In this document: piece by piece, positions 1 to 64,000 of the stretch
Position numbering within the stretch: position 1 is the stretch's first letter
Layout of the letters: every line of letters starts with the position of its first letter
The notes under the pieces: model-generated
The model's database searches: none
What the model saw: only the letters and a program-made list of their open reading frames with translations
What the model was told of the DNA's origin: nothing
Program-made: the position numbers and the translations under genes
DNA from: an uncultured Lachnospiraceae bacterium
GTDB taxonomy: Bacteria > Bacillota > Clostridia > Lachnospirales > Lachnospiraceae
Direction of reading: 5' to 3'
Length of the DNA stretch: 64,000 bases
NCBI GenBank assembly: GCA_950022375.1
Contig: CATLLF010000008.1
Coordinates: 1 to 64,000 of the forward strand

Positions 1-44
1 TGAATTTTGTACTCCATGTCATATTTCCGTTGCTCTTTTGCCAT
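1..44 (-). CDS. 5' end of an unidentified gene running off the left edge (N-terminus MAKEQRKYDMEYKI...)
   Basis: Minus-strand ATG at 44 preceded by GGAGG (plus 52-56) at about 7 nt. Only 14 codons are visible, so no product call. Confidence 0.3.
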   Translation of the reverse strand, partial: MAKEQRKYDMEYKI

Positions 45-216
45 TTTAGTTGCCTCCTTATTTCTCTTTGATTATACATCAATTCCTTGCGTTTGAGGTG
101 TCAACTAAAATGATACAACATCATTTCCTATGAAATAAAAATGCTCTGCAGGATTCTTTTTTATCGAATTCACGTTATTTATTTTTTTCCTTTGCGATAT
201 ATTTCCTTGATATAGA

Positions 217-252
217 AAATGCCTGCATTCCAAAATGCAATACAGGCATTTT
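217..252 (-). terminator. Imperfect hairpin flanked by A-run and T-run, probable intrinsic terminator for paralog 1 (303..2306)
   Basis: aaaatgcctgcatt-ccaaa-atgcaatacaggcatttt, 50 bp past the stop of the minus-strand gene. Confidence 0.35.
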
Positions 253-302
253 CCACATTAAATTTCAGATATTTCACTAGTCTGCTTGACAGGGGAGCAG
301 TT

Positions 303-2306
303 TTATTGTTTGGTATCTGTTTCGTTGGTGGACGGCTTGGAGCAAATTGTTTCTGTTACAACATTTCCACCACCGACATTGATGGTAACTTCAACTTTAA
401 CATAATATTCGCCTGCTTTAGTTACAGTATATTCTGCGTCTTTCGTTTCAGCTACTTTTCCGTCAGCATCGTACCATGTGTAGGTAACGATTGTCCATAT
501 ATTTGCTGGCTCAACAGCAGCTTTTAAAACGATGGATGTCACTGCAGAGCCAGATACAGTTTCAACTTGATTTTCTGTTACTGTAGCAACTCCATTGAGA
601 ATATCAACAGAAATACCTGTGATGGCAGAAGAAGAAACAGGAGTAGTGATCTCACTTCCCTTAGTGATTGTCACAATAGGAAGAGGAGGCTCAATTATTG
701 GTCCATCTTCTGTCTTAATGGAAAGTTTAACATCAAATTCAGAAATAACCTCTTCACCCTTCTTTACAGTAAGAGTAATTGTTGTTTCATTAGCAATCTC
801 ACTGGAGGAAGCTGTGACAGTAAAGTCTTTATCATCTTCGCCTAAAGTGAAGTTGATTATACCAGTTGTTCCGGCATTAAGTTCAATTATAGAATTTTCC
901 TTGGTTGCAGAACCTGTCTGAGCCGTTTCGCCTTCGCCTACAGTCCAAATTACTGTGCCGGAGAATTCTGTTTCTGGATCTGGTGTTGATGGAGGTGTTG
1001 CCGGAACCATCGGAGCTTCTGGAGTCGGTTCTGGATCAGTTGTTACGGTGGAACTTTCGCCCGGCTTTACGGTTGTAGGGTTATTCCCATCAAGGTCTGT
1101 ATTAACAATTTCTTTGTCTGTATTGTTGGTGGTATCTACCTTAACACCTTCGTCAGCGCGGATTACGGTATTTTCTGCACCTTTGTTTGCCTCAACCTTA
1201 ACGTCTGCTTTTGCACTTACTTCAACAGCAACTTCTGTTGTGATCTCAGCGCCTGCCGCTTCCTTCTCAACGTTTACTTTTACATTGGCTGCTTCGCCGG
1301 TAATGGTAGTTTTAACTGGTTTTAGAAGATTGATAATCGCTTCTACCGCTGCTTTTGCCGTCTCAATAATAACATCAGCGTTTACATCTACAACGAGTTT
1401 TACTTCAGCGGAAATTTTTGTGCCTGCTGCGCTTTCTTCAATAACAACCGGAACAGCTTTTTCTGTATTGCCGCTGATGTTTACATCGCCTTTTGCAGCA
1501 ATATTTACACTGGAAATGCTTCCGCCAACGCCAACAATGTTAAGCTTTGGAGTTGCAGAAGAGATTGTTTTTGGTGCAAATATTATGTTTTTAATCTGTG
1601 CTTTATCCCCTACAACAAGTCTTGCATTTGGTGCTGTAATATGGAAAAGGTTGCCGATGGCACGTTCAAAAAATGTGGATTTTTTGATCTGTTCTACATT
1701 GATCTGCTTAAAACGGCCAAAGTTTGTAACTTCTGCATTTGGAGCATTTACCGTAAGAGTTCTGCGGGTATAGTTGTAAGGATTGATTGTAAAGTTCGTT
1801 TCTTTGTCAGTTTTAATTACAATATCGGTGCAGTCGCGGTTTGCAAGAGCAGCGTTTAACTGGCTCTGGGAACGAGCTACCGCATAGCCTTCTTTCTCGC
1901 TTACCACATTGATTTTTACCCAACTGGTAGAAGCAGTTATGTATTTTGCATTCGCAATTTTGTCTTTTTTCCATGCTTCCATTGTTTTTGTGTTTGTAAA
2001 TGCCAGAGCGCGGATCTCAAAGCTACCCGCATAAACAGGATACATGTAGCCGTAGCGGGACGAAACAACGCTTGCTGTGTTTGTAGCCTGGTTTACTTCC
2101 CACCATACAACGCCGGTGGTGCTGCCTTTGCCAAGTTTGGTCTGGATGATTTCCGGGTCAAAGTTGAAAAAGTTTTCCTCGGAATCAAGATTGATTGTGT
2201 TTCCCTTCGGCAGTTCTTTGATGCCGAGTTTTGTGATGTCATTTTTCTGTGCCGCCGCAATAACCAGACTTGTCGGTGCTGCTATGGCAAGCAGCATTGC
2301 GAACAC
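303..2306 (-). CDS. Secreted surface protein, paralog 1 of 3 (conserved N-terminal domain, Pro/Thr linker, C-terminal Ig-like domain). Ancestral initiator is ATA here.
   Basis: 667-aa ORF >70% identical over the N-terminal ~450 aa to the products of 2683..4388 and 5773..7776 (AAQKNDITKLGIK...GVVWWEVNQ...YPVYAGSFEIRALAF...ANRDCTDI). The in-frame codon that aligns with the paralogs' Met (preceded by AAAGGAG) is ATA at 2337-2339. The longest ORF starts at a GTG inside the signal peptide. Confidence 0.6.
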   Translation of the reverse strand: MFAMLLAIAAPTSLVIAAAQKNDITKLGIKELPKGNTINLDSEENFFNFDPEIIQTKLGKGSTTGVVWWEVNQATNTASVVSSRYGYMYPVYAGSFEIRALAFTNTKTMEAWKKDKIANAKYITASTSWVKINVVSEKEGYAVARSQSQLNAALANRDCTDIVIKTDKETNFTINPYNYTRRTLTVNAPNAEVTNFGRFKQINVEQIKKSTFFERAIGNLFHITAPNARLVVGDKAQIKNIIFAPKTISSATPKLNIVGVGGSISSVNIAAKGDVNISGNTEKAVPVVIEESAAGTKISAEVKLVVDVNADVIIETAKAAVEAIINLLKPVKTTITGEAANVKVNVEKEAAGAEITTEVAVEVSAKADVKVEANKGAENTVIRADEGVKVDTTNNTDKEIVNTDLDGNNPTTVKPGESSTVTTDPEPTPEAPMVPATPPSTPDPETEFSGTVIWTVGEGETAQTGSATKENSIIELNAGTTGIINFTLGEDDKDFTVTASSSEIANETTITLTVKKGEEVISEFDVKLSIKTEDGPIIEPPLPIVTITKGSEITTPVSSSAITGISVDILNGVATVTENQVETVSGSAVTSIVLKAAVEPANIWTIVTYTWYDADGKVAETKDAEYTVTKAGEYYVKVEVTINVGGGNVVTETICSKPSTNETDTKQ

Positions 2307-2621
2307 AAGGAAAAATGCCAGTCCTTTTTTTCTGCTTATAAAAGCTCCTTTCTGGTTGGGATATCAGACAAAAAAGTGTTCTGTTTGCATGATATTATAA
2401 TGATTACATAAATAAACTATTTATATTATACCACATTTGGATAATTTATGAAACAGAAAAAATTCATAAATTTTAAAGGAATTTGTAAGAAAATATGACG
2501 AAAAATAGATAGGGGCTTTTGGGGATTTGTTAAAGTTTTCAAAGAGAGTGGGGGAGAAGAAGCGAAATCAAGTAGGAAAAAAAGAAATTTTTTTATGTGC
2601 TGTTTTAGGGCAAAAGATTAG

Positions 2622-2651
2622 CGCCCGCTGCTGGAAAAGCAGCGGACGCGA
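2622..2651 (-). terminator. GC-rich hairpin downstream of paralog 2 stop
   Basis: gcgcccgctgctgg-aaaa-gcagcggacgcg immediately 3' of the minus-strand gene ending at 2683. A-run on the plus strand 5' of it. Confidence 0.3.
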
Positions 2652-2682
2652 AAAGATTTTTAATATTTACCTGTAAGAAAAG

Positions 2683-4388
2683 TTACTGGTTAGTACCTTC
2701 TGTATTTTCGGTATCTTCTGGAGTTTCTGTATCAGTAGATGGTGCATTGGAAGGAATATCCGTTCCGTTTACTGTTACAACAACATGATAAGTAGTCGTT
2801 CCAGCTTCTTTTACTTCAACAACATAGGTATTTTTTGTTGCTCCTTCGATTGCTGCGGTTGTGTCACCGTTATTAGCAAACCACTGATAAGAAGGCGCTG
2901 TATTTTCTGGAACACCTTCAACAACAGCTGTTAAGGTTACTTTACCAGATACAGAAGAACCAGATACAGCAGAAGCAACTACAGTAACAACACCATCATT
3001 TACATTAGAAACTGTAATGGAAGAACCACTAACAACCTCACTTGACTCACCTGTAACCTTTACAGAAATTTTTACAGGATCAATAGGGGTTGGTTCTGGA
3101 GTTGGAGTTGGTGTTGATGGAGGTGTTGCTGGAAGCAATGGTGCATCTGGAGTCGGTTCTGGAGCGGTTGTTACAGTTGCGCTCTCGCCCGGCTTTACAG
3201 TTGTAGCATTGTTTCCATCAAGGTCTGTATTGACGATTTCTTTATCTGTATTGTTGGTAGTATCTACCTTAACACCTTCGTCAGCACGGATTACAGTATC
3301 CTCTGCACCCTTGTTTGCCTCAACCTTAACGTCAGCCTTTGCATTAACTTCAACAGTAACTTCTGTTGTAATCTCAGCGCCAGCTGCTTCCTTCTCAACG
3401 TTTACAGTTACGTTAGTAGCCTCGCCTGTGAGAGCGGTCTTAACTGGCTTAAGAAGGTTGACAATAGCTTCTACAGCAGCTTTGATAATAACGTCAGCGT
3501 TTACATCTACAACGACTTTTACTTCAGCGGAAATATTTGCACCTGCTGCGCTCTCCTCAACAACAACTGGAACAGGTGCTGTTGTTGCGCCGCTGATGGT
3601 TACATTGCCCTTAGAAGCGATGCTTACATTCTTAACCTGAGCCTTCTCTGCTACGACAAGTCTTGCATTCGGAGCAGTAAAGCGGAAGAAGTTGCCGATT
3701 GCACGCTCAAAGAATGTGTTGTCTTTGATTTCTTCTACATTGATCTGCTTAAAACGACCAGAGTTGTCAACGTCTGCATTCGGAGCCTTTACGGTCAGAG
3801 TTCTGCGAGTATAGTTGTAAGGCTTGATTGTAAATGTGATTTCTTTATCAGTATCGATTACGATATCTGTACAGTCACGGTTTGCAAGGGCAGAATTTAA
3901 CTGGCTCTGGGAACGAGCTACCGCATATCCTTCCTTCTCACTTACTACATTGATTGTTACCCAGCCTGTAGAAGCAGTGATGTACTTTGCATTTGCAACT
4001 TTGTCCTTTTTCCATGCTTCCATAGTCTTTGTGCTTGTGAAAGCAAGAGCACGGATCTCAAAGCTGCCTGCATAAACAGGGTATACATGTCCGTAGCGGG
4101 AGGAAATAACGCCTGCGGTGTTAGTATCCTGATTTACTTCCCACCATACAACACCAGTGGTGCTGCCTTTGCCAAGTTTGGTCTGGATAATTTCAGGATC
4201 GAAGTTGAAAAAGTTTTCCTCGGAGTCGAGAATGATTGTGTTTCCCTTCGGCAATGCTTTGATGCCGAGTTTTGTGATGTCATTTTTCTGTGCAGCTACG
4301 GCTGAAACTGCCGGGCTTGTCGGTACTGCCATCGCAAGCAGCATTACGAACACAAGAAAAAATGCCAATCCTTTTTTCCTGTTCATGT
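2683..4388 (-). CDS. Secreted surface protein, paralog 2 of 3
   Basis: ORF 2683..4419. Likely start MNRKKGLAFFLVFVMLLAMAVP at the ATG ending at 4388, preceded by AAAGGAG. Signal peptide, conserved N-terminal domain, PT-rich linker (PEPTPDAPLLPATPPSTPTPTPEPTP), C-terminal Ig-like domain. Confidence 0.75.
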
Positions 4389-4776
4389 TCAAAATCTCCT
4401 TTCTGGTTGTTTGGATCATTGTTTAGTTTCTTTTTGTCCTCCTTCCCCATAAAATGAGTTTATCCGCCTGCAAAATGACTTAACCTATGTACAAAGATAT
4501 AGAAATTGTAAATCTCATAATGCATAAAACGGACTTTTTTAATTATACTGTATATAAGCCATGAATGCATATAGGGAAATTTCACAAATTTTAGATAAGA
4601 TTATCAGACACAATACATAAAAATAGTTAAGATATGGAATAAGAATAGGGAAAATTTGGGTAGTATGGATGTTACTAGAAAAGACAGAAAAATCGGAGTT
4701 GGATGTAAAATACTAAAATTGGGATAATATTACTTATTATAACTAATTTATATTTGCAAACAGGGGGAGATTTTTT

Positions 4777-5676
4777 ATGCAGCATGAAAATGATTACGGA
4801 TACATACGAGAATGTGAAAAAATACCACTTTCTTTTCCGCCGCAGCATCAAGATCGACAACCAGGATTTGAATATTTCATGGAGCCGAAACCAATATCGA
4901 AACGAGCTTGGCACGAAAAAAAGTTAAGAGGAAAAACAGCGGTTATTACAGGAGGAGACAGCGGAATTGGAAGGGCTGTTGTCTATGATTTTGTCAGGGA
5001 AGGTGCGTATGTTGCGATAATATATTACGATGAAGAACAAGATGCAAAAGAAACTGCAGATAAGGTTAGACAAATGGGCGGAGAATATTTGTTGATCAAG
5101 GGAGATTTAAAAGAGCGATGTTTTATTAAAGAGTGTATTGATTGTGTGATAAAACGTTTTGGGAAAATTGATATTCTGGTCAACAATCATGCAGTTCAAT
5201 TTGTACAGCAGAGTATTCTTGATATTTCGCCAGAACAATTAACGCTGGTATTTCAAAATAATATTATTTCGTATTTTTACTTGATACAAGCTGCTTTGCC
5301 CTACATGAAAGAAGGGAGCAGTATTATCAATACAACGTCGGTAACAGCATACGAAGGAAATAAAGAATTAATCGATTACAGTGCAACAAAAGGAGCAGTG
5401 GTTTCTCTGACAAGGTCTCTGGCGCTTTCTCTAGTTGAGAGAGGAATCCGTGTAAATGCTGTTGCGCCTGGTCCAATCTGGACTCCTTTGATTCCGGCTT
5501 CTTATTCGGCAGAAGCGGTTTCCACTTTTGGTCGAAAAACATCGCGGGTGCCGATGATGCGGGCAGGTCAGCCTTGTGAGGTTTCGCCTTGTTATGTTTT
5601 TCTTGCGTCGGATGATGCTTCTTATATGACAGGGCAGGTAATGCATCCAAATGGCGGAACGATTGTCGGATCGTAA
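4777..5676 (+). CDS. SDR-family NAD(P)-dependent oxidoreductase (YhdF/YghA-like)
   Basis: TGGDSGIGRA Rossmann motif, NNHA, and YSATKGAV (YxxxK catalytic motif). N-terminal extension typical of the YhdF/general-stress-protein subgroup. Confidence 0.85.
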   Translation: MQHENDYGYIRECEKIPLSFPPQHQDRQPGFEYFMEPKPISKRAWHEKKLRGKTAVITGGDSGIGRAVVYDFVREGAYVAIIYYDEEQDAKETADKVRQMGGEYLLIKGDLKERCFIKECIDCVIKRFGKIDILVNNHAVQFVQQSILDISPEQLTLVFQNNIISYFYLIQAALPYMKEGSSIINTTSVTAYEGNKELIDYSATKGAVVSLTRSLALSLVERGIRVNAVAPGPIWTPLIPASYSAEAVSTFGRKTSRVPMMRAGQPCEVSPCYVFLASDDASYMTGQVMHPNGGTIVGS

Positions 5677-5691
5677 AATTTTTTGTTGAAT

Positions 5692-5726
5692 CCCCTATCC
5701 CTGGTAGGATAGGGGATTTTTTTGAT
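5692..5726 (+). terminator. Intrinsic terminator between the SDR gene and paralog 3; possibly bidirectional
   Basis: cccctatcc-ctggtag-gataggggatttttttg, with an A/T run on the 5' side too. Confidence 0.7.
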
Positions 5727-5772
5727 TCCATAAGAGGAATGCTACAGGGGGGCATTCTGGTAATTCACCATT

Positions 5773-7776
5773 TTATGGAGTTGTGTTCGTTCCTCCGCCG
5801 GAAGAATCTGCGGCGGGAATTGTCTGCGTTGTGCCATCTGCCAGTTTTATTGTTACTTGAACGAAGTAAGCTGTTGTACCTGCCTCGTTGACAGTAACCG
5901 TACAAGAAGCGGAAGTAGAAACTGGAGTTGTACCTCCTTCCAGATACCAGCTGTAGGAAGTTACTGTTGCGCCCTCTGGGAGACCTTCAACGTCTGCAGT
6001 CATTGTAACAGATGCAGAACCAGTGATAGAACCACCAGTTACAACAGCAGATGTGGTTATTGTAACAGCGTTGCCATTTACAACTGGATTTGCAGTAATA
6101 GAAGAACCTGTGGAAACAGATACATTTGTTGTAACCTTTACGGTTGGGGATGTAGGCTCTGGTTCTTCCGGTGTACCGCTCGGAGAAGGAGACGGCTCTT
6201 CTGGTGTACCGCTAGGGGAAGGAGACGGCTCTTCTGGTGTACCGCTAGGAGAAGGAGACGGCTCTTCTGGTGTACCACTAGGAGAAGGAGACGGCTCTTC
6301 TGGTGTACCACTAGGAGAAGGGGACGGCTCTTCTGGTGTACCGCTAGGAGAAGGAGACGGCTCTTCTGGTGTACCACTTGGAGAAGGAGACGGCTCTTCC
6401 GGCGTACCGCTCGGAGTTGGTTCCGGTGTTGGAGTGGATGGGTTCGATGGTGTTGATGGATTGGATGGTGTAGATGGCGTTTCGGTTGGTGTTGTTACAG
6501 TGGTGTTCTCACCTGGCTTTACAGTAGAAGCATTGTTGCCGTCCAGATCTGTGTTGACAATTTCCTGATCTGTTTTGTTATCGGCCTCTACTTTAACACC
6601 TGCGTCCTGACGGATTACCGTATTTTCAGCACCCTTGTTTACTTCCAGCTTTATATCAGCTTTTGCGCTGACTTCAACAGCAACTTCTGTTGTGATTTCA
6701 GCACCTTTCGCTTCCTTCTCAACATTTAATTTAACGTCGGAAGCCTCGCCGCGGATCGCTGCTTTTACTGGTTTTAACAGGTTGATAATGCTTTCTACTG
6801 CCGCTTTTGCAGCTTCAATTACAACATCAGCATGAACATTCAGTACTACTGTTACCTCTGCTGCAACTTTTGCACCAGAAGCAGTTTCCTCGACAACAAC
6901 CGGAACAGCTTCTTTTGTGCTGCCGCTCAATGTTACCTCACCTTTTGCAGCGATGCTGACATTGGAAATGCTTCCGCCACCGCCGACAATATTAAGCTTT
7001 GGAGCAGCGATTGCAGAACTCGGTGCGAAAGTTACATTTTTCACTTGCGCTTTGTCTGCGACAACAAGTCTTGCGTTCGGTGCAGTAAAGCGGAAGAAGT
7101 TACCAACCGCACGCTCAAAGAACGTAGAGTCTTTGATCTGTTCTACATTGATCTGCTTAAAACGGCCGGAGTTGTCAACATCCGCATTTGGAGCGTTGAT
7201 GGTCAGTGTTCTGCGGGTGTAGTTGTAAGGCTTGATAATAAAATTGGTTTCCTTGTCTGTCACGATATGGATGTCGGTGCAGTCGCGATTTGCAAGAGCC
7301 GCATTTAACTGGCTCTGTGTGCGCGCTACAGCATATCCTTCCTTATCGCTTGTCACTTGGATTTTTACCCATTCGGTAGAAGCAGTGATGTACTTTTCAC
7401 CGGCAACTTTATCTTTTTTCCACGCATTCATGTTCTTTGTATTTGCGAATGCCAGAGCGCGGATTTCAAAGCTGCCTGCATAGACAGGGTATACATGTCC
7501 GTAACGGGAAGATATAACCCCGGTGGTATTGGTCTGCTGGTTTACTTCCCACCAGACGATGCCTGTTGTTTTTCCTTTTCCAAGCTTGGTCTGAATAATC
7601 TGGGGATCGAAATTAAACGAGTCTCCAACTGCCATTGTATTATTTTTTGGCAGTACTTTGATACCAAGCTTTGTGATGTCGTTTTTCTGTGCTGCAGATG
7701 TCGGAACAGATGGAACCGTCATTGCGAGCATCATAACAAATACGAGGAAAAACGCCAATCCCTTCTTTTTGCTCAT
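5773..7776 (-). CDS. Secreted surface protein, paralog 3 of 3 (contains an 8x PSPSPSGTPEE linker)
   Basis: ATG at 7776 preceded by AAAGGAG. MSKKKGLAFFLVFVMMLAMTVP signal peptide. Same conserved N-terminal and central domains as paralogs 1 and 2. The Pro-rich linker is expanded to 8 tandem 11-aa units. C-terminal Ig-like domain. Confidence 0.8.
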   Translation of the reverse strand: MSKKKGLAFFLVFVMMLAMTVPSVPTSAAQKNDITKLGIKVLPKNNTMAVGDSFNFDPQIIQTKLGKGKTTGIVWWEVNQQTNTTGVISSRYGHVYPVYAGSFEIRALAFANTKNMNAWKKDKVAGEKYITASTEWVKIQVTSDKEGYAVARTQSQLNAALANRDCTDIHIVTDKETNFIIKPYNYTRRTLTINAPNADVDNSGRFKQINVEQIKDSTFFERAVGNFFRFTAPNARLVVADKAQVKNVTFAPSSAIAAPKLNIVGGGGSISNVSIAAKGEVTLSGSTKEAVPVVVEETASGAKVAAEVTVVLNVHADVVIEAAKAAVESIINLLKPVKAAIRGEASDVKLNVEKEAKGAEITTEVAVEVSAKADIKLEVNKGAENTVIRQDAGVKVEADNKTDQEIVNTDLDGNNASTVKPGENTTVTTPTETPSTPSNPSTPSNPSTPTPEPTPSGTPEEPSPSPSGTPEEPSPSPSGTPEEPSPSPSGTPEEPSPSPSGTPEEPSPSPSGTPEEPSPSPSGTPEEPSPSPSGTPEEPEPTSPTVKVTTNVSVSTGSSITANPVVNGNAVTITTSAVVTGGSITGSASVTMTADVEGLPEGATVTSYSWYLEGGTTPVSTSASCTVTVNEAGTTAYFVQVTIKLADGTTQTIPAADSSGGGTNTTP
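6161..6424 (-). repeat. 33-bp tandem repeat x8 (coding; PSPSPSGTPEE units inside paralog 3)
   Basis: ggctcttctggtgtaccgctaggagaaggagac repeated head-to-tail with a few synonymous/third-base differences. Confidence 0.9.
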
Positions 7777-8291
7777 AGTGCAAAAATCTCCTTTCTTGGT
7801 TTTGTTTGGAATAAAACCGTATTACTTTGCCCTCCATATTTTGCGGAAGTAATCTAATTGCTCTTGCAAATGAAGCCGCCGCAGGGCGCAATTTAGATGT
7901 ATTTTCATTATACAACATAGTTCTTCTTTCTATCTACGGCACGAATTCACAAATTTACAGAAAAATCCAATTAAGAAATTTTGCATAACATCCAACGGAC
8001 TTCTTTCAGAACAACAGATAGTTTTATGCATGTTCCATTTATGCATAAATTCTTTGGCTGGAGTATATAAGCGATAAAAATACTTAATGGAAAAACTAAG
8101 AAAAGCATTTCTTGTATTGCAGTTACACTGTGAAAATTTATTTTTTAAAGGTGTGTATGGAAATTGAGATGTAGTTGTGGTAAAAATTTTGGCGAGTGCT
8201 TATGATTTATACAGAAAACTCTTGTAATGAGGACTTTTTTTTAATATAATTTATTATGATAAAGAATAATTTTATCAAGAGGGAGAACAAA

Positions 8292-9164
8292 ATGGAAGAG
8301 ATGGAAGAATGTATTGCGAAACGCAGGATAAAGGATAGTATTTTTACAAACCTTTTTGGAGAGAAAAAATATTTGATACAACTTTACCGTACCATTCATC
8401 CTGAGGATATAAGGACGACAGAGAGCGAGCTTACTGACATTACCATAAAAAATATTTTAACAGATGGACTTTACAATGATTTGGGGTTTCGGGTTGGGAA
8501 TAAGGTTGTGATTCTTGTGGAAGCTCAATCTACTTGGACAATGAATATTATTGTTCGGATATTGATGTACTTGGTTCAGACTTATCATAATTATTTTGAA
8601 CATGAAAAAATGGATTTGTACAGCAGCAAAAAAATACAGCTTCCAAAGCCGGAATTGTATGTGATTTACACAGGCGAAAGAACAGCAAGACCAGATATTA
8701 TTTCTCTTTCGGAAGAATTTTTTGACGGACAGGGATCTGCTGTTGAGGTGAAAGTAAAAATGCTCTATGGTGAAAAAGGAAATGATATTATCAGTCAGTA
8801 TGTAAATTTTACAAAAGTGTATAATGAGCAACTGAAACAGTATGGCAGAACCAGAAAAGCAGTTATGGAAACCATTCGAATTTGTAAAAATAAGAATGTG
8901 TTAAAGGAATATCTTGAAGCCAGAGAAAAGGAGGTTGTAATAATTATGATGGCATTATTTGACGAAGAACAAGTTATGCGAAATTATGTAGCAAGAAAAG
9001 AAAAAGAAGCTGTTGAGAGAGCGACAGAAGAAACGGCACGGGAAACAGCAATAAAAATGCTGAGGTCGGGAAAATTTTCTGTGGAGGAAGTTGCGGAGTA
9101 TATTACAAAGTTGTCCATTGACGATATTAGAGAAATTGAAGCTGATCTAATAAACTGCGGATAA
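8292..9164 (+). CDS. Rpn/YhgA-like PD-(D/E)XK recombination-promoting nuclease (putative transposase family)
   Basis: About 290 aa from the ATG after AGAGGGAG. IFTNLF...GLYNDLGF...VVILVEAQS resembles the D...(I/V)E(V/A)Q core of Rpn-family proteins. Charged C-terminal helical tail (EEVAEYITKLSIDDIREIE) is typical of the family. Confidence 0.55.
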   Translation: MEEMEECIAKRRIKDSIFTNLFGEKKYLIQLYRTIHPEDIRTTESELTDITIKNILTDGLYNDLGFRVGNKVVILVEAQSTWTMNIIVRILMYLVQTYHNYFEHEKMDLYSSKKIQLPKPELYVIYTGERTARPDIISLSEEFFDGQGSAVEVKVKMLYGEKGNDIISQYVNFTKVYNEQLKQYGRTRKAVMETIRICKNKNVLKEYLEAREKEVVIIMMALFDEEQVMRNYVARKEKEAVERATEETARETAIKMLRSGKFSVEEVAEYITKLSIDDIREIEADLINCG

Positions 9165-9623
9165 AAAATGGTTTTTCGATGTAAAAAAGAAAAATTTTTA
9201 ACCGTAACTTTAAAAAGAAACTGCGGCAGAATAACAAGAAGTTTTGTATTTTGCAACGGTTTCTTTTTAAGTTTGAAGGATTCTTATTTTGTAGTAAAAA
9301 AATATTTTTAAATTTAACAAACAGAATCATACATTTTAAATAATAAAGAAAAGATTTAAAAATAAAAAGATATTTTTGATATAAAATGCAAAATATACTT
9401 GTAATTTTTTATTGGATTCGATAAAATATACCTTGGGTATGATAACGAACAATGGAAATCATTACATGTTCTTCTGCCAAAAAAGTTTTTTTGACGATTT
9501 TTAAAAAGTGCGCTGTAGTGCCAGAGAAAGCTTTTGATATAAAGAATAAACATGTAGTGTAAATCAGATTTTAGAGTTCTTGGACGAAAAAAGCAGTTTG
9601 CAGGAAAGGACACAATCGAAAAG

Positions 9624-10481
9624 ATGGTTCGGTCGGAAAATCTTATATTTGAATATATCAGGCGCGACGAGGAAGGGAATGTAGAATCGATTACAAAAGC
9701 TCTCGATGATGTTTCGATCACAATTTCCAAGGGCGATTTTGTGGCGATTCTTGGACATAATGGTTCTGGAAAATCAACGCTTGCAAAACATATTAACGCA
9801 TTGCTTGTTCCAACAGAAGGGACGCTTTTTGTGGATGGAATGGACACAAAAAACGAGGAGAAGATCTGGGAGATTCGGCAGGCTGCTGGTATGGTATTTC
9901 AAAATCCTGACAATCAGATTATTGCGACGGTGGTTGAGGAGGATGTTGGCTTTGGACCGGAAAATCTCGGCGTGCCGACAGAAGAGATCTGGGAGCGTGT
10001 AGAGAAAAGTCTGCGGGCAGTCGGCATGTACGAATATCGGAAGCATTCGCCAAATAAGTTGTCCGGCGGTCAGAAACAGAGAGTTGCAATTGCGGGGATT
10101 ATGGCGATGAAACCACAGTGTATTGTGTTGGACGAGCCTACAGCAATGCTTGACCCAAACGGGCGCAAGGAAGTAGTTCGGACGGTGCGGGAGCTAAACC
10201 AAAAAGAGGGCGTGACAGTACTTTTAATTACGCACTATATGGAAGAGGTAATTTATGCGGATAAAGTGATTGTGATGGATGACGGAAAGATTGTGATGCA
10301 GGGAACGCCGCGGGAGATTTTTGCTCAGGTGGAAAAGCTGAAAAGTTACCGGATGGATGTGCCGCAGGTAACAGAGCTTGCATACAAGCTAAAACAGGCA
10401 GGAATGCCGTTGCCGGATGGGATACTTTCGATTGAGGAATTTGTTGAGGCTGTTCGAGTGTGTGCAAAATCAGTAAGATAA
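9624..10481 (+). CDS. ecfA1: Energy-coupling factor transporter ATPase EcfA1
   Basis: Walker [23 protein letters not shown], Walker B VLDEPT, and the C-terminal EcfA-specific region. First gene of the ecfA-ecfA'-ecfT set. Confidence 0.9.
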
Positions 10482-10653
10482 GTAAGACAGCCAAAAAACA
10501 GCATATTAAGAGGACAATTACTTATTAGGATTTTTCAGGTAAGTGGAAGTTGAAGTTTTCGGGTGTGTGCAAAATCAGTAAGATAAGTAAGACAGCCGAA
10601 AAACAGCATATCAAGAGGACGATTGTTTATTAGGATTTTTCAGGTAAGTGGAA
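10458..10653 (+). repeat. Tandem duplication of ~91 bp (two copies, ~94% identical, period 105 bp) spanning the ecfA1 stop codon
   Basis: gtgtgtgcaaaatcagtaagataagtaagacagcc...ttattaggatttttcaggtaagtggaa at 10458-10548 and again at 10563-10653. Confidence 0.85.
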
Positions 10654-10829
10654 ATATACAAGCTTTCAGGCTTATATACAAAGAGAATTATAAGCGAATA
10701 AGGATTATACAAAAATAATAGAGAACATAATTTTTGGTGACAGGATGTAGTCTGCGGCAGACAAGGATTTGGAAACAACAATGTTAAAAATGCTGTGCAG
10801 CTGCAGTTTTTCAATGCGGGGAAACAACA

Positions 10830-11681
10830 ATGTCTATAATTTTGGATAAAATAAATTATATCTACAGCCCTAACACAGCATACGAAAAGCAAGCTCTAAA
10901 AAATATCAGCCTTGTGATCGAGGACGGGGAATTTATCGGGCTGATCGGGCATACTGGTTCAGGGAAATCAACGCTGATTCAGCATTTAAATGGTTTGGTA
11001 AAGGCGACGTGCGGCGGGGTGTATTACAATGGAGCAGATATTTATGATGCGGATTACAATTTAAAAGAGCTGCGAAAAAAAGTTGGGTTGGTATTTCAAT
11101 ATCCAGAGTATCAGCTGTTTGAAACAACGGTGTTAAAAGATGTGCAATTTGGACCGAAAAATCTTGGGCTGCCAGCGCTGGAGGTAGATCTGCGCTCCTA
11201 CGAAGCATTAAAACAGGTTGGGATTGGAGATGATTTGATCGATGCTTCTCCGTTTGAACTTTCAGGCGGGCAGAAACGCCGTGTCGCAATCGCTGGGGTG
11301 CTGGCAATGAAGCCGGAAGTGCTGGTTCTCGACGAGCCGACCGCAGGGCTTGACCCAAAAGGGCGCGACGAAATTTTGGGGCAGATAGCAAAGATTCACG
11401 AGGAAAGAAAAATCACGGTTGTTCTTGTGTCGCACAGTATGGAAGATGTAGCCGATTATGTTGAGCGGATTATTGTGATGGACGGCGGAAGCGTCGCTTA
11501 TGACGATACGCCTAGAAATGTATTTTCACACTATAAAGAGCTGGAAGAGATCGGGCTTGCGGCGCCGCAGGTAACTTATGCAATGCACGCACTTCGGGAC
11601 AAAGGGATTCCTGTCGATGTAAATGTGACGACAATCGAGGAAGCAAAAGAAGCGGTATTGGCATGGTATCGGAAAGATTAG
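10830..11681 (+). CDS. ecfA2: Energy-coupling factor transporter ATPase EcfA2
   Basis: GHTGSGKST, LSGGQKRRVAIAG, VLDEPTAGLD. Second ATPase directly upstream of ecfT. Confidence 0.9.
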   Translation: MSIILDKINYIYSPNTAYEKQALKNISLVIEDGEFIGLIGHTGSGKSTLIQHLNGLVKATCGGVYYNGADIYDADYNLKELRKKVGLVFQYPEYQLFETTVLKDVQFGPKNLGLPALEVDLRSYEALKQVGIGDDLIDASPFELSGGQKRRVAIAGVLAMKPEVLVLDEPTAGLDPKGRDEILGQIAKIHEERKITVVLVSHSMEDVADYVERIIVMDGGSVAYDDTPRNVFSHYKELEEIGLAAPQVTYAMHALRDKGIPVDVNVTTIEEAKEAVLAWYRKD

Positions 11682-11707
11682 TGCTATCGAAGAAAGGGGT
11701 ATAAGGA

Positions 11708-12505
11708 ATGATTCGGGATATCACGATTGGACAGTATTATCCTTCCGATTCGGTGTTGCATCGGCTTGACCCGCGCGTTAAGCTATCAGGAACATTTTTG
11801 TATATTGTATGTTTGTTTCTTGTGAAAAACTGGTGGGGATATCTTGCGGCAGCAGTTTGTCTTGCTGCTGTAATCAAGCTTTCCAAAGTTCCGTTTGGCT
11901 ATATTGTCAAAGGATTAAAAGCAGTTATTATTCTGCTTTTATTTACGGTAATGTTCAATCTGTTTTTGACTTCTGGGACACCGATATTTGAATGGAAGTT
12001 TATCCGGGTGACAAAAGAAGGGATTGATCTGGCTTCTACAATGGCAGTTCGTCTTATTCTGCTGATTTTAGGCTCGTCGCTTATGACGTTTACAACAACT
12101 CCAAATCAGCTGACAGACGGGTTGGAAAGTCTTCTTCGACCTTTGAATAAACTCCATGTTCCAGTACATGAAGTGGCGATGATGATGTCGATTGCGCTTC
12201 GATTTATTCCAATTTTATTGGAGGAAACCGATAAAATTATGAAAGCGCAGCAGGCGAGAGGTGCGGATTTTGAGACAGGAGGGTTGATTCAGCGCGCAAA
12301 AGCGATGGTGCCGCTTTTGGTGCCGCTTTTTATCGCCGCATTCCGCCGGGCAGGGGACTTGGCAATGGCGATGGAAGCACGCTGCTATCATGGAGGAAAG
12401 GGCAGAACAAAGATGAAACCGCTGCATTACAAAAAGCGGGACGGTGTTGCGTGGCTTGTGCTTGCAATGTTTTTGGCAGTGGTTGTGGTGACAAGAAAAC
12501 TTTGA
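11708..12505 (+). CDS. ecfT: Energy-coupling factor transporter transmembrane subunit EcfT
   Basis: YYPSDSVLHRLDPRVKL N-terminus, multi-pass hydrophobic profile, conserved ARGADFE / Ala-Arg-Gly coupling motif region. Confidence 0.9.
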   Translation: MIRDITIGQYYPSDSVLHRLDPRVKLSGTFLYIVCLFLVKNWWGYLAAAVCLAAVIKLSKVPFGYIVKGLKAVIILLLFTVMFNLFLTSGTPIFEWKFIRVTKEGIDLASTMAVRLILLILGSSLMTFTTTPNQLTDGLESLLRPLNKLHVPVHEVAMMMSIALRFIPILLEETDKIMKAQQARGADFETGGLIQRAKAMVPLLVPLFIAAFRRAGDLAMAMEARCYHGGKGRTKMKPLHYKKRDGVAWLVLAMFLAVVVVTRKL

Positions 12506-12570
12506 AAAATGAAGGGAAAAGAGAACAAGTTTATTCTGTATAAAAAGCAGTGCAGAAATGGAGGATTACT

Positions 12571-14733
12571 ATGAAAAAAATTTTATCTTTACTGCTTGCA
12601 GCGTGTATGCTGCTGGCTGTACTTCCAGAGATGGATGTGAATGCGGCAGAGTGTGCGGAGTATTCGGGAAGCAATAAAAATGAGCAGGATTATAAAGGTT
12701 ATGCGGCGGACACCATAAAATCCTATTTGACAGTCTGTGAGGACGGATCGTTGATGCGCTTCCAGTATATTGATGATAATGGCTATATCGCAGAGTATTA
12801 TGATGCTTCCTATCAGCTGCTTGATACAAAAGTAATTGATATAGAACTGCCGATTTTCGGCGCGTTTTATGCTTCAAAAGATTATTATTTTATCCTGACA
12901 GGGCAGAAAAATAAAAAAGAATCTGCGTCTGTTGAGTGCTATCGAATTACAAAATATGATAAGGACTGGAATAAAATAAAATCGGCAGGGCTTTACGACT
13001 GCAATACTACAATACCGTTTCGGGCAGGCTCTGCGCGGATAACAGAAGACGGAAATTTTCTTCTGATTCGCACCAGCCATGAAATGTATACTTCGGATGA
13101 TGGAAAAAATCATCAGGCAAATGTGACAATTCAGGTAAACATGGACACGATGGAAATTACAGATTCCTTTACTTCTATAATGAATACTTCTTACGGTTAT
13201 GTCAGTCATTCTTTTAATCAGTTTATTAAAATTGAGAATGGAAAGATTGCAGCAGTAGATCATGGAGATGCTTATCCTCGATCCGTTGTATTGATTCAGT
13301 ACGATACCAATGTTCAGACAGGAAAATTCAGTGAATTTAGTGCGATGCCGTGCAAGGTGACGAATGTTATTGAGATTCCCGGACAAATCGGGGATAATTA
13401 TACAGGCATAACAGTAGGTGGTTTTGAAATTTCAGACACTTCTTATCTTATTGCGGGCAATATGATAGATTTAAAACAATTTAAATCTAATAGTGAGGAT
13501 ACGAAAAATATTTTTATTGCGTCGGTGTCAAAACAGACGGGCGAAGTGACAGTAAGTCAGATTACGAACTTTCAGGAAGGTCAAACAACCACGCCGCAGT
13601 TTGTTAAACTGAATAATGAACGTTTTGTTTTGTTATGGGGCAGAGAGCACTTGGTATATTATACGGAGATTGATAAGAACGGCAGACAAACCAGTGAAAT
13701 TTACAGTGTGGAAGGAAGCTTGTCGGACTGTGTTCCAGTTGTTTTTAACGAGAAATTTGTATGGTATACATGGAAGAACAACAGCGTTGATTTTTATGAG
13801 ATCGATCAGAAGGATCTTTCAAAGACAAAAAAAATTACAGTGGATAATGGACATACTTTTGAATTGAAAGAGATAAAAAATCATCTTACCACTTTGCAAT
13901 GTACCAAATGCAAAAAAGAGAAAAAAGTGAATTCTCCTATGAATTTTGGAATGTGGTGGAGGACAGAAAAGGAGACGGATGGTTATTATTATTCCGATTA
14001 TTCAAATCCATTTGAGATAGGCGAAAAGCTTGAGTACTGGATTAATCCTTCGTGGGATGGGCTGGTTGATGCAAAAGAAATGAACGAGGATTTTGTATTA
14101 AAATGTTCCGACCCGGAGGCAATTGAGATTACATATATTGATGAAAGAAAAGGAATCATATCTTTCCAGAAAATCGGGGAATATACACTGACAATTCAGC
14201 ATCTTTATGATGATACTGTTTCAAAAGAATTTACATTTGTTGTAAGCGGTCAGCCGGATAAAGTTTCTTTAAATAAAAAGACTCTTACTTTAAATCCAAA
14301 GAAAACGTACACGTTAAAACCAACGCTTGGTCCAGAAGGTGCTGCTACAACTTACACTTGGACCAGCGGCGATAAGAAAGTTGCAACAGTTGATAAAAAT
14401 GGAAAAGTGACAGCAGTCAGCAAGGGCAAAACAAAAATAACAGTAAAGACAGAGAACGGAAAAAAAGCGACCTGCACAGTCACAGTAAAAGAAGCGCCAA
14501 AAAGCGTGAAACTATCAAAAGAGATTACATTGAAAAAAGGCGAAACTTACTCGCTTAAGGCAGTTTTAACGCCTTCCGATGCCTATACAACCTACACTTG
14601 GACAAGCGATAATAAAAAGGTTGCCACTGTGGATAAAAAAGGAAAAGTGACAGCGGTCGGCAAAGGAACAGCAAAAATTACAGTAAAAACGGCAAATGGA
14701 AAAACAGCAGTCTGCAAGGTCACGATAAAATAA
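12571..14733 (+). CDS. Secreted protein with two C-terminal bacterial Ig-like (Big_2) domains
   Basis: ATG at 12571 after GGAGG. Signal peptide MKKILSLLLAACMLLAVLPEMDVNA. C-terminus has two copies of L(N/K)PKKTYTLK...TYTWTSGDKKVATVDKNGKVTAVSKGK...ITVKT, typical Big_2. Confidence 0.8.
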   Translation: MKKILSLLLAACMLLAVLPEMDVNAAECAEYSGSNKNEQDYKGYAADTIKSYLTVCEDGSLMRFQYIDDNGYIAEYYDASYQLLDTKVIDIELPIFGAFYASKDYYFILTGQKNKKESASVECYRITKYDKDWNKIKSAGLYDCNTTIPFRAGSARITEDGNFLLIRTSHEMYTSDDGKNHQANVTIQVNMDTMEITDSFTSIMNTSYGYVSHSFNQFIKIENGKIAAVDHGDAYPRSVVLIQYDTNVQTGKFSEFSAMPCKVTNVIEIPGQIGDNYTGITVGGFEISDTSYLIAGNMIDLKQFKSNSEDTKNIFIASVSKQTGEVTVSQITNFQEGQTTTPQFVKLNNERFVLLWGREHLVYYTEIDKNGRQTSEIYSVEGSLSDCVPVVFNEKFVWYTWKNNSVDFYEIDQKDLSKTKKITVDNGHTFELKEIKNHLTTLQCTKCKKEKKVNSPMNFGMWWRTEKETDGYYYSDYSNPFEIGEKLEYWINPSWDGLVDAKEMNEDFVLKCSDPEAIEITYIDERKGIISFQKIGEYTLTIQHLYDDTVSKEFTFVVSGQPDKVSLNKKTLTLNPKKTYTLKPTLGPEGAATTYTWTSGDKKVATVDKNGKVTAVSKGKTKITVKTENGKKATCTVTVKEAPKSVKLSKEITLKKGETYSLKAVLTPSDAYTTYTWTSDNKKVATVDKKGKVTAVGKGTAKITVKTANGKTAVCKVTIK

Positions 14734-14871
14734 AACACTAAAATGTGCTTGGAAATTGCAATAGATTCTTCTGGCTGCCAGAGTTTCGCAATCGCTTAAT
14801 AATAAAAAAATCGAAAGGGGAACGGCACTTTTCCTGCCGGAAGACCGGGGTTTTGTGTTTGTTGGAATTTT

Positions 14872-15663
14872 ATGAAGCGGATTATGCTGCGTGTAGCTTA
14901 CGATGGGACAAATTACTGCGGCTGGCAGAGCCAGCCGAACGGGCTTGCGGTTGAGGAGGTAATCAACCGCGAGCTTTCTGCGCTTTTAAAAGAACCTGTT
15001 TCGGTGATTGGCGCAAGCCGTACCGATTCCGGGGTTCACGCACTTGGAAACGTCTGTGTGTTTGATACAGAAAGTCAGATTCCTGGAGAAAAATTTTCTT
15101 ATGCTCTCAATTCGCGTTTGCCGAAAGATATTATGATTCAACATTCCTGCGAGGTGGAAGGAAACTTTCACCCGCGCCGCCAAAATTGTTATAAAACTTA
15201 CGAGTATAAAATTTATAACGCAGTGTTTCCAAACCCTTTGTTTTCCCGCTATACACATTTTTTATATCGAAATTTAGATGTGGAAGCGATGCGCCGCGCC
15301 GCAGAGTTTTTGGTTGGAGAACATGATTTTAAAAGTTTTTGTTCCGTCAACACCCAGGTGAAGGAAACTGTGCGGACAATTTATTCGATTGAGATTTTAG
15401 AACAGTCGGCGGGAAATCCAAACTTATGCTGTGGAATGTCAGATTCAGAGAAAAATGGAGGCAGATTGATTACAATTCGTGTAAACGGCAATGGGTTTCT
15501 ATACAATATGGTTCGGATTATTTCCGGGACATTAATTGAAGCAGGATATCATTGGCGCGAGCCGGAAAGCATTCCACAGATTTTAGCGGCGTGCGACCGT
15601 GGGGCGGCAGGACAGACTGCGCCTGCCTGCGGGCTGACGCTTGTGGAAATCTGCTATTTATAA
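14872..15663 (+). CDS. truA: tRNA pseudouridine(38-40) synthase TruA
   Basis: YDGTNYCGWQSQP and RTDSGVHALGNV catalytic Asp motif. Conserved position after the ecf genes. Confidence 0.9.
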   Translation: MKRIMLRVAYDGTNYCGWQSQPNGLAVEEVINRELSALLKEPVSVIGASRTDSGVHALGNVCVFDTESQIPGEKFSYALNSRLPKDIMIQHSCEVEGNFHPRRQNCYKTYEYKIYNAVFPNPLFSRYTHFLYRNLDVEAMRRAAEFLVGEHDFKSFCSVNTQVKETVRTIYSIEILEQSAGNPNLCCGMSDSEKNGGRLITIRVNGNGFLYNMVRIISGTLIEAGYHWREPESIPQILAACDRGAAGQTAPACGLTLVEICYL

Positions 15664-16184
15664 AAAACAAATCTTCTGCTACACGGTGCGAAAAATGATT
15701 TTTCAACATAATGTTCTTTTTTCTAAAAAAGCTTCCAAATTTAAATTGTGAAGGTGACAGCTTTAAAAAACAAACAGTAAAATTTTATCCGAAACAATAA
15801 ATTATAAAAAGATTCCAGTTAAAGTTATTATAAAAAAGGAATATAAAAGATTTGCTTTGTTGTATTTTGTTGCCCCAGGAAAAAGAAGAATTAAAAATCA
15901 GTGTTGATTTTATGGAAAACAACCGCTACAAGGAATTTTTTGAAAAAACAAGGAAATTATTAAGATCGACCGATGCATTTGTCTCTAATTAAGAACAGGC
16001 AAGTAAAGCAGGTTATCAAAAACAAGTCCTATCGTTTTATTTTGGCAGCAGAGAGACAAGCGATTAATTTTACATATAACTTCAACAATTTATAGATAAT
16101 TAAGAAAAAGTCATTTTCAAAATGATTTTTTCTTATGTTTCTCAAAAAAATTTTTGATTTGTCCAAAAGAATTTGGAAATTTGC

Positions 16185-16213
16185 TTGACAGGGAGAATGC
16201 TTTCCGCTATAAT
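16185..16213 (+). promoter_or_regulatory. Consensus sigma-A-type promoter for rplM-rpsI
   Basis: TTGACA (16185-16190), 17-nt spacer, TATAAT (16208-16213). It lies ~80 nt upstream of rplM, leaving a structured 5' UTR. Confidence 0.6.
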
Positions 16214-16295
16214 GCACGAAGCGACCAAAGAAGCCGTGCCAGCAATCTGGCAGGGTAATTCGAAATAAAGGAAATTTATTTAAGGAGGTAAACCA

Positions 16296-16730
16296 ATGAA
16301 AAGCTTTATGGCAAGCCCGGCGACAATCGAGAGAAAGTGGTATGTGGTAGATGCCGAGGGACAGACCCTTGGACGCCTTTGCTCTGAGATTGCCAAAGTT
16401 TTAAGAGGTAAAAACAAGCCGATTTATACACCACATATTGACACTGGTGATTATGTAATTGTTGTAAATGCGGAAAAAATCAGAGTAACCGGAAAGAAGA
16501 TGGATCAGAAGATTTACTTCAATCATTCCGATTATGTAGGCGGCATGAAAGAGACCACATTAAGGCAGATGATGGCAAAGAAACCGGAGGAAGTAATTAA
16601 GCTCGCGGTAAAGGGTATGCTTCCAAAGGGACCTCTTGGAAGAAGCATGATTACCAAACTGCACGTATATGCTGGTCCAGAGCATAACCATGCAGCTCAG
16701 AAGCCAGAAGCATTAGAGTTTAAGTTTTAA
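16296..16730 (+). CDS. rplM: 50S ribosomal protein L13
   Basis: [29 protein letters not shown]-terminus is diagnostic; 144 aa. Confidence 0.95.
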
Positions 16731-16754
16731 TCGGACTGAAAGGAGGAAATAACA

Positions 16755-17147
16755 TTGGCTAAGGGAAGATATTACGGAACCGGTAGAAGAAAGAGCAGTG
16801 TTGCCAGGGTTTACCTTGTAGCAGGCACCGGAAAAATTACGATCAATAAAAGAACAATCGATGATTATTTTGGACTTGAGACTTTAAAGCTCGTTGTTCG
16901 TCAGCCGCTTGTTCTTACAGAGAGTATAGATAAATTTGATGTGCTTGTAAATGTGCGCGGCGGTGGTTTTACCGGTCAGGCAGGCGCAATTCGTCACGGT
17001 ATTTCAAGAGCGCTGCTTCAGGCGGATGCAGATTATCGTCCGGCATTAAAAAAGGCAGGCTTCCTGACAAGAGATCCAAGAATGAAGGAGAGAAAGAAGT
17101 ACGGTTTGAAAGCAGCACGCCGTGCGCCACAGTTCTCCAAGAGATAA
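16755..17147 (+). CDS. rpsI: 30S ribosomal protein S9
   Basis: [12 protein letters not shown]...[17 protein letters not shown]-terminus; 130 aa. Confidence 0.95.
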
Positions 17148-17154
17148 TTTCGTT

Positions 17155-17240
17155 ACAATAAAAGAGATTGGAAAAACCCTTGAAAGTCCAGTATTTTCAA
17201 GGGTTTTCTTTATGTCTGTACTTTCTAAAATTGCGGTGAC
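17155..17240 (+). repeat. Direct repeat copy A (~85 bp, includes the rpsI terminator)
   Basis: acaataaaagagattggaaaaacccttgaaagtccagtattttcaagggttttctttatgtctgtactttctaaaattgcggtgac matches 25865-25950 at ~90% identity, including ~30 nt beyond the hairpin. Confidence 0.8.
17177..17212 (+). terminator. Intrinsic terminator of rplM-rpsI
   Basis: cccttgaaa-gtccagtatt-ttcaaggg followed by ttttcttta. Confidence 0.8.
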
Positions 17241-17380
17241 TTGTATTCTTCTAGCAAATGAAATATAATAGAGTGGATTGTATTCCCAGTGCTGTAAAGA
17301 TGGTCGGTGTCTGGGCTGCTGCCTAAGACAGCAGTTAAGCCACAAGACGGAAGATATAAGAAGCGAGAAGGTGATAAGCA

Positions 17381-18067
17381 ATGAGAATTTTAGTTATAGA
17401 AGATGATCTGGCCTTAAGTGCCGGACTGTGTTTTGAATTGGACAGTAACGGCTATCTGACGGTGGCAGCGTATAACTGCCGGAAGGCCAGACAGCTTTTG
17501 CAGGAGGATCCATTTGACCTTGTGATTATGGATGTGAATTTGCCGGATGGCAACGGCTTTGATCTCTGTCGAGAAGTAAAAGCAATCAAACCGGAACTTC
17601 CTGTGATTTTTTTGACAGCAAACGATTTAGAGCAGGATGTGCTGAACGGATTTGATTTGGGCGCAGAGGATTATATTACAAAGCCGTTTCATATGCAGAT
17701 TTTTTTGCGGCGGGTAGAGGTCGCCATCCGCAGAGCAAGTAAAGTTACTATGACTCATGCGGATCGCTGGACTGACGGATTTCTTCTGCTTGATTTTGGC
17801 GCGCTGACTGCCGTGCGGGGCGGCGAAAAGCTGTCGATCACGCCCAACGAATATAAGTTGCTGAAAGTATTGACAGAGAATGCAGGCAACATCATTACCA
17901 GACAGCTTTTGTTGGAACGGCTGTGGGATTGTGATGGGAATTTCATTGATGACCACACACTTACTGTGACGATGAATCGGCTTCGGGCGAAGATCGAGAA
18001 TGACAATCATACCTATATTAAAACCATCCGGGGTATGGGGTATATATGGACAGGAGGCAAACAATGA
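17381..18067 (+). CDS. OmpR-family response regulator (BceR-like)
   Basis: Receiver domain with the phospho-acceptor Asp in VIMDVNLPDG, plus a C-terminal winged-helix Trans_reg_C region. Stop overlaps the HK start (ATGA). Confidence 0.9.
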   Translation: MRILVIEDDLALSAGLCFELDSNGYLTVAAYNCRKARQLLQEDPFDLVIMDVNLPDGNGFDLCREVKAIKPELPVIFLTANDLEQDVLNGFDLGAEDYITKPFHMQIFLRRVEVAIRRASKVTMTHADRWTDGFLLLDFGALTAVRGGEKLSITPNEYKLLKVLTENAGNIITRQLLLERLWDCDGNFIDDHTLTVTMNRLRAKIENDNHTYIKTIRGMGYIWTGGKQ

Positions 18068-19083
18068 AAAAGCACGCAAAAGCTTTGAAAATTTTGATGG
18101 TTTTGGCAGCTGCGGTGCTTTTTTCTTTGCTGTGCTGGCTATTGTGGGCATTTGTTCCCCGTTCCAGTGTTCGTTACAGCCTGTTAGCTGTGACAGGTGG
18201 TATTTTTGTATTAGCCGGTCTGTGGATATGGTTTTGGCAGAGACAGATCTTTCACTTTGCAGATGAAATATGTGATACGCTGGATGCCTTGATTTCCGGG
18301 AGACAGCCGGAGGTGGAGCGGCCTTATGAGGATAGCGTAACAGCCAAGGTACAGGGAAAGCTCCTGCAGTACTATGATATTATGAACGAGGGCAAAGTGC
18401 AGAGCCAGCGGGATAAGCAGACCATTCAGGAGCTGGTCAGTGATATTTCTCATCAGGTGAAAACTCCGATTGCCAATATTCATATATTTACCGGCATCCT
18501 TCAGCAGCATCGGCTGACAGAAGAAAAGCGGGCGGAATTTCTGGAAACCATGGCGTCACAGATCAATAAATTGGATTTTTTAATGCAGTCTTTGATCAAA
18601 ATGTCCCGGCTGGAAACAGGGACCTTTGTTCTGCACATAGAAGAAGCACCTCTGGATAAGACCATTGCTCAGGCGATCAGTACCGTGTGGGCGAAAGCGG
18701 ACAAAAAAAATATCCAGTTGTCGGCGGACTGCGCGCCATCGGTTACTGTGCAGCATGACCCTAAGTGGACAGCGGAGGCTCTGGGCAATATCCTGGACAA
18801 CGGGGTAAAATACACCCCGGAAGGCGGCAGCGTTTCTGTGTCTGTTCGCCCGTGGCAATTCTATACGCGAATTGATATTTCCGATACTGGTATTGGCATC
18901 CATGAGGAGCATTATCACGATGTTTTTCAGCGTTTTTATCGGGCGCAGGAAACAGCAGCCGAAGAAGGCGTTGGTCTGGGTCTGTATCTTGCCAACGGAA
19001 TCATTACGCGGCAGAAAGGCTATATCAGCGTAAAATCAAATTACGGAAAAGGCACCACCTTCTCTGTCTATTTGCTGAGTTGA
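18064..19083 (+). CDS. Intramembrane-sensing histidine kinase (BceS-like)
   Basis: Two N-terminal TM helices with almost no extracellular loop and no HAMP/PAS. H-box HQVKTPIANIHIF, N/G boxes (GVGLGLYLANGII...GKGTTFSVYL). ATG at 18064 overlaps the RR stop; the longest ORF begins at 18046. Confidence 0.85.
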   Translation: MKKHAKALKILMVLAAAVLFSLLCWLLWAFVPRSSVRYSLLAVTGGIFVLAGLWIWFWQRQIFHFADEICDTLDALISGRQPEVERPYEDSVTAKVQGKLLQYYDIMNEGKVQSQRDKQTIQELVSDISHQVKTPIANIHIFTGILQQHRLTEEKRAEFLETMASQINKLDFLMQSLIKMSRLETGTFVLHIEEAPLDKTIAQAISTVWAKADKKNIQLSADCAPSVTVQHDPKWTAEALGNILDNGVKYTPEGGSVSVSVRPWQFYTRIDISDTGIGIHEEHYHDVFQRFYRAQETAAEEGVGLGLYLANGIITRQKGYISVKSNYGKGTTFSVYLLS

Positions 19084-19126
19084 GTAAATAACGTATATGA
19101 AAAAGGGAGAGAGGAAGTATAAAACA

Positions 19127-19792
19127 ATGGAAATCGTAACGGTACATCAATTAAAGAAATACTTTGGAAAGGGAGAGACACAAGTCAAAGCCTTGGATGG
19201 TATCGACCTTTCTATTGAGAAAGGTAAGTTTACCGCCATTATTGGTGCATCCGGCTCCGGCAAAACCACTTTGTTAAACATGATCGGTGGGCTGGATACC
19301 CCTGATGAGGGGGAAGTAATCGTGGATGGTGTAAATCTGTCCGGTTTGAAGGAAAAAGAGCTGGCTGTGTTTCGCCGCAGCAAAGTAGGCTTTGTGTATC
19401 AGAATTTTAATCTGGTTCCAACATTGACCGTAAAAGAAAACATTCTGTTCCCTCTTAGTCTGGCTGGCAGTACACCAGATCAGCGTTTCTTTGCAAATGT
19501 CATGCAGCAGCTTCGGCTGGAGGAACGGCTGAATGCCTACCCCCACGAGCTTTCCGGCGGCGGGCAGCAGCGGGTAGCTATCGCCAGGACACTAATTGCT
19601 AAACCAGCCATTCTTCTTGCCGATGAACCTACTGGAAACCTGGATGTAAAAAGTGGACAAAATGTGTTAGGACTTTTGAAAATGTCCGTAGAGACCTATC
19701 ACCAGACACTTATTATGATCACCCACAATCTTGAGATCGCACAGATGGCTGACCGTGTGCTTCGCATGGAAGATGGTCGCCTGAAGGCGTAA
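19127..19792 (+). CDS. ABC transporter ATP-binding protein, MacB/FtsE-like (BceA-like), copy 1
   Basis: GASGSGKTT, LSGGGQQRVAIAR, LLADEPTGNLD. Likely start MEIVTVHQL at 19127 after AGAGGAAG. Confidence 0.85.
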   Translation: MEIVTVHQLKKYFGKGETQVKALDGIDLSIEKGKFTAIIGASGSGKTTLLNMIGGLDTPDEGEVIVDGVNLSGLKEKELAVFRRSKVGFVYQNFNLVPTLTVKENILFPLSLAGSTPDQRFFANVMQQLRLEERLNAYPHELSGGGQQRVAIARTLIAKPAILLADEPTGNLDVKSGQNVLGLLKMSVETYHQTLIMITHNLEIAQMADRVLRMEDGRLKA

Positions 19793-19802
19793 GGAGGTTG
19801 TC

Positions 19803-22340
19803 ATGCTTGCAAATAACAACCTAAAAATATGTCACACATTTGCGTGGCGAGATTTCAAATTTCACAAAGCAAAAAACTTACTGCTGGCTTTTGCGGTGGT
19901 TTTGATTACAGGACTGTATGCCTTCACTTTTCTTCTGGGCAGCTCAGTAGAAAATGCGTTTCTGCTTAATTATGAGTACCGATATGGCTCCACGAGTCAC
20001 ATCCTCTACCATGGACTGACCGCACATCAGGCAGATAAATTAGCGCAGCATCCCAATGTAAAAAGCACGGTTCGGATCAGCGCTCTGGGTCAGCTCTCTG
20101 ATGAGATGATGGGTGTTCGCAGTGTTAAGCTGGCAGTAACCGATCAGGACTATGCCAAGAGCATCCTCTCTGTTCCTACAACGGGGCGTTTGCCGGAAAA
20201 AGCGGGAGAAATCGCTCTGGATGAATTTACCATGGACTCTCTGGGGGTTCTTCATGAACTGGGTGCTCCGGTGTCTATTCAGTGGACAGATGGCAAGGGA
20301 GAAAAGCACAGTACTGATTTTATCCTCTGCGGATGGTGGGCAAGCCCCACAAACTTCACAGAAGCTTGTGCTTGGGTGACAGCAGAGTGTGCTGCCAGAC
20401 TTCTGACCGGATACCCGGATACAGCATCCGTCACAATGGGGGTCGATCTCCATCAGCCAAAGGAATTGGAGCAGCAGGCGCAGCAGATCATAACAGATCA
20501 GGGCGTAAATCAGGTTACTTACACTACCAATTTGGCCTATAACGAAGCCAGAATGGAAATGGCAAGTAAGCAGGCAACACCGTTCTACATTCCTGCATTG
20601 GTTGTGCTTTTGTGTGGTTTTTTGATGATTTACAGTATCATTCATATGACCATGGATCAGGATACTCGCTTTTTTGCGGGTCTGAAAACTTTGGGCATGA
20701 CACCGCGGCAGATCCGATGGTTTCTGTTGGAAAAGGCCGCGTTGCTCTCTCTTTTGGGTCTGCTCCCCGGCTGGCTGATGGGATTTGGCATTCACTATTT
20801 GGTTACACCGCAGATCGTGACTGGCATGGAGCAAAACCCGGCAATCTACTTCCTGTCCTGGGAGCCGTTCGCTCTCGCAGTACTCAGTACCTTCGGAACC
20901 GTTTTACTGGCGTACTTTCTGCCTGCTGCTCGGACAGGCGGAATGATACCGACACAGATGTTGCGGGATTTGGATGAACGAATGCCGAAAGGAAGAGGGC
21001 GTAACAGTACCGGGAAAGTCAGTATTTTTCGGCTGGCCTTTCGCTCCCTGTGGAGAAATAAAGGGCGTACCCTTCTTTCATTGCTGTCTTTGCTGTTCTC
21101 CCTTCTATTGCTCTGCTCTACCTGGATTCGCTACACCAGCTACGACGAAGCACTGTACTTAAACGGGATGTCTCCGTGGGACTACACCATCGAGGATGGC
21201 TCTGCGGCTTCCACCGTACAGCGGTATAACCCCAATAATCGTGCTATCACAGAACAGATTGTCAGCGATCTGCGTGGACGCAGTGAAGTTTTGGAAGTAA
21301 GCGTCCTGAAATCTAAGGAAGTGAAGCTGACGGCTTCTGATGAGCTGCGCCAGCGAATCGTGGATTTTTACAATGAACCTTACGACGAAACCATGACCCG
21401 CAGAGAAAGTCAGGCGGCCTACCCCGATTGGTGTACCGGTTTGGAGTGCCTGGAACAGACAGGAAGCTATTATGGTATAGTGATTGCGTTGGAGGACGCC
21501 TACCTGCGGTATGTGCTGGATAACTGTCCAGTCACCAGCGGCGATTTTGACGCGGAACAGTTTGCGGATGGGCGGTATGTTGTGGCCGCAGGTGCTTATG
21601 CGGAGGGCGTGTCCTCGCCTGCTGCTGGAGAAACTGTGGAGCTGGGGGGAGAGCAACTTACTGTGCTGGCTTCTGTTATGGGGGATACCGCATTTTTAAG
21701 TGGAAGTAACAGTTTGGAGTCCAGCTTTCATCTGGCTTATTTTGTACCACTGTCCCTATTTGATCAGCTGTTCCCTGATGAGGGTATCCGTCAGCTGGCA
21801 GTCAACATTGACCATGGTGGGCAGGAGGAATTTGAACGCTATCTCAGTTTATATAAGCAGGGGTTGAATCGCGGGATTGGGGTTTGGATGCGCAGCGATT
21901 ATCAAGAAGCTTTCCAGAACGCCAGATTGAATGAATGCCTGCCGAAGCTGATTGTCGGGATTGTGTTGATGACCATTGGTCTGCTGAACTTTGCCAATAT
22001 GTTGGTTACAAAAACAATGGTGCGAAAAAAAGAATTTGCAGTCTATCAGAGCCTTGGTATGACAAGCAGACAGCTGAAATGGCTTTTGCTGACAGAGGGC
22101 TTGCTTCATGCGGTTCTTTTGACCGTAATTTTGCTGCCAGTAACTTTCTTTGTGACCTGGTTTGGGATGCCAGCAGTTTTTTCACAGATAAATACTTGGT
22201 GTATAACCTATCATTATACGCTGGCTCCTCTATGGGCAGCCTTGCCTATTATGCTGTTTATGGCAGTGGCAGTACCCCTAATGTGCTGTCGGTTTATTGA
22301 GAAAGGAAGCATTACAGAGCGTTTGCGGATCGCAGTGTGA
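19803..22340 (+). CDS. ABC transporter permease with two FtsX domains (BceB/MacB-type), copy 1
   Basis: 845 aa; TM helix then a large extracytoplasmic domain, repeated twice. FtsX-like 4-TM bundles with GLKTLGMTPRQI and SLGMTSRQLKW motifs. Confidence 0.8.
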   Translation: MLANNNLKICHTFAWRDFKFHKAKNLLLAFAVVLITGLYAFTFLLGSSVENAFLLNYEYRYGSTSHILYHGLTAHQADKLAQHPNVKSTVRISALGQLSDEMMGVRSVKLAVTDQDYAKSILSVPTTGRLPEKAGEIALDEFTMDSLGVLHELGAPVSIQWTDGKGEKHSTDFILCGWWASPTNFTEACAWVTAECAARLLTGYPDTASVTMGVDLHQPKELEQQAQQIITDQGVNQVTYTTNLAYNEARMEMASKQATPFYIPALVVLLCGFLMIYSIIHMTMDQDTRFFAGLKTLGMTPRQIRWFLLEKAALLSLLGLLPGWLMGFGIHYLVTPQIVTGMEQNPAIYFLSWEPFALAVLSTFGTVLLAYFLPAARTGGMIPTQMLRDLDERMPKGRGRNSTGKVSIFRLAFRSLWRNKGRTLLSLLSLLFSLLLLCSTWIRYTSYDEALYLNGMSPWDYTIEDGSAASTVQRYNPNNRAITEQIVSDLRGRSEVLEVSVLKSKEVKLTASDELRQRIVDFYNEPYDETMTRRESQAAYPDWCTGLECLEQTGSYYGIVIALEDAYLRYVLDNCPVTSGDFDAEQFADGRYVVAAGAYAEGVSSPAAGETVELGGEQLTVLASVMGDTAFLSGSNSLESSFHLAYFVPLSLFDQLFPDEGIRQLAVNIDHGGQEEFERYLSLYKQGLNRGIGVWMRSDYQEAFQNARLNECLPKLIVGIVLMTIGLLNFANMLVTKTMVRKKEFAVYQSLGMTSRQLKWLLLTEGLLHAVLLTVILLPVTFFVTWFGMPAVFSQINTWCITYHYTLAPLWAALPIMLFMAVAVPLMCCRFIEKGSITERLRIAV

Positions 22341-22422
22341 GAAGTACTTCTAACTGCCTGTGGCAGTTTCCGCTCACAGCAAAGACTATTTTGTGAAGAA
22401 GTACTATATTTTACACCGAGAA

Positions 22423-22492
22423 ATGCCTGAAATACGGCATTTCTCATCCAGATTTGAGTCGCGGCAAAGCCGCCTTTTTTTAAAAGGTACAA
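22423..22492 (+). terminator. Pair of hairpins with T-runs between the two ABC pairs
   Basis: gaaatgcctgaaatacggcatttct and gcggcaaagccgccttttttt. Confidence 0.5.
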
Positions 22493-22587
22493 AACCGTAC
22501 CTTTGTTGTACCTTCCCTGTAACATTGAACTGATAAAATATAATCAGAAAAGGGAAACGGATTCCCGGTTACAAGGAGGAAATACTT

Positions 22588-23259
22588 ATGGAAGCAATTT
22601 TGAAGGCTACCGGTCTTAAAAAATATTACGGAAAGGGTGAAGCGTTGGTCAAGGCATTGGATGGTATGGATCTGGAGATCGAGCGTGGTAAATTTACTGC
22701 GATTATTGGCACCTCTGGATCTGGAAAATCTACGCTGCTGAATATGCTGGGTGGACTGGATACTCCCAGCGAGGGCAGTATTCGAATTGGAAATACGGAA
22801 CTGGCAAAGTTAAATAGCGAACAGGCTACGATTTTCCGGCGCAATCACATCGGTTTCATTTTTCAAAATTACAATCTGGTGCCAGTACTCAGTGTTTGGG
22901 AAAATATAGTTTTCCCCATCTCTCTGGATGGTCGTAAGTCTGATGAAAAGTTTATCATGGAGATTGTTCGTCTGCTTGGTTTGGAGAAGAAGCTGGATTG
23001 TCTGCCGAACAATCTTTCCGGCGGACAGCAGCAGAGAGTGGCGATTGCCCGTGCGCTGGCCTCTAAGCCTGCTATTATCCTGGCGGATGAACCTACCGGT
23101 AATCTGGACTCAAAAACCAGTGACGATGTGATTGGGTTGCTGAAAATGACCAGCAAAGAATTTAACCAGACAATCGTGATGATTACCCATAACCCGGAAA
23201 TTGCACAGATGGCGGATCGTATTGTCCGAATTGAGGACGGCCGCATTGTGTCTCAATAA
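22588..23259 (+). CDS. ABC transporter ATP-binding protein, MacB/FtsE-like, copy 2 (~65% identical to copy 1)
   Basis: GTSGSGKST, LSGGQQQRVAIAR, ILADEPTGNLD. Confidence 0.85.
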   Translation: MEAILKATGLKKYYGKGEALVKALDGMDLEIERGKFTAIIGTSGSGKSTLLNMLGGLDTPSEGSIRIGNTELAKLNSEQATIFRRNHIGFIFQNYNLVPVLSVWENIVFPISLDGRKSDEKFIMEIVRLLGLEKKLDCLPNNLSGGQQQRVAIARALASKPAIILADEPTGNLDSKTSDDVIGLLKMTSKEFNQTIVMITHNPEIAQMADRIVRIEDGRIVSQ

Positions 23260-23269
23260 GGGGGGATGC

Positions 23270-25828
23270 ATGATGAAAACAGTATTCAAACCAATTCAAA
23301 CACTGAATCAGCGTACTTTTAAGAAAAATAGAGGTCGGAACCTAGTAGCGATCATCGCCATCTTAATGACTACGATTATGTTTACCACCCTCTTTACCCT
23401 GGCACAGAGTATAAGCAAAAACATGGTGGAAATGACATTCCGGCAAACTGGTTATGATGGTCAAGCATCCTTTAAGACCATCACCGCAGAGCAGTTTTCG
23501 TTGATCGCGAATCACCCCGATGTTGCAGAAGCCGGAGAAAGCCTTGTTCTTGGTCTTGCACAAAACAAAAAACTGGGTGGCAAACAGGTTGAGATCCGTT
23601 GGAGCAGTGACATCAATGCCAAGCATTCCTTTGCTATGCCTGCCACCGGAACAATGCCAACAGCATCGGATGAGATCGCTCTGGACACACGAATCCTCGA
23701 TCGCCTTGGTATTCCCCATCAGCTGGGGGAAACTATAACGCTGGAATGGCGCAAGGATCTTGCAAAGGATGAGTTAACCGCCTCCACCTTTACCCTCTGC
23801 GGTTTCTGGGAAGGCAACGAATCTGTCTATGCCAGCATGGCTTGGGTAAGCCGGGAATTTGCGGATGAGATGATCGGTGACTATGTTGCTGACGGAAAAA
23901 CAAGCATTTTAGGTCTGCATACCGCACAAGTGATTCTGCATAGCGACCGTAATATTGAGACCACCATGGAGAATATTTTGGCAGACACTGGACTGACGGA
24001 CTTGAAATTTGGCGTGAATCTGGCATATTCACCAGAGATGAATGCTACCGCAGCGCAGGAAAGCATTCCTATGTATTTGGGTATGGTGCTGGTGTTTCTT
24101 GCTGGCTATCTGATTATTTATAATATCTTTCAGATCAGCGTTACTGCCGACATCCAATTCTATGGAAAGCTGAAAACACTGGGAACTACCACGAAGCAGA
24201 TCAAGAAACTTATTTATGGTCAGGCAAACCGGCTGTGCGTGATCGGTATCCCAATGGGTCTTCTTCTGGGCTGGCTGCTGGGCATAGTGTTGGTTCCTGT
24301 GCTGATGGGACAGATGGAGGGCAATGCTGTGATTTCCTCCAATCCTGTGATTTTCCTTGGCTCTGCCCTTTTTGCATGGTTGACAGTTACGATTTCCTGC
24401 CTGCGTCCGGCAAGGCTGGCTGGTAAGGTTTCTCCGATCGAAGCTCTGCGGATGAGTGATGCCGCCGCAAGCAAGAAGAAAAGCAAACGCACCCGGAATG
24501 GCGCTTCCATTACCAGTATGGCTTGGGCGAATCTGGGGCGGAACAAAAAACGGACAGTGACAGTTATATGCTCTCTGAGCTTGGGGTTGGTTTTACTCAG
24601 CTGTTTCTACGCTAAGAATGCTGCTTTTGATATGGAAAAATACCTGTTTGAGCTGACGATCAGTGACTTCCAGCTGGATGATCGCAGCAGTGCAGATTAT
24701 ATTGGCGGATATGACCCTTATGGTTTCACCCTGAATGCTGAACTGGTGGCATCCGTGGAAGGATTGGCTGGTTTGGAAGCGATTGGTCATCAATATTCTC
24801 ATCAATTTAAACTGACACTGGATGATGAGACTGTGCAGAATATCGGCGCCTTCTATACACAGGAAATGCTGGACGATTGGGCAACTTACGATTCGTCCGG
24901 TTCTGCTCAGATAAAAAACGCCATGAAAACCCGTGAAGTGATCGGTGTACTGTATGGAATGGACGGTATCCCTCTGGATGCAATTACGCATGAGAGATAT
25001 TTGCTCTCCGGCAGCTATGATGCAGAAAAATTTGCCAGCGGCGACTATGTGTTGGCTATTGGTCCTGCCATAGATTCCACAGACACAGAAAGAAAGACTG
25101 CATTGCCTGTTCCTACCGTTGGAAGCAGTATTGCGCTTGAAAATCGCACCTATACGGTAATGGCTGTTGTATATCCGCTGCAAGCTGTGGAGGAAGGAGC
25201 TTATGAAGGCGGTGTACAAAATCAGCACTGCATGAGCTTTATTATTCCTGCTTCAGTATTCCGGCAGCAGTGGCCGGAGAATACGCTGCGAAGACTGTTC
25301 TTCAATGTGGACGATAAGCATATTCCCGCAGCACAAGAGATGCTCGATGTGTATACCAAGACCATAGACACCAGTCTGCCTGTGACATCCCGCAAAACCA
25401 TGACAGAGCAGTATAAGACAGAAACACAGGCGTCGGCAGTTATGGGAAATACCATCAGTGTGATTATTGCTCTGGTGGGTGTGCTTAACTTTATCAATTC
25501 TATGGTTACAGCCATTGTTTCACGCAAAAAAGAGTTTGCCATGATTCAGTCCGTGGGAATGACCAAGCGTCAGCTGCGGAAGATGCTGATTTGTGAGGGA
25601 CTGGATTACGCAGCGATTACGCTGATCGTTTCTTATATTGTCAGCACTCTAGCCGTTGGGATCGGTGTTCGTGCCATAACAGCCAATGAGTTCAGCACTT
25701 TCCATTTTACTCTGATGCCGCTGATGATTTGTACCCCGATCCTTCTGGCTTTTGCGGTGCTGATCCCGTTTCTGTGTTTCAAGAATTTAGAAAAGCAGAG
25801 CATTGTTGAGCGATTGAGAACAGAATAA
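23270..25828 (+). CDS. ABC transporter permease with two FtsX domains, copy 2
   Basis: ATG at 23270 after AAGGGGGG. About 850 aa with the same topology as copy 1 (GKLKTLGTTTKQI, SVGMTKRQLRKM). Confidence 0.8.
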   Translation: MMKTVFKPIQTLNQRTFKKNRGRNLVAIIAILMTTIMFTTLFTLAQSISKNMVEMTFRQTGYDGQASFKTITAEQFSLIANHPDVAEAGESLVLGLAQNKKLGGKQVEIRWSSDINAKHSFAMPATGTMPTASDEIALDTRILDRLGIPHQLGETITLEWRKDLAKDELTASTFTLCGFWEGNESVYASMAWVSREFADEMIGDYVADGKTSILGLHTAQVILHSDRNIETTMENILADTGLTDLKFGVNLAYSPEMNATAAQESIPMYLGMVLVFLAGYLIIYNIFQISVTADIQFYGKLKTLGTTTKQIKKLIYGQANRLCVIGIPMGLLLGWLLGIVLVPVLMGQMEGNAVISSNPVIFLGSALFAWLTVTISCLRPARLAGKVSPIEALRMSDAAASKKKSKRTRNGASITSMAWANLGRNKKRTVTVICSLSLGLVLLSCFYAKNAAFDMEKYLFELTISDFQLDDRSSADYIGGYDPYGFTLNAELVASVEGLAGLEAIGHQYSHQFKLTLDDETVQNIGAFYTQEMLDDWATYDSSGSAQIKNAMKTREVIGVLYGMDGIPLDAITHERYLLSGSYDAEKFASGDYVLAIGPAIDSTDTERKTALPVPTVGSSIALENRTYTVMAVVYPLQAVEEGAYEGGVQNQHCMSFIIPASVFRQQWPENTLRRLFFNVDDKHIPAAQEMLDVYTKTIDTSLPVTSRKTMTEQYKTETQASAVMGNTISVIIALVGVLNFINSMVTAIVSRKKEFAMIQSVGMTKRQLRKMLICEGLDYAAITLIVSYIVSTLAVGIGVRAITANEFSTFHFTLMPLMICTPILLAFAVLIPFLCFKNLEKQSIVERLRTE

Positions 25829-25864
25829 ATAGAATGATCTGCATTGGAGCAGATCGACAATGAC

Positions 25865-25950
25865 ACAATGAAAGAGATTGGAAAACCCCTTGAAAGTCCA
25901 GTGTTTTCAAGGGATTTCTTTATGTTTGTGTTTTCTGAAATTGTGGTAAA
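25865..25950 (+). repeat. Direct repeat copy B (~85 bp, terminator-containing) at the distal end of the Bce-like module
   Basis: acaatgaaagagattggaaaaccccttgaaagtccagtgttttcaagggatttctttatgtttgtgttttctgaaattgtggtaaa. Confidence 0.8.
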
Positions 25951-26064
25951 AAGTGTTAAATTTTGAAGTGCAGCACATAAATAGCCTGTAAAGTCTTATT
26001 TTAAGCGGTTTGAAGTTCTTTAAGAGATAACCAGAAAAACGATGCAGATGTATATAAAAAAATT

Positions 26065-26092
26065 CCGCAGGTTTTGTCTGCGGAGTTTTTTA
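26065..26092 (+). terminator. Orphan intrinsic terminator ~240 bp upstream of the MVP gene
   Basis: ccgcag-gttttgt-ctgcgg-agtttttta, with an A-run on the 5' side. No annotated gene ends here. Confidence 0.6.
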
Positions 26093-26164
26093 TATGTAGG
26101 AGTGCGAATGAAAAACAGTTGCTGACACAGCAAGCAGGAAGAAAAAACTTTCTTGCACTTAACC

Positions 26165-26193
26165 TTAACATTTCAGAAGATTAGGAGTATAAT
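26165..26193 (+). promoter_or_regulatory. Candidate promoter of the MVP-rtcB operon
   Basis: TTAACA, 17 nt spacer, TATAAT. Confidence 0.35.
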
Positions 26194-26327
26194 AAGATTT
26201 AAATAATCTGGATTAAGGGGGAATTATATGTGTGATGCAAAAAATATGAAAAAACATACGAAGATATACAAAAACTGCAGCCAGAGGATACTTTACAGTA
26301 TTTTTGTTTAATGAAAGGAGGATTGCT

Positions 26328-28922
26328 ATGTCAGAAATGCAGAGAGAGCGCGATCTTGTGTTGAATCCAAATGAATATGCTTATGTGCTGGATAAGACAA
26401 AGGGCTTGATTTCATGTGTTGTTGGTTCTTACAAAATGAGTTTGTCAACATCGGATTCGCTGGTTGTATTTAACGAGAAAACAAAGAGGTTTGAGGAGGC
26501 TTCCTTTTCCGATGCCATTACAGTGTTTGTATCCGCGCCGGAAAACTGGTATATCACATTAAAAAATCCAACAAAGGACGACCGTCATCCAATGCCGGGA
26601 ACTTCAAATCCGCTTCCTGAATTAAAGATTGGAAAAAAGGTAAATATCCGCGGCAATGTGTCTTTTGCTTTGTATCCAGGGCAGATGGCAAAAGCGATTC
26701 AGGGACATCGTCTGCATTCAAACCAATATTTGCTGGCGAGAGTTTACGATGCGGATGCGTTGGAGAAAGGGAAATCCACTACAAACAATATAGCAGCAGG
26801 AACAGTAATTTCTGAGGTTGGACAGGAAACTACAGCACCGGGAACCAGTGCAAAAAACAATGTGGTTGGAACAAAAGAAACCGAGGTTTTTGAGAAAAAA
26901 TATACAATAGGGCAGCTTCTTGTAATCAAGGGTACGGAAGTGCCGTTCTATATTCCGCCGACGGGGATTGAAGTAATTCCGGTTGATGGGGAAAAAGACC
27001 AGTATATCCGGGATGCCGTGACGTTGGAGAAACTGGAATATTGTATTTTAAAGGACGAGCAGGGGAACAAAAAATACATACATGGCGCGGCGGTTGTATT
27101 TCCGCAGCCAGATGAAACATTTGTTAAAAACCCAAAAGGCGGCTATAAATTTAAGGCGATTGAGCTGTCGGATATCAGCGGCATTTATGTCAAGGTAATC
27201 GCGGATTATAAAGAGAATGGAAAGCAGTACCGGGCGGGAGATGAATTGTTTATTACAGGAAAAGATCAGATGATTTATTATCCGCGTGAAGAACATGCGA
27301 TTATTGATTACAATGGAAGAGTCGTGCATCATGCGATTGCGATTCCGCTCGGAGAGGGAAGATATGTGCTCGACCGCAAAACAGGAAATATTAAGATGGT
27401 GAAGGGTGCTGCTATGTATCTGCCTGATCCAAGATATGAAGTGATTGTAAAAAGAAAGTTGACCGCCGAGCAATGCAATTTGTGGTATCCAGATAACCAG
27501 GAGGTTTATGAATATAATGTAGGTGCTTCAATGCCAGTTGCAGCAGGTGTTTCCAGACAAAAAGAACTGCTTAGAGGAGTGTGTCCAACCTCATCAATGG
27601 ATGTGCTTTACAATGGTTTTTTGGGGCAGGAGAACGCTGTTGTTGAGGATGGCGGCTTCTCAAGAAGCAATACTTACAGCAAACCGCGGACAATTACGAT
27701 CGATAATAAGTATGACGGCGTGGTAAGTATTGATATATGGACAGGATACGCGATCCATGTGATCTCAAAAAACGGCAGCAGAAAAGTGATTACCGGCGCG
27801 CAGACCTACTTGATGGAATATGATGAAACGCTGGAGGTGCTTGAACTTTCAACAGACAGACCAAAAGAGACAAATCATACGTTAAAAACAGTGTATTTGC
27901 GTGTGAACAACAATAAAGTTGCAGATAGAATCACCGTTGAGACAAAAGATTTTGTCAATGTTTTGCTGGAAATTTCGTACTGTGTGGATTTTTTGCCGGA
28001 ATATAAGGAGCGGTGGTTCAATGTTGAGAATTATATAAAATATATCACAGACCAGCAACGTCCGCTGTTGAAGCGCGAAGCGAAACTTCACACGATTGAA
28101 GATTTTTGTGAGAATGTTACGGATATTGTACGCAAGGTCGCTTTGAATCTTACGGACGAATTTCTTGACAGGCAGGGTACTGATGATAATGTGAGTTTTT
28201 CAAAACCGCTGGATGGTTTGGATCGTCAGGAACACTCGGATAAGAAAACAAGAACAGGAAGATTTTTCCCAGAAAACGGGATGCTGATTCACGATGTGGA
28301 AGTGATAAACGTCTGTGTGGATGACCGGGTGCAGGATATGCTTTTTGAGCATCAGCGAGGGCTTGTGAAAAAATCGCTGGAATTGTCCAATGCCAACAAA
28401 GAAGTTGAAGTGGCTGCGCGCCTTGCAAAAGTAGATCGAACAAAGGCAGATATTGAGTATGAAGTGAAAGCTTACCAGCTGGAACTGAAAAATAAAATTG
28501 CCAGAGAGATGCTTGCGCAGCAGGAAGAATTAAAACGGCTTGAGGAAGAAGCAGAACAGGCGGCGTGGACTGCGAAACAGAGATTGCAGGAACTGCTTGA
28601 TTTTGTTCAGAAATCAGAGCTTGACCGACAAAAGGAACAGACGCAGATGGAGCTTGACCGCAGAAGAGAATCGGACAGCTTGGATATTGCAAAACAGACA
28701 GCTTATACCGATGCGGTAAGAAAAGTAGTTGAGGCTGTCAGCAAGGATCTTGCAGCGTCCATGCTGTCGGCGGCAAATGCAAGTTTAATGTCGGATGTGG
28801 CAGAAGCGATGGGACCTTATGCGATTGCAAACGGAGAATCTGTCGCCGAGGTGACAAATACATTGCTGCGCGGCACATCGCTGGAAGGATTGTTAGAAAA
28901 GTTAGGGGTTAATCATTTATGA
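26328..28922 (+). CDS. Major vault protein (MVP) homologue
   Basis: 864 aa from the ATG after AAAGGAGG. N-terminal [30 protein letters not shown] resembles MVP [41 protein letters not shown] resembles HYCTVANPVSRD. The shoulder region [52 protein letters not shown] resembles MVP [51 protein letters not shown]. A ~150-aa E/K/R/Q-rich coiled coil follows, in the position of the cap-helix. No signal peptide. Confidence 0.8.
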   Translation: [864 protein letters not shown]

Positions 28923-28963
28923 TGTGGTAGAGTTTAAACAGTTTTTTGGAAGGGGAAAATTTC

Positions 28964-37543: not shown

Positions 37544-39073
37544 TTGGCAGTTCTGCCGTATAAGCGTTCCAGAATGGAGATTGAGATGAATGATGAGAAA
37601 GGACAAGCGAAAGAACCGGAAATAAAGAGTCTTGACGAGCTGAAGGGAAAGATTTTATCAACCAGGCTTGCGGACAATATGGGAACTTTTGACCGGATTT
37701 TGCAGGTGGACAAAAATTTTGATTTGCTGAAACGTTTTTTCTATATTGGGGAAAAACAAGCGTGTTTTTACTTTATTGACGGCTTTCACAAAGATGATAC
37801 ATTACAAAAATTATTACAGTATTTTGGCGGGTTAAAAGCGGAAGATACGCCGCAGACATTTGACGATCTGCTGCAAAAATATCTTCCTTACGGTGAATTG
37901 GAACTTGTCAGAGATATGGAAAAACTGATCGGAGCAATACTTTCCGGGAAGCCGGCGCTGATTGTGGATGGCTTTGGCGTTGCGGTCACAATTGATTTCC
38001 GAAATTATCCGGCGAGAAGCGTTACAGAACCAGATAAGGACAAAGCGATGCGCGGGTCGAAGGATGGATTTGTCGAGACGCTTGTATATAACACTGCATT
38101 GATTCGCCGGCGTATCCGCACACCGCAGTTTACAATCGAGATGCTTTCGGTCGGAAAAAGTTCGCGTACAGATATTGCAGTTTGTTATATGGAAGACAGA
38201 GTGGATAAAAAATTTCTTGCGACAGTCACACAGAAAATTAAAGATATTTCCATTGACGCGCTGACGATGAATCAGCAAAGCCTTGCGGAATGTTTGTTTT
38301 CGGCAAAGTGGATCGATCCGTTCCCAAAATTTAAGTACTCGGAGCGGCCGGACACCGCGGCGGCCTGTATCCTTGAGGGAAGCGTTGTGCTGCTTGTTGA
38401 CAACTCGCCTTCCGCGATGATACTTCCAGCCAGTGTTTTTGATATTGTCGAGGAAGCCGACGACTATTATTTTCCGCCGATCACAGGCACATATCTTCGA
38501 TTATCGCGCTTGATTATCAATATTTTGGCGATTGTTTTAACTCCGATGTTTCTTCTTTTAACGGAGTATCCTGAGTATGTGCCAAAAGGATTTGAATTTA
38601 TCGCGGTAAAAGAAACAATGAATATTCCGCTGATCTGGCAGTTTTTAATTTTGGAATTTACCATTGATGGTTTAAGGCTGGCATCCATCAATACGCCAAA
38701 TATGTTAAGCACGCCGCTCAGTGTTATTTCGGGTCTTGTAATTGGCGAGTTCACGGTAAGTTCCGGCTGGTTTAATGCGGAAGCGATGATGTATATGGCG
38801 TTTGTCGCAATAGCCAATTACACACAGGTAAATTTTGAGCTTGGCTATGCGTTGAAGTTTATGCGATTGATCACATTGCTTTTAACGGCATGGTTTGGCA
38901 TATGGGGCTTTGCCGTAGGGCTTTTATTTGCGCTTTGCTGCCTTTGCTTCAACAAGACAATCGGGGGAAAAAGCTATATTTATCCGCTGGTTCCGTTTCA
39001 TTTCCGCGAGCTGATGCGCAGAATATTTCGCGTGTCGCTTCCTGCCAGTGAAAAGAGAAAAGGACAGCAATAG
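37544..39073 (+). CDS. GerA-family spore germination protein (GerAA/SpoVAF-like A subunit)
   Basis: 509 aa; FYIGEKQACFYFIDGF..., central soluble region and C-terminal 5-6 TM helices typical of the GerA superfamily. Confidence 0.75.
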   Translation: MAVLPYKRSRMEIEMNDEKGQAKEPEIKSLDELKGKILSTRLADNMGTFDRILQVDKNFDLLKRFFYIGEKQACFYFIDGFHKDDTLQKLLQYFGGLKAEDTPQTFDDLLQKYLPYGELELVRDMEKLIGAILSGKPALIVDGFGVAVTIDFRNYPARSVTEPDKDKAMRGSKDGFVETLVYNTALIRRRIRTPQFTIEMLSVGKSSRTDIAVCYMEDRVDKKFLATVTQKIKDISIDALTMNQQSLAECLFSAKWIDPFPKFKYSERPDTAAACILEGSVVLLVDNSPSAMILPASVFDIVEEADDYYFPPITGTYLRLSRLIINILAIVLTPMFLLLTEYPEYVPKGFEFIAVKETMNIPLIWQFLILEFTIDGLRLASINTPNMLSTPLSVISGLVIGEFTVSSGWFNAEAMMYMAFVAIANYTQVNFELGYALKFMRLITLLLTAWFGIWGFAVGLLFALCCLCFNKTIGGKSYIYPLVPFHFRELMRRIFRVSLPASEKRKGQQ

Positions 39074-39253
39074 GATTTACAATTTTTGCTTTAAGACGTT
39101 TTGGAACCCATTTGCCTTTGTACGAATACGTTTTTTGTTGTAAAAAGTTAAATTTGTCAGTTTTTCTGCTTGACATTGAAAGAAAAGGTAAATACAATAT
39201 TCCTTATAGAGTTAAGACCGGTAAAAGTTTTGACAGGGATTAGGGTGTCTACA

Positions 39254-40315
39254 ATGGATTGCAACAAGGAAAATGAGGGCAGACCCATTACGATATATGA
39301 TATAGCAAAGGAAGCGAATGTATCGGCTGCCACCGTTTCGCGCGTGTTGACAAACAGCACGAACGTCCGAACGGACAAGAGAGAAAGAATTCTTGAAATT
39401 ATTGAAAAGTACAATTTTAGACCGAACGCAATGGCGCGGGGGCTGGTCGACACAAGGAGCAAGACAATCGGCATTATGGTGGCGGATATCCGAAATCCGT
39501 TTTATTCTGAACTGTTTGTCGCGTGCGAGGCGGCGGCGCGCAGGAAGGGATACACCGTACTGCTGTGCAATTCTTACTGTGACAGGGAGCAGGAGAAGAT
39601 TTTGCTGGAGATGCTGGAGGAAAAGCGGGTTGATGCGATTATCCAGATGGGCGGAAGAGTGGATGAGGTCTGCACAAACAAAGAGTATGCCGAGCATGTA
39701 AACCGGACGACAAAGAATATTCCGATGATGATAACCGGAAAGTTAGATGGCACAGGATGTTACCGTGTTCAGATTGACGCTGGACAGTCTATGGAGATTG
39801 TGATAGAATATTTAGCTGGGCTTGGTCATCGCAAGATTGCATTTCTCGGCGGTGTGGACAGTGATATTGCCACAGTGGAAAGAGAGAGAGTTTATCGGCG
39901 TATGCTGAAAAAATATGGGCTGCCGTTTCCAAACGAGCTGTATCGCCAGGAAGGCAACTACGATTACGAAGCAGGTTACAAACAGATGGAGGCTTTGTTT
40001 GCCGCGGGGGAAGTGCCGACGGCGGTTGTGGCAATCAACGAGTACACTGCGCTTGGGGTGATGGCAAATATCCGCGGTCATGGTCTAAGTATTCCTGAAG
40101 ATATTTCGGTGATGGGTTATGATAATACGTTTATTTCTAGTCTGGTTACGCCGAAGCTGACAAGTATTGATTATGGCTATGACAAGTTTGGCGAGAGGAT
40201 TGTGAGTTCCGCGGTCGCAGCGGTGGAGGGCGAGAAGGTTCAGCAGGTTCAGTATATAAAGACAAAACTTGTTGTGAGGGATACGACAGGACCGGTAAAC
40301 AGTGAGCGAAAATAG
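39254..40315 (+). CDS. LacI-family transcriptional regulator
   Basis: ITIYDIAKEANVSAATVSRVL HTH at the N-terminus, periplasmic-binding-protein-like effector domain. Start taken at MDCNKEN. Confidence 0.85.
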   Translation: MDCNKENEGRPITIYDIAKEANVSAATVSRVLTNSTNVRTDKRERILEIIEKYNFRPNAMARGLVDTRSKTIGIMVADIRNPFYSELFVACEAAARRKGYTVLLCNSYCDREQEKILLEMLEEKRVDAIIQMGGRVDEVCTNKEYAEHVNRTTKNIPMMITGKLDGTGCYRVQIDAGQSMEIVIEYLAGLGHRKIAFLGGVDSDIATVERERVYRRMLKKYGLPFPNELYRQEGNYDYEAGYKQMEALFAAGEVPTAVVAINEYTALGVMANIRGHGLSIPEDISVMGYDNTFISSLVTPKLTSIDYGYDKFGERIVSSAVAAVEGEKVQQVQYIKTKLVVRDTTGPVNSERK

Positions 40316-40642
40316 ATATGTAAAAAGAGTGCGGCTGTAGGTTGCAGCTACACTCTTTTTATGCACACGGGTACCTAAGTGAAATTTGTCAGCAGAAGCG
40401 GACGGGCGCCCGGCGCGAGTAGGGAGAAAAGGAATCTTCTCTACTCGATTACATAAACGTTAGAATATTTATGCATAAAGAAATATATCACGAAAGCGGT
40501 GTATGAGTGATACAACAAGTGATTTGGTTTTGTGGATATTGCATAAAAAATTAAGAAAAAGTTCGATAATTGTGCTGAAAAATAACAAGATATTAAAAAT
40601 AGATTGACGAAATCATCGTGATAAGTGTAAAATAAAAGAAAA

Positions 40643-40656
40643 TGAAATCGATTTCA
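40643..40656. promoter_or_regulatory. Perfect 14-bp palindrome TGAAATCGATTTCA (LacI/CcpA-type operator) upstream of the GH35 gene
   Basis: Matches the TGWAANCGNTNWCA operator pattern. Lies ~30 nt downstream of a TTGACG-18-TAAAAT promoter. Confidence 0.5.
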
Positions 40657-40741
40657 AAAAGTCGTTTTGACGGAATTATGACAAAGAGAAATCGGGTAAT
40701 TATTGATTTTATAAAGAACCATAGAAAAGGGGGACTTGTAA

Positions 40742-42493
40742 TTGGGTAAGTTTGAAATTAAGGACAATTTTTATCTGAACAATCAGCCGTTTAAAATTAT
40801 TTCTGGAGCATTTCATTACTTTCGAACTGTGCCGGAATATTGGAAAGATCGATTGGAAAAATTAAAGGCAATGGGCTGCAATACAGTAGAAACTTATATT
40901 CCATGGAATATGCATGAACCGAAAAAAGGAGAGTTTAAGTTTGATGGAATACTGGATGTTGTGGCGTTTGTAAAAGAGGCGGAGGCACTTGGACTTTATG
41001 TGATTTTGCGGCCATCTCCTTATATCTGTGCAGAGTGGGAATTTGGAGGACTTCCAGCTTGGCTTTTGGCGGAAGATGGCATGAAGCTGCGCACAAGTTA
41101 TGCCCCGTTTTTAAAGCATGTAAAAGAATATTACAATATTTTGCTGCCAAAGCTTATCCCATTGCAGATCACGCATGGCGGACCTGTAATTTTGATGCAG
41201 GTGGAAAATGAATATGGATACTACGCAACAGATACAGCCTATATGCAAGAGATGAAAAAGCTTATGGTGGAAGGTGGAATTGATGTTCCGCTTGTGACTT
41301 CCGACGGACCATATCCAGAGAGCATGAATGCAGGGAAACTTCCTGGCGTGCTGCCAACAGGAAATTTTGGTTCTAAGACAGAAGAAAGGTTCTCACTGCT
41401 TTCTCGCTACACGGATGGCGGTCCGTTGATGTGTACTGAATTTTGGGTCGGCTGGTTTGACCATTGGGGCAACGGCGGTCATATGCGGGGAAATCTGGAA
41501 GAGAGCGTTGCAGATCTTGACAAAATGCTGGAGCTTGGCAATGTCAATATCTATATGTTTGAGGGCGGAACAAACTTCGGATTTATGAACGGTTCAAATT
41601 ACTATAATGAACTGACGCCGGATGTAACTTCCTACGATTACGATGGGCTTTTGACAGAAGATGGGCAGATCACAGAAAAGTATAAGCGCTATCAGGAAGT
41701 AATAGCAAAACACGCGCCTGTGCCTAAGGTGGAACTGACGACAAAGATTGCCCGCAAAGCTTATGGAAAACTTGAGGTAGAAGAAAAGGTCAGCCTGTTT
41801 TCTGTGTTGGATGATATCAGCTGTCCGGTGGAAAGTCCGTACACACAGTCAATGGAGAAACTTGGGCAGGGTTACGGATATATTTTATATCGCTCACCGC
41901 TTGCGACAGAGGAGAGTATAGAGAGGATTAAGCTGTGGCGCGCAAATGACAGAGCAAGTCTTTTTGTCGACAAGCAGTTCATTGCCACGCTCTATGACAG
42001 GGAGCTTTTGGAGGAGAAAAAATTTGCAAAGCCGCTGCCGCTGAAAAAGGATTCTCAGATTGATATTCTTGTGGAAAATATGGGGCGTGTCAATTTTGGA
42101 CCTTATATGGAATTACAGCGCAAAGGGATCGATCATTGTGTTCAGATTAACGGGCATATTCACAATAACTGGCAGCAGTACACGCTTCCGCTTGACAATG
42201 TGAACCATATTGATTTTTCGCGCGATTATCAAGAAAATACCCCTGCATTTTATCGGTTTTCTTTTACGGTGGATGAACCGGGCGATACATTCCTTGATTT
42301 TGAAGGATGGGGAAAAGGCTGTGCATTTTTGAACGGCTTTAATCTGGGGCGGTTCTGGGAAATTGGGCCTCAGAAGCGTCTGTACATTCCGGCGCCGCTG
42401 CTGAAAATGGGCAGAAATGAGATTATTTTATTTGAGACAGAGGGCAAGGTTTCTGAGACAATTACGCTTCGTGACGAGCCGGATGTCGGCTGA
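40742..42493 (+). CDS. GH35-family beta-galactosidase (TTG start)
   Basis: NQPFKIISGAFHYFR...CNTVETYIPWNMHEP...ILRPSPYICAEWEFGGLPAWL...NEYG are hallmark GH35 motifs. The family-typical N-terminus MGKFEIKD begins at TTG 40742, 7 nt after AAAGGGGGA. Confidence 0.9.
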   Translation: MGKFEIKDNFYLNNQPFKIISGAFHYFRTVPEYWKDRLEKLKAMGCNTVETYIPWNMHEPKKGEFKFDGILDVVAFVKEAEALGLYVILRPSPYICAEWEFGGLPAWLLAEDGMKLRTSYAPFLKHVKEYYNILLPKLIPLQITHGGPVILMQVENEYGYYATDTAYMQEMKKLMVEGGIDVPLVTSDGPYPESMNAGKLPGVLPTGNFGSKTEERFSLLSRYTDGGPLMCTEFWVGWFDHWGNGGHMRGNLEESVADLDKMLELGNVNIYMFEGGTNFGFMNGSNYYNELTPDVTSYDYDGLLTEDGQITEKYKRYQEVIAKHAPVPKVELTTKIARKAYGKLEVEEKVSLFSVLDDISCPVESPYTQSMEKLGQGYGYILYRSPLATEESIERIKLWRANDRASLFVDKQFIATLYDRELLEEKKFAKPLPLKKDSQIDILVENMGRVNFGPYMELQRKGIDHCVQINGHIHNNWQQYTLPLDNVNHIDFSRDYQENTPAFYRFSFTVDEPGDTFLDFEGWGKGCAFLNGFNLGRFWEIGPQKRLYIPAPLLKMGRNEIILFETEGKVSETITLRDEPDVG

Positions 42494-42705
42494 AATAAAA
42501 ACGAGCGAATTTATATGCCGCTGATAAAATAAGAAATTTTTAATTTAAGCGCAACAAGTACTTGCAAGTAACTTTTTTTATTGCTTGTATGTATCAAAAG
42601 TTTTATGCCCTGATGAAAAAATATTATTTTGTATAAATTATTAGCCACTTGCTTTATGCAATTTGCATAAAAATAGTGGCTATAATTATGCAGAAATAAC
42701 AATTA

Positions 42706-42779
42706 TGTAATCGGTTACAAAAATGAAGTTGACAAAAACTGTGCATAACGCTTATAATATAATTATGAAATCGGTTGCA
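42706..42779 (+). promoter_or_regulatory. Consensus promoter flanked by two LacI/cre-type operator half-palindromes, upstream of the SBP gene
   Basis: TGTAATCGGTTACA (42706-42719), TTGACA (42729-42734), 18 nt, TATAAT (42753-42758), TGAAATCGGTTGCA (42766-42779). Confidence 0.5.
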
Positions 42780-42834
42780 AAAGAGAAAATTACCGAATAA
42801 GATATTTCATGTTTGAATAAAGGAGGAAGGTAAT

Positions 42835-44973
42835 ATGAGAAAAAAACAGTTTGGCGCATTGCTGATGAGTGCGTGTATGGTAGCCAGCATGACCGCTTGC
42901 GGCGGTGGTGATGAAAAAGAGCCTACCCCAACCCCTACTCAGGCAGCGTCCCCTACACAGGGAACTACAGAGCCGACGCCTACACCGACACCGACCGAGG
43001 CAACGGAACCGACCGGGGAGGCTGAGCCAACACCGACGGAGGAGGCAAATGTACCGCAGGGAGATCCGGTGGTAATTCGTTATGGTACGCACTGGGTAAA
43101 TGATCTTGACCCAAATCATGTGGATGAGGTTTCCGGCGACTATACAATGAAGGAAACGGAGAGACAGGCTGCACTTGCTGCACTTGCTGCGGTGAAGGAA
43201 CAGTTAAATGTCGAGTTTGAATTTATCCAGTACAGCGCAAATACAACAGAAGAGCTGATGACAAGTGTGCTTGCAGGCAATCCGGTCTGTGACCTTGCTC
43301 TGATCTGGGGCGGCGCGGAAGGTACAGTTCTCGCGCAGAACGTACTGCAGCAGCTGGATAATTATGCTTACATATTCGAGGGTGAAGAGACATCATGGAT
43401 GTTCTATGATAAGTTGTATGGACACAACTACCTGATGTCTAATGTTATCCGCTATAAGCAGCGCTGGCCGCTGATCTTTAATATCTCTATGATCGAGAAA
43501 GTAGATTCCTTAAAGGATGCGAACGGCAAGACGATCACTCCGATGGATCACTATTTGAACGGAACTTGGACATGGAGTACATTTACTGATTATCTGACAA
43601 AGATTCAGGCTTATTATGCAAATACCGCAGCACCGGACGGTACAGTGTATGATACGATTCAGGCTTATGAAACGGATCATCGTTTTGCAGGTCTTTCTGC
43701 AATGTATTCGGCAGGCGGTGCAATTTATGGCAATTCCGGTCTTGAGCCGGATTCCGAAGCGTCCATTAAAGGTGTGCAGTACATTGAAGATCTTTTTGAG
43801 AAGAAGCTTATGGTAGACCCTGGTGTTTATGATGATGGCTTTACACCACAATGGACAACAGCAGCATCCGACTTCGGCGCGGGCGCATGTGTATTTACAG
43901 ACTGCCCTGACTGGTGGATTGGCGGCGTAGCTTCCTCCGCAGCAGACCGCGGCGAGATTATCGGTATTGTTCCGTGGCCAAGAGAAGATTCTTTAAGCGT
44001 TGATGACCCAGAGTACTCACAGGCGATTACGCTTGGCGACTCCGTTGGTGTGTTAAAGGGTGTCAGCCCGGAAAAGACAGAGCTTGCGCTGAAAGCTTAC
44101 GCAGTTTACTGGACAGAATATTACAAAGCTCTTGGCGGCGTTGATTCTGTGGTAAAATACAAAGAGGAGAGCGCGCTTACACAGCTTAGAGATATGGGAA
44201 TGGACGTATTCCATGAAGAGTACGGCGACAAGATTCTTGAGTGCTTCCTTGCAATCGGCGACAAACTTGTCAATGATTACGGCGACCTTCTTGGTATCCG
44301 TGAGACTTGGGATGGAGTGATCGGAAAGTCCTTGTACGGTTTGGAAGGTATGAGTTCTTACGATGTTGCAGTTAAGGCAAATATGAATCTCTTTACCAAT
44401 GTTACAAGCAATATGGAATCGATTCTTGCATCGAATGAAGTACATGATAACCAGCCGCCGGCAGTTGACGGTTCGACAGCAGTCTTTGCGGCAGGCATCG
44501 ACCCATCAACAATTGTTTGGAGCGAGCACTTTACAGCAAAGGACAGTGTGGACGGCGAGCTTGATATGACAAAGGCAGAGTACAAAGTTTCTGATTCCGT
44601 AGATTTCGCAACACCTGGTTCTTACGGCGATGCGGTGGAGGCAAAGATCTCCGATGCGGCAGGCAACACAGGCAGCAAGAAGATTAAAGTTATTGTCTAC
44701 AATCCAAACAATACAACGGCTCCTACAGTTACTGCAAAAGCAGAACTTCCAACCGTTGCACTTGATACAGATACTACGACAATCAACTGGAAGGATTATA
44801 TTGAATCTGCTGTGGATGCGGATAATATTGATGTAAAAGACACAGTTGCCGCTGATCTTTCTGAACTTGATACAACAACAGCAGGAACTTACAATGTTGT
44901 TCTTACTGTGACAGACTACGCGGGCAATACCGGAAGCGTAACCGTTGCTGTAGAGGTTGTGGCAGCAGAGTAG
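42835..44973 (+). CDS. Lipoprotein: extracellular solute-binding protein (family 1-like) with C-terminal Ig-like domains
   Basis: Lipobox MVASMTAC-GGG, PT-rich linker (TPTPTQAASPTQGTTEPTPTPTPTEATEPT), SBP-like core, C-terminal beta-sandwich repeats. Confidence 0.6.
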   Translation: MRKKQFGALLMSACMVASMTACGGGDEKEPTPTPTQAASPTQGTTEPTPTPTPTEATEPTGEAEPTPTEEANVPQGDPVVIRYGTHWVNDLDPNHVDEVSGDYTMKETERQAALAALAAVKEQLNVEFEFIQYSANTTEELMTSVLAGNPVCDLALIWGGAEGTVLAQNVLQQLDNYAYIFEGEETSWMFYDKLYGHNYLMSNVIRYKQRWPLIFNISMIEKVDSLKDANGKTITPMDHYLNGTWTWSTFTDYLTKIQAYYANTAAPDGTVYDTIQAYETDHRFAGLSAMYSAGGAIYGNSGLEPDSEASIKGVQYIEDLFEKKLMVDPGVYDDGFTPQWTTAASDFGAGACVFTDCPDWWIGGVASSAADRGEIIGIVPWPREDSLSVDDPEYSQAITLGDSVGVLKGVSPEKTELALKAYAVYWTEYYKALGGVDSVVKYKEESALTQLRDMGMDVFHEEYGDKILECFLAIGDKLVNDYGDLLGIRETWDGVIGKSLYGLEGMSSYDVAVKANMNLFTNVTSNMESILASNEVHDNQPPAVDGSTAVFAAGIDPSTIVWSEHFTAKDSVDGELDMTKAEYKVSDSVDFATPGSYGDAVEAKISDAAGNTGSKKIKVIVYNPNNTTAPTVTAKAELPTVALDTDTTTINWKDYIESAVDADNIDVKDTVAADLSELDTTTAGTYNVVLTVTDYAGNTGSVTVAVEVVAAE

Positions 44974-45157
44974 ATTTGATGACAACTTAAGTAGGAAAAA
45001 CAACAAGAAGGCAGGGGACTACGGTCTTCCTGCCTTCCTGTACTCTGAAATTAGTCTTGTATTCTATAAAATAACAAAATGGAGTACAAGTATGCAGCAA
45101 GTCAGGTAGGGAAGGGCAGCCATTTGGTCGCTGCCCTGCATCGAAAGGAAATCACCT

Positions 45158-48049
45158 ATGAAAGACAAGAAAAAGAAAAGGGGAATCCGTATCATTGCGG
45201 TGGTTGTGCTCGTTGCGCTCATAGCAGTTATCCTTATCGTTTCAGGAAAAGACGGAAACATCTATGCGACATCAGCAAACTCTGAAACGATCTACGAGTC
45301 GAGCTACGAGAACTACCTGAAAAGCAATGGATACGATGGCAGAATGTCAGGACAGACAGTGGAGATTGATTTAAACCGCTACACTGCGTCCGCAGACTGC
45401 GAGGTCACAGTTGGTCTAGAAGGGATTATGACTGGGGACACGGGACAGATTACATGGGAGTTTGATGTGGCAGAAACAGGTTTTTATAACCTGGAGTTAG
45501 GATATATTGCTCTTCCGGGAACCACCTCGGATATTCAGAGAAAAATTTTGATTGACGGGGAACTTCCTTATGAAGATCTGGCGCGCGTCGTGATCAAGAG
45601 ATGGTGGTCCGATGAAGAAATTAAACTGAAAAATAAAAATGAGATCAGACCGGGAGCTTATGAAATATACCACAATACAAGCTGGTTTGTGGAGGACTAT
45701 AACAGACGCAACAATGAACCTCTGATTTTCTTCCTTACAGCGGGAAAGCATACAATCACGTTTGATGTGACAAAAGAACCGTTGGAATATACTTCGCTGC
45801 GATTTACAGCAGCGCCAGAACCAAAAACTTACGCGGAAAAAATTGCAGATCTGAAAGCACAGTATCCAGTGTATGGCGGCGAAAACATTATATGCCAGGC
45901 GGAGCGTGCGACGGAAAATACCAAAGCGATTTACAAAAGTTCCACTTCAATCAATATTCAAAAGAATTATTCCGATACGCTGTTGGAGCCGTACCATCCG
46001 TACTATATTGTGTACAATACCATCGGCGCATCAAGCTGGGCGCTGCCGGGCGAATCTATTACATGGAGGGTTGAAGTGCCAGAGGCGGGACTGTATGAGT
46101 TGACCGTCAAGGGCAGACAGAATTTAAACCGCGGTGTTACAAGCTACCGCAGGCTTTATATCAATGGGGAAGTTCCGTATAAAGAAGTGAATAGCGTCGG
46201 CTTTAATTATAGCAGTGACATGAACATGTATACAATTTCCGACGAAGCAGGTGAACCTTATCTGTTCTATTTAAACGCAGGTGAGAACACGATTACTTTG
46301 GAGGATGTAATGGGACCTATGGGCGGAATTATCAGTCAGATTGAGGAAAGTCTTTCTGTGCTGAATGAAACATACCTTTCGGTAGTTCAGCTGACGGGTC
46401 AGTCTCCAAATAAATTTATCGATTATGAAATTGCAAAAAAACTTCCGAATTTTGTTGCGAATTTAAAGAGCGAGAGCGAGAATCTTTACGCTGCGATTGA
46501 TGCGATTGTTGCGATCACAGGAGAAAAAGGTGAGAACACCAGTTTGCTTGAAAAGATGGCGATGGAGGCAGAATGGCTGGCAAAAGATCCTGAGAGCGTG
46601 ATCGAGGAATTAAATCAGTTTAAAAATAATATTTCCGCGATTGCAACCTGGCTTGTCAATGTTGCCAACATGCCGCTTGAGGTGGACAGCATCCTTTTAT
46701 CAAAACCGGACAGCAAATTGCCTGCCGCAAAGCATGGATTTTTTAAGGGTGCAGCAAACAGTGTAGTTCGGTTTTTCTCAACATTCTTCTACAGCACAAA
46801 CCAGATTACGGAGGAGGATGTATCAGGCAGCAATTCCATCAAAGTCTGGATGGCGTCGTTTGGACGTGAGCAGGCTCAGATTATCCAGAACCAGATTGAT
46901 GAGACATTTACGCCGGAACATAATATTTCTGTAAATCTTCAGCTGATTCCAGTTGACGTTGTGCTGCGTGCTGCTTTGGCAGGAAATGGACCAGATGTCG
47001 TGATTGGACTTGGACAGTCTACGCTGCAGGATTTTGCAATGCGTAACGCGGTGTCGGAGCTTTCTTCTCTGCCAGGTTATGAGGAGATCGCAGGGCGTTT
47101 TTATAAGAGCACGCTGGATTCAACAAGTTTCCAGGGCGGCGTGTACGGTATTCCAGAGCAGGCGAACTTTATGATGGTGTTTGCGAGAACAGATATTCTT
47201 GATTCTCTGGGACTTTCCATACCGCAGACATGGACAGAATTTTTGGAGATGCTCCCGGTACTTCAGAAAAACAATTACAATGCCTACATACCAAACGTAC
47301 AGCAGAATGCTGGATATATCAATCTGTATTTTTCCATGGTATTCCAGAATGGCGGCGACGCTTACGGCGGAGAGGGAAAGGATTACGGTATTGTCAGCGC
47401 GCTGGAATCCGATGCAGCGATGGAGGCATTTAAAGATTTTACTGATTTTTATACCGGCTATGGCATGGAAGTGCAGGTGGATTTTACAAACCGTTTCCGA
47501 ACAGGGGAAGTGCCAATCGGCGTGATTACCTACAATACATTTAACCAGCTTGAAATCTTTGCGCCGGAGATTAAGGGGCGCTGGACATTTGCTCCGATGC
47601 TTGGGACAAAGAAAGCGGATGGAACTATCGATCACAGTTTTGTTGTAGATACCGTAGCTACTGTAATTATGGCGCAGAGCAAAAAGCAGGAAGCAGCATG
47701 GGAGTTTGTCAAGTGGTGGACAGGAACCGACGCACAGCTTTCGTTTGCGAATTCTCTTGAAGCTTTGATGGGTACAGCGGCAAGATATTCGGCAGCAGAT
47801 CCAGAAGTATTGCGTCAGCTTCCATGGAGCAATGCAGAGCTTAGTTCCTTGCTTTCTCAGTTTGAGGCAACGATCGGTATTGAGGCGGTACCAGGAAATT
47901 ATATGACAACACGTATGGTACAGTATGCGTTTAACGATGTGGTGGCAAAAAATGCTAATCCGCGTGAGACTTTGTATTTGAATATCAAATCGATCAACGA
48001 GGAACTAACCAGGAAGCGCGAAGAACTGCACTTGAGCTACACAAAATAG
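45158..48049 (+). CDS. Membrane-anchored protein: N-terminal TM helix, two tandem CBM-like beta-sandwich domains, C-terminal family-1 solute-binding domain
   Basis: N-terminal TM IRIIAVVVLVALIAVILIV. Internal duplication (GFYNLELGYIALPGTTSDIQRKILIDGELPYEDLARV vs GLYELTVKGRQNLNRGVTSYRRLYINGEVPYKEVNSV). The C-terminal ~450 aa carry the SBP_bac_1 pattern (KVWMASFGREQAQIIQNQIDETF...AALAGNGPDVVIGLGQSTLQDFAMRNAVSELS). Confidence 0.65.
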   Translation: MKDKKKKRGIRIIAVVVLVALIAVILIVSGKDGNIYATSANSETIYESSYENYLKSNGYDGRMSGQTVEIDLNRYTASADCEVTVGLEGIMTGDTGQITWEFDVAETGFYNLELGYIALPGTTSDIQRKILIDGELPYEDLARVVIKRWWSDEEIKLKNKNEIRPGAYEIYHNTSWFVEDYNRRNNEPLIFFLTAGKHTITFDVTKEPLEYTSLRFTAAPEPKTYAEKIADLKAQYPVYGGENIICQAERATENTKAIYKSSTSINIQKNYSDTLLEPYHPYYIVYNTIGASSWALPGESITWRVEVPEAGLYELTVKGRQNLNRGVTSYRRLYINGEVPYKEVNSVGFNYSSDMNMYTISDEAGEPYLFYLNAGENTITLEDVMGPMGGIISQIEESLSVLNETYLSVVQLTGQSPNKFIDYEIAKKLPNFVANLKSESENLYAAIDAIVAITGEKGENTSLLEKMAMEAEWLAKDPESVIEELNQFKNNISAIATWLVNVANMPLEVDSILLSKPDSKLPAAKHGFFKGAANSVVRFFSTFFYSTNQITEEDVSGSNSIKVWMASFGREQAQIIQNQIDETFTPEHNISVNLQLIPVDVVLRAALAGNGPDVVIGLGQSTLQDFAMRNAVSELSSLPGYEEIAGRFYKSTLDSTSFQGGVYGIPEQANFMMVFARTDILDSLGLSIPQTWTEFLEMLPVLQKNNYNAYIPNVQQNAGYINLYFSMVFQNGGDAYGGEGKDYGIVSALESDAAMEAFKDFTDFYTGYGMEVQVDFTNRFRTGEVPIGVITYNTFNQLEIFAPEIKGRWTFAPMLGTKKADGTIDHSFVVDTVATVIMAQSKKQEAAWEFVKWWTGTDAQLSFANSLEALMGTAARYSAADPEVLRQLPWSNAELSSLLSQFEATIGIEAVPGNYMTTRMVQYAFNDVVAKNANPRETLYLNIKSINEELTRKREELHLSYTK

Positions 48050-48064
48050 GAAGGAGGGATAATT

Positions 48065-49057
48065 GTGGGAAAACAGAAAAAAACAATTTCCCCAATAGGG
48101 AAAGTTTCCGAACAGGGAGGAGCTGTTTCTGCAATGGAAGCGTCTGTGCAGGAAAAATTATCCCAGGACAGGAAATTTTCCTCCGTATGGAGAAGGCACA
48201 AATATAAATATATGATGATTGCGCCGTTTGCCATTATCTTTGTTGTTTTTACATTCCTGCCGGTGGTGATTTCGATGATACTTTCCCTCACCTCCTTCGA
48301 TATGGTGGAGGCGCCGGAATTTATCGGTTTTGCAAACTATATTAAGCTGATTGTCTACGATCCAATTTTCTTGACGGCAGTAAAAAACACGCTTGTGTTT
48401 GCGATTATCACAGGACCAGTCAGCTATATTATGTGTTTCCTTTTCGCGTGGGTTGTCAACGATCTTCCGCGCATTCCGCGCGCAATTATGACGCTTGTAT
48501 TTTATGCGCCGTCCATTTCAGGTAATGCATACTTGGTATGGAAACTCTTATTTTCATCAGATACTTACGGATGGGCAAACGCCTGGATGATGAAACTGGG
48601 ACTTACAAGCGAGGCAATTTTGTGGCTGCAGACAGAAGGTTATATTATGCCGATCCTGATTGTTGTGCAGCTGTGGTTAAGCCTTGGTATCAGCTTTTTG
48701 ACCTTTATCGCAGGTTTGCAGAATATGGATCAGTCACTCTATGAGGCGGCTGCGGTTGAAGGTATTAAAAACCGTTGGCAGGAACTTTGGTATATCACTC
48801 TGCCATGTATGAAGCCACAGTTGATGTTTGGTGCGGTTATGCAGATTACAAGTTCTCTGTCTGTGTCGCAGCTCTCCATCGACCTTGTCGGTTTTCCGTC
48901 ACCAAATTACGCCGGGCATACGATTTTGACGCATTTGCATGACTTTGGTAATATCCGCTACGAATTGGGATATGCATGTACGATTGCAGTAATTTTGTTC
49001 TGTATTATGTTGATCTGCAACGTGCTTGTACAGAAGCTGTTAAGAAAACTTGGATAG
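48065..49057 (+). CDS. Carbohydrate ABC transporter permease (MalF/UgpA-type)
   Basis: 6-TM profile with the EAA-loop region (SLYEAAAVEGIKNRWQELWYITLP). GTG start at 48065 directly after GGAAGGAGGG. Confidence 0.8.
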   Translation: MGKQKKTISPIGKVSEQGGAVSAMEASVQEKLSQDRKFSSVWRRHKYKYMMIAPFAIIFVVFTFLPVVISMILSLTSFDMVEAPEFIGFANYIKLIVYDPIFLTAVKNTLVFAIITGPVSYIMCFLFAWVVNDLPRIPRAIMTLVFYAPSISGNAYLVWKLLFSSDTYGWANAWMMKLGLTSEAILWLQTEGYIMPILIVVQLWLSLGISFLTFIAGLQNMDQSLYEAAAVEGIKNRWQELWYITLPCMKPQLMFGAVMQITSSLSVSQLSIDLVGFPSPNYAGHTILTHLHDFGNIRYELGYACTIAVILFCIMLICNVLVQKLLRKLG

Positions 49058-49066
49058 GAGGCCGCT

Positions 49067-49954
49067 ATGAAATTATTTCGATTTATTAAAAAGAAGCTGG
49101 TGAGCCGGAAATTCAAGCGGAGAAACCGGAGCGTCGGCGGAGATGCTGCCCTTATCATTATTCTTGGAATTTTCGGCATCTTCAGTCTTTTCCCGCTGCT
49201 GTATACGATAACAAGTGCATTTAAACCGTTCAGCGAAATTTTTATCTTTCCGCCGCGGCTGATGGTCGATAACCCGACCACAGACAACTTTGTCGATCTT
49301 GCGACAATTATTGAGAGTTTTGCAATTCCATTTTCGCGGTATGCGTTCAACACTCTGTTGATCACGGGAATCGGTACATTCGGAACAGTGCTGCTCGGTT
49401 CCATGGCGGCGTTTCCGATTGCAAAATATAAATTTCCAGGTTCGGAATTTATGAGCAATTTGATTGTCTATGCACTTATGTTTTCTGCCTCGGTAACTGC
49501 GATTCCAAACTATCTGATTATGAGCGCGCTGCACTTGATTGATAGCTACTGGGCTGTAATTCTCCCGGCAGTCGGCGGTACTCTTGGTCTTTACCTGATG
49601 AAAAACTTTATGGTGCAGGTGCCGGACGCAATGATTGAGGCGGCGAAGATTGACGGCGCGACAGAATTTCAGACTTATTGGAAGGTTGTTATGCCGCTGT
49701 GTAAGCCAGCATGGATTACACTGATTATTTTCTCATTCCAGCAGATGTGGGGGACGACAGGCGGTATCTTTATCTATTCTGAGGAGTTAAAACCGTTGAG
49801 TTACGTACTCTCGCAGCTGGTCAGCGGCGGTATTGCAAGAACCGGCGTCGCATCCGCAGTATCTTTGGTTATGCTTGTTGTTCCAGTCGGCGTGTTTGTA
49901 GTATCCCAGAGCAATGTCATTGAGACGATGTCCACATCGGGAATAAAAGGGTAG
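49067..49954 (+). CDS. Carbohydrate ABC transporter permease (MalG/UgpE-type)
   Basis: EAAKIDGATEFQTYWKVVMPLCKPA EAA motif; 6 TM. Confidence 0.85.
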   Translation: MKLFRFIKKKLVSRKFKRRNRSVGGDAALIIILGIFGIFSLFPLLYTITSAFKPFSEIFIFPPRLMVDNPTTDNFVDLATIIESFAIPFSRYAFNTLLITGIGTFGTVLLGSMAAFPIAKYKFPGSEFMSNLIVYALMFSASVTAIPNYLIMSALHLIDSYWAVILPAVGGTLGLYLMKNFMVQVPDAMIEAAKIDGATEFQTYWKVVMPLCKPAWITLIIFSFQQMWGTTGGIFIYSEELKPLSYVLSQLVSGGIARTGVASAVSLVMLVVPVGVFVVSQSNVIETMSTSGIKG

Positions 49955-49964
49955 GTGATACAGC

Positions 49965-51446
49965 ATGAATAAAAAAATAAAACGAATCCTCGGTATTACC
50001 TTTGTATTCATTCTGCTCGCGCTGCCAGTAAGAGCTTTGGCGTCGGATGGCAGCAGCTATGTCTATGACGGCTATACATATGATTTTTGGGCAAATGTGA
50101 AAGAAAGTCCAGCAGCATTTCAGCTGGAGCGCACGATCAGCCAGGAGAACCTTGGCGGCGCAAAACTCGGAAGCGTGGACGATGTATGCACAAGCAAGGA
50201 CGGCAGAATTTTTCTTGTGGATGCTACAGAAAGCAGAGTTTTTGCACTGGATTCCAACGGAGAGCTGCTTGCGAATCTAAAGCTGATCCGCAATGCGGAT
50301 AATAAAATTGCACTGGATGAGAACGGCAATCAGATTATGCTGACTTCTCCAGAGGGAGTGTTCGTCCATGAGAAAAACCGCGAGCTGTATATCGCAGATA
50401 CCGGCGCGGCGCGTATTCTGGTGCTTGATCTTGACAACTATTCTTTAAAGCGCGTGATCAAACAGCCGGACAATCTGACCGGCGCAGCGCAGTTTAAGCC
50501 GTCAAAGCTTGCTGTTGACTTGGCGGATCGTATTTATGTCATTGTTCAGTCCAGCTATGAAGGAATTATTGAGCTGACGGCGGACGGAAGTTTCTCCGGG
50601 TATTACGGCGTCAATACGCCGCGGGTGAGCTTGATTGATTATTTCTGGAAGTCGCTGGCGAGCGACGAGCAGAAGGAGCAGATGTCAAAAACTTATGCGC
50701 CGGCATTTAACAATATCACGTTGGACGGCGAAGGGTTTATTATGGCGGTTACTTATGATTCTTCTGCGGCAGATATGGTGTTCCGTCTAAATTCAAAGGG
50801 CGGAAACGTACTGCGCGAGGAAGGAAATACTCCTGTTACCGGCGAGCTTTGGAGCATCCACAGCGACGATAACGGAAGCCGTTTTGTCGATATCGCAGTG
50901 ACGGATTACGGCACTTACGCGCTGATTGACCGCAGCCATGGAAGAATATTTCTCTACAATTTCGACGGCGAGCTGCTCAATGTATTCGGAACACTCGGAA
51001 ATCTTAAGGGAGAGTTTAAAGATCCATCCGGTATTGCCTGGCTTGGCGATAAGCTTGTCGTGAGTGATAAAACTTTAAAATGTGCCTATATTATGGCTCC
51101 GACAAAGTTTGGTCAGGCGGTGCTTGACGGAAACCGCTGCTATTACAACGGAAGATGGGACGACGCTCTTGTGCATTTTGAGAAAGCGATTAACTTGAAT
51201 GTAAATTACGATGTGGCGTACAGCGGTATCGGGAAAAACTACCTGATGAAGAGCGAGTACAAAAAAGCGATGGAGTATTTCAAACTTGGTCAGAACCGGA
51301 ATTTCTATTCGAAAGCTTACAATGGTTACCGCAGTGAGATGCTTGAAAAATATTTTCCGGTGATTATGATTATTTTTATCCTTTTGATTGGCTGGATGAT
51401 CTTTACAGAAGTCCGCTACCATAAGAAAGGGGGGAAGAAGAATTGA
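49965..51446 (+). CDS. Secreted beta-propeller (NHL-like) plus TPR protein with C-terminal TM anchor
   Basis: Signal peptide. Repeated beta-strand blocks (RIFLVDATESRVFALD, ELYIADTGAARILVLD, RIYVIVQSS). C-terminal TPR-like helices and a final hydrophobic helix. Confidence 0.4.
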   Translation: MNKKIKRILGITFVFILLALPVRALASDGSSYVYDGYTYDFWANVKESPAAFQLERTISQENLGGAKLGSVDDVCTSKDGRIFLVDATESRVFALDSNGELLANLKLIRNADNKIALDENGNQIMLTSPEGVFVHEKNRELYIADTGAARILVLDLDNYSLKRVIKQPDNLTGAAQFKPSKLAVDLADRIYVIVQSSYEGIIELTADGSFSGYYGVNTPRVSLIDYFWKSLASDEQKEQMSKTYAPAFNNITLDGEGFIMAVTYDSSAADMVFRLNSKGGNVLREEGNTPVTGELWSIHSDDNGSRFVDIAVTDYGTYALIDRSHGRIFLYNFDGELLNVFGTLGNLKGEFKDPSGIAWLGDKLVVSDKTLKCAYIMAPTKFGQAVLDGNRCYYNGRWDDALVHFEKAINLNVNYDVAYSGIGKNYLMKSEYKKAMEYFKLGQNRNFYSKAYNGYRSEMLEKYFPVIMIIFILLIGWMIFTEVRYHKKGGKKN

Positions 51447-52072
51447 AAGCAGAGCTGAGTGAGAAACTTTATTATCTGAAATGCTCGATTTTCCATCCCT
51501 TTGACGGATTTTATGAGATTCGTTTCCGTGGGAGAGGCAGCGCACTGTTAGCGATATTGCTTTTGATGATTTTTGGCATCCTGCGCTGTGTTGAGTATCA
51601 ATATACCGGCTTTATTATGAATACAAATGAGCTGGAAACAATGAACAGCCTCTCGATCTTTTCGACCACCGTGCTTGTGCTTGTGCTTTTTGCCGTCAGC
51701 AACTGGACGGTGACAACACTGTTGAACGGCAGCGGCAATCTGCCTGCAATTATTACGGTGCTTGGCTATTCGCTGGTTCCATATATGGTCGGTGTTATTA
51801 TCAAGATTTTTGCAAGTAATTTTATTATTCTCGAAGAAGCAATGATTTTAAATGTTATTGTTTCTCTCGGTCTGGTATGGTCGATCTTTATGCTGGTAGC
51901 AGGGCTTTTGACGATTCATGAATACACGTTCGGCAAAAATGCAGCAGCGATTTTTCTAACCTTTATCGCGGCGATTATTATTGTATTTATCGGAATGCTT
52001 TTCTTTACGCTGATCGAGCAGATGATCTCGTTTATTGTCTCCGTCGCGCAGGAAATGATCCGAAGAATGTAG
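51443..52072 (+). CDS. Yip1-like multi-pass membrane protein
   Basis: 209 aa, 5 predicted TM helices, DGFYEIRFRGRGS N-terminal motif. Overlaps the upstream gene by 4 nt. Confidence 0.35.
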   Translation: MKAELSEKLYYLKCSIFHPFDGFYEIRFRGRGSALLAILLLMIFGILRCVEYQYTGFIMNTNELETMNSLSIFSTTVLVLVLFAVSNWTVTTLLNGSGNLPAIITVLGYSLVPYMVGVIIKIFASNFIILEEAMILNVIVSLGLVWSIFMLVAGLLTIHEYTFGKNAAAIFLTFIAAIIIVFIGMLFFTLIEQMISFIVSVAQEMIRRM

Positions 52073-52088
52073 AAGGGAGGCGCCAACA

Positions 52089-54737
52089 ATGAATTTTTTA
52101 AAAAACTTAGAAGGAAATAAAATGGTTCAAGCGATCCGGCGCTTCTACTCCAAACATATAATCCGCAAACTGTTTCTTACAATTTTGTGTGTTGCGCTGG
52201 TGATTGGCATAATCTGCATGATTCCGGTGCTGTTTGTCAAAAAAGAAAAGCTTCCAGATGTGAAAAGCAAACCGCTCTCCGAATCACTTGGCGAGATTGC
52301 AAAGGAAGAAGGACGTATTCTGATTGCGGAAAACGGAGGAAAAGAATTATATTTTTCCACCGAGACCATGATTTTGGAACTGGTGGATAAGGCGACAGGA
52401 ACAACCCTTACTTCCGGGGTTGCAAGCGCGGAGGAAGGCAGTGAAAAGGCATTGCTTTCCGTGCAGTATTTGGGGGAGGACAACAATTTAGGCGAGTGGA
52501 ATTCTTATGACAACAGCGTGGCGCTCGGTTCTTACAATATGCAGCGCATACAGGACGGCATACGCATTTTCATGAATTTCAACGAGGGAGAATCACAGCG
52601 TTTTTATGAGTACTGTCCAAAGAAAATGTCCATTGAGCGGTATGAGGAATTTTTTGTCGGCGGACTTACAAAGGCGCAGGAAGCAGGAACAATCACCTCC
52701 ATACAAAAGCAGAGATACATAATGACACTTGGTCTTGTGTATGCCAGAAGTATTATGGAAGAGTGTTATGCAGTGACTTACACCGGCACGCCGCCAGTCA
52801 GTGCTGTAAAACAGATGCTTGAGATTGTAAAGGTGGTTGGATATACGCAGGATATGTTGATGGAGGATGCGGACCAGTTTGGCTTTACTGTAACTTTTAC
52901 AGAGCCGGCAAATTTTGATATCACAGTCGAGGTTACATTGCAGGACGGCGAGCTTGTTGTGAGAATGCCAGCAGGGGCGATGGTATCAAACAATGATTTC
53001 TACAGCATCCAGAATGTAAAATTTTTGCCGAACTTTGGCGCGGCAGCAGCGGCAGATTATGCGGACGGCTATATTTTTGTGCCGGACGGCGCAGGTGCTC
53101 TGTTTGCGTTTAACAGCAATCAGCCGAGCATTAAGGATTATGAGCGGCCAGTGTACGACAATGATTTTTACAAAGATTATTTCTTTATGCCGGAGTACGG
53201 CGAAGAATTGATGATGCCGATTTATGGTATGCTCTACGGACCGCAGGACAACACCGAGAAAGGTTTTTTGGCGATTATTGAATCGGGTGCATACAATTCT
53301 TATATCAATGTAAAGCTTGCCGGGACAGCGGAAGGAAGTTACAAATACAATAAAACTTATGCATCTTTTGATATCAACCAGTTTCAGAGGGTAAAGATCA
53401 ACGGTGCATACAGTACAAATTCCGCAAATTATCTGGTTCAGACAGGTATGCAGGATATTGACTGTACGGTGCGCTATCAGATGTACGGCAGTCAGGTTAC
53501 GTATTTTGATATGGCGAAAGACTATCAGACGTACCTCGCTGATCGGTATGGTATGCAGGTGGAATACGACGATGGAGCGGCAAGTCTTTACCTGGAATTT
53601 ATCGGGGCAGTTTCTTTGCAGAAGCGTTTTGTCGGTATCCCGTACAATTCGGTTTATTCCATGACAAGCTACAAGGATTTGAAAAAGATTATGGATGACC
53701 TTGAGGGCGTAAATTACCAAGTACAGTACGACGGAGCGTTCAACGGCGGAATGGACGGAAAGATGAACGCAAAAGCGTCCTTGACCGGTGCGAACGGCAG
53801 CAAAAAAGAGCTGAAGTCGCTGATGGATTACGCACAGCAAAAAGGATTTGATTTCTACCTTGCAGTGGCTCTCTCAAATGTGTCAGAAGGCGGAAACGGT
53901 TTTATGGCAGGCAATCATGCTGCCAGAAATTTTGGCAACGATGAAGTGATAATGTACCGCTATATGCCGGCAGTCGGAATTTTAAGCGGCGAGATGTACG
54001 GCGGCGTTACTCATAATGGGCATTATATTATTTCACCGGCTTATTTAAGTTATGTAACAGATAAGTTTTTAAAGAAATCGGATGATTACGGAAAGTTGGC
54101 TGTTACAGATCTTGCTGGAATGTACTATGCAGATTATCGTTTTAATGAAATGATAACCGGAGAGGAAGGCGCGGCGGTAATTCAGGAAAATTTAAAGAAG
54201 CTTTCTGACCGTCAGCTTGCTCTTGAAAATCCGTTTATTGACAACATCAGTTATGGAAGCATTGCGGTTGATGTCTCAAAGGAGAGCAGTGATTACGCAA
54301 CATTTCTGTATACTATTCCATTCCGTCAGCTTGTGATGAACGGTCTTGTGGACTATACGACAGAAAATGTCAATATCTCTTCAAAGAATGCGGCATATTT
54401 TGTTTTGCAGGCGGCGGAACTTGGTTCTTATCCGAAATATATCCTGACTTCGGAGTCTGTGACAAAATTAAAGTATACAGATTATCATTATCTGTACTCT
54501 TCACAGTACGATCTTTTAAAGAACGATATCAAATCGATGTATGCAGAAATTGAAGATATCCGCAGTCAGATTGGAACAAACGAGATTGCAGGACATACAT
54601 GTCTGGCAAAGAACGTTTATAAGACAACTTATGCAAATGGAGTGGAGGTTATCGTCAATTATAATCTTCACAGCGTGGAACTTGAGGACGGCGCGACGCT
54701 TGATGCTGAGAGTTATCTGATTCGGGGGGTGAAATAA
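52089..54737 (+). CDS. Large membrane-anchored extracellular protein of unknown function (possible glycan-binding or glycoside-hydrolase-like component)
   Basis: 882 aa; N-terminal TM LFLTILCVALVIGIICMIPVLFV. No recognisable catalytic motif. Precedes the second permease pair. Confidence 0.4.
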   Translation: MNFLKNLEGNKMVQAIRRFYSKHIIRKLFLTILCVALVIGIICMIPVLFVKKEKLPDVKSKPLSESLGEIAKEEGRILIAENGGKELYFSTETMILELVDKATGTTLTSGVASAEEGSEKALLSVQYLGEDNNLGEWNSYDNSVALGSYNMQRIQDGIRIFMNFNEGESQRFYEYCPKKMSIERYEEFFVGGLTKAQEAGTITSIQKQRYIMTLGLVYARSIMEECYAVTYTGTPPVSAVKQMLEIVKVVGYTQDMLMEDADQFGFTVTFTEPANFDITVEVTLQDGELVVRMPAGAMVSNNDFYSIQNVKFLPNFGAAAAADYADGYIFVPDGAGALFAFNSNQPSIKDYERPVYDNDFYKDYFFMPEYGEELMMPIYGMLYGPQDNTEKGFLAIIESGAYNSYINVKLAGTAEGSYKYNKTYASFDINQFQRVKINGAYSTNSANYLVQTGMQDIDCTVRYQMYGSQVTYFDMAKDYQTYLADRYGMQVEYDDGAASLYLEFIGAVSLQKRFVGIPYNSVYSMTSYKDLKKIMDDLEGVNYQVQYDGAFNGGMDGKMNAKASLTGANGSKKELKSLMDYAQQKGFDFYLAVALSNVSEGGNGFMAGNHAARNFGNDEVIMYRYMPAVGILSGEMYGGVTHNGHYIISPAYLSYVTDKFLKKSDDYGKLAVTDLAGMYYADYRFNEMITGEEGAAVIQENLKKLSDRQLALENPFIDNISYGSIAVDVSKESSDYATFLYTIPFRQLVMNGLVDYTTENVNISSKNAAYFVLQAAELGSYPKYILTSESVTKLKYTDYHYLYSSQYDLLKNDIKSMYAEIEDIRSQIGTNEIAGHTCLAKNVYKTTYANGVEVIVNYNLHSVELEDGATLDAESYLIRGVK

Positions 54738-55643
54738 ATGAAGAACAAAAAGAAACTGCCTTATCAGGTAAAAAAGAAAATTAACGGGTTGATTTTCGTA
54801 GCGCCGTTTCTGATTGGTTTTATAGCGTTTTTCCTGATACCGATTATCAATACCGTATATTACTCTTTTAATAAGGTAGGCGTCGGGGAAAGCGGCGGTA
54901 TGACATTCTCCTGGAATGGAATACAAAACTACATCGATCTGTTTAAAACAGAAGTAACAACAACCTCCACGACAATGATGCGGTTGTTTGCCGAACAGAA
55001 CCAGAATCTTTTGATCAGCGTGCCATTGATTGTTGTGTTCAGCTTGTTTATGGCGCTGCTTGCAAATCAAAAATTTAAAGGGCGTGCGGTTGTGCGGTTG
55101 ATTTTCTTCCTGCCGATTATTCTTGGAATTGAGGTTGTCACTTCAATGCTTGCTATGACAACAGGAACAGAAAGTCTGGATACAGGCAGCCAGCTGGTGT
55201 CCGGCAGCTATATTACCATATTCCTTGTGCGCATTTTAAATGTTCCGATGCGGGTGCTTTATCCGATTATCAGTTACATTGAAAATATTTTTACATTGAT
55301 CTCGCAGGCAGGTGTTCAGACGCTTGTGTATTTGACAGCACTTCAGTCCATCAGCCCAAGCCTTTACGAAGTGGCGAAGATGGAGGGTGCGACCGCTTAC
55401 GAGACATTCTGGAAGGTTACGATTCCTTCCATTATGCATATCACATTGTTTGTGATTGTATACACGATTGTGCAGCTGTTTATTGAGTCGCCAGTGGCGG
55501 AGGAAGTGTATGCGTTTGCGTTCCGCCAAAACAAAATCGGTATCAGCTCCGCGCTGTCGGTTGTCTATATTTTTAACGTGCTGATCGTGCTTGGCGTTGT
55601 TATGCTGCTGCTGCGAAAGGTGGTGAAGAAGAATGAAAAATAA
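54738..55643 (+). CDS. Carbohydrate ABC transporter permease (MalF/UgpA-type), second set
   Basis: SLYEVAKMEGATAYETFWKVTIPSIMHI EAA region; 6 TM. Confidence 0.8.
   Translation: MKNKKKLPYQVKKKINGLIFVAPFLIGFIAFFLIPIINTVYYSFNKVGVGESGGMTFSWNGIQNYIDLFKTEVTTTSTTMMRLFAEQNQNLLISVPLIVVFSLFMALLANQKFKGRAVVRLIFFLPIILGIEVVTSMLAMTTGTESLDTGSQLVSGSYITIFLVRILNVPMRVLYPIISYIENIFTLISQAGVQTLVYLTALQSISPSLYEVAKMEGATAYETFWKVTIPSIMHITLFVIVYTIVQLFIESPVAEEVYAFAFRQNKIGISSALSVVYIFNVLIVLGVVMLLLRKVVKKNEK

Positions 55644-64000: not shown

Follow-up and report, generated by a model that had tools for sequence, protein, structure and literature searches.

The window, a 64-kb stretch of DNA from a mouse-gut Lachnospiraceae, contains three adjacent paralogous genes (p1, p2 and p3), all on the minus strand. 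We give about even credence to the view that they encode adhesin-like, non-enzymatic surface proteins, exported by Sec and forming an as yet unnamed family in mouse-gut Lachnospiraceae, in which a conserved head and beta-helix carry an exchangeable tail. A first-pass annotation had reported three paralogous minus-strand reading frames, and all three are present. Their parts, with the gene lying among them, are as follows (residues of p1 are numbered from the GTG at 2306).

303..2339, minus strand: p1, from ATA (2339..2337) to the stop (303..305)
2249..1893, minus strand: p1 head, residues 20-138
1892..1023, minus strand: p1 beta-helix, residues 139-428 (AF2 model)
p1 residues 429-449, minus strand: short Pro/Thr linker
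959..687, minus strand: p1 additional beta domain, residues 450-540 (AF2 model)
686..306, minus strand: p1 PKD-like tail, residues 541-667 (PKD, 26.6 bits)
2683..4386, minus strand: p2, 567 aa from the ATG at 4386
p2 residues 1-33, minus strand: predicted signal peptide
p2 up to residue ~150, minus strand: head
3936..3172, minus strand: p2 beta-helix, residues 151 to ~405
3171..3037, minus strand: p2 Pro/Thr linker, residues ~406-450
3036..2686, minus strand: p2 Ig/PKD-like tail, residues 451-567
4777..5676, plus strand: SDR-family oxidoreductase, 299 aa, between p2 and p3
5773..7776, minus strand: p3, 667 aa
7776..7690, minus strand: p3 predicted signal peptide, residues 1-29
7689..7345, minus strand: p3 head, residues 30-144
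7344..6493, minus strand: p3 beta-helix, residues 145 to ~428
6492..6142, minus strand: p3 long Pro/Ser/Thr linker, residues 429-545
6141..5776, minus strand: p3 Ig/PKD-like tail, residues 546-667

At the protein level, p2 and p3 are 71% and 58% identical to p1. Long invariant stretches extend across residues ~20-430, where nucleotide identity is 72-84%, and divergence begins past the linker, in keeping with the shared N-terminal part and diverged tails described earlier; judged from the sequences, this similarity is far above chance. An ATA (2339..2337), preceded by an intact AAAGGAG, stands in p1 where p2 and p3 have their aligned ATG, and the open-reading-frame lister consequently placed the p1 start at GTG 2306 (667 aa), a choice that would cut the signal peptide short. 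Having no canonical start codon, p1 may be poorly expressed. The start of p2 is the ATG at 4386, which has a ribosome-binding site, and not the in-frame ATG upstream at 4419; the resulting 567-aa product is identical to a database protein (P0003).

Promoter-like and terminator-like signals accompany the three genes, consistent with independent transcription:

219..257, minus strand: inverted repeat AATGCCTGCATT ... AATACAGGCATT followed by a T run, 3' of the p1 stop, seen by eye
2425..2473, minus strand: p1 promoter-like site, TTCATA-16-TATAAT with extended TG, conserved motif AAATTTATGAATT directly upstream
2621..2649, minus strand: intrinsic-terminator-like hairpin (12 pairs, 9 GC), 3' of p2
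4579..4591, minus strand: the same upstream motif as at p1, AAATTTGTGAAAT, preceding the -10 box (GTATAAT) of the p2 promoter region
5688..5719, plus strand: terminator-like hairpin (13 pairs) between the convergent SDR gene and p3
7907..7956, minus strand: p3 promoter-like site, TAGATA-18-TATAAT, motif AAATTTGTGAATT directly upstream

The hairpin after p2 suggests that p2 and p1 are separate transcription units, and the one at 5688..5719, called on the plus strand, may also terminate p3. The inverted repeat at 219..257, which the terminator scan did not flag, is likely the p1 terminator. The SDR gene reported inside the array was borne out by matches to PF13561 (adh_short_C2, E 7.6e-59) and PF00106 (E 1.7e-45), the closest NCBIfam model being PRK06701 (370.9 bits, under the cut-off of 413). 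It points away from p2 and towards p3, and in other strains it accompanies the two-copy form of the locus; no functional tie to p1-p3 is evident.

AF2 modelling places a beta-sandwich head of ~115 aa before a single, continuous beta-helix of ~270-290 aa, which starts at the helix cap QSQLNxALANRDCTDI. The helix is predicted to be right-handed, three-stranded and parallel, with ~9-10 rungs (p2 has one 26-aa rung fewer than p1 and p3), and to be continuous with the head, so that the conserved part recognised in the first-pass annotation stands while its division into a ~230-aa N-terminal domain and a central repetitive beta-rich region does not. The mature proteins are acidic, rod-shaped and ~57-69 kDa. 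Single-sequence and profile searches of Pfam (E<=1), NCBIfam, PHROG and the PDB gave no match for residues 1 to ~430 (nothing below E 0.1 in the PDB profile search of the conserved region); the earlier failure to recognise a known family thus holds, and no well-known housekeeping enzyme family emerged at the N-terminus. Modelled alone, the head scored poorly (pLDDT 63.4) and had no significant Foldseek match in the PDB (best the PrtV PKD1 domain, E 0.38, TM 0.29); its fold appears to be an unclassified beta-sandwich. Kinship of the head to Big_2, considered since Big_2 occupies that position in distant relatives, was rejected (hhalign probability 0.2% with head-containing templates removed).

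Past the linker come one or two PKD/Ig-like domains, and the tails are homologous to one another (28-52% identity). Their assignment as differing Ig-like domains agrees with weak matches to PKD families, of which only that of p1 exceeds its cut-off (PF00801, 26.6 bits against 23.5); p3 reaches 18.3 bits with the same model, under the threshold of 23.5, and p2 matches only K319L-like_PKD (18.9 against 27), likewise under threshold. The Pro/Thr linkers, presumably flexible, are indeed of unequal length, as listed above.

The first-pass annotation had proposed a fast-evolving family under diversifying selection. For head and helix, dN/dS is low both between paralogs (0.06-0.18) and between strains (0.09-0.16), a mark of strong purifying selection. 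The tails, with dN/dS of 0.46-0.90 at nearly saturated synonymous sites (dS 0.8-1.9), give no demonstrable positive selection, and the proposed diversifying selection is not supported. Tails do vary between strains, but as old alleles swapped in and not by fast evolution in place. The p2 orthologs of the window and of two further strains (L007 and L041) are 97-100% identical over nucleotides 1-1300 and 28-47% identical beyond (first 100 aligned tail columns), with 32-39% protein identity between tails. Tail dS between strains (0.78-0.96) is ~10 times that of the heads of the same genes (0.06-0.11), which points to old alleles brought in by recombination at the linker. Length also varies: p3 orthologs from two other strains lack 55 and 33 aa, which implies 2.7 and 4.7 copies of the linker repeat. 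The two features concerned are:

near 3091, minus strand: p2 recombination breakpoint between strains, inside the linker
6164..6416, minus strand: 33-bp tandem repeat, 7.7 copies, encoding SGTPEEPSPSP (11 aa), in the p3 linker

Copy number, which the first-pass annotation had suggested surveying in related genomes, is one, two or three at a constant site flanked by rplQ and ecfA1; together with the linker repeats and the p2 tail, it makes the array variable among strains. Silent tail cassettes were not found elsewhere in the 64-kb window. A diversity-generating retroelement seems unlikely, since the tail alleles differ alike at synonymous and non-synonymous sites (dS 0.8-0.96), unlike the products of adenine-targeted mutagenesis.

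Signal peptides make p1-p3 look secreted, as had been claimed, and the proteins are presumably exported and cleaved. An N-terminal hydrophobic signal-like segment is present in 143 of 170 relatives, none of which has a C-terminal hydrophobic or sorting segment. The C-termini of p1-p3 likewise lack an LPXTG-like motif with hydrophobic segment and charged tail (a loose LPXTG pattern matches only twice, both in p3, at residues 24 and 251), and no recognised anchor type was found in them, in agreement with the first reading; lacking one, p1-p3 may be freely secreted into the medium.

From these observations we infer a surface location, a role in adhesion or binding and a division of labour between head and tail. 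Head and helix would perform a conserved job, most likely binding of a conserved ligand or retention at the cell surface, possibly by self-association, with the C-terminal Ig-like domain serving as an exchangeable specificity or antigenic module. Homologous recombination, through a single crossover placed in either the linker or the conserved head, would exchange the tail alleles, and slippage of the 33-bp repeat would alter the reach of the tail. The array may have grown stepwise between rplQ and ecfA1, a single gene being joined first by a second together with the SDR gene and then by a third, p1, beside an IS element.

The beta-helix module is widespread (~1000 representative clusters, mostly Clostridia), and the head is lineage-specific. 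Relatives retrieved by a profile search of a protein collection and by a cluster look-up are all unnamed or labelled 'hypothetical protein'. The module precedes Big_2 in 17 of 45 relatives, and distant relatives with Big_2 at the head position often have further Big_2 domains downstream. Other domains after the module are cadherin-like, LRR, Big_3/4/9, Flg_new, GH10+CBM9 and EndoS, all extracellular. Around seven relatives no partner genes are conserved, though a location beside the ribosomal-protein operon recurs, as does an Rpn-like gene close by. We found no literature on this family, the papers retrieved covering other beta-helix adhesins; the family is real, unnamed and of a familiar kind.

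These distributions bear on a second, unlikely explanation, in which head and beta-helix themselves keep the protein at the cell, either bound non-covalently to a wall polymer or self-assembled as a coat, and an exchangeable payload points outward past the linker. Among the best 150 of ~1000 representative matches, the module begins no further than ~330 residues from the N-terminus, very different payloads follow it, from Ig-like domains to GH10+CBM9, the 170 members examined have no C-terminal anchor, and purifying selection is strongest on the module while the distal part varies. However, the argument is purely positional and evolutionary: the module has no recognisable wall-binding motif and no match to any curated family, including the wall-binding SLH, CWB and LysM, and beta-helices usually serve in binding or catalysis and not as anchors. 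In its broadest form, which we regard as improbable, head and helix would be an unrecognised N-terminal display module, found across Clostridia, that keeps proteins on the Gram-positive surface with no need of sortase, SLH or any other known anchor, and recombination at the linker would exchange its payloads, in this case Ig-like cassettes that differ from strain to strain.

The predicted structure shares the right-handed parallel beta-helix of pectate-lyase-like enzymes, a fold common to many polysaccharide lyases, hydrolases and depolymerases, and some relatives are fused to glycoside hydrolases. The proteins might accordingly be secreted carbohydrate-active enzymes or carbohydrate-binding proteins, with a divergent catalytic or glycan-binding helix directed at a dietary, mucin or microbial polysaccharide and with the Ig-like tails as accessories; the conserved Q/N/E/N residues of the first rungs might make up a ligand-binding or active site. 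We think this quite doubtful. Residues 1-430 match no curated catalytic family (Pfam E<=1, NCBIfam; PDB profile E 0.1), and the invariant or nearly invariant columns in sets of 26, 13 and 45 diverse members are mostly hydrophobic, Gly or Asn, the polar ones comprising a single Glu, a single Gln and several Asn. Asp, Lys, Arg and His are absent from these columns, which hold neither an Asp pair or triad nor a Lys/Arg Bronsted base with Ca-binding acids.

A conserved N-terminus with a variable C-terminus is also the classic pattern of phage receptor-binding and tailspike genes, but a prophage remnant or phage decoy or receptor, the 'phage-receptor-like' option of the first-pass annotation, is largely refuted by the predicted Sec signal peptides, a locus that in several species is flanked by the ribosomal-protein operon and ecfA1A2T and has no phage genes around it, zero PHROG matches, no meaningful BFVD match (TM-scores <=0.16) and no relative on IMG/VR contigs.

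The adhesin-like reading draws on a fold used by many adhesins, among which autotransporter passenger domains (E. coli Antigen 43, UpaB and TibA; H. influenzae Hap; F. nucleatum Fap2) are among the closest known systems. Those are Gram-negative type V proteins with a C-terminal beta-barrel translocator, whereas p1-p3, from a Lachnospiraceae (Bacillota) MAG lineage, end in PKD/Ig-like domains, share only 6-13% sequence identity with the passengers and have their helix at the N-terminus, followed by linker and Ig-like domains. Gram-positive beta-solenoid adhesins are also close (the SRRP binding region of Limosilactobacillus reuteri and PfbA of Streptococcus pneumoniae). Sortase anchors both SRRP and PfbA through an LPXTG motif, and SRRPs additionally carry serine-rich repeats and use accessory Sec export; p1-p3 differ in having no LPXTG, C-terminal hydrophobic segment or serine-rich repeat region. 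From the lyases, hydrolases, epimerases and phage tailspike depolymerases of the pectate-lyase fold they differ in having no family match, conserved catalytic residues, trimeric tailspike features or viral relatives. They resemble PKD/Big_2 surface proteins in their C-terminal domains, though the head has no detectable kinship to Big_2 and the p2 and p3 tails fall under Pfam thresholds.

Lachnospiraceae are dominant gut commensals, and to our knowledge their surface proteins are almost wholly uncharacterised. The locus offers a concrete, compact case of strain-level surface variation in this family, combining a conserved beta-helix scaffold with a linker prone to recombination, Ig-like tips that can be interchanged, polymorphism in repeat length and gene amplification in steps at a fixed chromosomal site. 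The beta-helix module, an uncurated domain family, deserves a family definition. If it proves to be a display module, it would give gut Lachnospiraceae a means of varying their surface from strain to strain, for instance under pressure from IgA or phages; should the scaffold retain proteins independently of an anchor, this would be relevant to protein display in these bacteria, and otherwise p1-p3 would represent one more adhesin-like family.

The left end of the window carries three minus-strand paralogs (p1, p2 and p3), a short-chain dehydrogenase/reductase (SDR) gene, a recurrent upstream motif and an incomplete frame (ORFs from the ORF list; the frame was seen in the sequence):

1..44, minus strand, ribosome-binding site and ATG-opened frame MAKEQRKYDMEYKI..., running off the left end
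303..2306, minus strand, p1 ORF
2683..4419, minus strand, p2 ORF as listed
4777..5676, plus strand, SDR ORF, 299 aa, between the second and third paralogs
5773..7776, minus strand, p3 ORF
2461..2473, 4579..4591 and 7944..7956, minus strand, motif AAATTTRTGAAWT upstream of p1, p2 and p3, respectively

In protein alignment, p2 and p3 were 71% and 58% identical to p1, with long stretches invariant between the signal peptide and ~residue 430 and divergence beyond, and the conserved parts of the three genes shared 72–84% DNA identity. These identities establish the array as real, well beyond chance, and our data match the first-pass annotation of it in its ORFs, its conserved head and its diverging tails.

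The first ~430 residues of p1–p3 had no match in Pfam, and NCBIfam, PHROGs and PDB sequence searches likewise returned no match. The tails (C-terminal Ig/PKD-like domains) had only weak PKD-type Pfam matches, above threshold in p1 (26.6 bits) and below it in p2 and p3. An AlphaFold2 model of p1, built from 28 family sequences (mean pLDDT 78.5; ~90 or higher across residues 140–420), contains a beta-sandwich head with one helix (~residues 20–135), a capping helix (QSQLNAALA), an extended series of short strands that come in triplets and recur about every 28 residues, a disordered linker (residues 431–446), an additional beta domain at lower confidence present in p1 only and, at the C-terminal end, an Ig-like sandwich. 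The conserved part had been divided into an N-terminal domain and a central repetitive region; the conservation stands, but the model redraws the division as a small head followed by one continuous beta-helix. A head-only model was too poor for fold classification. Relative to p1 and p3, p2 has a gap of 26 residues, about one helix rung, at a point where two relatives carry a 30–38-residue insertion. The mature proteins are acidic (pI ~4.7), and a search of p1–p3 for an LPXTG-like signal found none.

Close relatives comprise only ~28 clusters, all unnamed and all from Lachnospiraceae MAGs, many with MGBC identifiers, the prefix of the Mouse Gastrointestinal Bacteria Catalogue. Contigs of GCA_948584295.1 and of several ENA assemblies are 99.99–100% identical to the window. 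A beta-helix-only profile run against 1.84 billion representatives had 1014 protein matches at E≤1e-3, of which 318 reached E≤1e-30. Within the best 150 of the 1014 matches, this module starts anywhere from ~residue 3 to ~residue 330 in proteins of 245–2632 aa. The head is confined to a narrow subfamily, and Big_2 takes its place in distant relatives (no kinship of the head with Big_2 was detected; hhalign probability 0.2%). A Pfam census of domains after the module, covering 45 of the matches, found Big_2 in 17, followed by Big-like, Big_9, cadherin-like, LRR, Big_3/4 and Flg_new, with single cases of GH10 plus CBM9 and of an EndoS-type GH18. The clearest instance of the module ahead of an enzyme payload is a 1406-aa protein of an Acetivibrio sp. 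MAG (contig L030, 9857..14074), which carries CBM4_9, a GH10 xylanase and two CBM9 domains besides the module at residues 41–304. A signal-like N-terminus was present in 143 of 170 family proteins, and a C-terminal hydrophobic or sorting segment in none of them. At least six members occur on four contigs of one MAG (MGBC103678).

Upstream-region alignment places the p2 start at the ATG at 4386, after AAAGGAG, giving a 567-aa product identical to a database protein (P0003). The same alignment sets an ATA in p1 (2339..2337) against the ATG of p2 and p3; the AAAGGAG ribosome-binding site of p1 is intact, and the spacer after it is 6 nt shorter. All five contigs covering the ATA site (L001–L005) match the window there at 99.99–100% identity. 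The next candidates are the GTG at 2306 and an ATG two codons downstream, and starting at either would cost the signal peptide its charged n-region. Gene callers open the protein at a downstream ATG (664 aa). It may be that p1 starts at a non-canonical codon, is made with a shortened signal peptide or is partly silenced. Each paralog separately retains a promoter-like site with AAATTTRTGAAWT ahead of it; the motif occurs three times in the window, always upstream of a paralog, and at p1 and p3 lies immediately upstream of a -35-like hexamer. The motif could serve as a shared regulator or UP-like element, or could merely be inherited promoter sequence. Terminator-like hairpins lie 3′ of p2 and between the SDR gene and p3.

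In comparisons between paralogs, the head, the core and the central helix had dN/dS of 0.06–0.18 and dS of 0.6–1.5, values indicating that the duplications are old and the conserved part strongly constrained; the tails had dN/dS of 0.46–0.76 with dS near saturation. Comparison among strains was more informative; it used L007 and L041, contigs of two other strains of the same species, which on either side of the array are ~94–99% identical to the window. The p2 orthologs of the window, L007 and L041 are 97–100% identical over nt 1–1300, and identity falls to 28–47% in the first 100 columns of the tail alignment, the switch lying in the Pro-rich linker. Protein identity among the three tail alleles is only 32–39%, and their dS is 0.78–0.96 versus 0.06–0.11 for the p2 head. 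This contrast indicates that p2 tails are replaced by anciently diverged alleles via recombination rather than changed rapidly in place, and it does not demonstrate positive selection. The diversifying selection earlier proposed for the array thus finds no support, given the low head and helix dN/dS and the exchange of tails for old alleles.

The p3 ortholog keeps the same tail across strains, and its lengths of 667, 634 and 612 aa correspond to 7.7, 4.7 and 2.7 copies of a 33-bp repeat; a more distant ortholog group shows comparable length polymorphism (731–859 aa). At the rplQ/ecfA1 site, L007 and L041 carry p3–SDR–p2, and a related species (L046) has one family gene between rplQ and ecfA1. 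The p1 gene is additional in the window strain; both it and the left-end transposase-like element are absent from L007 and L041. The frame at that end resembles IS3-family OrfA N-termini and is presumably the start of an IS3-like transposase; two independent assemblies (L001 and L002) stop within 14 nt of that point, as expected of a repeated element. Another relative lies directly after infA, adjoining the same ribosomal operon; further relatives sit elsewhere, and no partner genes common to them were found. Variability among strains, as first anticipated, is therefore seen in p2 tail, p3 linker length and copy number.

An Rpn/YhgA-like PD-(D/E)XK ‘recombination-promoting nuclease/putative transposase’ gene (8256..9164, plus strand; weak matches only) adjoins p3, and others lie at 12212..13204 of L024 and 9338..10330 of L048. 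The L007 copy is truncated to 165 aa, the alignment of the window with L002 breaks within the gene (~9057–9104; net length difference 36 bp), and a counterpart lies directly downstream of a distant Roseburia faecis family member. Its position beside family members could be coincidence, given that genes of this type are perhaps numerous in these genomes, or could be tied to local recombination.

Farther along the window, a 105-bp unit in 1.9 tandem copies (10453..10653, 93% match) overlaps the ecfA1 3′ end and the ecfA1–ecfA2 spacer. Directly after ecfT, a 727-aa protein (12550..14733, plus strand) has Big_2, Big-like and Invasin_D4 matches in its last ~140 residues only and no family match over its first ~590; hmmsearch ruled it out as a beta-helix family member, and a counterpart of ~800 aa holds the same position in L046. 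An 872-aa ORF (26304..28922, plus strand) matches the major-vault-protein ‘shoulder’ domain (PF11978, E 6.5e-15), which is unusual for a bacterial protein, and two large FtsX-type permease genes lie upstream of it (19803..22340 and 23201..25828). Among the products of a carbohydrate-utilisation stretch (40742..42493, 45158..48049 and 52089..54737, plus strand) are a GH35 beta-galactosidase, a 963-aa protein whose C-terminal half contains a solute-binding-protein domain, and a DUF5696 protein (E 7.8e-140).

Our best-supported reading is that the family comprises putatively Sec-exported, non-enzymatic, adhesin-like rods. It fits the match in fold to the helices of adhesins, the extracellular domain company, the selection pattern and a search across family members for a conserved catalytic constellation, which found none. 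A conserved task would fall to head and helix, with the linker-tethered Ig-like tip serving as a module for specificity or antigenicity that can be exchanged. The secreted, adhesin-like character named in the first-pass annotation is plausible on fold, signal-like N-termini and domain company. Alternatively, the N-terminal module may itself be a retention device and all distal parts its payload, a reading favoured by its consistently N-terminal placement and by the family-wide absence of anchors. Another possibility is that the helix is a diverged domain acting on or binding carbohydrate; the beta-helix fold and the GH fusions of some relatives favour it, and the lack of profile matches and of conserved acid/base residues speaks against it. 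The suggested phage link fails, and a phage origin is essentially excluded: IMG/VR viral contigs held no relatives, and neither BFVD (no meaningful match) nor PHROGs supplied one.

As candidate adhesin-like rods, these proteins form an uncurated and uncharacterised family of a familiar kind, that of secreted beta-helix and Ig-like surface proteins with variable distal parts. Three of its features are somewhat unusual: it has no recognisable anchor, its helix module is strictly N-terminal in placement, and the recombination boundary between head and tail, as seen between strains, is clean.

Follow-up and report, generated by a model that had tools for sequence, protein, structure and literature searches.

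Resistance islands that target rpsI and are bounded by extended imperfect direct repeats are a known kind, and the locus studied here is a further case. In Macrococcus caseolyticus the islands McRImecD-1 and McRImecD-2 carry resistance cargo at the 3′ end of rpsI, between imperfect direct repeats of 160 bp (PMC5341023). At the distal repeat there is a displaced rpsI 3′ end, a second island is present in tandem, and a variant with one repeat cannot excise (PMC5341023). These islands have a SaPI/PICI-like backbone that includes a tyrosine integrase, HTH regulators and a VirE/VapE-type primase (PMC5341023). IMESag-rpsI and streptococcal IMEs and ICEs are likewise integrated at rpsI (PMC5090054, PMC5357655, PMC4701971), as is ICE_RhoA2-183_rpsI of Roseburia hominis / Dorea formicigenerans (PMC12904643).

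We have analyzed a 64-kb stretch of DNA (64,000 nucleotides, the window) from an uncultured Lachnospiraceae bacterium, in which a transporter module lies behind rpsI between two copies of an 83-nt repeat. The full-length elements that we found at two comparison loci (L086/L088) have the same kind of backbone as the McRImecD islands, whereas the window contains no integrase or primase. Its repeats start 8 nt past the rpsI stop codon (17145-17147), so that the rpsI core is excluded from them, and the second copy has no core. In place of mecD the window has a two-component/ABC transporter operon as cargo, and the host belongs to a gut clostridial lineage. The rpsI ICEs and IMEs share their target gene with the window, one of them in the same family, Lachnospiraceae; multi-element pile-ups with resistance cargo are also seen at L084, L085 and L087. 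The published ICEs and IMEs are intact and keep their integrase, relaxase or conjugation genes, whereas the window has only end fragments and cargo.

A further comparison is with CIMEs, cis-mobilisable elements that are decayed derivatives of ICEs lying between att sites, described for the ICESt1/ICESt3 locus. The likeness is that of cargo without recombination or transfer genes, with att repeats at the edges, as would be left at an integration hotspot by accretion and deletion. In the window, however, the core is kept only by the outer pair of sites; the 83-nt pair stands around the module, and the copy directly to its right has no core.

An imperfect direct repeat brackets the module

Alignment and a repeat finder delineated a gapless 83-nt direct repeat, identical at 74 of the 83 positions (89%), with copy A at 17155-17237, copy B at 25865-25947 and a spacing of 8710 nt. 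The original prediction had placed repeats of ~85 bp and ~90% identity around the module, and this is borne out on both of its sides. Copy B begins 36 nt beyond the last permease gene, whose stop codon is at 25828. Within each copy lies a terminator-like hairpin, CCCTTGAAAGTCCAGT[A/G]TTTTCAAGGG, with an A-run and a T-run at its sides. As had been claimed, the similarity continues beyond the hairpin (for 22 nt on the upstream and 34 nt on the downstream side), and the copies are thus more than a pair of look-alike hairpins. The longest perfect run that they share is 16 nt. Both are of one rare linker subtype that is absent from the two closest species, an observation that duplication would fit as well. 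Coordinates of the features are collected in Table 1.

Table 1. Features between positions 16755 and 30163 of the window
Feature	Position	Strand	Basis
rpsI (ribosomal protein S9)	16755-17147	+	Pfam Ribosomal_S9, E = 7e-51
Recombination core, attL side, AGTTCTCCAAGAGATAA	17131-17147	+	Last 17 nt of rpsI
E-left remnant A (29-nt linker, bidirectional terminator hairpin 17177-17203, 36 nt beyond)	17148-17239	+	Homologous to sequence directly after rpsI at 50 other-species loci
Module left end: promoter and leader-ORF remnant	17240-17380	+	Homology to module upstream segments, L077 and L084
Predicted promoter (−35 TTGTAT, 17-nt spacer, −10 TATAAT)	17241-17246, 17264-17269	+	Segment homologous in L077, L084
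Frameshifted 3′ remnant of 61-aa HTH leader ORF	17282-17380	+	ORF complete in L084
Response regulator	17381-18067	+	Pfam; conspecific gene calls
Histidine kinase	18064-19083	+	Pfam; conspecific gene calls
First ABC ATPase	19097-19792	+	Pfam; conspecific gene calls
First double-FtsX permease, 845 aa	19803-22340	+	Pfam; conspecific gene calls
Internal terminator-like hairpin between transporter pairs	22461-22481	+	Fold
Second ABC ATPase	22588-23259	+	Pfam; gene calls
Second double-FtsX permease, 851 aa	23273-25828	+	Pfam; gene calls
Module right end, residual hairpin 25836-25855	25829-25864	+	Fold −11.1 kcal/mol, no U-tract
Gutted mini-element, 166 nt	25865-26030	+	E-left/E-right consensus matches, core motif
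Repeat copy B within mini-element (hairpin 25887-25913; E-left homology to about 25977)	25865-25947	+	
E-right of mini-element	25972-26030	+	Ends in pseudo-rpsI 3′ end
Displaced pseudo-rpsI 3′ end, attR core, AGTTCTTTAAGAGATAA	26014-26030	+	Core motif
Pre-insertion rpsI-downstream sequence	26031-26296	+	Homology to L042, L078, L085
Bidirectional terminator (A-run 26056-26062, T-run 26086-26091)	26064-26084 (stem-loop)		Fold z = −4.9
Predicted promoter	26165-26193	+	Within pre-insertion sequence
Dead 5′ fragment of small antitoxin-like ORF	26229-26296	+	
MVP-shoulder-domain protein	26328-28922	+	Pfam
RtcB	28946-30163	+	Pfam

A 43-nt degenerate pattern built from both copies matched only A and B in the window, and matched none of 100 dinucleotide-preserving shuffles. 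A search for further copies found the same two in the representative genome of the species (L012, L069), which is not the behavior of a REP-like repeat. Were the unit one of a dispersed REP-like or terminator family, placed around the module by coincidence, the hairpin shape would be accounted for and nothing further. Given two copies in 64 kb, the same two in the representative genome, and a hairpin that outside the window species occurs almost solely at rpsI or pseudo-rpsI-end junctions, we assign this reading a negligible probability.

Transposon target-site duplications are short (2-14 bp) and perfect, and come with terminal inverted repeats and a transposase. An origin of this kind does not fit a unit of 83 nt that is 89% identical between copies, has no associated transposase and is shared by many species.

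The repeat unit resembles the left end of elements inserted at rpsI

The genomes used for comparison were mostly metagenome bins; loci from the hairpin scan extended to 8 kb and those from gene look-up to about 22 kb. We found the exact 27-nt hairpin in 62 stretches, which come from the genomes of about 58 species. In 50 instances it stands at a fixed distance behind rpsI (29 nt past the stop codon), and RpsI in these hosts shows 76-100% identity to that of the window.

The unit had originally been taken for the native rpsI terminator. On that account it would be vertically inherited, conserved by function and copied once here, with no element family behind it, and its constant position past rpsI at 50 loci and its good bidirectional terminator fold would be as expected, as would the diverged hairpins with compensating stem changes past rpsI in L079 and L084. 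The degree of conservation does not follow this pattern. Over 10 such species the mean identity is 75% for rpsI DNA, against 89% for the non-coding unit and 92% for the adjacent accessory gene, which indicates horizontal spread. Species with 95% identical RpsI have different linker subtypes, and other terminators stand after the true rpsI in L042, L053 and L078. At L035, L052 and L051 an insert of 1.6-2.9 kb begins at rpsI or at a pseudo-rpsI end, finishes in a conserved right end (...TTTATGCGGTTTGRAGTTCNNNAAGAGATAG) and is followed by separate, differing host terminators; L053 is the unoccupied counterpart of the L035 site. Such occupied and unoccupied pairs already contradict vertical inheritance of a native terminator, which we regard as highly improbable. 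On these comparisons, the 83-nt unit appears to be not this genome's native rpsI terminator but the conserved left end (E-left) of integrative elements that target rpsI (E elements), found in ~58 Lachnospiraceae species.

The insertion point of E elements is the rpsI stop codon; their distal end is a pseudo-rpsI 3′ end, after which comes each host's own terminator. Tn916-type elements differ in recombining about 55 nt inside rpsI, and in L084, L085 and L087 integrases of that type adjoin a displaced rpsI end of 55 nt. Like PICI/SaPI-type satellites, a full-length E element (at least 12.2 kb) is site-specific and encodes a tyrosine integrase, a repressor-like regulator of XRE type, a VapE primase, an HNH protein and a small-terminase-like protein. 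Unlike those satellites, it also carries genes for a resolvase-type serine recombinase and a sigma-70-like factor. The window keeps just 166 nt of an element of this kind. In L049, L065 and L087 we see tandem junctions and pile-ups at rpsI; the phage lysis genes holin and endolysin adjoin such junctions in L071 and L030, and unrelated RR-HK-ABC modules lie behind truncated copies of the unit in L060 and L046. A literature search aimed at the Lachnospiraceae did not turn up a description of this PICI-like family. From the genomes compared, this family appears to be widespread in mouse and human gut Clostridia.

The window retains element remnants and the older rpsI downstream region

Element-family homology of remnant A ends at 17239, and this remnant is now the predicted terminator of rpsI. 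The rpsI-end core motif occurs at only two places in the window (Table 1). These bound the outer 8.9-kb block and not the 83-nt pair, an arrangement also found around the L035 and L052 elements, with a pair of pseudo-rpsI ends at L051. To the right of the module is a gutted mini-element, which begins at the ninth base of E-left. It matches the consensus at 91% both over E-left positions 39-129 and over E-right positions 42-99 (25972-26030), and the two ends are fused via a shared GTAGCACA..ATAGC repeat. The segment 25969-26029 shows 82-88% identity with the right ends of the elements at L035, L052, L051, L065 and L049. Neither the AAGAGATAA core nor a detectable element right end precedes copy B. 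Plain tandem integration thus fails at the junction 25864/25865, where at least one extra deletion is needed.

In L042 and L078 a homologue of the sequence past 26030 comes directly after the true rpsI, and in L085 one comes after the displaced rpsI end. The proposal that the module is an insertion behind rpsI is upheld, with foreign DNA from 17147 to 26030. Both occupied and empty sites are seen between species (the window with L042 and L078; L035 with L053). The ancestral order had been suggested to be the rpsI terminator followed directly by the MVP-rtcB locus. At the position homologous to MVP-rtcB, L042 has a zeta-toxin-like gene instead, and rpsI probably had as its ancestral neighbor a terminator and a small toxin-antitoxin-like locus. 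The MVP-shoulder gene and rtcB, which Pfam searches confirmed together with the preceding RR-HK-ABC-ABC block, are further accessory DNA and form the context outside the repeat-bracketed unit; housekeeping genes restart at about 30.5 kb.

No integrase, resolvase or transposase domain was found at 14-40 kb, nor did tblastn with the recombinases of the element family give a match, in agreement with the earlier reading of the module and its surroundings. The locus is thus a decayed remnant and not an autonomous member of the family.

The module is Bce-like in layout

The module comprises six genes: an OmpR-type response regulator (Response_reg and Trans_reg_C), a kinase of 339-345 aa with HisKA and HATPase_c domains and a short N-terminal membrane part, and two pairs of ABC ATPase (ABC_tran) and FtsX permease. 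The order of regulator, short membrane kinase, ABC ATPase and FtsX-family permease is that of the BceRS-BceAB type, with a kinase of the intramembrane-sensing type beside the ABC ATPase. BceB-type permeases are about 650 aa long, with 10 helices and one large extracellular domain. The permeases of the module, by contrast, reach 845 and 851 aa and each have two FtsX domains, and there are two ATPase/permease pairs. None of the curated NCBIfam models reached its cut-off against the module. We conclude that it is Bce-like in layout only, and that it encodes a putative peptide-antibiotic transporter operon.

From the response regulator to the first permease (17381-22340) the DNA is 91-93% identical to copies in L072, L078 and L079. 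In L078 the module is 93% identical, against 73% for rpsI. With 64-73% nucleotide identity to each other, the ATPase/permease pairs are old paralogues, and the spacer around the internal hairpin (22342-22477) is unconserved relative to copies in other species. The promoter segment has homologues upstream of a 60%-identical module (L077) and a 93%-identical one (L084). The GC content is 47%, versus 43% for the window. These properties indicate that the module, which has its own promoter, was acquired horizontally. It lies behind rpsI in four species (that of the window, L078/L085, L079-82 and L084) and at unrelated places in L072 and L076; a 60%-identical relative likewise lies at an unrelated place in L077. 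Other species have a single copy of the repeat and no module in the 2-3.2 kb available downstream, including L032 and L033 with their 95% identical RpsI.

Homology to the modules of other species stops at 25834-25842. In the window the module's own terminator has suffered a 64-nt deletion, the longer form being kept in L001-type strains and in L072. All nine conspecific places shown, from 21 contigs read, share the module and its junctions. Independent deletions in the leader ORF and the terminator set the strains apart; in the leader ORF the window and the L001-type strains have different internal deletions. Scans of metagenomes gave no match to a pattern for the empty or module-less site, nor to one that also covers occupied sites, indicating that the species is absent from that collection. 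Among the genomes compared, none had the module inside an element with both ends intact.

Origin of the two repeat copies

The absence of a core before copy B can also be viewed in terms of duplication in situ. In this form of the original proposal, corrected as to the target, a single resident E-left or mini-element would have been hit, the module entering with an 83-bp target duplication that later diverged to 89%; this could have come about by a Campbell-type single crossover of a circle with a homologous 83-nt stretch, or by staggered-break repair. Such an event would explain why A and B span exactly the same 83 bases, with the native ends of the module abutting cleanly, why both contain the rare ACAATNAAAGAGATTGGAAAA linker not found in sister species, and why neither core nor right end precedes copy B. 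In addition, two neighboring E-left copies in isolate D16-36 are identical over about 90 nt, so that local duplication or conversion of the unit does occur.

Yet outside the hairpin A and B are 86% identical, no closer than either is to L055 (86-88%), and five of the nine differences between them fall at positions where both states exist in copies from other species. An 83-bp target duplication matches no known insertion mechanism, and Campbell-type entry would leave copy B preceded by a right end and a core, neither of which is seen there. Tandem arrays and junction-spanning deletions, on the other hand, are observed directly in L049, L065 and L011. We consider duplication in situ unlikely, and an origin of A and B as two separate element ends the more probable.

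Proposed history and significance

Our preferred reading, which we hold to be probable, is that the 3′ end of rpsI is an attachment hotspot where decayed mobile DNA has stacked up over ~8.9 kb (17148-26030), with the repeats as two E-left ends and the module as cargo. E elements would recombine at the rpsI stop codon through the core AAGAGATA. Insertion severs rpsI from its own terminator, and the element thus brings a replacement. In a process of tandem accretion, tyrosine integrases would have inserted one element after another site-specifically at rpsI, the module presumably arriving as cargo of at least one of these elements. Recombinases, element interiors and the core before copy B would have been lost later by deletion, the mini-element probably losing its interior between short internal repeats. 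The displaced pseudo-rpsI 3′ end closes the mini-element, with the older downstream terminator next to it.

The repeats had been suggested to be capable of mediating excision or amplification. With no recombination core at copy B and no shared run of more than 16 identical bases, they are poor substrates for either. The module now appears to be fixed and immobile, and the hairpins would act only as terminators or insulators for rpsI and the module.

A broader idea, in which we place little confidence, is that a unit of roughly 80-90 nt (rpsI core, linker and hairpin) serves as a docking site common to PICI-like satellites, prophages and ICE/IMEs, and that recombinase-less cassettes bracketed by it are moved in trans by the integrases or the small resolvase of co-resident elements. 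If this were true, rpsI would be a family-wide exchange point for resistance and defense cassettes.

The island type at rpsI is already well known, and the current understanding is unchallenged by our findings. For annotation, they mean that the sequence after rpsI in many Lachnospiraceae is mobile-element DNA and not core genome, an element end-piece rather than a housekeeping terminator. For the spread of resistance, they mean that a putative peptide-antibiotic transporter operon has crossed between gut species that are more than 25% apart in their core genes, and that it repeatedly lands at the same ribosomal-gene hotspot.

The repeats that flank the module

We have compared the two 83-nt sequences that flank the six-gene transporter module, copy A lying beside rpsI and copy B beyond the last permease gene. 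Alignment and a repeat finder both give an ungapped pair identical at 74 of 83 nt, so the predicted repeat pair around the module is present as described. Each copy contains a hairpin, CCCTTGAAAGTCCAGT(A/G)TTTTCAAGGG, and the similarity does continue past it as had been claimed, for 22 nt on the 5′ side and 34 nt on the 3′ side. The A-run before and T-run after the hairpin give it the shape of a bidirectional intrinsic terminator. The longest uninterrupted identity between the copies is 16 bases. A 43-nt pattern spanning both copies matches the window at these two places only, with no match in 100 shuffles; the unit is not a dispersed repeat family.

Rfam searches, by E-value over 14-30.5 kb of the window and at the gathering threshold over 18 related loci, assigned the repeat unit to no RNA family. 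We had at first supposed that an rRNA or tRNA downstream would account for the conserved sequence and for the frequency of contig ends; the scans revealed none, and the idea was abandoned. The idea that the conserved sequence 3′ of the hairpin is an rRNA promoter was also dropped; it is the promoter of an element gene.

Coordinates of features in the window (forward strand unless stated)
Feature	Position	Remark
Paralogous gene 1	303-2306	minus strand
Paralogous gene 2	2683-4419	minus strand
Paralogous gene 3	5773-7776	minus strand
33-nt tandem repeat	6128-6482	about ten units, within one of the three paralogues
96-nt direct repeat	10453-10548 and 10558-10653	94% identical, nearly tandem
Core, attL side	17131-17147	at rpsI stop codon
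Copy A	17155-17237	
Module promoter, -35 and -10	17241-17246 and 17264-17269	segment CTTGTATTC... from 17240
Copy B	25865-25947	
Gutted element	25865-26030	166 nt
Repeat motif at putative deletion point	25969-25985	GTAGCACACA(N)ATAGC
Right element end	25972-26030	
Core, attR side	26014-26030	AGTTCTTTAAGAGATAA
Bidirectional terminator	26064-26084	z = -4.9
Dead small ORF, 5′ fragment	26229-26296	antitoxin-like; stop at codon 2
MVP-shoulder-domain protein	26328-28922	after dead ORF fragment
RtcB	28946-30163	after MVP-shoulder protein

A family of elements that target rpsI

A scan for the exact 27-nt hairpin, using one genome per species, found 62 stretches in about 58 Lachnospiraceae genomes. In 50 of 63 occurrences a 29-nt linker separates the hairpin from the rpsI stop codon, and the RpsI proteins of the hosts are 76-100% identical to that of the window. 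Among ten hairpin-bearing species the rpsI DNA averages 75% identity, whereas the non-coding stretch that follows it is 89% identical and the next gene, encoding a protein of 135-140 aa without a Pfam family, 92% identical. A housekeeping terminator cannot explain such conservation. The unit is thus not the duplicated rpsI terminator of the original prediction, but the left end (E-left, linker plus hairpin) of a mobile element family that we term E. Species whose RpsI is 95% identical to that of the window (L032, L033) have different linker subtypes.

Three genomes (L035, L052 and L051) carry an insert of 1.6-2.9 kb whose left end is the conserved stretch. The right end is conserved too (...TAGCACACAAATAGCCTGTAAAGCCTTATTTTATGCGGTTTGRAGTTCNNNAAGAGATAG), and the inserts finish in a pseudo-rpsI 3′ end followed by a different terminator in each genome. 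At L053 the true rpsI is followed directly by a terminator and a DUF4160-type gene, both of which come only after the insert in L035; these loci are an unoccupied and an occupied version of one site. Comparison of left and right junctions places the crossover within AAGAGATA, at the stop codon.

Besides the small conserved gene, the short elements have genes for a serine recombinase of the resolvase type and for a sigma-70-like protein, three in all. Their full-length relatives in L086 and L088 measure at least 12.2 kb. There E-left comes first after rpsI; the small conserved gene is next and precedes a tyrosine integrase gene that is read from the other strand. An XRE-like regulator, a VapE-type primase, HNH, a small-terminase-like gene, the resolvase and the sigma factor complete the series in that order. 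This gene order is that of a phage-inducible chromosomal island, and the short forms are internal-deletion derivatives. No match to the hairpin was found in a scan of viral contigs, nor any plasmid match in a megablast of the module and of one complete small element.

Repeats of the form GTAGCACACA(N)ATAGC occur at both ends of E (L034, L035, L049, L052 and others), three of them in E-left; here the integrase, through its arm domain, or the small regulator of the element may bind. Right after rpsI or its displaced end, L079 (5530-5600) and L084 (3670-3730) have hairpins, CCCGGAAAGTCATATTTTCCGGG and CCCCCGGAAAATCAAGGTTTTCCGGGGG, that appear related to the E hairpin, their stems differing from it by compensating changes, so that the exact-match scan covered just one subfamily of such units.

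Anatomy of the insertion

Copy A is E-left lying directly 3′ of rpsI, with family homology ending at 17239. Copy B is E-left from its ninth base onward, and here the family match extends 30 nt further, to about 25977. The sequence then switches, through a GTAGCACA..ATAGC motif common to both ends, into the right end of E, whose consensus it matches at 91% and whose copies in five other genomes it matches at 82-88%. The passage of copy B into E-right makes this region an E element that has been gutted, probably by deletion between two of the GTAGCACACA(N)ATAGC repeats. It terminates in AGTTCTTTAAGAGATAA, and nowhere else outside rpsI does the window match the rpsI end AGTTCTCCAAGAGATAA.

Beyond the element lie the strong terminator, a promoter and the dead ORF fragment. 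This stretch has homologues immediately 3′ of the true rpsI in L042 and L078 and beyond the displaced rpsI end in L085. By this homology the whole of 17148-26030 is an insertion into an older arrangement of rpsI and terminator. The window retains no recombinase, and the predicted insertion at rpsI without one is upheld. The terminator is not necessarily the species' primordial rpsI terminator; the homologous segment of L042 may belong to a small toxin-antitoxin element, as its left end. L042 has an intact small ORF and then a zeta-toxin-like gene, so that MVP-RtcB seems to have taken the place of a toxin-antitoxin pair. Housekeeping genes restart only at about 30.5 kb.

Other repeats lie upstream. 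The three paralogous genes (about 580-667 aa) have blocks of 76-85% identity in common, and the 96-nt repeat sits between two ECF-type ABC ATPase genes, upstream of truA-rplM-rpsI.

The transporter module

Genes for an OmpR-type regulator and a short HisKA/HATPase_c kinase open the module and are followed by those for an ABC ATPase and an 845-aa permease with two FtsX domains; beyond a terminator-like hairpin come another ATPase and another permease, the latter of 851 aa. The label Bce-type fits the gene order. It could not be kept in full, since the permeases, at about 850 aa, have two FtsX domains each and NCBIfam gives generic matches only, all below cut-off.

Versions of the six genes in other species have 91-93% DNA identity, and the module is shared with L078 though its rpsI is just 73% identical. 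The GC content is 47.3%, compared with 42.9% for the window. The left end is the module's own promoter segment, common to the window, L084 and even L077. The module is a self-contained, horizontally moved unit, found in several contexts.

Contexts of related modules (identity of the first permease, protein level)
Locus	Identity	Context
L078 / L085	93% / 91%	behind rpsI and terminator/promoter/small-ORF remnant
L079-L082	92%	behind rpsI, related hairpin, AlbA_2 gene
L084	93%	behind displaced rpsI end and relaxase fragment
L072-L075	89%	between moaC and glyoxalase gene
L076	84%	adjoins ackA-pta
L083	86%	adjoins AAA_21/RloB pair; one side visible, upstream outside view
L077	60%	different: between aminotransferase region and large glycosyl hydrolase gene

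The module occupies the same junctions in all nine conspecific places shown (21 contigs read). A 61-aa HTH leader ORF, complete in L084 between promoter and regulator gene, is internally deleted in two different ways in the window strain and in the conspecific L001-type strains. A deletion of 64 nt in the terminator that belongs to the module is a further difference between them. The module must therefore have entered before the strains split, with erosion of its edges from then on.

Conspecific metagenome contigs often break within the module (L005 and L006 at 16460, L008 and L009 at about 12050, L007 at 13436), twice on the very same base, which points to assembly being confused by paralogous copies or mixed strains. 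Just 3′ of the module in L079 (16130-16340) are about three tandem units of ~100 nt, each with a TATAAT-containing promoter-like motif.

Origin of the bracketing copies

We favour a reading in which successive elements would have integrated at the rpsI core, each with its own E-left, one of them carrying the module; later deletions would then have stripped the interiors, the recombinases and the junction before copy B. This is consistent with tandem arrays in L049, L065 and L087, with a junction-spanning deletion in L011 that likewise ends just before a second hairpin, and with other RR-HK-ABC modules behind truncated E-left ends (L060, L046). Against it, the copies have a rare linker subtype in common, and a search for a core or E right end before copy B, in the window and L001-type strains, gave nothing above shuffled controls; a resemblance seen by eye was discarded. 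Both observations would suit an in-situ duplication of 83 bp on insertion into a single E-left. Copies A and B, at 86% identity outside the hairpin, resemble each other no more than either resembles a copy from another species (86-88%); five of their nine differences fall at family-polymorphic positions, the others being unique changes. Both comparisons fit either reading. We judge the chance that the copies are independent element ends to be even or marginally better, and the duplication to be improbable. Accretion followed by decay remains our preferred account, and both readings belong to one overall picture.

Present function and mobility

From the anatomy, hairpin A would terminate rpsI, the module would be driven by its own predicted promoter and the old terminator beyond copy B would insulate the next promoter. 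The module's own terminator is reduced in the window strain to a 7-bp stem without a U-tract, so that hairpin B probably ends the permease transcript.

Efficient RecA-dependent recombination usually needs roughly 25-30 bp. The suggested excision or amplification through the repeats should be rare at best, given an uninterrupted identity below this length and no module-less contig among the nine conspecific places. A pattern for the A/B recombinant had no match in a metagenome collection; an attR/attB junction pattern, which by design matches occupied genomes, had none either, so the species is absent from that collection and neither zero bears on whether a module-less site exists.

rpsI as an attachment hotspot

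Other elements share the site. Phage lysis genes (holin, endolysin) adjoin a pseudo-rpsI end and E-left in L071 and L030, E elements are joined in tandem in L049 and L065, and a displaced 55-nt rpsI end has been left by Tn916-type Xis-Int-Int elements in L084, L085 and L087. Together these make rpsI a busy attachment hotspot in Lachnospiraceae.

In L087 (15.7-18 kb) Xis and two Tn916-type integrases lie beside the displaced rpsI end, ahead of a PICI-like element. The cargo of the Tn916-type element includes BacA (undecaprenyl-diphosphatase) and an ABC-2 permease, and thus bacitracin-type resistance cargo is found at the hotspot too. Transporter cargo also recurs there: behind truncated E-left ends are an RR-HK-ABC set in L060 (+2.0 to +4.3 kb after the hairpin) and an ABC ATPase with a permease ORF in L046 (+0.9 to +3.3 kb), whose proteins share just 36-62% identity with those of the window.

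The nearest parallels are the resistance islands McRImecD of Macrococcus, which carry, besides a VirE-type gene, a tyrosine integrase akin to those of SaPIs; they occur in tandem with a second island, and a variant without one repeat cannot excise (PMC5341023). Streptococcal IMEs and ICEs also target rpsI (PMC5090054, PMC5357655, PMC4701971). The island in the window differs from the rpsI precedents in being a remnant without a recombinase, in having 83-nt repeats that exclude the core, and in its cargo. A literature search on rpsI integrases in Lachnospiraceae yielded one report only, of an rpsI-integrated ICE in Roseburia hominis and Dorea formicigenerans, both of this family (PMC12904643), and the E family appears to be undescribed. 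In kind the island is unremarkable, a decayed genomic island at a hotspot of known type.
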